The position numbers and the translations under genes were made by a program. Positions 1-18,673 of a stretch of 18,673 nucleotides of DNA are shown piece by piece. Under the pieces are notes generated by a model. That model did not search any database. It was given only the letters and a program-made list of their open reading frames with translations, and was not told the origin of the DNA. Position 1 is the stretch's first letter; each line of letters begins with the position of its first letter. The stretch is from contig JBHHXT010000091.1 of assembly GCA_046757165.1 (NCBI GenBank), positions 1 to 18,673 of the forward strand, in the 5' to 3' direction. This stretch comes from a bacterium. GTDB lineage: Bacteria; Zhuqueibacterota; Zhuqueibacteria; Oceanimicrobiales; Oceanimicrobiaceae.

Positions 1-43
1 TGACAAAAAGTACTAAGTCGGTGTTTTATCAAAAAGCGAACCC

Positions 44-691
44 TCACCGGCCCAGAAAGAATATCACGCCAAACTTGATGGTATACTCGTGCGCGGTGAT
101 GTCAGGAACAGAACCTGCCCCATTTTCCTCCTCTGTGGATTGCGGCAGGTTGAACATCGTCTGGTATTCAAAGCCGATATCCAGCCACGGACCGAGTCCG
201 ATATCATACTGGATGCCGCCGCCGATGTTCCACCCGAGCGCCCAGTTGTTTTCCTTCGACTCAAAAAAGGAGCGACTCTGTCCCACCTGGTTGAAGAACT
301 GACTGGTCACATTGAGTCTGAAATAGTACAGGCCGCCACTTGTTCCCGCATACACCTTGAAACTCCTGTTGCCAATCTTGTATTCTGGCCCAAAAGTCAG
401 ACGGAACCCTTCGTTTCTCAGCTCGACGTTGATGCCCAAAAACGGGTCAAAAGCTCTTTCTTTGCCAAACGTCAGGAAAGCAAAATCACCGCGGAGACCG
501 AGGTGGCCACCTAATCCACCGGTGGTGCGCACCACTTTGACGCCAAACCCGCCGCCGGTGCCCTCCACGTTTGCGAACTCGTTTTCGGGTACGGAGATCA
601 CAATATGGGGACTCACTGCCCACTGCGCCTGAACAGCGAGGGGAAGGCTTGCACTAAACAGAACAACTACCAAAACAATGGATGGTTTCAT
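44..691 (-). CDS. Outer-membrane beta-barrel protein (small, OmpA/OmpW-like fold), function unknown
   Basis: 215-aa ORF with a Sec-type signal peptide (MKPSIVLVVVLFSASLPLAVQA). Alternating Gly/aromatic beta-strand segments (GWNIGGGIQY, LDIGFEY, IKFGVIFF). AAGGA SD upstream. Confidence 0.75.
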   Translation of the reverse strand: MKPSIVLVVVLFSASLPLAVQAQWAVSPHIVISVPENEFANVEGTGGGFGVKVVRTTGGLGGHLGLRGDFAFLTFGKERAFDPFLGINVELRNEGFRLTFGPEYKIGNRSFKVYAGTSGGLYYFRLNVTSQFFNQVGQSRSFFESKENNWALGWNIGGGIQYDIGLGPWLDIGFEYQTMFNLPQSTEEENGAGSVPDITAHEYTIKFGVIFFLGR

Positions 692-736
692 GTTTAAATC
701 CTTGTCATATTCTGCTCTTAGTCAAAAAGAATACTG

Positions 737-765
737 AATATAGCCAGTTTTATTCCTGGAATCAA
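737..765 (-). promoter_or_regulatory. Putative sigma70 promoter for the beta-barrel gene
   Basis: Minus strand TTGATT-17 nt-TATATT, about 45 nt upstream of the ATG at 691. Confidence 0.5.
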
Positions 766-811
766 GGATTATTCAGGTTGGCTACAACAAAATAGACCCG
801 TACCGCTATTG

Positions 812-1124
812 TCAGTGCTGCTGTGATTTGACGCTCTGCAGGAATTCGCCAATCGTGGCGTGATTCAGTTGCTTGTATTCCGGATGCGCATCCAGCCACT
901 CGTTCAAATGCTCTTCTGACCAAACGAGATTGTCGACCGCTCAGCCCCCGCCCTGCTGAATCCAGACGAACTCGGGACTCAGCGCAGCAATTTCACCCTT
1001 TTCAAGCGTCAGATGGATTCTTTTGCTGCGGGGGCGCCTGCTTAGCCAGCCGCTCCCGGGCAAACAAGAAAAGGGCCAAACAGGTCAAACCCAGAATCAA
1101 TAAGACCAAAGATTTTCTCTTCAT
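812..1124 (-). pseudogene. Frameshifted or internally deleted small exported protein with a MerB-like C-terminal segment and an in-frame TGA (candidate selenocysteine)
   Basis: AAGGAG SD, then ATG at 1124 encoding a signal/anchor peptide (MKRKSLVLLILGLTCLALFLFA); this frame stops at 1002-1004. The +1 frame from about 1030 reads SKRIHLTLEKGEIAALSPEFVWIQQGGG-TGA(941-943)-AVDNLVWSEEHLNEWLDAHPEYKQLNHATIGEFLQSVKSQQH-stop(812-814), which resembles the C-terminal half of MerB-like proteins. Confidence 0.55.
899..928 (-). promoter_or_regulatory. Candidate bacterial SECIS element
   Basis: Hand-folded CUCGU-[UUGG bulge]-UCAGA-loop AGAGCA-UUUGA-ACGAG. The apical loop starts 26 nt after the UGA at 941-943 and has G at loop position 2. 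Confidence 0.45.
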
Positions 1125-1271
1125 CCTGTTCTCCTTTTGGTTGCGTTCCGAACTGAGGGCCTGGCCGTGCTTCCTGCCCCGGTTGCCCAAATCACGCTCA
1201 CAACCGCCGGATTGGCGACTGTTCGTGGCGGTCTGTCAGACATCTCTTTATACCGTTTGATAAACTCAATC

Positions 1272-1312
1272 TTCCACGAAAAGTCATACGACTCATATGA
1301 GTTTTCATGGAA
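1272..1312. repeat. Imperfect inverted repeat (17-bp arms, 7-nt spacer) overlapping a perfect 12-bp palindrome
   Basis: TTCCACGAAAAGTCATA-CGACTCA-TATGAGTTTTCATGGAA with 2 arm mismatches. ACTCATATGAGT at 1291-1302. Confidence 0.7.
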
Positions 1313-1390
1313 AAGTGGTTAAGAAACTTGCCAACAGCAAGAAGAAAGTTGGCCGGGCCAAGCCCCGCATGCCCCACGCAAAGGCCTCTG

Positions 1391-2419
1391 TCAGAATTTG
1401 TAGTAATACGACAAGCGCGGCATGAAATCAGTATCCGGGCTGGCACCCAGGTTGTTCTCATCATAGAGAACCACTTCCACGTTGGGCATCAGGTGGACGT
1501 TCTTGTGCGGCCGGAAGTCGAGTCCCGCAAGCAAGAAAGTGGATTTCGCCGAGCTGTCAAAAGGAAGGTAAGAAATCTTTGCCCCATCAGGATTCGGATC
1601 GAACTGACGGTCGACCCTGACATAGGTCCAGGTTTTGCTGGAGAGTCTTGCCGCCGCGAAGATCGAGCCGATCTGGAGCTGCAAGTCATCGCCACCGGCA
1701 ACCTGGCGATTCTGATGTGCAATCTGAACGCCGATTCGGAAGGTTGCGGTCTCATATCCTGCAAAGCCCTGCAGCGTGTAGCGGTTGGTCTTGCCCGGTC
1801 TCTCCTCGAAATCGACATACCCTTCGACGATAAGGCCGCTGCCTGGCTTGCCGCGCAAGGCCAGCATCACTTTCTTGCCGTCGTTGTTTTCCGAGCCGTT
1901 GCTGCTGCCGTTACCCACCATCAAGTGATAGTTGAGGCGCTTCCCGGAATCCAGGCTGCCTTTAAGGGCGAGACCGAAGTCGCGAGATGAGCCAAACTTC
2001 TGTAAATCGAGTGCGGTTTTCTCAACCGCCCGGTAGCCCCAAAAGCTTTCAACAAAACCCCACGTGGGCGTGCCGGAAATGCCCACGTAGACGGTATGGC
2101 GGTCGTGCTTCCATTTCAGGTAGGCATCTTTTACAACCGGAGTCAATTTGTCCTTGCTGGCAAAGTCGCCGGCGCTGTTCATTTCGAAGCGCAGGCGAAT
2201 GGCGAACGCTTCGCTCAACCCTTTGTCGTAAGTCAAATATATCCGGCGCAGCCAAAAGCCGTTGGCATCTTCGATTTCTTTGTTATGATTGCCAGCCATG
2301 TAGTAGTAGTCGCCAAACATATATCCTTTGATGTTGCCCTGGTCCTGTCCAAAAAGCGCAGGTGCGAGCAGCAAGAACACCACGATTGCCTGTAGCTTCA
2401 TTTCGAGTTTGTTTCTCAT
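1391..2419 (-). CDS. Outer-membrane porin, probably phosphate-related (OprO/OprP-like)
   Basis: 342-aa ORF with a signal peptide, the N-terminal 'GFWLRRIYLTY...VKDAYLKW' pattern typical of this porin group, and a C-terminal Phe (YYYKF). Directly downstream of phoBR. Confidence 0.7.
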   Translation of the reverse strand: MRNKLEMKLQAIVVFLLLAPALFGQDQGNIKGYMFGDYYYMAGNHNKEIEDANGFWLRRIYLTYDKGLSEAFAIRLRFEMNSAGDFASKDKLTPVVKDAYLKWKHDRHTVYVGISGTPTWGFVESFWGYRAVEKTALDLQKFGSSRDFGLALKGSLDSGKRLNYHLMVGNGSSNGSENNDGKKVMLALRGKPGSGLIVEGYVDFEERPGKTNRYTLQGFAGYETATFRIGVQIAHQNRQVAGGDDLQLQIGSIFAAARLSSKTWTYVRVDRQFDPNPDGAKISYLPFDSSAKSTFLLAGLDFRPHKNVHLMPNVEVVLYDENNLGASPDTDFMPRLSYYYKF

Positions 2420-2518
2420 CTGATACTTTTCTCCTGTTTTTTTCCCCGATGGCTTTCAAACCACCACCAGAACTGAATAATTGCCCCATATTGAGCTTCA
2501 CGAGAATTGATTGGCCCG

Positions 2519-4309
2519 TCATTGAGGAACGGCTGTTCCTGCGCGGGGTAGGGTAAAGCTGATTTTTGTTCCTTTCCCGACCTCGCTTTCCAGCGAGATT
2601 TTCCCCCCGTGTCGCTGAATGATATGTTTGACGATCGCCAGGCCGAGCCCGGTTCCCCCCATGACCCTGGACCGGCCCTTGGCCACACGGTAGAATCGCT
2701 CGAAGACGCGAGGCTGATCGTCACCTGGGATGCCAATCCCCCGGTCTGCGACCTCGACCTTGACTTCTGCCGTTCGCACGCTGGCTGAAATGGATATCAC
2801 GTTGCCTTTGCCGCCATACTTGATGGCGTTGTCGATGAGGTTTTCCAGCACGGTTTCAACTTCCGTGGCTATCCCCAGCACCCGTGGAAGCGTCCCGGGA
2901 AGGTTGATCTGCAGAATAAATTGGTTCTGACTATCCAGATTCTTAAAGCTGTCAGCGACCTTGGTAATCGCTGCCGCTAAATCGATTTCTTCGGTGGGCG
3001 CGTCATCTTCGACCGTTTCCAATCTGGCGAGACGCAAGAGATCCTGCACGAGTTTCGACATCCGGTCTGTGTGCCGGAGGATGATCTCGAGAAAATCACC
3101 AGACGTGCCATTTTCCAAACCCCGATTCTCTAACAACGTTTCTGTGTATCCCTTGATGGCGGTGAGGGGAGTTCGAATCTCGTGAGAGACGTTGGCGACA
3201 AAATCCCGGCGGATTTTTTCCAACTGCTTGAGGCGCGTAATATCGTGAAAGACGACCACGGCACCAGATGACTTGTCTCCAGTGCTCAAGATTGAAATAT
3301 GTGCCTCCAGATTTTTCGGGACGGGCTCGGCCAATTCGATCGATTCCACGACATCTCTCTTTTCCAGGATCGCCAGCTCGATAGCTTGCAACAGCGGCGC
3401 ATTTGGCAGGGCCTCCTTGATGGGCTTATCAACAATGGTTTCGGACACGCCAAAAATGTCTTGAAAAGACTGATTGATCAGAAGTATCCGCCCATTTCGG
3501 TCTGTGACGGTGACGCCCTCGACCATACTGTTGAGGATCGCCTGCAACTGATCCCGCTCATGTGTGATTTGGTTGACGTACTTTTGCAGGTTCTCCGCCA
3601 TCAGGTCGAGCGCGGTTCCAAGGTCGGCCAGCTCGTCGTTGCTTTGTGAGCTCATTCTTGTGGAGAAGTCGCCTGTGGCAATTCTCTTGGCAACGTCAGA
3701 CATTGCGCTCAAACGCCGCGTCATGGACTTGGAAACGATAATACCGGTCACGATGATCAGGATGAAGCCGAGCGCGCTGGCAAGCCAGATAAGCCGGTGA
3801 ATCTGGGCGATAGAGTCTTCGATCTCGGAGACGGGAACGGCCACGCGCACGACCCTCACCGGGTTCTGGAGGGTGCCGATTGGCACGGCCAGGTAAACCA
3901 AATCCAAATCCACCGTAGTGCTGTGTCGCCGGCTTTTGCCGAACCCCAGAGCCAGAGCATCGAGAACCTCTGGTCGTGTGCTGTGGTCCTCCACCTGCGG
4001 CAAATCACCCAAATCGACATCGCTGTCTCCCAGGACAGTTCCCGCACGATCGATGAGGGTCAGTCGCATCCCCAAAGTGCGCCCCATGTCGTCCGCCAGG
4101 CGGTCCGCATCTTCGCGGGTCAAGGTTGCAAAATCGCTCGCCTCCACCATTTTTCTTGCCAGGTTGAGCTCGCGTTTCCAGCGGTTTTCGAACCGTGTTT
4201 CAAAGTACGCCTCCAGCCGCGAGCTCAGATACAGGACCATAAAAAGAATGACCGCTCCGCCGACGAGCAGATGCCCGGCCATCCACTTCCACCGAATGCT
4301 GAGCTTCAT
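2519..4309 (-). CDS. phoR: Phosphate regulon sensor histidine kinase
   Basis: Two TM segments, HAMP, PAS (LNSMVEGVTVTDRNGRI), H-box FVANVSHEIRTPLT, N-box ENLIDNAIKY, G-boxes (DRGIGI, FERFYRV, GTGLGLAIVKH). Overlaps the phoB stop (ATGA). Confidence 0.93.
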   Translation of the reverse strand: MKLSIRWKWMAGHLLVGGAVILFMVLYLSSRLEAYFETRFENRWKRELNLARKMVEASDFATLTREDADRLADDMGRTLGMRLTLIDRAGTVLGDSDVDLGDLPQVEDHSTRPEVLDALALGFGKSRRHSTTVDLDLVYLAVPIGTLQNPVRVVRVAVPVSEIEDSIAQIHRLIWLASALGFILIIVTGIIVSKSMTRRLSAMSDVAKRIATGDFSTRMSSQSNDELADLGTALDLMAENLQKYVNQITHERDQLQAILNSMVEGVTVTDRNGRILLINQSFQDIFGVSETIVDKPIKEALPNAPLLQAIELAILEKRDVVESIELAEPVPKNLEAHISILSTGDKSSGAVVVFHDITRLKQLEKIRRDFVANVSHEIRTPLTAIKGYTETLLENRGLENGTSGDFLEIILRHTDRMSKLVQDLLRLARLETVEDDAPTEEIDLAAAITKVADSFKNLDSQNQFILQINLPGTLPRVLGIATEVETVLENLIDNAIKYGGKGNVISISASVRTAEVKVEVADRGIGIPGDDQPRVFERFYRVAKGRSRVMGGTGLGLAIVKHIIQRHGGKISLESEVGKGTKISFTLPRAGTAVPQ

Positions 4310-4998
4310 GGGTTGTCCTCACGGATGCGATAGCCGACGCCGCGTACGGTTTCGATGCATTCGCCGGCAGCGCCGAGTTTGGAGCGCAGTCTTCGCATAT
4401 GCGTATCCACGGTTCGGGTGAACCCTGCGTAGTCATATCCCCACACGCTTTCCAACAGCATATCCCGTGTTTGTACCCGACCTTTCCGTTCAGCCAAAAT
4501 GAGCAAGAGTTTGAACTCGGTGCTGGTCAGCTCTACCGGCGTTTGGTCGACAGATACTTGATGCCGCGGAACATCGATGACGATGTTGTCCAGCTCGATG
4601 ACTTGTTTCGCTTCGTCCGCCGGCCTCACCCGCTTCAGGATGGCTTTGACGCGCAGCACGAGCTCGCGCGGACTAAACGGTTTGGTGACATAATCATCCG
4701 CCCCCAGCTCAAATCCCACCACGCGATCGATCTCTTCACTCCTGGCCGTTAGCATGATGATCGGAATGTGACGGCTTTTCTTATCTTGTTTGAGTATCTT
4801 GCACACTTCCGTACCGGAGAGACCCGGCAGCATCAGGTCCAAAATGATCAAATCCGGTGAGACTTGTTCGATAACGGCAAGCGCTTTATCGCCCGCATCG
4901 GCCTTGTGCATGCGATATCCGGCTTGCTCCAGATGATAAGCAACCAAATCGAGGATATCCGCCTCGTCCTCCACGACGACTATTTTTTCTTTTGACAT
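4306..4998 (-). CDS. phoB: OmpR/PhoB-family response regulator
   Basis: Receiver domain (VVEDE, LIILDLMLP, GADDYVTKPF) plus winged-helix domain (RTVDTHMRRLRSKL, IETVRGVGY). Located in a pst locus. Confidence 0.92.
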   Translation of the reverse strand: MSKEKIVVVEDEADILDLVAYHLEQAGYRMHKADAGDKALAVIEQVSPDLIILDLMLPGLSGTEVCKILKQDKKSRHIPIIMLTARSEEIDRVVGFELGADDYVTKPFSPRELVLRVKAILKRVRPADEAKQVIELDNIVIDVPRHQVSVDQTPVELTSTEFKLLLILAERKGRVQTRDMLLESVWGYDYAGFTRTVDTHMRRLRSKLGAAGECIETVRGVGYRIREDNP

Positions 4999-5041
4999 GG
5001 TTCAAACATAAAATTCTTGGCGGTAATGGTCACTAATTGTG

Positions 5042-5066
5042 CGTCACCAAACTGAGTTTGGCGACG
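5042..5066. repeat. REP-like palindrome
   Basis: CGTCACCAAACT-G-AGTTTGGCGACG: 12-bp arms with one mismatch that is a G-U pair on the minus strand. Intergenic, just after the remnant ORF. Confidence 0.6.
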
Positions 5067-5072
5067 AGGTCC

Positions 5073-5228
5073 CTATTCCTCGAGTTTTTCGCTAAGCTCC
5101 TTAATTTCTTGGAGAAGCACAGAGAGATTCGGACGAGTGAAACTCATCTCTGGCGCCAAGATGCGATGGTGTTTGATGTCCGGTGGGACATGCTTTCGGT
5201 GCTCATGTGTTCTATCAGTACTTAGCAT
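5073..5228 (-). pseudogene. C-terminal remnant of a probable DUF6516/TumE-like toxin-antitoxin protein
   Basis: Open frame MLSTDRTHEHRKHVPPDIKHHRILAPEMSFTRPNLSVLLQEIKELSEKLEE-TAG, below the ORF-track cutoff. It resembles the HPHHKH-type C-terminus I recall for DUF6516 proteins. An in-frame stop at 5256-5258 leaves no N-terminal part. Confidence 0.45.
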
Positions 5229-5327
5229 TGCACTGAATCGCATCAGGTCATTTGTTCAAAGTTAACAGACACTCCGGACAAAAGCAATTCTTTCGTTCCT
5301 TTCCACGGATTGGGATTCTGTAAAGAA

Positions 5328-6104
5328 TCAACCATACCGGCCTTCGATATAATCGGCTGTTTTGGGATTGCCGGGGGTAAGAAAGAGATCCTCGGTTCGC
5401 CTGTGCTCCAGGATTTCGCCGAGCAGCATGAAAATGCATTCGTGGCTTACCCGCCGGGCTTGCGCCATGTTGTGGGTTACAATCAGAATGGTGTACTTGC
5501 CAGCCAGAGTCAGCATCAGCTCTTCGACGGCATGCGTGGCCTCGGCGTCAAGGGCAGAGCACGGTTCGTCCATCAGGATGATGCGCGGTTTCAGCGGCAG
5601 GAGGCGTGCAATACACAATTTTTGCTGCTGCTCGAGCTGCAGGGTCGTCGCTTTCACTTTCAACTTGTCTTTCAGGTTTTCCCAGAGAAAAACCTCCTTT
5701 AAAGATTGTTCCACCATTTCGTCCAGTTCGGTTTTCTTATGGGCGGAGCGTTGCGAGTGGATTCGCAGACCGAAGACGATATTTTCGTAAACGGAGATCG
5801 GCAACGGATTAGGCCGTTGAAAAACCATGCCAACGGCTTTTCGCAGATCTGGCAGCGAAACATCCGCATCGTAGACATTCTTTCCCAGAATCTTGATTTC
5901 ACCGGTGGTGGTCACATTGCCATAGCGCTCGTTGACCCGGTTAAGAGATCGCAGCAAGGTGGTTTTGCCACACCCGGACGGTCCGATCAGTGCTGTGACC
6001 AGGCCGTCGACGACCTTCATGCTGACATTAGCCAACGCCTGAAACTCACCATACCAGAGGTTGAGATTGTCGGTTTCGATGCTGTATTTTGTCTCTTCGA
6101 TCAT
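5328..6104 (-). CDS. pstB: Phosphate ABC transporter ATPase, copy with a degenerate signature motif
   Basis: Walker A GPSGCGKTT, Q-loop MVFQRPNP, Walker B ILMDEPCSALD, H-loop VTHN, C-terminal YIEGRYG. The signature reads LQLEQQQK instead of LSGGQQQR. Confidence 0.92.
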   Translation of the reverse strand: MIEETKYSIETDNLNLWYGEFQALANVSMKVVDGLVTALIGPSGCGKTTLLRSLNRVNERYGNVTTTGEIKILGKNVYDADVSLPDLRKAVGMVFQRPNPLPISVYENIVFGLRIHSQRSAHKKTELDEMVEQSLKEVFLWENLKDKLKVKATTLQLEQQQKLCIARLLPLKPRIILMDEPCSALDAEATHAVEELMLTLAGKYTILIVTHNMAQARRVSHECIFMLLGEILEHRRTEDLFLTPGNPKTADYIEGRYG

Positions 6105-6868
6105 CCGAAGCTCCCATTCACGTAATCATAGGTCATGCTGTTTGCCGGAGAATTGGAAAAGATCACCTCGTTGCTACTGATTTCCACCAGGTCACCATTG
6201 AGAAAAAAGGCCGTTCTGTCGGCCAGCCTGCGCGCCTGTTGAACCAGGTTTGTCACCAGGAGGATGGTTACCTCCGAACGTAATTCCTTCAGGACGTCTT
6301 CGATTCGCATGGTGGTCACCGGATCCACGGCAATGGAAAACTCGTCCAGGCACAGGATTTCGGGCTGGTGGGAAAGCGCCCGGGCAATGGTCAAACGCTG
6401 CTGTTGCCCCCCGGAAAGCTTGCTGCCGAGACTTCCCAACCGGTCTTTTACTTCATCCCAGAGCGCCGCCTGTCTCAGACAGCGTTCGACCAGCTCATCC
6501 AATTCGGCGCGTTTGCGCAATCCTGCCGCACGCGGTGCAAAGGCGACATTGTCGTAAATAGACAGAGGCAGCCCCACCGGTAACGGGAAAACCATGCCGA
6601 TCTTCCGGCGCAATTCGTAGACATTTCTAACCTTCTTGATATCCTCGCCGTCGATCTTCACCGTGCCGTCAGCCCTGGCCTGCGGCACGAACTCGATCAT
6701 GCGGTTGATCACCTTCAACAGGGTGGTTTTCCCCGATTGCGCCGGCCCGATAACGGCAAGGATTTCGTTTTTGTAAACATCCAGGGACACGCCCTTCAGC
6801 GCCTCTCTGGCACCGTAACGGACCCTGAGATTCGAGATTTCTATTTTCTTGCTAGAACCTTGCATCAT
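6101..6868 (-). CDS. pstB: Phosphate ABC transporter ATPase, copy with degenerate Q- and H-loops
   Basis: Walker A GPAQSGKTT, intact LSGGQQQR, Walker B ILCLDEFSIAVDP, Q-loop MVFPLP, H-loop LVTNL, C-terminal YVNGSFG. Confidence 0.9.
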   Translation of the reverse strand: MMQGSSKKIEISNLRVRYGAREALKGVSLDVYKNEILAVIGPAQSGKTTLLKVINRMIEFVPQARADGTVKIDGEDIKKVRNVYELRRKIGMVFPLPVGLPLSIYDNVAFAPRAAGLRKRAELDELVERCLRQAALWDEVKDRLGSLGSKLSGGQQQRLTIARALSHQPEILCLDEFSIAVDPVTTMRIEDVLKELRSEVTILLVTNLVQQARRLADRTAFFLNGDLVEISSNEVIFSNSPANSMTYDYVNGSFG

Positions 6869-6886
6869 ACCTCATTTGTTCAACTG

Positions 6887-7831
6887 CTACCATTTCTTCC
6901 GGGAGCGTAGATAAACCCGCAGCACGATGGCCAGGGCATTGAAAAGCAAAACCGTGCCCAGGAGCACGACCGCAGTTCCATATGACAGGGCTTCCGGCAC
7001 GTTCGGAACCTGCGTGGAAATCGTAAAGAGGTGCATGGAGAGCGCCATGCACTGGTCGAGCACGCCGTATGCGAACAGATCGCCTTCGGGTATGGCTTTG
7101 AAGAAGACAGCGCCGGTAAACATGATCGGTGCGGTCTCCCCGGCTGCCCGGGAAACTTGCAGAATAATGCCGGTCAAAATCCCGCTAATGGAGTTGGGCA
7201 GGACGATACGCCGGATGGTTTGCCAGCGCGTGGCGCCTGTGTTCCAGCACGCTTCGCGAAAGGCGAAGGGGACGGCCGCCAGGGCTTCGGTGGTGCTGGC
7301 AATAATCACCGGCAAAGTCATGATCGCCAGCGTCAGCGAGGCCGCCAGGATTGAGCGGCCCATGCCCGCAAACAAGACAAATGCGCCCAGCCCGAACAGG
7401 GCATGCACGATGCTGGGCACGCCGGCCAAATTGATGACCGCCATATTGATGATCCTCGTCAACCAATTCTCGCGTGCGTACTCGTGCAGATAAACTGCGG
7501 CTAAGATGCCGATGGGAGCGGCAACCAGCAGAGAGATGCCGACAAGATAGAGCGTGCCTAGCAGCGGCGACCAAATCCCGCCGGCACGCATGCCATGCAC
7601 CGGATTGGAAAACAGAAAATCAAACGACAGGATTGGAAACGCCTTGTAAAAAAGATAACCGACAATCAACAGCAGCGGCAAGATCATCAGGGCTGTCATC
7701 GAGAAGAACACAGCCCGGGCGACCTGCTCGCTGAGCCTCTTTTTGCGAACCAGCGCCGTTTCGGTAAACAACGGCTGCGTGTGTATCTCGGGCTGCACGG
7801 TTCCGTGCCATATCAGTTCATGTGTTTTCAT
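6887..7831 (-). CDS. pstA: Phosphate ABC transporter permease
   Basis: GGIWSPLLGT, AVYLHEY, LAGVPSIVHALFG, an EAA-like loop (REACWNTGATRWQ) and RAAGETAP. Confidence 0.93.
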   Translation of the reverse strand: MKTHELIWHGTVQPEIHTQPLFTETALVRKKRLSEQVARAVFFSMTALMILPLLLIVGYLFYKAFPILSFDFLFSNPVHGMRAGGIWSPLLGTLYLVGISLLVAAPIGILAAVYLHEYARENWLTRIINMAVINLAGVPSIVHALFGLGAFVLFAGMGRSILAASLTLAIMTLPVIIASTTEALAAVPFAFREACWNTGATRWQTIRRIVLPNSISGILTGIILQVSRAAGETAPIMFTGAVFFKAIPEGDLFAYGVLDQCMALSMHLFTISTQVPNVPEALSYGTAVVLLGTVLLFNALAIVLRVYLRSRKKW

Positions 7832-8721
7832 CTGTTACGAACCCCCTTGACGATTAAGTCGGCGACCAGATTCACCACAAACGTGATCGTAAACAACAAG
7901 ACACCGAGGATGAACAAGACTTGATAGTGGTCCGACTGGACCGGCGTCTCACCCAGCTCCGCAGCGATGGTGGCGGTCAACGTTCGGACAGAGTCCAGGG
8001 GGCTGCCCGGGATTTGCACCGCATGGCCGGTCGCCATCAGCACGGCCATGGTTTCGCCAACGGCGCGCGCGACGCCGAGCAAAACGGCGGCCAACAGGCC
8101 GTTCTTGCCCGCGGGCAGGAGCACCCGGTAGACCACCTGCCAGCGCGTTGCGCCGAGCGCCTCAGCCGCCTCGCGGTAGGAATCCGGAACCGCCTTGAGC
8201 GCGTCCTCGCCGATGGAAACGATGATGGGAACGCTCATCAGCGCCAGAATGATGCCGCCGTTGAGCACAGTGAGACCGATAGGAGCATCGAATAAGTCAA
8301 TAATCACACCGTTCATCACCGTCAAACCGATGAACCCCCAGACAACAGAGGGCACCGCAGCCAGGAGCTCGATCACGATCTTGAACGCCTCTTTCAGCCT
8401 GGCGCCACAAAACTCAGAGACGTAGATGGCAGCGCCCAGACCAAACGGGACGGCAATGGCCATCGCCAGGGCGGTCACGCTGAAGGTGCCGGCCAGCAAA
8501 GCCAGCACACCGTAGCGTTTGTGACTCACCGACGTGGGATACCATTCCGGGCTGGTGAAGAATTCCTTCATATCGAAACTGTTGAACAGAAAGTCTGCCC
8601 CTTCCCGAAAGACGAAGAAGAAAATACCGAAGACGAACAGGATCGCACTGATTCCGCAAAACCGAATGGTCCACTCGATGACGGGTTCGGTCAGCCTTTC
8701 CAGCCTGTGTCGAATCTGCAT
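7828..8721 (-). CDS. pstC: Phosphate ABC transporter permease
   Basis: ELLAAVPSVVWG, EAA motif (REAAEALGATRWQ), RAVGETMAV, TLTATIAAELGE. Confidence 0.94.
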   Translation of the reverse strand: MQIRHRLERLTEPVIEWTIRFCGISAILFVFGIFFFVFREGADFLFNSFDMKEFFTSPEWYPTSVSHKRYGVLALLAGTFSVTALAMAIAVPFGLGAAIYVSEFCGARLKEAFKIVIELLAAVPSVVWGFIGLTVMNGVIIDLFDAPIGLTVLNGGIILALMSVPIIVSIGEDALKAVPDSYREAAEALGATRWQVVYRVLLPAGKNGLLAAVLLGVARAVGETMAVLMATGHAVQIPGSPLDSVRTLTATIAAELGETPVQSDHYQVLFILGVLLFTITFVVNLVADLIVKGVRNR

Positions 8722-9681
8722 TTATTCTGACCGCTCGGCTGAAGTGTTCCTGGACAAGCGTTGCTCTTTCGGCACCGGCACATAGCCGCTGGCCACGACA
8801 ATTTTCTGACCCGCGTCGGAAAGAATCCAGTCGATATATTGTTTCTGCTTGCCAGTGGGTTCGCCGAGTGAATAAACATAGAGCGGGCGAGCGATGGGAT
8901 AGGAGTTGTTGAGCGTATTCTCGACGCTTGGGGCGTAATACGAGTCGCCGGCTTGTTTGGCTATCTTTAGCATTTTGACTTGCTCGGTGGCATAGCCCAT
9001 ACCGCTGTAGCCGATGGCGCAGGGCGTGGTTTGCACCAGCTCCACCACATCCTTTGAGCCGTGCAAATCTCTCGACCCCAATTTGAAATCCCGCGCCTTG
9101 CCCAGCAGCGCCTCACGAAAATAGAAGTAGGTACCGGAATTGGACTGCCGGCTGACCCGGATGATTTCATCTTCAGAGCAAGCCGGATGGTCGATGCCGA
9201 GCTGGGACCACCGGGTGATTTTGCCGCCTTCGCCATAAATCCCAGCAAGCTGCTCAATGGTGATCTCACTGAGCGGGTTGTCTTTGTGAACGTAAACCGC
9301 AAGGGCGTCATAGCCAACAATGAATCTTGTCGGTTCTTTGCCCGTGTTCTGTTTTGCTCTTTCGATCTCTTCCGGCTTCATTTGACGGCTGCAATTGGCG
9401 ATATCAACCGTGCCGTTGATCAACGCGGCAATGCCGGTTCCTGAGCCCCCGCCGGAGACTTCGACTGAGACCGAGCCATCTACAGTGGCGTAGGCTTCGG
9501 CCCAGGCTTGCGCCAGATTCACCATGGTGTCCGAACCGGAGTTCTGGATGACGGTTTTCGTGGTGCCACCACCGGAATCCCCGCTGTCGCCTCTCTTGCA
9601 TCCAACTTGAAGCAGACTAACAAAGAGCACAAGCATGGCGCTGATGGACAATTTTCTACCAGGATGAGTGTGTTGAAACAT
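8722..9681 (-). CDS. pstS: Phosphate-binding lipoprotein
   Basis: Start reassigned to ATG 9681 (GAGGT SD; avoids overlap with phoU). Lipobox LQVG-C, GSDTM, GGGSGTG, SRQSNSGT, YPIARPLY. Confidence 0.93.
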   Translation of the reverse strand: MFQHTHPGRKLSISAMLVLFVSLLQVGCKRGDSGDSGGGTTKTVIQNSGSDTMVNLAQAWAEAYATVDGSVSVEVSGGGSGTGIAALINGTVDIANCSRQMKPEEIERAKQNTGKEPTRFIVGYDALAVYVHKDNPLSEITIEQLAGIYGEGGKITRWSQLGIDHPACSEDEIIRVSRQSNSGTYFYFREALLGKARDFKLGSRDLHGSKDVVELVQTTPCAIGYSGMGYATEQVKMLKIAKQAGDSYYAPSVENTLNNSYPIARPLYVYSLGEPTGKQKQYIDWILSDAGQKIVVASGYVPVPKEQRLSRNTSAERSE

Positions 9682-9703
9682 GACTTTACCTCGCTTTCTT
9701 GAG

Positions 9704-10795
9704 TTAATTCCCGAGAATCGCCTTGACGAGTTCCCGAATGTGAGTATTAAGGTATTGATACGTTTTTTCGTAAGCCGCTTGAAGTTCTTCTTCTGACCCG
9801 GACAGCTCTGACGGATCCTCAACCTCCCACCGGATGCTGACCGTTTTTGTTGGTGGAGGTGGAAAGGCTTCTTCCGCTTCTTTGCAAAGCGATATGATGA
9901 CATCATAGTGCTCCGGGACCACAATTTGTTTGAAGGATTTTGAAGTTTGTGCCGAGATGTCGATGCCCTTGTGAGCCAGAAAGCTCACTGTCTTATGGTC
10001 CACAGACCTGGGAGCGACGCCCGCACTGTTGAACAGCACCCCTTCGATTCCCAACCCATTGCCGATGCCCTCGGCCATCTGCCCGCGGCATGAATCGCCC
10101 TGGTCCACGAAAAGGACGCGAAAGATGTCTTTGCCCTGATGCTTGATGTTCTCGCCAGTACACATGTACAGGACTTCTTCGCAGATATTGCACGCCTGGT
10201 CTGCCACCCGCTCGAAGCGGCTGGCGATAATCATGAAAGGCGGCAGCGCCTCCGAAGGAAGTTTGTGGGCATTGCGCAGTCGAAGCAAATCGTCATGAAT
10301 GGCGTAGCGACTCTCGTCGACTCCGGCCTCCATCTCCATGGTAGACTTCGCCAACTCCGCATCCTGGTCGACAAACGATTGAATGGCATTGCGCAGCATC
10401 GGGATGGAGAGCTGGGCAATTTCAACGACTTTCGGATACGATGGCGCCGGGTCGATAGAATCGATGGCCAGGAATTGTCGGGCGATGCTTTCAGCGTAAT
10501 CGCCAATCCGCTCCAATTCGTTGTTGATCTTTATCACCGCGTACACAAAGCGCAAGTGGCCTGCTGCCGGTTGCTGCCGGACAAGAAACTCGAGGCACAG
10601 CCGGTCCAGCTCCTTTTCCAGCTCATCGATATGTCGGTCTCGCAGGACGACCGAATACGCCAATTGGCGTTTCCCATCAGTCAGCACCTGGACGCTCGTG
10701 TTCAACGCACTTTCGACCAGACCTGCCATCTCGACCACTTTCGTGCGAATTCGCTCCATGTCCTGGTGCAGACTCTCTTCTAAACGTGATTCCAT
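9704..10795 (-). CDS. phoU: PhoU fused to a C-terminal ArsC/LMW-PTP-like domain with a degenerate P-loop
   Basis: Two PhoU repeats (QQPAAGHLR, ELERIGDYA, FERVADQACNICE), then VLFVDQGDSCRGQMAEG, SAGV, GIDIS, WEVEDP. Confidence 0.9.
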   Translation of the reverse strand: MESRLEESLHQDMERIRTKVVEMAGLVESALNTSVQVLTDGKRQLAYSVVLRDRHIDELEKELDRLCLEFLVRQQPAAGHLRFVYAVIKINNELERIGDYAESIARQFLAIDSIDPAPSYPKVVEIAQLSIPMLRNAIQSFVDQDAELAKSTMEMEAGVDESRYAIHDDLLRLRNAHKLPSEALPPFMIIASRFERVADQACNICEEVLYMCTGENIKHQGKDIFRVLFVDQGDSCRGQMAEGIGNGLGIEGVLFNSAGVAPRSVDHKTVSFLAHKGIDISAQTSKSFKQIVVPEHYDVIISLCKEAEEAFPPPPTKTVSIRWEVEDPSELSGSEEELQAAYEKTYQYLNTHIRELVKAILGN

Positions 10796-10842
10796 ACAAA
10801 GCCTCTTTGTTTCATTTGGTCATCTTGCTTGATGTTGTTGAG

Positions 10843-10874
10843 AGTATACTCAATCAATGTGACATTGGGGTTAC
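10843..10874 (-). promoter_or_regulatory. Pho box-like tandem repeat plus -10 element upstream of the phoU-pst operon
   Basis: Minus strand GTAAC-cccaat-GTCAC (11-bp period, 10859-10874), followed 10 nt later by TATACT (10843-10848). This is the geometry of PhoB-activated promoters. Confidence 0.7.
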
Positions 10875-10930
10875 GAGCAAGAAACGATTTGGAAAAAATA
10901 CAGAAAGTTTCGGTGATTCAGCCAAAAGTG

Positions 10931-10949
10931 CAATAGTACAGTACTATTG
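10931..10949. repeat. Perfect 9-1-9 palindrome, possible operator
   Basis: CAATAGTAC-A-GTACTATTG. Confidence 0.65.
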
Positions 10950-10988
10950 AATCGTAGCCCCGAGCCCTTGTTGGTCGCTTCTCCTAGG

Positions 10989-11007
10989 ATACCCCACAAG
11001 GGGGTAT
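10989..11007. promoter_or_regulatory. CsoR/RcnR-type operator-like palindrome (or short hairpin) downstream of cusA
   Basis: ATACCCC-ACAAG-GGGGTAT: C/G tracts flanked by ATAC/GTAT. Confidence 0.4.
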
Positions 11008-11077
11008 GGCACCTGTGAAATACCATCTTGTTTTTGCACAGGCGCTTAGTACCTTTTCGTCTACAAAAACAAAATGA

Positions 11078-14000
11078 TTATTCGTTCCGAAGACTAAGTT
11101 GCCGCCCACGCCAGACCGTATAGATTGCCGGAATGACCAGTAGCGTCAAAATAGTCGACGTGACCAGCCCTCCGACCATCGGCGCTGCAATTCGCTTCAT
11201 GACGTCCGCACCGGCGCCCGTGCTCCACATGATAGGCAACAGCCCGAGGATCGTGGTGCTGACTGTCATCATCTTCGGGCGCACCCGTTGCACTGCGCCA
11301 CCGGTGACGGCTTCCCGCAATTGTTGCAATGATTTCATGCGGCCTTGTCGCTGGTAGCGGTCGAAATATTCATCCAGATAAACAATCATCACCACACCCG
11401 TTTCAGCCGCCACGCCGGCGAGCGCGATGATCCCCACCCAAACGGCGACGCTTGTGTTGAACCCTAAGAGCCACAGAAGCCAAACCGCTCCGACCACAGA
11501 AAATGGCACCGACAGCAGCACAATCAGTGTTTTGGGAACAGACCTGAAGTTGAAATAGAGCAGCAGAAAAATAAAGACAATCGTTACTGGAACCACCAAC
11601 TTCAACTTCTCCCGCACTCGCTGCAGGTATTTGTACTGACCCGCCCAGGCAAGCGTGTACCCCGGTGGGATATCCACATTGTCCAGAATGACCTGCTGCG
11701 CCTGGCGCACATATTTGCCGTAGTCTTTCTCGACCACATCCACAAACACGAAGCCGACCTTCGAACCGTTCTCGTTGCGAATCATGGGTGGCCCGGTGGT
11801 TGGAAATATGTCAGCCAACTGGGCAATGGGGACCCTGGCGCCGGAAGAAGTCGGCACCAGAATGCGTTTCAGTTTATCCAGATCATCGCGCAGCTCTCGT
11901 GGATAGCGTACGTTGACTGGATAGCGCTCTTTGCCCTCGATAGTTTGTGTAATGTTCATGCCGCCGATAGCGGTTTGGATGATGTCCTGAACGTCTCCAA
12001 CGGTCAAGCCGTACCGGGCTGCTTGCTGGCGGTTGATCTCGAAATCAATGAAATACCCACCGCTGGTTCTTTCTGCAAATGCGCTGCGTGTGCCCGGGAA
12101 ATCTTGCAGCGCCTGTTCGATGTCCACAGCAATGCGTTCGATCTCCCTGAGGTCCGGGCCGAAAACTTTGATTCCCAAATTGCTGCGAATGCCGGTGGTC
12201 AGCATCTCTGTCCGCGTTTGAATAGGCATCCACCAGATGTTTGCCATGCCCGGAAACCTGAGTTTTTGGTCCATTTCAGCGACGATTTTATCCCAGGTCA
12301 TGCCCGGCCGCCACTCATCTTTTGGCTTGAGCGTAATGGTGGTTTCGACCATGCTGAGCGGAGCCGGATCCGTGGCGGTGCGCGAACGGCCGATTTTGCC
12401 GAAGACGCGCTCCACTTCAGGGAAGGTGGCCAGAATCTTATCCTGGATATGAAGAATCTTTTTTGCTTCCGAGGCCGGCATGCCCGGAATAGACGTCGGC
12501 ATGTAGAGGATGGAGCCTTCGTTGAGCGGTGGCATGAACTCGGTGCCGAGCATTATGAAAATGGGAACCGTTGCGACAAGAATGAGCACGGCCGCCACAG
12601 TGACCCACTTGCGGAACCGCAGGACAAAATCGACCAGAGGGCGATATGTCCACATCAGAAAGCGGCTGATGGGATTCTTTTCTTCCGGGCGAAGCTTCCC
12701 TTTTACAAAGATGGGAATCAGCGCCGGCGCCAGGGTCACGGCCAGAATCGCAGCGAAAAACATGGAGAACGTCTTGGTGTAAGCCAGCGGTTTGAACAAA
12801 CGTCCCTCTTGCCCCTCCAGAGTAAAGATGGGTAGAAACGAAACCGTGATTACCAGCAGCGAAAAAAAGATCGGTTTACCGACTTCTTGCAAGGATTTGA
12901 TGATCACCGTCAGGCGGTTTTCTTTCCGTCCGGTCTGTTGCCATTGTTCGAGTGCTTTGTGCGAATTCTCCACCAGCACGATGGCCGCATCAACCATTAC
13001 TCCGATGGCGATGGCAATTCCACCCAGAGACATAATGTTGGCGTTGAGTCCCATGAATTTCATGGGAATAAAAGCAATCGCCACCGCGATGGGCAAAGTA
13101 AGGATGGCAACTGAAGCGCTGCGTAGATGAAACAGAAACAGGATGATGACAAGACTGACGATGATCATCTCTTCGGTCACCTTTTCCCGCAAAGTACGAA
13201 TGGCCCTCGAGATGAGATCCGAGCGGTCGTAAGTCGTGACAATCTGCATACCCTGGGGCAGAGAGGGTTTGACCTGTTCGATTTTCTCCTTCACACCCTC
13301 GATAACCCTGAGCGCATTTTCCCCGTAGCGCATCACCACAATGCCGCCGACGACCTCACCTTTGCCATCGAGCTCGGCGACGCCGCGGCGCATGTCCGGG
13401 CCCAGGTGCACATGGGCCACATTGCGAATGAAAACAGGCGTGCCGCTGCCGTCAGTCGCCAGCGCTATTTGCTCGATGTCCTGCACCGATTGGATGTAGC
13501 CTCTCCCGCGCAGCATGAATTCGGTCGATGCCATTTCAATGACCCGCCCGCCGACGTCGTTGTTGTTTTCCCGCACTGCCTGAATGACGCGTTTCAGGGG
13601 GATGTTGTAGGCCACAAGTTTGTTGGGATCCACATCGATTTGGTATTGTTTAACAAACCCGCCAACCGAGGCCACCTCGGCGACACCCGGCACCGCTTCC
13701 AGCCAGACCTTCAGATGCCAGTCCTGAAAGGACCGCAGGTCGGCTAAATTCCAGCGCCCGCTCGTGTCTACCAGAGCATATTCAAACACCCAGCCCACGC
13801 CCGTGGCATCCGGGCCAAGGGTGGGGGTTGCGCCTGCAGGGAGCCGGGCTTCGATTTCGTTCATATATTCCAATATCCGGCTGCGTGCCCAGTACATGTC
13901 CGTGCCGTCTTCAAAGATCACATAAACAAACGAAAGCCCGAAGAAGGACTGTCCGCGGACGAACTGCACTTTGGGCGCAGCCAAAAGACTGGTGACAATA

Positions 14001-14203
14001 GCATAGGTGATCTGATCCTCGATGATATCCGGGCTGCGGCCAGGCCATTCGGTAAAGACGATCACCTGCGCGTCCGACAGGTCCGGAATGGCGTCCAGGG
14101 GGGTGTGTGACAAGGCCCAGACGCCCCAGATTGTGGCAATGCCGACCAGCAAAAAAACCAGGAGTCTATTTTTTACGCTGGCCGCAATGAGTTTTTCTAT
14201 CAT
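11078..14203 (-). CDS. cusA: Heavy-metal efflux RND permease, CusA/SilA type (Cu+/Ag+)
   Basis: Start reassigned to ATG 14203 (GGAG SD). PLDAIPDLSD, GPDATGVGWV, MSLGGIAIAIGVMVDAA, EFMPPLNEG, TDPAPLSM, MPIQTRTEML, RVRPKMMT. Confidence 0.95.
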   Translation of the reverse strand: MIEKLIAASVKNRLLVFLLVGIATIWGVWALSHTPLDAIPDLSDAQVIVFTEWPGRSPDIIEDQITYAIVTSLLAAPKVQFVRGQSFFGLSFVYVIFEDGTDMYWARSRILEYMNEIEARLPAGATPTLGPDATGVGWVFEYALVDTSGRWNLADLRSFQDWHLKVWLEAVPGVAEVASVGGFVKQYQIDVDPNKLVAYNIPLKRVIQAVRENNNDVGGRVIEMASTEFMLRGRGYIQSVQDIEQIALATDGSGTPVFIRNVAHVHLGPDMRRGVAELDGKGEVVGGIVVMRYGENALRVIEGVKEKIEQVKPSLPQGMQIVTTYDRSDLISRAIRTLREKVTEEMIIVSLVIILFLFHLRSASVAILTLPIAVAIAFIPMKFMGLNANIMSLGGIAIAIGVMVDAAIVLVENSHKALEQWQQTGRKENRLTVIIKSLQEVGKPIFFSLLVITVSFLPIFTLEGQEGRLFKPLAYTKTFSMFFAAILAVTLAPALIPIFVKGKLRPEEKNPISRFLMWTYRPLVDFVLRFRKWVTVAAVLILVATVPIFIMLGTEFMPPLNEGSILYMPTSIPGMPASEAKKILHIQDKILATFPEVERVFGKIGRSRTATDPAPLSMVETTITLKPKDEWRPGMTWDKIVAEMDQKLRFPGMANIWWMPIQTRTEMLTTGIRSNLGIKVFGPDLREIERIAVDIEQALQDFPGTRSAFAERTSGGYFIDFEINRQQAARYGLTVGDVQDIIQTAIGGMNITQTIEGKERYPVNVRYPRELRDDLDKLKRILVPTSSGARVPIAQLADIFPTTGPPMIRNENGSKVGFVFVDVVEKDYGKYVRQAQQVILDNVDIPPGYTLAWAGQYKYLQRVREKLKLVVPVTIVFIFLLLYFNFRSVPKTLIVLLSVPFSVVGAVWLLWLLGFNTSVAVWVGIIALAGVAAETGVVMIVYLDEYFDRYQRQGRMKSLQQLREAVTGGAVQRVRPKMMTVSTTILGLLPIMWSTGAGADVMKRIAAPMVGGLVTSTILTLLVIPAIYTVWRGRQLSLRNE

Positions 14204-14225
14204 GCTAAATTGCTCCAGATTGTTC

Positions 14226-14254
14226 TTGAAAAAACTGTGCAAATGAATTATCTT
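14226..14254 (+). promoter_or_regulatory. Putative sigma70 promoter of the TA pair
   Basis: TTGAAA-17 nt-TATCTT, followed by a GGAGGT SD and ATG at 14277. Confidence 0.6.
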
Positions 14255-14276
14255 TATGAAAAATGGAGGTGTTGAA

Positions 14277-14513
14277 ATGAATTCTCAGATTTCTCCGCAG
14301 AAAGTATACGATGCGCTCAAATCACTGTCGAACGATAGTCTGCAGAAAGTTTGGGAATACATTGAATCCATCCGAGCCCCCCAAAAGAATCGAGACCTTT
14401 CTAATGCCATCAAACTCGGTGGTATCCTGGCTGAATATGAGGTTGACATTTCAGAATATGATATTGTCGAAGCCCGAAAAGAAATGTGGCACAAGCTTGG
14501 AAAAACCGATTGA
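14277..14513 (+). CDS. Putative antitoxin (DUF2281-like) of a PIN/VapC pair
   Basis: 78-aa ORF with a strong SD. Pattern 'LKSLSNDSLQKVWEYIESI...LGGIL...ISEYDIVEARKEMW'. TGATG overlap with the PIN gene. Confidence 0.65.
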   Translation: MNSQISPQKVYDALKSLSNDSLQKVWEYIESIRAPQKNRDLSNAIKLGGILAEYEVDISEYDIVEARKEMWHKLGKTD

Positions 14514-14868
14514 TGCAAGAAACGTCACTGACACGCATTCTTTGCTCTGGTATCTCTTGCGAAGTAAGAGACTTTCCCCAAAAGCAGCGGCCATCTTCAG
14601 TGAGATCGATGAAGGCAAAGGACAAATTCATATTCCTACAATTGTATTGGTCGAAATCGTTTACTTGATGGAAAAAGCGAAGATTCCAAAACACGCAATC
14701 AAGACCGTAATCAATATGCTGGATACATCACCTTCCAACTATTCACTCTCTCCGATCACACTGCAAACTATTCGTGCACTACAATCAATCTCCAGAAAGA
14801 AAATTCTCGACATGCCCGATCGAATTATTTCCGCCACCGCTGCAAATATCGCCACGGTAATTTGGTAG
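14513..14868 (+). pseudogene. vapC: PIN-domain (VapC-like) toxin, frameshifted near the start and C-terminally shortened
   Basis: PIN motifs TDTHSLLWY, IVLVEI, DMPDRIISATA are in a different frame from the coupled ATG at 14513 (ATG CAA GAA AC GTC ACT GAC; one base short). The final LITxD segment is absent. Confidence 0.7.
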
Positions 14869-14878
14869 TGGCTCTTTT

Positions 14879-16504
14879 CTACATGGTCTGTAAGACTCCC
14901 TGCACATGTGCCTCGGCATCGATGAGAAAGTTTCCTGATTTCACGACCACTTCTCCGGCTGCCAGGCCTTCCACAACCGCATAAGCCCGTCCGACTTTCA
15001 CCCCCAGTTTGATCTCTCTGGGCTCGAAGCGGCCGTTGCCGCGGTCCACAAACACCAATTGCCGCACGCCTGTATTCAGCACGGCGGTTTCGGGAATCGT
15101 CAATTGCTCTCCCTCGTTCACTGCGATCTCGACCTCCGCGTACATGTCCGGTTTGAGCTTCAGGTCTGGATTTGGAAATACAAGACGGATTTGGGCGGTG
15201 CGTGTGCGGGCCTGAAGCGTTGGGTAAATGTAATCCACGCGTCCGGTGTAATTTGCCCCGGGGTCATACGACAACCGGATGCTCGCCTCTTGCCCCACTT
15301 TAATAAATGGCAGCTCATATTCGTAGATGTCTGCCAGCACCCAGACCTCGGAGAGATCAGCGATCGTGTACAAATCCGTGCCCTCTTTGGCGTGACGGCC
15401 TTGCAGGGTGTTTTTTTCAAGCACGTAGCCGCTTATTGGCGAGTAAAAAGTCAGCTTCAACCGGGGAGCGCCGGCTTTTTCTATCTGCGTCATTTGCTTT
15501 TCAGAAATACCCCACAGCAGCAACCGCTCCCGGACGGATTTCAGCAAGCTGTTTTTGCGGTTATCACCGTTCCCGCTGCTCGAGTTTGTTGTCCGTCTCT
15601 GCTGGGAAGATCCCATGAGCGCCAGGAGATACTCTTCCTGGGTTGAGACGAGCTCCGGGCTGTAAATATCGAACAGCGGCTGCCCCTGTGTTACCAGCTG
15701 GCCGGTGTAATTCACATATAACTTCTCAATCCAGCCGGAGAATTTCAGATTGACGGCAGCGATTTTCCTTTCGTTAAAAGTGACATGGCCGACAGTGCGG
15801 ATGGTTTTAGCGACAGGCCGCAATTTCACCGTGTCGCGCTGTACGCCAATAAGCTGCTGCTGGTACAACGGGATATTTACGGTGCGCACTTGTTTGTCTT
15901 TGGCGCCGGTTTGCGGTCCTGCACCTGCCTGATACACCGGCACCAAATCCATGGCGCAGATAGGGCATGTGCCTGGCTTCTTCACCTTAACCGAAGGGTG
16001 CATGGTGCAGGTGTAGTAATCGACTTCCGCTGGCCCCAAAGCGCCGCCCTCAGCCGAGGCTGACTTTACCCCTTTTGTCCCCGGGGTCACTTGCCACTGA
16101 GTGACGGCCAAAACGGTTGAACCCTCAACCACTTCCACCTTGACCTCCCAGGGGAACATGCCGCCAGCGCCTAAATCGATTTGGGCTTCATATAATCCGT
16201 TTTCAACGTGTCGTGCTTCTGTATCATTTGCCATGGCCTGCATGCCGGCCATAGCAGGCATGGAATAATGAACGTGTACGGTCGCGCTCGTAACAGGTCT
16301 ACCGGCGGCATTCTTTACTCTTACCTTGAAAGTATTCAAGCCGGCGGCCGGCGGATCAGGTGACACGGTAAGCGCAATTGTGTGATCACCGGCTTTTTGG
16401 AAAGCCTCTTCCACGTCGCCGCAGCCGTTGAAAATCAGCAAAGCGCTTATCAAAAGCAAAGCGTCAAACAATCCGGACAGGTGAGAAGAAAATTCTGGTT
16501 TCAT
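14879..16504 (-). CDS. cusB: CusB-like RND periplasmic adaptor with N-terminal YtkA/FixH-like and heavy-metal-binding domains
   Basis: AAGGAG SD, lipobox-like IFNG-C, Ig-like segment with HYSMPAMAGMQAM, YTCTMHP...CPICAMDL, GWIEKLYV, IYSPELVSTQEEYL, LKPDMY, GNFLIDAE. Confidence 0.9.
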   Translation of the reverse strand: MKPEFSSHLSGLFDALLLISALLIFNGCGDVEEAFQKAGDHTIALTVSPDPPAAGLNTFKVRVKNAAGRPVTSATVHVHYSMPAMAGMQAMANDTEARHVENGLYEAQIDLGAGGMFPWEVKVEVVEGSTVLAVTQWQVTPGTKGVKSASAEGGALGPAEVDYYTCTMHPSVKVKKPGTCPICAMDLVPVYQAGAGPQTGAKDKQVRTVNIPLYQQQLIGVQRDTVKLRPVAKTIRTVGHVTFNERKIAAVNLKFSGWIEKLYVNYTGQLVTQGQPLFDIYSPELVSTQEEYLLALMGSSQQRRTTNSSSGNGDNRKNSLLKSVRERLLLWGISEKQMTQIEKAGAPRLKLTFYSPISGYVLEKNTLQGRHAKEGTDLYTIADLSEVWVLADIYEYELPFIKVGQEASIRLSYDPGANYTGRVDYIYPTLQARTRTAQIRLVFPNPDLKLKPDMYAEVEIAVNEGEQLTIPETAVLNTGVRQLVFVDRGNGRFEPREIKLGVKVGRAYAVVEGLAAGEVVVKSGNFLIDAEAHVQGVLQTM

Positions 16505-16718
16505 TGTATCTTCTCCTTTGATTTGAGTTATGATGATTCAGGAAGATTTTCCACCGTCTGCGGCTCTTTTCCAGATCGGCGGCTTACTGGCGGTAACGCG
16601 CCAGCTCTCGCACGTATGCCAGACGCAAATTGAGCGCAGGCTTCGACTGTCAACCAGAATCAATTGAGTAAATGTTGAGCGGTACGGGGAGGGCGTACTT
16701 ATCCCTCGAGGGCGTGGT

Positions 16719-17108
16719 CTAAATTAGAAAAGCAAAGAATCTCTTGAAGAGATGGTTATCTGCAGTCACGTTTTTTGAAGGGAGAAAATATTCTGAATGT
16801 TCAAGAGATGGGATGGTCAAACAAGGTTCACTTGATGAGAGAGAAACAATGATGCCTTCCGGAGCCTTTTGAGTCTTGGAGACAACGCCTTGCGTTGGAG
16901 CAGAGTCGTCCAGACCATGCCTGGCTTCGGCAATACAGCAGATCATGCGGGAGGGGAATTCTTCCTGACAACATTGCATCTGCCTGGAGCTGCAACACTG
17001 CTCAGAAACAGCGGCATTGATCAGAGGCACAAAAAACTGCAGGGTTGCTGCAATTAAGGTCACAGCAAATAACTCGAGAATCAATTTTTTGTGAAGCATT
17101 CTCACCAT
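16719..17108 (-). CDS. Small Cys-rich membrane/exported protein, possibly a metal-responsive leader
   Basis: 129 aa with an N-terminal hydrophobic helix, three CC pairs (EQCC, MQCC, MICC) and a C-terminal LFKRFFAFLI. Followed by a 214-nt gap before cusB. Confidence 0.6.
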   Translation of the reverse strand: MVRMLHKKLILELFAVTLIAATLQFFVPLINAAVSEQCCSSRQMQCCQEEFPSRMICCIAEARHGLDDSAPTQGVVSKTQKAPEGIIVSLSSSEPCLTIPSLEHSEYFLPSKNVTADNHLFKRFFAFLI

Positions 17109-17113
17109 GGCGC

Positions 17114-17142
17114 AATATAGAAATGATTAGATCTAAATGCAA
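17114..17142 (-). promoter_or_regulatory. Putative sigma70 promoter with a palindrome in the spacer
   Basis: TTGCAT-17 nt-TATATT, ending 5 nt before ATG 17108. Perfect palindrome TTAGATCTAA at 17127-17136. Confidence 0.55.
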
Positions 17143-17217
17143 CAAGATCCGACGGTAGTTTCTTCGAGAATGTTTGAGAGAGCTGGGTTGCAGTACATCA
17201 ATGACAGGCCGTTCCTG

Positions 17218-18144
17218 TCAATACAGCAGCTCGAATTGTTGAATCAAATGATGCGCAAAATCAGCCGCATAGACCCGAAATCCGGAATCAACGGCGACAT
17301 CGGTTGGAGAGAAGACGACTCCCTGCCATTTGTTCTCGTACCAGGTGCTAAACAGGTGGTGCATCTCGCTGTCGAAAACCTGCAGCCGCTTGTTGGCGGC
17401 ATCAGCAATGTAAATACGATTCTGGCGATCGATAGCCATGCCGCTGGCATCGGCAAACTGACCGGGGCCGGAACCGTGGCTGCCCCACATGCCGAGAAAC
17501 CGGCCTTCAGGCGTGAACTTTTGCAAGCGGGAATTGTGCGTGTCCAGCACCCAGACGTCTTGTTCGCGGTCCAGGGCCAGGTCCCCCGGAAACTCGAACT
17601 GACCTTCTTCATGACCGCGGCCTCCCCAGGTGAGCAAGAAATTGCCCTGCGCATCAAATTTTTGCACGCGGTGGTTGTTGAACTCCAATACCAGAATCTC
17701 ACCTTTGCGATTCACCACGACCGCGACCGGGGCATTGAACTCCCCCTCCGCGTTGCCGGGTGAGCCGAATTTGAACAGGAGGGTGCCGTGCGAATCGAAT
17801 TTGTAGACGGCGTCGTTGCCGAAATCGGTGATGTAAACATGGCCACGCTGGTCCGTCGTGATGCCGGTTGGACTGTCTAACACCTCCTGGCCCCAGCTCA
17901 ACAGGAACTCGCCCGCGGCGCTGAATTTCTGAATGCGGCGGTTCTGGGAATCAGTGACATACACGCTGCCATCGGGTGCAACGGCGACGCTTGACGGGTT
18001 GTAGAATTGCCCCCCGGCGGAACCGCGCCCGCCCCATTCCTTGATGAGCCCCAGAGCCCGAGGCTGTTCATCCCGCCGGCAACCTTGATTCAAGCTCGCA
18101 ACCATTGCTAGACCAACAGCGAGAAGTTGCCAATCTGCCCTCAT
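17218..18144 (-). CDS. NHL-repeat beta-propeller lipoprotein
   Basis: Start reassigned to ATG 18144 (GGAG SD). Signal peptide with LNQG-C. Repeated GQFxxPxxVAVxxxGxVYVxDxxNxRIQKF units. Confidence 0.88.
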   Translation of the reverse strand: MRADWQLLAVGLAMVASLNQGCRRDEQPRALGLIKEWGGRGSAGGQFYNPSSVAVAPDGSVYVTDSQNRRIQKFSAAGEFLLSWGQEVLDSPTGITTDQRGHVYITDFGNDAVYKFDSHGTLLFKFGSPGNAEGEFNAPVAVVVNRKGEILVLEFNNHRVQKFDAQGNFLLTWGGRGHEEGQFEFPGDLALDREQDVWVLDTHNSRLQKFTPEGRFLGMWGSHGSGPGQFADASGMAIDRQNRIYIADAANKRLQVFDSEMHHLFSTWYENKWQGVVFSPTDVAVDSGFRVYAADFAHHLIQQFELLY

Positions 18145-18202
18145 CACTGCTCCAATCGAGGGCCCCCTGCTAACGGTGCTACGGGGCCTCTCCCGGGCCG
18201 TT

Positions 18203-18673
18203 CTATTTTTCATCCACACGCTCCTCGAGTTGCTCCAGCAGCAGACCAGGATGGTCCTTGTCATCTTCAACCACCCGGGCTGAAATCGTAAACTTTTTTT
18301 CTCCCGTCTGAAGCCTTTCACGCAGTCTGGTCATCGTCCGCACGACGGTGTGGCCCTTTGGTTTCTGCGGTGACCGGTCCATCAACAGGAACGTTTGACC
18401 GGTACCGGGTACTTTGAAGACCAGATCCGCTCTTTTGCTTGTTTTTTCGTCCTGATTGCGACCCACCTCGCCGGTCGCTTTGATGTGAATTGCACCGGGT
18501 GAAAAATCCGCTTTCTTCACGGCCCGTCTCAGCTCTTTTGGGTTGAGGGGTTCATCCGCTTTCAGCGTCACATGAGCGCTTTGTGTTTCCAGACTGACCG
18601 TAACATCCTGAACGCCTTCCAGGCGCTTGAGGGTCTTCTTGACCCCGAAAGCTCACAAGCTTCAGGTCATGCC
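18203..18673 (-). CDS. HMA (CopZ/MerP-like) domain protein with a C-terminal extension; candidate selenoprotein with UxxU; 5' end outside the window
   Basis: In frame with ORF 18203..18571: GMT-TGA(18662-18664)-SL-TGA(18653-18655)-AFGVKKTLKRLEGVQDVTVSLETQSAHVTLKADEPLNPKELRRAVKKADF, a typical HMA fold pattern. Confidence 0.85.
18611..18645 (-). promoter_or_regulatory. Two tandem hairpins downstream of the UGA codons (candidate SECIS elements)
   Basis: GGGUC-AAGAA-GACCC (18631-18645) and AGCGCCU-GGA-AGGCGUU (18611-18627), folded by hand. Confidence 0.4.

Follow-up and report, generated by a model that had tools for sequence, protein, structure and literature searches.

The window, that is, the whole stretch of 18,673 nt of DNA that was analysed, carries on its minus strand (positions 1124-812) the relic of a gene whose intact relatives encode MerB-like, probably exported proteins with an in-frame TGA at both positions that correspond to the catalytic cysteines of MerB. 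Each UGA is almost certainly read as selenocysteine (Sec) by SelB through a SECIS element of its own, as judged from conserved sequence and covarying RNA stems, and a soft metal or organometal is tentatively proposed as the substrate of the intact proteins. The copy in the window itself is a pseudogene, of value as a pointer to the family.

Layout of the relic

An earlier note, made from the letters of the window, had described a strong Shine-Dalgarno sequence and an ATG at 1124 that start a signal or anchor peptide, joined out of frame to a MerB-like segment with one in-frame TGA. The first part of this description was borne out. ATG 1124 opens a 40-codon ORF with a hydrophobic N-terminus on the minus strand, preceded by AAGGAG at 1136-1131 and closed by TGA 1004-1002. 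The parts of the relic are as follows.

1131-1136, minus strand: Shine-Dalgarno sequence AAGGAG, separated from the ATG by 6 nt (read from the sequence)
1035-1124, minus strand: codons 1-30 of the relic, a predicted signal peptide that matches the family's own N-terminus (67% identity)
1028-1034, minus strand: deletion junction, with a net 566 nt gone relative to the intact genes and the frame shifted (DNA alignment)
1002-1034, minus strand: out-of-frame tail of the 40-codon ORF, ending at TGA 1004-1002 (sequence)
815-1027, minus strand: the last 71 codons of the MerB-like core, stranded behind the junction (65-76% identical to the intact relatives)
941-943, minus strand: in-frame TGA, the second Sec site, aligned to MerB Cys159 (alignment, conserved TGA)
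911-928, minus strand: decayed SECIS upper stem-loop with its GGUC loop at 921-918, containing one mismatch and one G-U pair
812-814, minus strand: terminal stop TGA, with a TAG 3 nt later (sequence)

The homologous 5' region aligns with the DNA of two relatives, G001 and G018, from about position 1137, and the relatives stop at the matching place with TGA, TAA or TAG. A hydrophobicity heuristic of 2.99 and three basic residues mark the N-terminus of the relic as a predicted signal peptide, which is 67% identical over 30 residues to the N-terminus of the G001 protein (P0002).

The +1 frame reads S-K-R-I-H-L...Q-G-G-G, then TGA 943-941, then A-V-D-N-L-V-W-S-E-E-H..., and stops at TGA 814-812. 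In a six-frame search, this read-through segment was found in 4 of 60 related genomes at 65-76% identity with the TGA kept, so it is more than a chance reading, and the earlier note was right that the frame is protein-like on both sides of the TGA. The stranded 71 codons have no convincing start of their own. Taken alone, the segment resembles the Pfam MerB model weakly (E 0.093; 13.1 bits, below the cut-off of 27). A word-index protein search with the 72-aa segment returned no homologue, NCBIfam gave no match and a PDB sequence search gave a chance match only. An Rfam search of the window and a plasmid search were likewise without a match, and no remnants of the family's neighbour genes were found beside the relic.

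Deletion and decay of the window copy

In the four relatives that hold the segment, it forms the end of a gene of 290-293 codons with a signal-peptide-like start. DNA alignment with the loci L016, L024 and L027 places a single gap of net 566 nt at the junction 1034-1028, across which the frame shifts. On this alignment the relic is not a chimera: a single gene of about 292 codons begins with the predicted signal peptide and finishes with the MerB-like tail. The proposed join to a foreign signal peptide thus falls, since the peptide is the same gene's N-terminus split off by the deletion, and the earlier note's other suggestion, that the segment is a relic, holds. An origin of the signal peptide in an upstream TlpA gene was also considered and was ruled out by the alignment of the intact genes. 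The deletion removed the helical domain, the winged helix, the first TGA/Sec codon, the Asp, the first SECIS hairpin and the CxxC motif with its Cys117-equivalent. The missing middle was sought elsewhere in the window's genome, which is 99.98% complete, and was not found.

The junction is crossed by contigs of all four run assemblies, at a depth of 7-27 and without an indel, a joint or a loose end. The runs come from one hydrothermal vent metagenome study, possibly the source of this very DNA, and do not sample an independent population. This common source, together with the metagenomic origin of the DNA, is what an assembly artefact would have in its favour; since four separately assembled runs cross the junction, and no flanking repeat was found beside it, a mis-assembled deletion is scarcely credible. 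The same junction in four assemblies marks the window copy as a pseudogene. In the same runs (X1-X4), other contigs match only the TGA-SECIS stretch (window 873-946) at 90-95% and then diverge, which suggests further family members in co-occurring vent organisms.

With the net 566-nt deletion and frameshift, the window copy is certainly incomplete as read from the alignment. It is very probably unable to perform the proposed enzyme function, because half of the core is gone, the SECIS is eroding and no TlpA partner was found in the genome. The tail differs from G001 at 34 third positions and 5 second positions; as the differences fall mostly at third positions, the break in the gene is probably recent. 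Comparison with the relatives indicates that decay is under way. The SECIS of the window has an internal mismatch and a G-U pair, a pattern seen in 0 of 26 intact-type loci, and one of these changes also turns an otherwise invariant Phe into Val. The folding energy of the stem-loop is -0.2 kcal/mol in the window vs -6.7 kcal/mol in the intact form. A tree of 68 columns is mostly unresolved and places the relic beside G001 and G018 with modest support (82/78).

It is very improbable that the window copy still yields a working mini-selenoprotein, whether by +1 slippage at the C run of the junction or by initiation at an internal start. The strong Shine-Dalgarno sequence and signal peptide are kept, the tail frame is open with the third- over second-position excess expected of purifying selection, the genome has selA, selB and tRNA-Sec, and a CCC-C run can slip in bacteria. 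Such a product would, however, be without the first Sec, the Asp and several core strands, and would depend on a destabilised SECIS next to an altered invariant Phe. The short form was seen at no other locus, copies broken by other lesions (L019, L035, L036, L050) indicate that loss of the gene recurs, and a recent break accounts for the divergence pattern.

The intact family and its two TGA sites

Besides the window, 33 loci were examined. The 26 that cover both sites, representing 21 distinct C-terminal protein sequences, carry TGA at both MerB catalytic Cys positions (96 and 159) without exception, and TAA or TAG occurs at neither site in any of them. The search for homologues that the earlier note had proposed thus found the TGA kept. 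Its single selenocysteine stands at the second site, and the count is corrected to two, both at catalytic Cys positions. The two Sec codons lie 54-59 residues apart, and the Asp99-equivalent is invariant among the loci that cover both sites, including clades that are 30% identical. The intact proteins share one architecture of signal peptide, helical domain, winged helix and MerB core.

Several loci hold damaged copies. L019 (in genome G167), one of the 26, has a frameshift upstream of site 1, beside a transposase-like ORF. Among the remaining seven loci, four are cut by contig ends, L035 (at 1598) and L036 have a single fused TGA after an in-frame deletion between two similar, near-identical UGA-SECIS stretches, which leaves one Sec, and L050 (G273) has lost both Sec sites to a deletion. 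Stops also occur inside the TlpA-like gene at L035 and L038. Loss of the family gene thus recurs, and having two such similar SECIS stretches in one gene may favour recombination, or collapse during assembly.

Two protein searches yielded at least 139 homologue clusters among the matches listed, a lower bound on the size of the family; one of the searches had 17 more matches beyond its listing. No Cys/Cys form was present among them. Of the 139, as many as 132 break off at precisely the residue that precedes site 1. Another carries Cys at site 1 and stops immediately ahead of site 2, P0017 is read through with Trp in both places, probably owing to the gene caller's choice of code, and five are partial or broken. 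The identity of the stop codon is known only for those homologues whose DNA was retrieved. The profiles used for the genome counts and for part of the homologue listing covered the N-terminal ~190 positions. The family was found in 7 of 167 genomes of the window's phylum and in 7 of 401 genomes sampled from the phylum of G167 (Acidobacteria), and homologue records bear the names Caldithrix sp., Calditrichaeota and Acidobacteria.

A second clade of about 30% identity has Acidobacteria among its named members, and both TGAs are kept in L037, its one locus with DNA across both sites. About half of the listed second-clade entries have an extra N-terminal domain of ~105 residues. This domain (P0088, P0099, P0127 and related entries) lies between the signal peptide and the helical domain, begins D-P-L-T/S-G-T-W-K-G-D-W-G-P and has no match in Pfam.

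The earlier note had proposed export. A signal-peptide test based on charge and hydrophobicity was positive for 125 of the 139 homologues, 7 of these with a lipobox-like motif, and for none of the 3 Cys-type MerB controls. Truncated starts account for most of the homologues that fail it. Export via the signal peptide is thus probable on the predicted N-termini, with some members as putative lipoproteins.

SECIS elements and probable decoding of the UGA codons

Downstream of each TGA, at a spacing of 19-20 nt, stands a 4-nt loop, GGUC (in one case GUUC), closed by a stem of 6-7 bp. The test set consisted of 25 stem-loops, 11 of them distinct, with both sites pooled and the window included. In this set 96% of stem cells are paired and two-sided changes occur at 6 of 7 pairs. 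The covariation score of 0.77 was reached in 0 of 500 shuffles, and slid partners scored 0.09-0.50; as the sequences are related and the sites pooled, the shuffle counts are inflated and serve as support rather than as probabilities. The hairpins fit the bSECIS consensus model of PMC13188914. A SECIS after the TGA of the window had been proposed before and stands, in damaged form: the conserved element, at 911-928, is a stem of 7 bp whose GGUC loop is spaced 19 nt from the TGA. The hairpin then named, 899-928, does not: it is the minimum-energy fold of the mutated copy, with a z of -1.58 and 14 of 200 shuffles as good.

The gene selA was present in 13 of 14 carriers of the family gene. It was over the cut-off in 129/167 and 161/201 background genomes (about 78-80%; the 201 include G191, flagged unpublished), so its co-occurrence discriminates weakly. 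A scan of the window's genome for a TGA followed by a GGUY hairpin gave 136 matches, mostly chance. In the intact family, the conserved in-frame UGA aligns to Cys and the coding sequence is conserved on both sides of it.

It is extremely unlikely that the TGAs are true stops, or Trp or Cys codons, and the family a set of split genes or fragments. The database entry P0017, with its two Trp, would fit such a reading. The TGAs nevertheless align to catalytic Cys at both sites, one homologue has Cys at site 1, a covarying SECIS follows each TGA by 19-20 nt, and neither TAA nor TAG takes the place of TGA in the 26 loci. Elsewhere in the window TGA serves as an ordinary stop.

Fold and active-site mapping

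The MerB likeness that had been proposed for the segment was recovered at full length. All four intact proteins tested pass the cut-off of the Pfam MerB model (PF03243, 27 bits) with 33-41 bits, and the L037 protein reaches 29.9 bits; the profile similarity thus belongs to the intact proteins and not to the relic taken alone. The family profile matches MerB2 (5C17) with an E of 3.5e-7. In this alignment the first U corresponds to the Cys of W-C, the Asp to Ser99 of MerB2, and the second U to the Cys after G-G-T, so that the TGA of the window falls, as had been suggested, at a catalytic Cys position, the second in 5C17. The Cys-type MerB encoded in the window's genome gives the same mapping at a lower probability (68.8%).

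An AlphaFold2 model was computed for the mature protein with Cys in place of Sec, from a 48-row alignment, and had a pLDDT of 89.6 and a pTM of 0.87. All 11 Foldseek matches to it at E<=1e-3 are MerB or MerB2, the best with an E of 3.8e-8, at low global TM-scores of 0.35-0.38. Comparison by VIA gave a Z of 9.0 and 8.9 against MerB structures, with an rmsd of 2.1-2.5 over about 113 residues; next in rank came generic winged helices (residues 64-144) and then NosL (Z 6.1, rmsd 4.2). The only ESM Atlas matches were under 0.9, to generic winged-helix clusters.

Cys96, Asp99 and Cys159 are the residues described as essential in MerB (PMC10114901, PMC8261052). The family keeps these triad positions as TGA/Asp/TGA, not Cys/Asp/Cys, which supports a putative site that works like that of canonical MerB rather than literal membership; the canonical models NF033555 and NF009710 give 21-27 bits vs cut-offs of 200 and 193. 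The CxxC motif, which maps to the structural Cys117, is variable (CAHC, CAHG, CSHC) and absent in L037. MerB and MerB2 have a far longer loop ahead of the second site than the family does, from which the substrate pocket is expected to differ.

Gene neighbourhood

Of 33 loci, 31 have a TlpA-like CxxC gene upstream of the family gene, and the two misses have less than 170 nt of upstream DNA. Counted by distance, 22 of 24 loci had a TlpA/ResA-like gene no more than about 1.6 kb upstream, as did 9 of 9 loci examined in addition. The gene scores below the NCBIfam cut-offs for both TlpA and ResA and is called TlpA-like only. The best TlpA-like match in the window's genome is 31% identical and lies on another contig.

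Neighbours were scanned as selected ORFs, 35 of 134 in NCBIfam. Metal or mercury genes are near the family gene in 5 of 13 loci examined, two of which (G342 and G320) look closely related; among the selected ORFs of the other 8 of 13 loci none was seen. In G342, G320 and G188 a Cys-type merB-like gene adjoins the family gene or lies within about 3 kb. MerR-family and CopZ-N-terminal genes are present in G320 and G188 as well, and MerT is matched weakly in G188. CopZ/HMA genes and a heavy-metal ATPase are nearby in G015, and CzcAB-like genes in L031. No merA was present among the scanned neighbour ORFs, no nos gene in the subset scanned and no Sao family among the 35 ORFs compared with NCBIfam. 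Genome-wide, four carriers of the intact gene, all incomplete genomes, gave one with MerA over the cut-off, and in the window's genome MerA stayed below it.

Scans confirmed a second redoxin-family gene near L024, L056, L058 and L061, and several loci have ECF sigma/zf-HC2 anti-sigma genes (scanned in L056) or BlaI/M56 regulators upstream.

Two recurrent neighbours belong to no known family: a protein of ~245 aa with a signal-peptide-like start (L016:2134-2865, L017, L024, L054) and a membrane protein of ~190 aa with a Cys-rich C-terminal part (L016:5132-5710, L018, L054). Elsewhere in the window's genome, contig C425 (L007) holds a cluster of HMA, zf_CopZ/2Fe-2S and PF13557 barrel genes, among them a merB-like gene of the Cys type that scores above the Pfam cut-off.

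Proposed function and alternatives

The intact family is tentatively read as an exported two-selenocysteine MerB-like enzyme that binds or cleaves a soft metal or organometal and whose site is reset by TlpA. Sec196, Sec250 and Asp199 (G001 numbering) would form the Cys96/Asp99/Cys159 site of MerB; the two selenolates would clamp a soft metal or an organometal such as R-Hg, and the Asp would protonate the carbon leaving group, as in MerB. The exported TlpA-like dithiol encoded alongside would either reduce the diselenide or take the metal off, and the released metal would pass to HMA, MerT or efflux proteins where these are present. A TlpA-like dithiol would be needed for the reset because there is no MerA outside the cytoplasm and Se-metal and Se-Se bonds are very stable. 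The more specific proposal of an extracytoplasmic, MerA-independent organomercury or organometal lyase, with both thiolates replaced by selenolates and a dedicated TlpA-like dithiol to recharge it, is rather doubtful. The steps that lead from the sequence to the identity of the site are observed or strongly implied, and the substrate and the turnover are putative.

Several points weigh against a MerB-like mechanism. Metal genes accompany the family gene in only 5 of 13 loci examined, MerA is over the cut-off in only one of the four carriers, the short loop before the second site points to a different substrate pocket, and Hg-Se bonds may be too stable for turnover. The strict linkage to TlpA fits a purely redox enzyme equally well.

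Such an enzyme, a periplasmic oxidoreductase without a metal substrate, would cycle its Sec pair between selenols and diselenide with the TlpA-like partner as the electron source, and would act on peroxide, sulfoxide, polysulfide or polyselenide, or on oxidised envelope proteins. The TlpA-like gene (31 of 33 loci) is far more constant than the metal genes, as this reading predicts; the second redoxin-family gene at four loci and the ECF sigma/anti-sigma or BlaI/M56 regulators upstream of several point the same way, and most prokaryotic selenoproteins are described as redox enzymes (PMC13188914). It is nonetheless the less expected function, and we regard it as rather unlikely: the Asp99-equivalent, whose known role is in metal ligation and protonation, is invariant over clades that are 30% identical, the whole geometry of the MerB site is kept, and merB-like and MerR-family genes stand beside some loci.

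NosL offers a further model, in which the intact protein would hold Cu(I), Ag(I) or Hg(II) in the envelope as a metallochaperone or sponge, without catalysis, and TlpA would only keep the selenols reduced. NosL is described as an exported lipoprotein structurally homologous to MerB (PMC8457098), it is matched by VIA, MerB D99S is reported to bind copper (PMC10114901), and CopZ, P-type ATPase and CzcAB genes adjoin some loci. The family, however, keeps Asp and not Ser at this position, MerB stands well above NosL in both fold and sequence searches, and the subset of neighbours scanned held no nos gene. A NosL-like role is quite improbable.

If the lyase reading is true, selenium-based enzymatic demethylation of methylmercury, or metal capture, would take place in vent, sediment and soil bacteria, by a route invisible to merB surveys because gene callers cut the gene at the first UGA.

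Comparison with known systems

MerB (PF03243; E. coli R831 MerB, 3F0O/3F2G; Bacillus megaterium MerB2, 5C17) and the family have the winged helix and lyase core in common, all three triad positions 96/99/159 are filled (U/D/U in the family), a Cys117-equivalent is present in the family's main clade, and the G-G-x before the second site matches MerB2. In contrast to MerB, the family has Sec for both Cys, a signal peptide, an extra N-terminal helical domain of ~60 residues, a further domain of ~105 residues in many second-clade members and a short loop before the second site. It is linked to a TlpA-like gene, whereas MerB is cytoplasmic and paired with MerA in the mer operon.

SaoL (NF040728) is the family's best NCBIfam match; it too is MerB-like, has Sec at the Cys159-equivalent and is truncated at the UGA in databases. 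It is described as having one Sec, in a CU motif, and Cys at position 96 (bioRxiv 10.1101/2022.07.06.499078), and as a cytosolic protein of ~213 aa from a nine-gene ABC-transporter SAO locus of anaerobes (Haft and Gwadz). The family differs in its two Sec (xW-U-xxD and GGG-U), its predicted export and its length of ~290 aa or more. The link to SaoL that the earlier note had drawn was not sustained, as all four intact proteins tested reach 28.8-32.5 bits vs the NF040728 cut-off of 140 and L037 gives no match.

NosL (7OG7) is likewise an exported protein with a MerB-related core; its structural match to the family is weak (Z 6.1, rmsd 4.2), and the MerB triad is kept in the family. The UxxU metal-binding family (NF041115), MbdU (NF045648) and other rows with 2-3 Sec in the table of PMC13188914 have two Sec per chain and a proposed role in metal binding. 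The Sec of the present family differ from these in lying 54-59 residues apart, each with a SECIS, and in being predicted to meet in a MerB-type site.

Table 1 of PMC13188914 (119 families, 2026) has SaoL, with 1 Sec, as its sole MerB-like entry, and PMC9312934 lists SaoL too. NCBIfam 20.0 has no model whose cut-off the intact proteins pass, and the literature searched, which was mostly open-access, yielded no account of a MerB-like protein that is exported or has two Sec. BSepDB (PMC13326102) was compared apart from its family table, and Haft and Tolstoy 2025 through the table of the review. Within these sources, a family of exported double-Sec MerB-fold proteins with a TlpA-like partner is apparently uncatalogued. 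Of the 139 listed clusters, 132 are recorded as truncated proteins and have a Pfam match in only one case, and the named homologue entries carry 'hypothetical' or 'DNA-binding regulator'.

MerB is described as the one well-characterised enzyme that breaks the C-Hg bond, with its origin and ancestral function as open questions (PMC10114901). The widespread family would be a natural experiment on the effect of selenium on MerB chemistry, in which both Cys are changed to Sec, the Asp is kept, and the protein is predicted to be extracytoplasmic, with a thioredoxin-like partner.

Other features of the window

At the end of the contig, which cuts it, an ORF at 18206-18673 (minus strand) encodes a heavy-metal-associated domain that reads G-M-T-TGA-S-L-TGA-A-F-G. 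The two TGAs (18664-18662 and 18655-18653) sit exactly at the CxxC of an HMA homologue, and the ORF is likely, from this alignment, to encode a UxxU selenoprotein. It has below-cut-off matches to CopZ, UxxU and MerP models, and the hairpin after the TGAs has a z of -2.1 and a loop that does not start with G. The ORF precedes an NHL-repeat gene; G015 has the same HMA-NHL order upstream of its TlpA and double-Sec genes.

Between the stop of the phosphate porin gene and the relic, a long, nearly perfect hairpin at 1263-1322 (minus strand) has a folding energy of -23.4 kcal/mol and a z of -5.6, with 0 of 200 shuffles as good. It has no other copy in the window's genome or the family loci and no Rfam match, and is possibly a regulator site or an RNA element.

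Positions 1391-10795 (minus strand) hold a complete-looking phosphate uptake cluster (PhoU-like, PstS/C/A/B/B, PhoB/PhoR-like and a phosphate-selective porin). Its genes were named on the basis of their ORF sequences, and for the porin and the binding protein Pfam supports the name. A CusA/CusB-like efflux pair, whose CusB has YtkA and heavy-metal-binding domains, occupies 11078-16504 (minus strand), and its two genes, cusA and cusB, are separated by a small toxin-antitoxin-like pair with a PIN domain at 14256-14868 (plus strand).

Follow-up and report, generated by a model that had tools for sequence, protein, structure and literature searches.

Metal-binding proteins of the HMA type in which selenocysteine (Sec, U) stands at the ligand positions have been catalogued. 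The NCBIfam family NF041115, named 'UxxU_metal_bind', is described as a metal-binding (seleno)protein, and a table of a 2026 review lists it with two Sec residues (PMC13188914). The GOS selenoproteome table includes 'MerP' in a Sec form (PMC2398784). The original prediction for the DNA studied here, made from its letters, had stated that MerP/HMA proteins with Sec were already known, and these entries bear it out, down to a double-Sec UxxU form. In the UXXU-type Group 4 [NiFeSe] hydrogenases, the Cys positions of the metal ligands likewise carry two UGA codons, two codons apart; this protein family is unrelated, and the decoding there is likewise inferred (PMC13582414). The authors of that paper suggest that a single SECIS downstream, with a G in its apical loop, may be used for both UGAs.

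We studied a gene at the end of a stretch of 18,673 nucleotides, called the window below. The predicted product shares with NF041115 an HMA domain in which both metal-loop Cys appear as Sec, and an association with mercury-type genes. Like MerP (TIGR02052; PDB 1afi), the periplasmic Hg(II) binder of mer operons, it is predicted to be exported and has an HMA domain whose soft-metal loop offers two ligands, and the loci of its Sec-type (U-form) family have MerT and MerB-type neighbours, as MerP systems do. Judging from the DNA of this gene and of its relatives, it is very probably a real gene for an exported metal binder with two selenocysteines.

Reconstruction of the gene and domains of its product

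The window is the whole of contig C91, and therefore the gene lacks its 5' end within it. Read in frame from position 18673 on the minus strand, the letters are GGC ATG ACC TGA AGC TTG TGA GCT TTC. The translation from the window end is GMT*SL*AFGVKKTLKRLEGVQDVTVSLE (the same stretch is also written GMT*SL*AFGVKKTLKRLEGVQDV), and the motif at the window end is GMT-TGA-SL-TGA-AFGVKK. Apart from the two TGAs, the frame is uninterrupted, with no stop and no frameshift, down to the TAG at 18203-18205. The missing beginning was found on another contig of the same assembly, C425. Its first 55 bases repeat window positions 18619-18673, and this is the sole such overlap in the assembly. By itself, C425 carries GGAGGA (a ribosome-binding site), an ATG and then MNKSIYLCMTLLLFISTPLSAQIKEVSIAVDGMTUSLUAFG, in which a signal peptide precedes strand beta-1 of the HMA domain. 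The coordinates of all features are collected in Table 1.

Table 1. Coordinates of the UxxU gene, its RNA hairpins and its neighbours (window positions unless a contig is named)
Feature	Position	Strand	Remarks
UxxU HMA-OB gene, 3' 471 nt (residues ~32-187 and TAG)	18203..18673	-	first ~31 codons on contig C425
Start portion of the UxxU gene, ~31 codons	L023 (C425) 56..148	-	read from C425 alone
In-frame TGA 1, predicted Sec	18662..18664	-	first metal-ligand Cys position of the GMxCxxC loop
In-frame TGA 2, predicted Sec	18653..18655	-	second metal-ligand Cys position of the GMxCxxC loop
HMA domain, without strand beta-1 (on C425)	18503..18673	-	Pfam PF00403, residues 1-57, E 5.6e-14, 52.7 bits vs cut-off 24.8
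Predicted C-terminal OB-like beta-barrel	18224..18493	-	AF2 model, order b1-b2-b3-helix-b4-b5
Hairpin A, GGGGUC-AAGAA-GACCCU, 6 bp	18630..18646	-	loop begins 21 nt after TGA 1
Hairpin B, AGCGCCU-GGA-AGGCGUU, 7 bp, GGA loop	18611..18627	-	candidate SECIS core
OM beta-barrel (PF13557)	L023 (C425) 365..1291	-	encoded upstream of the UxxU gene
NHL-repeat beta-propeller, probable lipoprotein	17218..18150	-	Pfam NHL 149.6 bits; downstream partner gene
Cys-rich 129-aa ORF	16719..17108	-	hydrophobic signal-like N-terminus, clustered cysteines (CC..CC..CC), between the NHL and CusB genes
CusB-type RND adaptor with YtkA and heavy-metal-binding domains	14879..16504	-	Pfam HlyD_D23 270.9 bits, YtkA, HMBD
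CusA/AcrB-type RND efflux pump	11078..14242	-	Pfam ACR_tran 799.8 bits
PhoU domain fused to low-molecular-weight phosphatase / ArsC-like domain (LMWPc)	9704..10795	-	heads pst-type phosphate ABC operon, adjoins the CusA gene

The join of C91 and C425, which belong to a metagenome bin, is probably correct: it rests on the unique 55-nt overlap, on synteny with the related locus L060 and on Logan contigs that extend beyond the window end. In the Logan contigs of three runs (X1-X3), positions 18100-18673 are covered at a depth of 20-25 with no differences, and both TGAs are unchanged. Contigs of a fourth sample (X4) cover 18533-18673, also with no differences. The Logan contigs extend 18 to 239 letters beyond the window end, which indicates that the sequence continues there and does not imply identity to C425. 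All four samples come from a single study of hydrothermal vent metagenomes. Because X1-X3 are possibly the very samples behind the assembly, their contigs exclude an assembler slip only and do not represent independent biology.

The original prediction had described a double-TGA read-through with no other stop, and we found the same letters in the same frame, the strand being minus. The start codon and signal peptide expected upstream are present on C425, and the read-built contigs of the four runs give TGA rather than TGC or TGT. The assignment of an HMA domain with TGA at both motif cysteines also holds: the Pfam match is far above its cut-off, and in the metal loop, GMT-x-SL-x, the TGAs fall on both ligand positions of GMxCxxC. 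One statement was changed in part. The C-terminal stretch of about 90 aa had been left unassigned; there is still no Pfam family over this domain, and a model now gives it a predicted OB-like fold.

The predicted product of approximately 187 aa consists of a signal peptide, the HMA domain and a C-terminal OB-like domain. The AF2 model, built with 26 aligned sequences, has a pLDDT of 86.7 and a pTM of 0.80. In its HMA part, from which strand beta-1 is left outside, a helix (5-16), two strands (21-27 and 32-37) and a second helix (45-54) follow one another. Foldseek matched this part to 2roe with a probability of 1.00 (TMt 0.63) and to MerP, 1afi, with a probability of 0.98. The C-terminal part is modelled as an OB-like barrel, in which DSSP assigns strands 61-72, 84-88 and 93-98, the helix 108-122, and strands 127-135 and 143-150. 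The top Foldseek and VIA matches to this part are all OB folds, but weak: the best Foldseek E value is 4e-3 (Ten1, Stn1, RPA, Rho N-domain), and the best VIA Z score is 5.6.

TGA and cysteine at the two ligand sites

An exhaustive HMMER search of 1.84 billion protein representatives revealed a clade of closer relatives. Its three full-length representatives, P0003 (53% identity), P0008 and P0012, have W at both motif positions, and seven other representatives begin 1 to approximately 34 residues past the motif. Tryptophans or late starts are what protein sets should show when contigs with TGA at these positions are called with table 11 or with a code that reads TGA as Trp. In the case of P0003, the W is indeed TGA, as can be read from L060, a metagenome contig whose protein is near-identical to P0003 and 51% identical to the window protein; its motif is GMY-TGA-GL-TGA. 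The W in P0008 and P0012 presumably stands for TGA as well. Two genomes from another family of the same phylum carry GMT-TGA-GG-TGA (loci L066 and L067). It turned out that both sites are TGA in all four DNAs of the clade (the window gene, L060, L066 and L067; 45–51% amino acid identity), which is more than chance would give; the four DNAs represent about three lineages, since L066 and L067 are close kin. All four genes have otherwise open frames and signal peptides, and the 33–38 codons upstream of the TGAs are open, in frame and conserved (signal peptide and AQI.EV.I..GM).

At the same columns, C-P-F-C is found in 13/13 distant homologues (alignment A4; 22–34% identical to the protein P0001), and likewise in the loci of relatives (25–37%). 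The comparison of homologues at both positions, which the original prediction had proposed as a check, gave TGA in every clade DNA and Cys in every distant protein. On a maximum likelihood tree, 13 U-type or truncated rows split from 13 Cys rows with 100/98 support, the rows having been chosen from the top matches and the bootstrap being not fully settled. Both versions can coexist in one locus. Downstream of the UxxU gene, L066 (2..1459, minus strand; genome G132) carries an OM barrel gene and, beyond it, a Cys-form (CPFC) paralogue of the HMA-OB type.

Only the genome that carries the window was found to have the U clade among the 21 genomes of the family and among the 125 genomes of the class, and 3 of the 167 genomes of the phylum, this one included, possess it. 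A single-protein search with P0001 returned no relatives in genome contigs and metagenome contigs. The search with a smaller alignment (A2) returned one locus, L060, in metagenome contigs and none in genome contigs.

Probable UGA recoding and the hairpins after the TGAs

The genome that carries the window (G000) encodes tRNA-Sec (69.7 bits; ARAGORN anticodon tca), selA (568.6 bits), selB (358.9 bits) and two selD genes, one of which scores 403.2 bits, and another has one in-frame TGA and adjoins selB. All four of selA, selB, selC and selD are therefore present. At G000:C43:27035-29678, selB is directly followed by the Sec-type selD, with the in-frame TGA at C43:29037; the second selD, of the Cys type, lies on C171. 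At the same time, TGA is an ordinary stop here: 8 of the 15 window genes terminate with it, and the sole tRNA-Trp found in the genome has the anticodon cca. None of the 26 Fdh-alpha matches in this genome has an in-frame stop. We also compared 42,563 TGA-centred peptides with 23,032 ORFs of the genome in a scan for Sec/Cys paralogues; selD was the only convincing case, the output consisted mostly of off-frame and repeat matches, and no SECIS consensus was derived.

The related genomes are less clear. The searches of G132, which is 98% complete, gave no selA, selB or tRNA-Sec. G133 has selA and selB, and no tRNA-Sec above the cut-off. Both carry selD with an in-frame TGA, a gene that itself needs recoding, and we therefore read the missing Sec genes as assembly gaps; this remains a weakness.

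Two RNA hairpins follow the TGAs. The pairing of hairpin A is kept in 4/4 U-form DNAs, while its loop is variable (AAAAA in L060). Its covariation rests on one compensatory pair among the four DNAs (C-G in two sequences and G-U in two), next to two one-sided changes. Hairpin B is also present in 4/4 U-form DNAs and is invariant save for one change of A-U to G-U. It is a SECIS-like stem-loop downstream of the UGAs with a G in the apical loop. The 24-nt window of hairpin B folds with -8.6 kcal/mol in 4/4 U-forms, whereas the same window of the Cys-form genes contains hairpin B in 0/14 cases and folds with values between 0 and -5.4 kcal/mol. The 4- or 6-fold degenerate codons within hairpin B (CGC CTG GGC GTT) are identical across the four genes in 4/4 cases, compared to 1/27 degenerate codons of conserved residues elsewhere (Fisher p 1.6e-4 for a region chosen post hoc). 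The signal is in the local hairpins only, the 114-nt region overall being no more stable than shuffles (z -1.0), and no Rfam family was found over the TGA region.

The usual distance of a bacterial SECIS is about 16–37 nt. Hairpin B lies 32 nt from TGA 2 and 41 nt from TGA 1, a long spacing. The SECIS of the Sec-type selD in the same genome has the GGA loop as well, at 20 nt from the UGA of that gene, and hairpin A is at a selD-like distance from TGA 1. Either hairpin may serve a given UGA, a question raised likewise for the UXXU hydrogenases (PMC13582414). The original prediction of a probable UxxU selenoprotein is supported by the Sec machinery of the genome, by the TGA and Cys of the homologues and by the TGA in the read contigs.

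Three other explanations of the two TGAs have to be weighed. The UGAs may be recoded through SECIS and SelB, with one or both inserting Cys by means of a tRNA-ReC (selC*-type), so that the protein would have CxxC, UxxC or CxxU. We consider this improbable, although it has a precedent: according to PMC13582414, tRNA-ReC-like tRNAs occur in ~56% of the genomes with UXXU hydrogenases versus ~2.3% of other Sec-type genomes, and its authors warn that in such genomes Cys may be inserted at either UGA. Moreover, only 42 tRNAs were found in our assembly, so a tRNA of this type may be missing from it. However, the assembly yielded no tRNA-ReC-type tRNA and no second selC-like tRNA. The canonical selC is the only match to the tRNA-Sec model above the cut-off, and the sub-threshold matches are ordinary Leu, Ser, Tyr and other tRNAs. 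ARAGORN reported a 68-nt 'tRNA-SeC(tca)' in an intergenic gap at G000:C42:12913-12980 (L068 314..381); its cloverleaf is poor, Rfam gives no match there at E <= 1, and we rejected it as probably false.

Somewhat less probable still is that the TGAs act mainly as an expression switch that depends on Se or metal, with inefficient double read-through and Se chemistry only secondary. Inefficient decoding could be expected from two UGAs 9 nt apart with structures at unusual distances, and the samples come from hydrothermal vents, where Se and metals may co-vary. However, it is exactly the pair of metal ligands that is replaced, which is also the case in other UxxU families (NF041115, in the table of PMC13188914), and this points to chemistry rather than regulation. 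The least likely of the three, and in our opinion very unlikely, is that the TGAs are plain stops in a decaying pseudogene, or that only the table-11 ORF 18203..18571 (122 aa) is made. Gene callers yield just such truncated products (P0002 and the seven cluster representatives), as the original prediction expected them to, and the lack of selA, selB and selC matches in G132 could be read in the same way. Decay would not readily explain why nonsense codons fall exactly on both ligand positions in 4/4 DNAs at 45–51% identity, why the upstream codons remain open, in frame and conserved, or why the TGAs are followed by a hairpin that is specific to the U-forms and has frozen synonymous sites. In addition, the truncated product would begin in the middle of the HMA fold, and the selD of G132 itself requires UGA recoding.

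Envelope module and comparison with known systems

All genes, in the order from C425 through the UxxU gene to its neighbours in the window, are on the minus strand. Besides the OM barrel, C425 carries a MerP-like HMA lipoprotein, a protein of the CopZ-N-terminal Fe-S type (NF047645) and a MerB-related lyase, the latter matching with 150 bits, below the model cut-off. The CopZ-N-terminal gene was examined as a candidate ending in a 'CU' Sec motif and was rejected: its match to the Cys-Cys family NF047645 (141.3 bits, residues 1-144) indicates that its TGA is a plain stop. Homologues of the NHL protein have lipoprotein signal peptides of the lipobox type. The Cys-rich ORF next to it has no match in Pfam or NCBIfam. 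The order of genes is the same in L060: barrel, UxxU gene, NHL. The flanks of L066 and L067 contain MerT, an HMA lipoprotein, a DF-family protein, a YHS protein and a MerA/GR-like reductase. Directly upstream of the UxxU gene in L067 (1039..1341, plus strand), there is a 100-aa protein with a weak match to NF049942, 'DF family (seleno)protein' (46 bits, cut-off 70), and this DF-like protein has no in-frame TGA before its stop.

Using tblastn, we found that the OM barrel and NHL genes both flank an HMA gene in 13 related loci, mostly of the Cys form (L023 with the window; L025-L032, L035, L039, L060 and L063). The second domain of the HMA protein in this module is OB-like or a second HMA. As far as gene order and domain matches tell, the OM barrel (PF13557), the exported CPFC or UxxU HMA protein and the NHL-propeller lipoprotein form a conserved envelope module. 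We know of no described function for it.

Taken as a whole, the likeliest explanation, which we hold with good though not full confidence, is an exported HMA-OB protein in which both UGAs are recoded as Sec and which would handle soft metal together with its module partners. The Sec-type signal peptide would export the protein, whose HMA loop would read GMT-U-SL-U. SelB and tRNA-Sec would recode both UGAs as selenocysteine, and the downstream RNA, that is, the invariant 7-bp hairpin B with the GGA loop and the covarying hairpin A before it, would direct the recoding. The mature periplasmic protein may then hold a soft metal tightly between two selenolates, most likely Hg(II), possibly Cu(I) or Ag(I). 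Its partners would be the products of the two flanking genes, the outer-membrane beta-barrel on the upstream side and the NHL-propeller lipoprotein on the downstream side, and the metal might be handed over for uptake and reduction of the mer type or for efflux of the CusBA type.

A more far-reaching reading seems doubtful to us, but worth stating. The OM barrel, the HMA-OB chaperone and the NHL lipoprotein might constitute an undescribed trans-envelope pathway for mercury-like soft metals, in one clade of which the chaperone would have changed over to a diselenolate site. The two UGAs 9 nt apart might then be read via a tandem-hairpin SECIS, with A placing SelB for the first UGA and B for the second, or via one hairpin for both at out-of-range distances.

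Since gene callers and public protein sets truncate the gene or read TGA as Trp, the predicted clade of exported metal-binding selenoproteins is invisible to annotation. The paired U-form and Cys-form families represent a natural experiment on the role of selenium in the binding of soft metals, and the gene offers a compact test case for the decoding of two UGAs two codons apart.

The scores against NF041115, whose cut-off is 95 bits, are 38.4 for P0001, 36.1 for P0003, 51.4 for L066 and 47.5 for L067. The NF041115 model covers a single domain in 74 positions, whereas the window protein adds a signal peptide, the OB-like domain of ~95 aa and the OMP/NHL module. With scores of 36–51 and this different architecture, the U clade is not a member of NF041115; the Cys-type HMA lipoprotein encoded nearby on C425 comes closer to it (79.4 bits). 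The window protein also differs from MerP: the match to TIGR02052 is 33.9 bits at a cut-off of 92.55, and it has the extra OB-like domain and U for C.

The nearest relatives in organization are the CPFC-type HMA-OB and HMA-HMA proteins (for example L025, L028, L031, L032; P0069, P0071), which are unnamed in Pfam and NCBIfam. They have the same order of OM barrel, HMA and NHL genes and share the signal peptide, the HMA domain and a C-terminal domain. In contrast to the U clade, they have Cys at both sites and lack hairpin B, and their OB domain contains a His-rich loop (HETPEGHHAHPF) that is absent from the U clade. The proteins of the CusF/SilF and YgiW types are also small periplasmic OB-like barrels. 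With VIA, SilF-Cu(I) (8bwv) gave a Z of 4.8 and an rmsd of 3.1 over 74 residues, and YgiW (1nnx) gave a Z of 5.4; these are intermediate values, equalled by many OB folds that bind nucleic acids. Comparison of the OB-like domain of the window protein with CusF, SilF and YgiW revealed no sequence similarity and no Met/His/Trp metal site.

The locus overturns nothing: the principle of UxxU in an HMA domain is known, and the arrangement is rare. It adds a second architecture, a predicted secreted HMA domain with an OB-like barrel, to the catalogued UxxU metal binders and links this architecture to the conserved three-gene envelope module. Thus, compared to the known systems, the UxxU HMA kind is not new; what is new is the family, its OB-like domain as modelled, the U-specific hairpin pair and the three-gene module.
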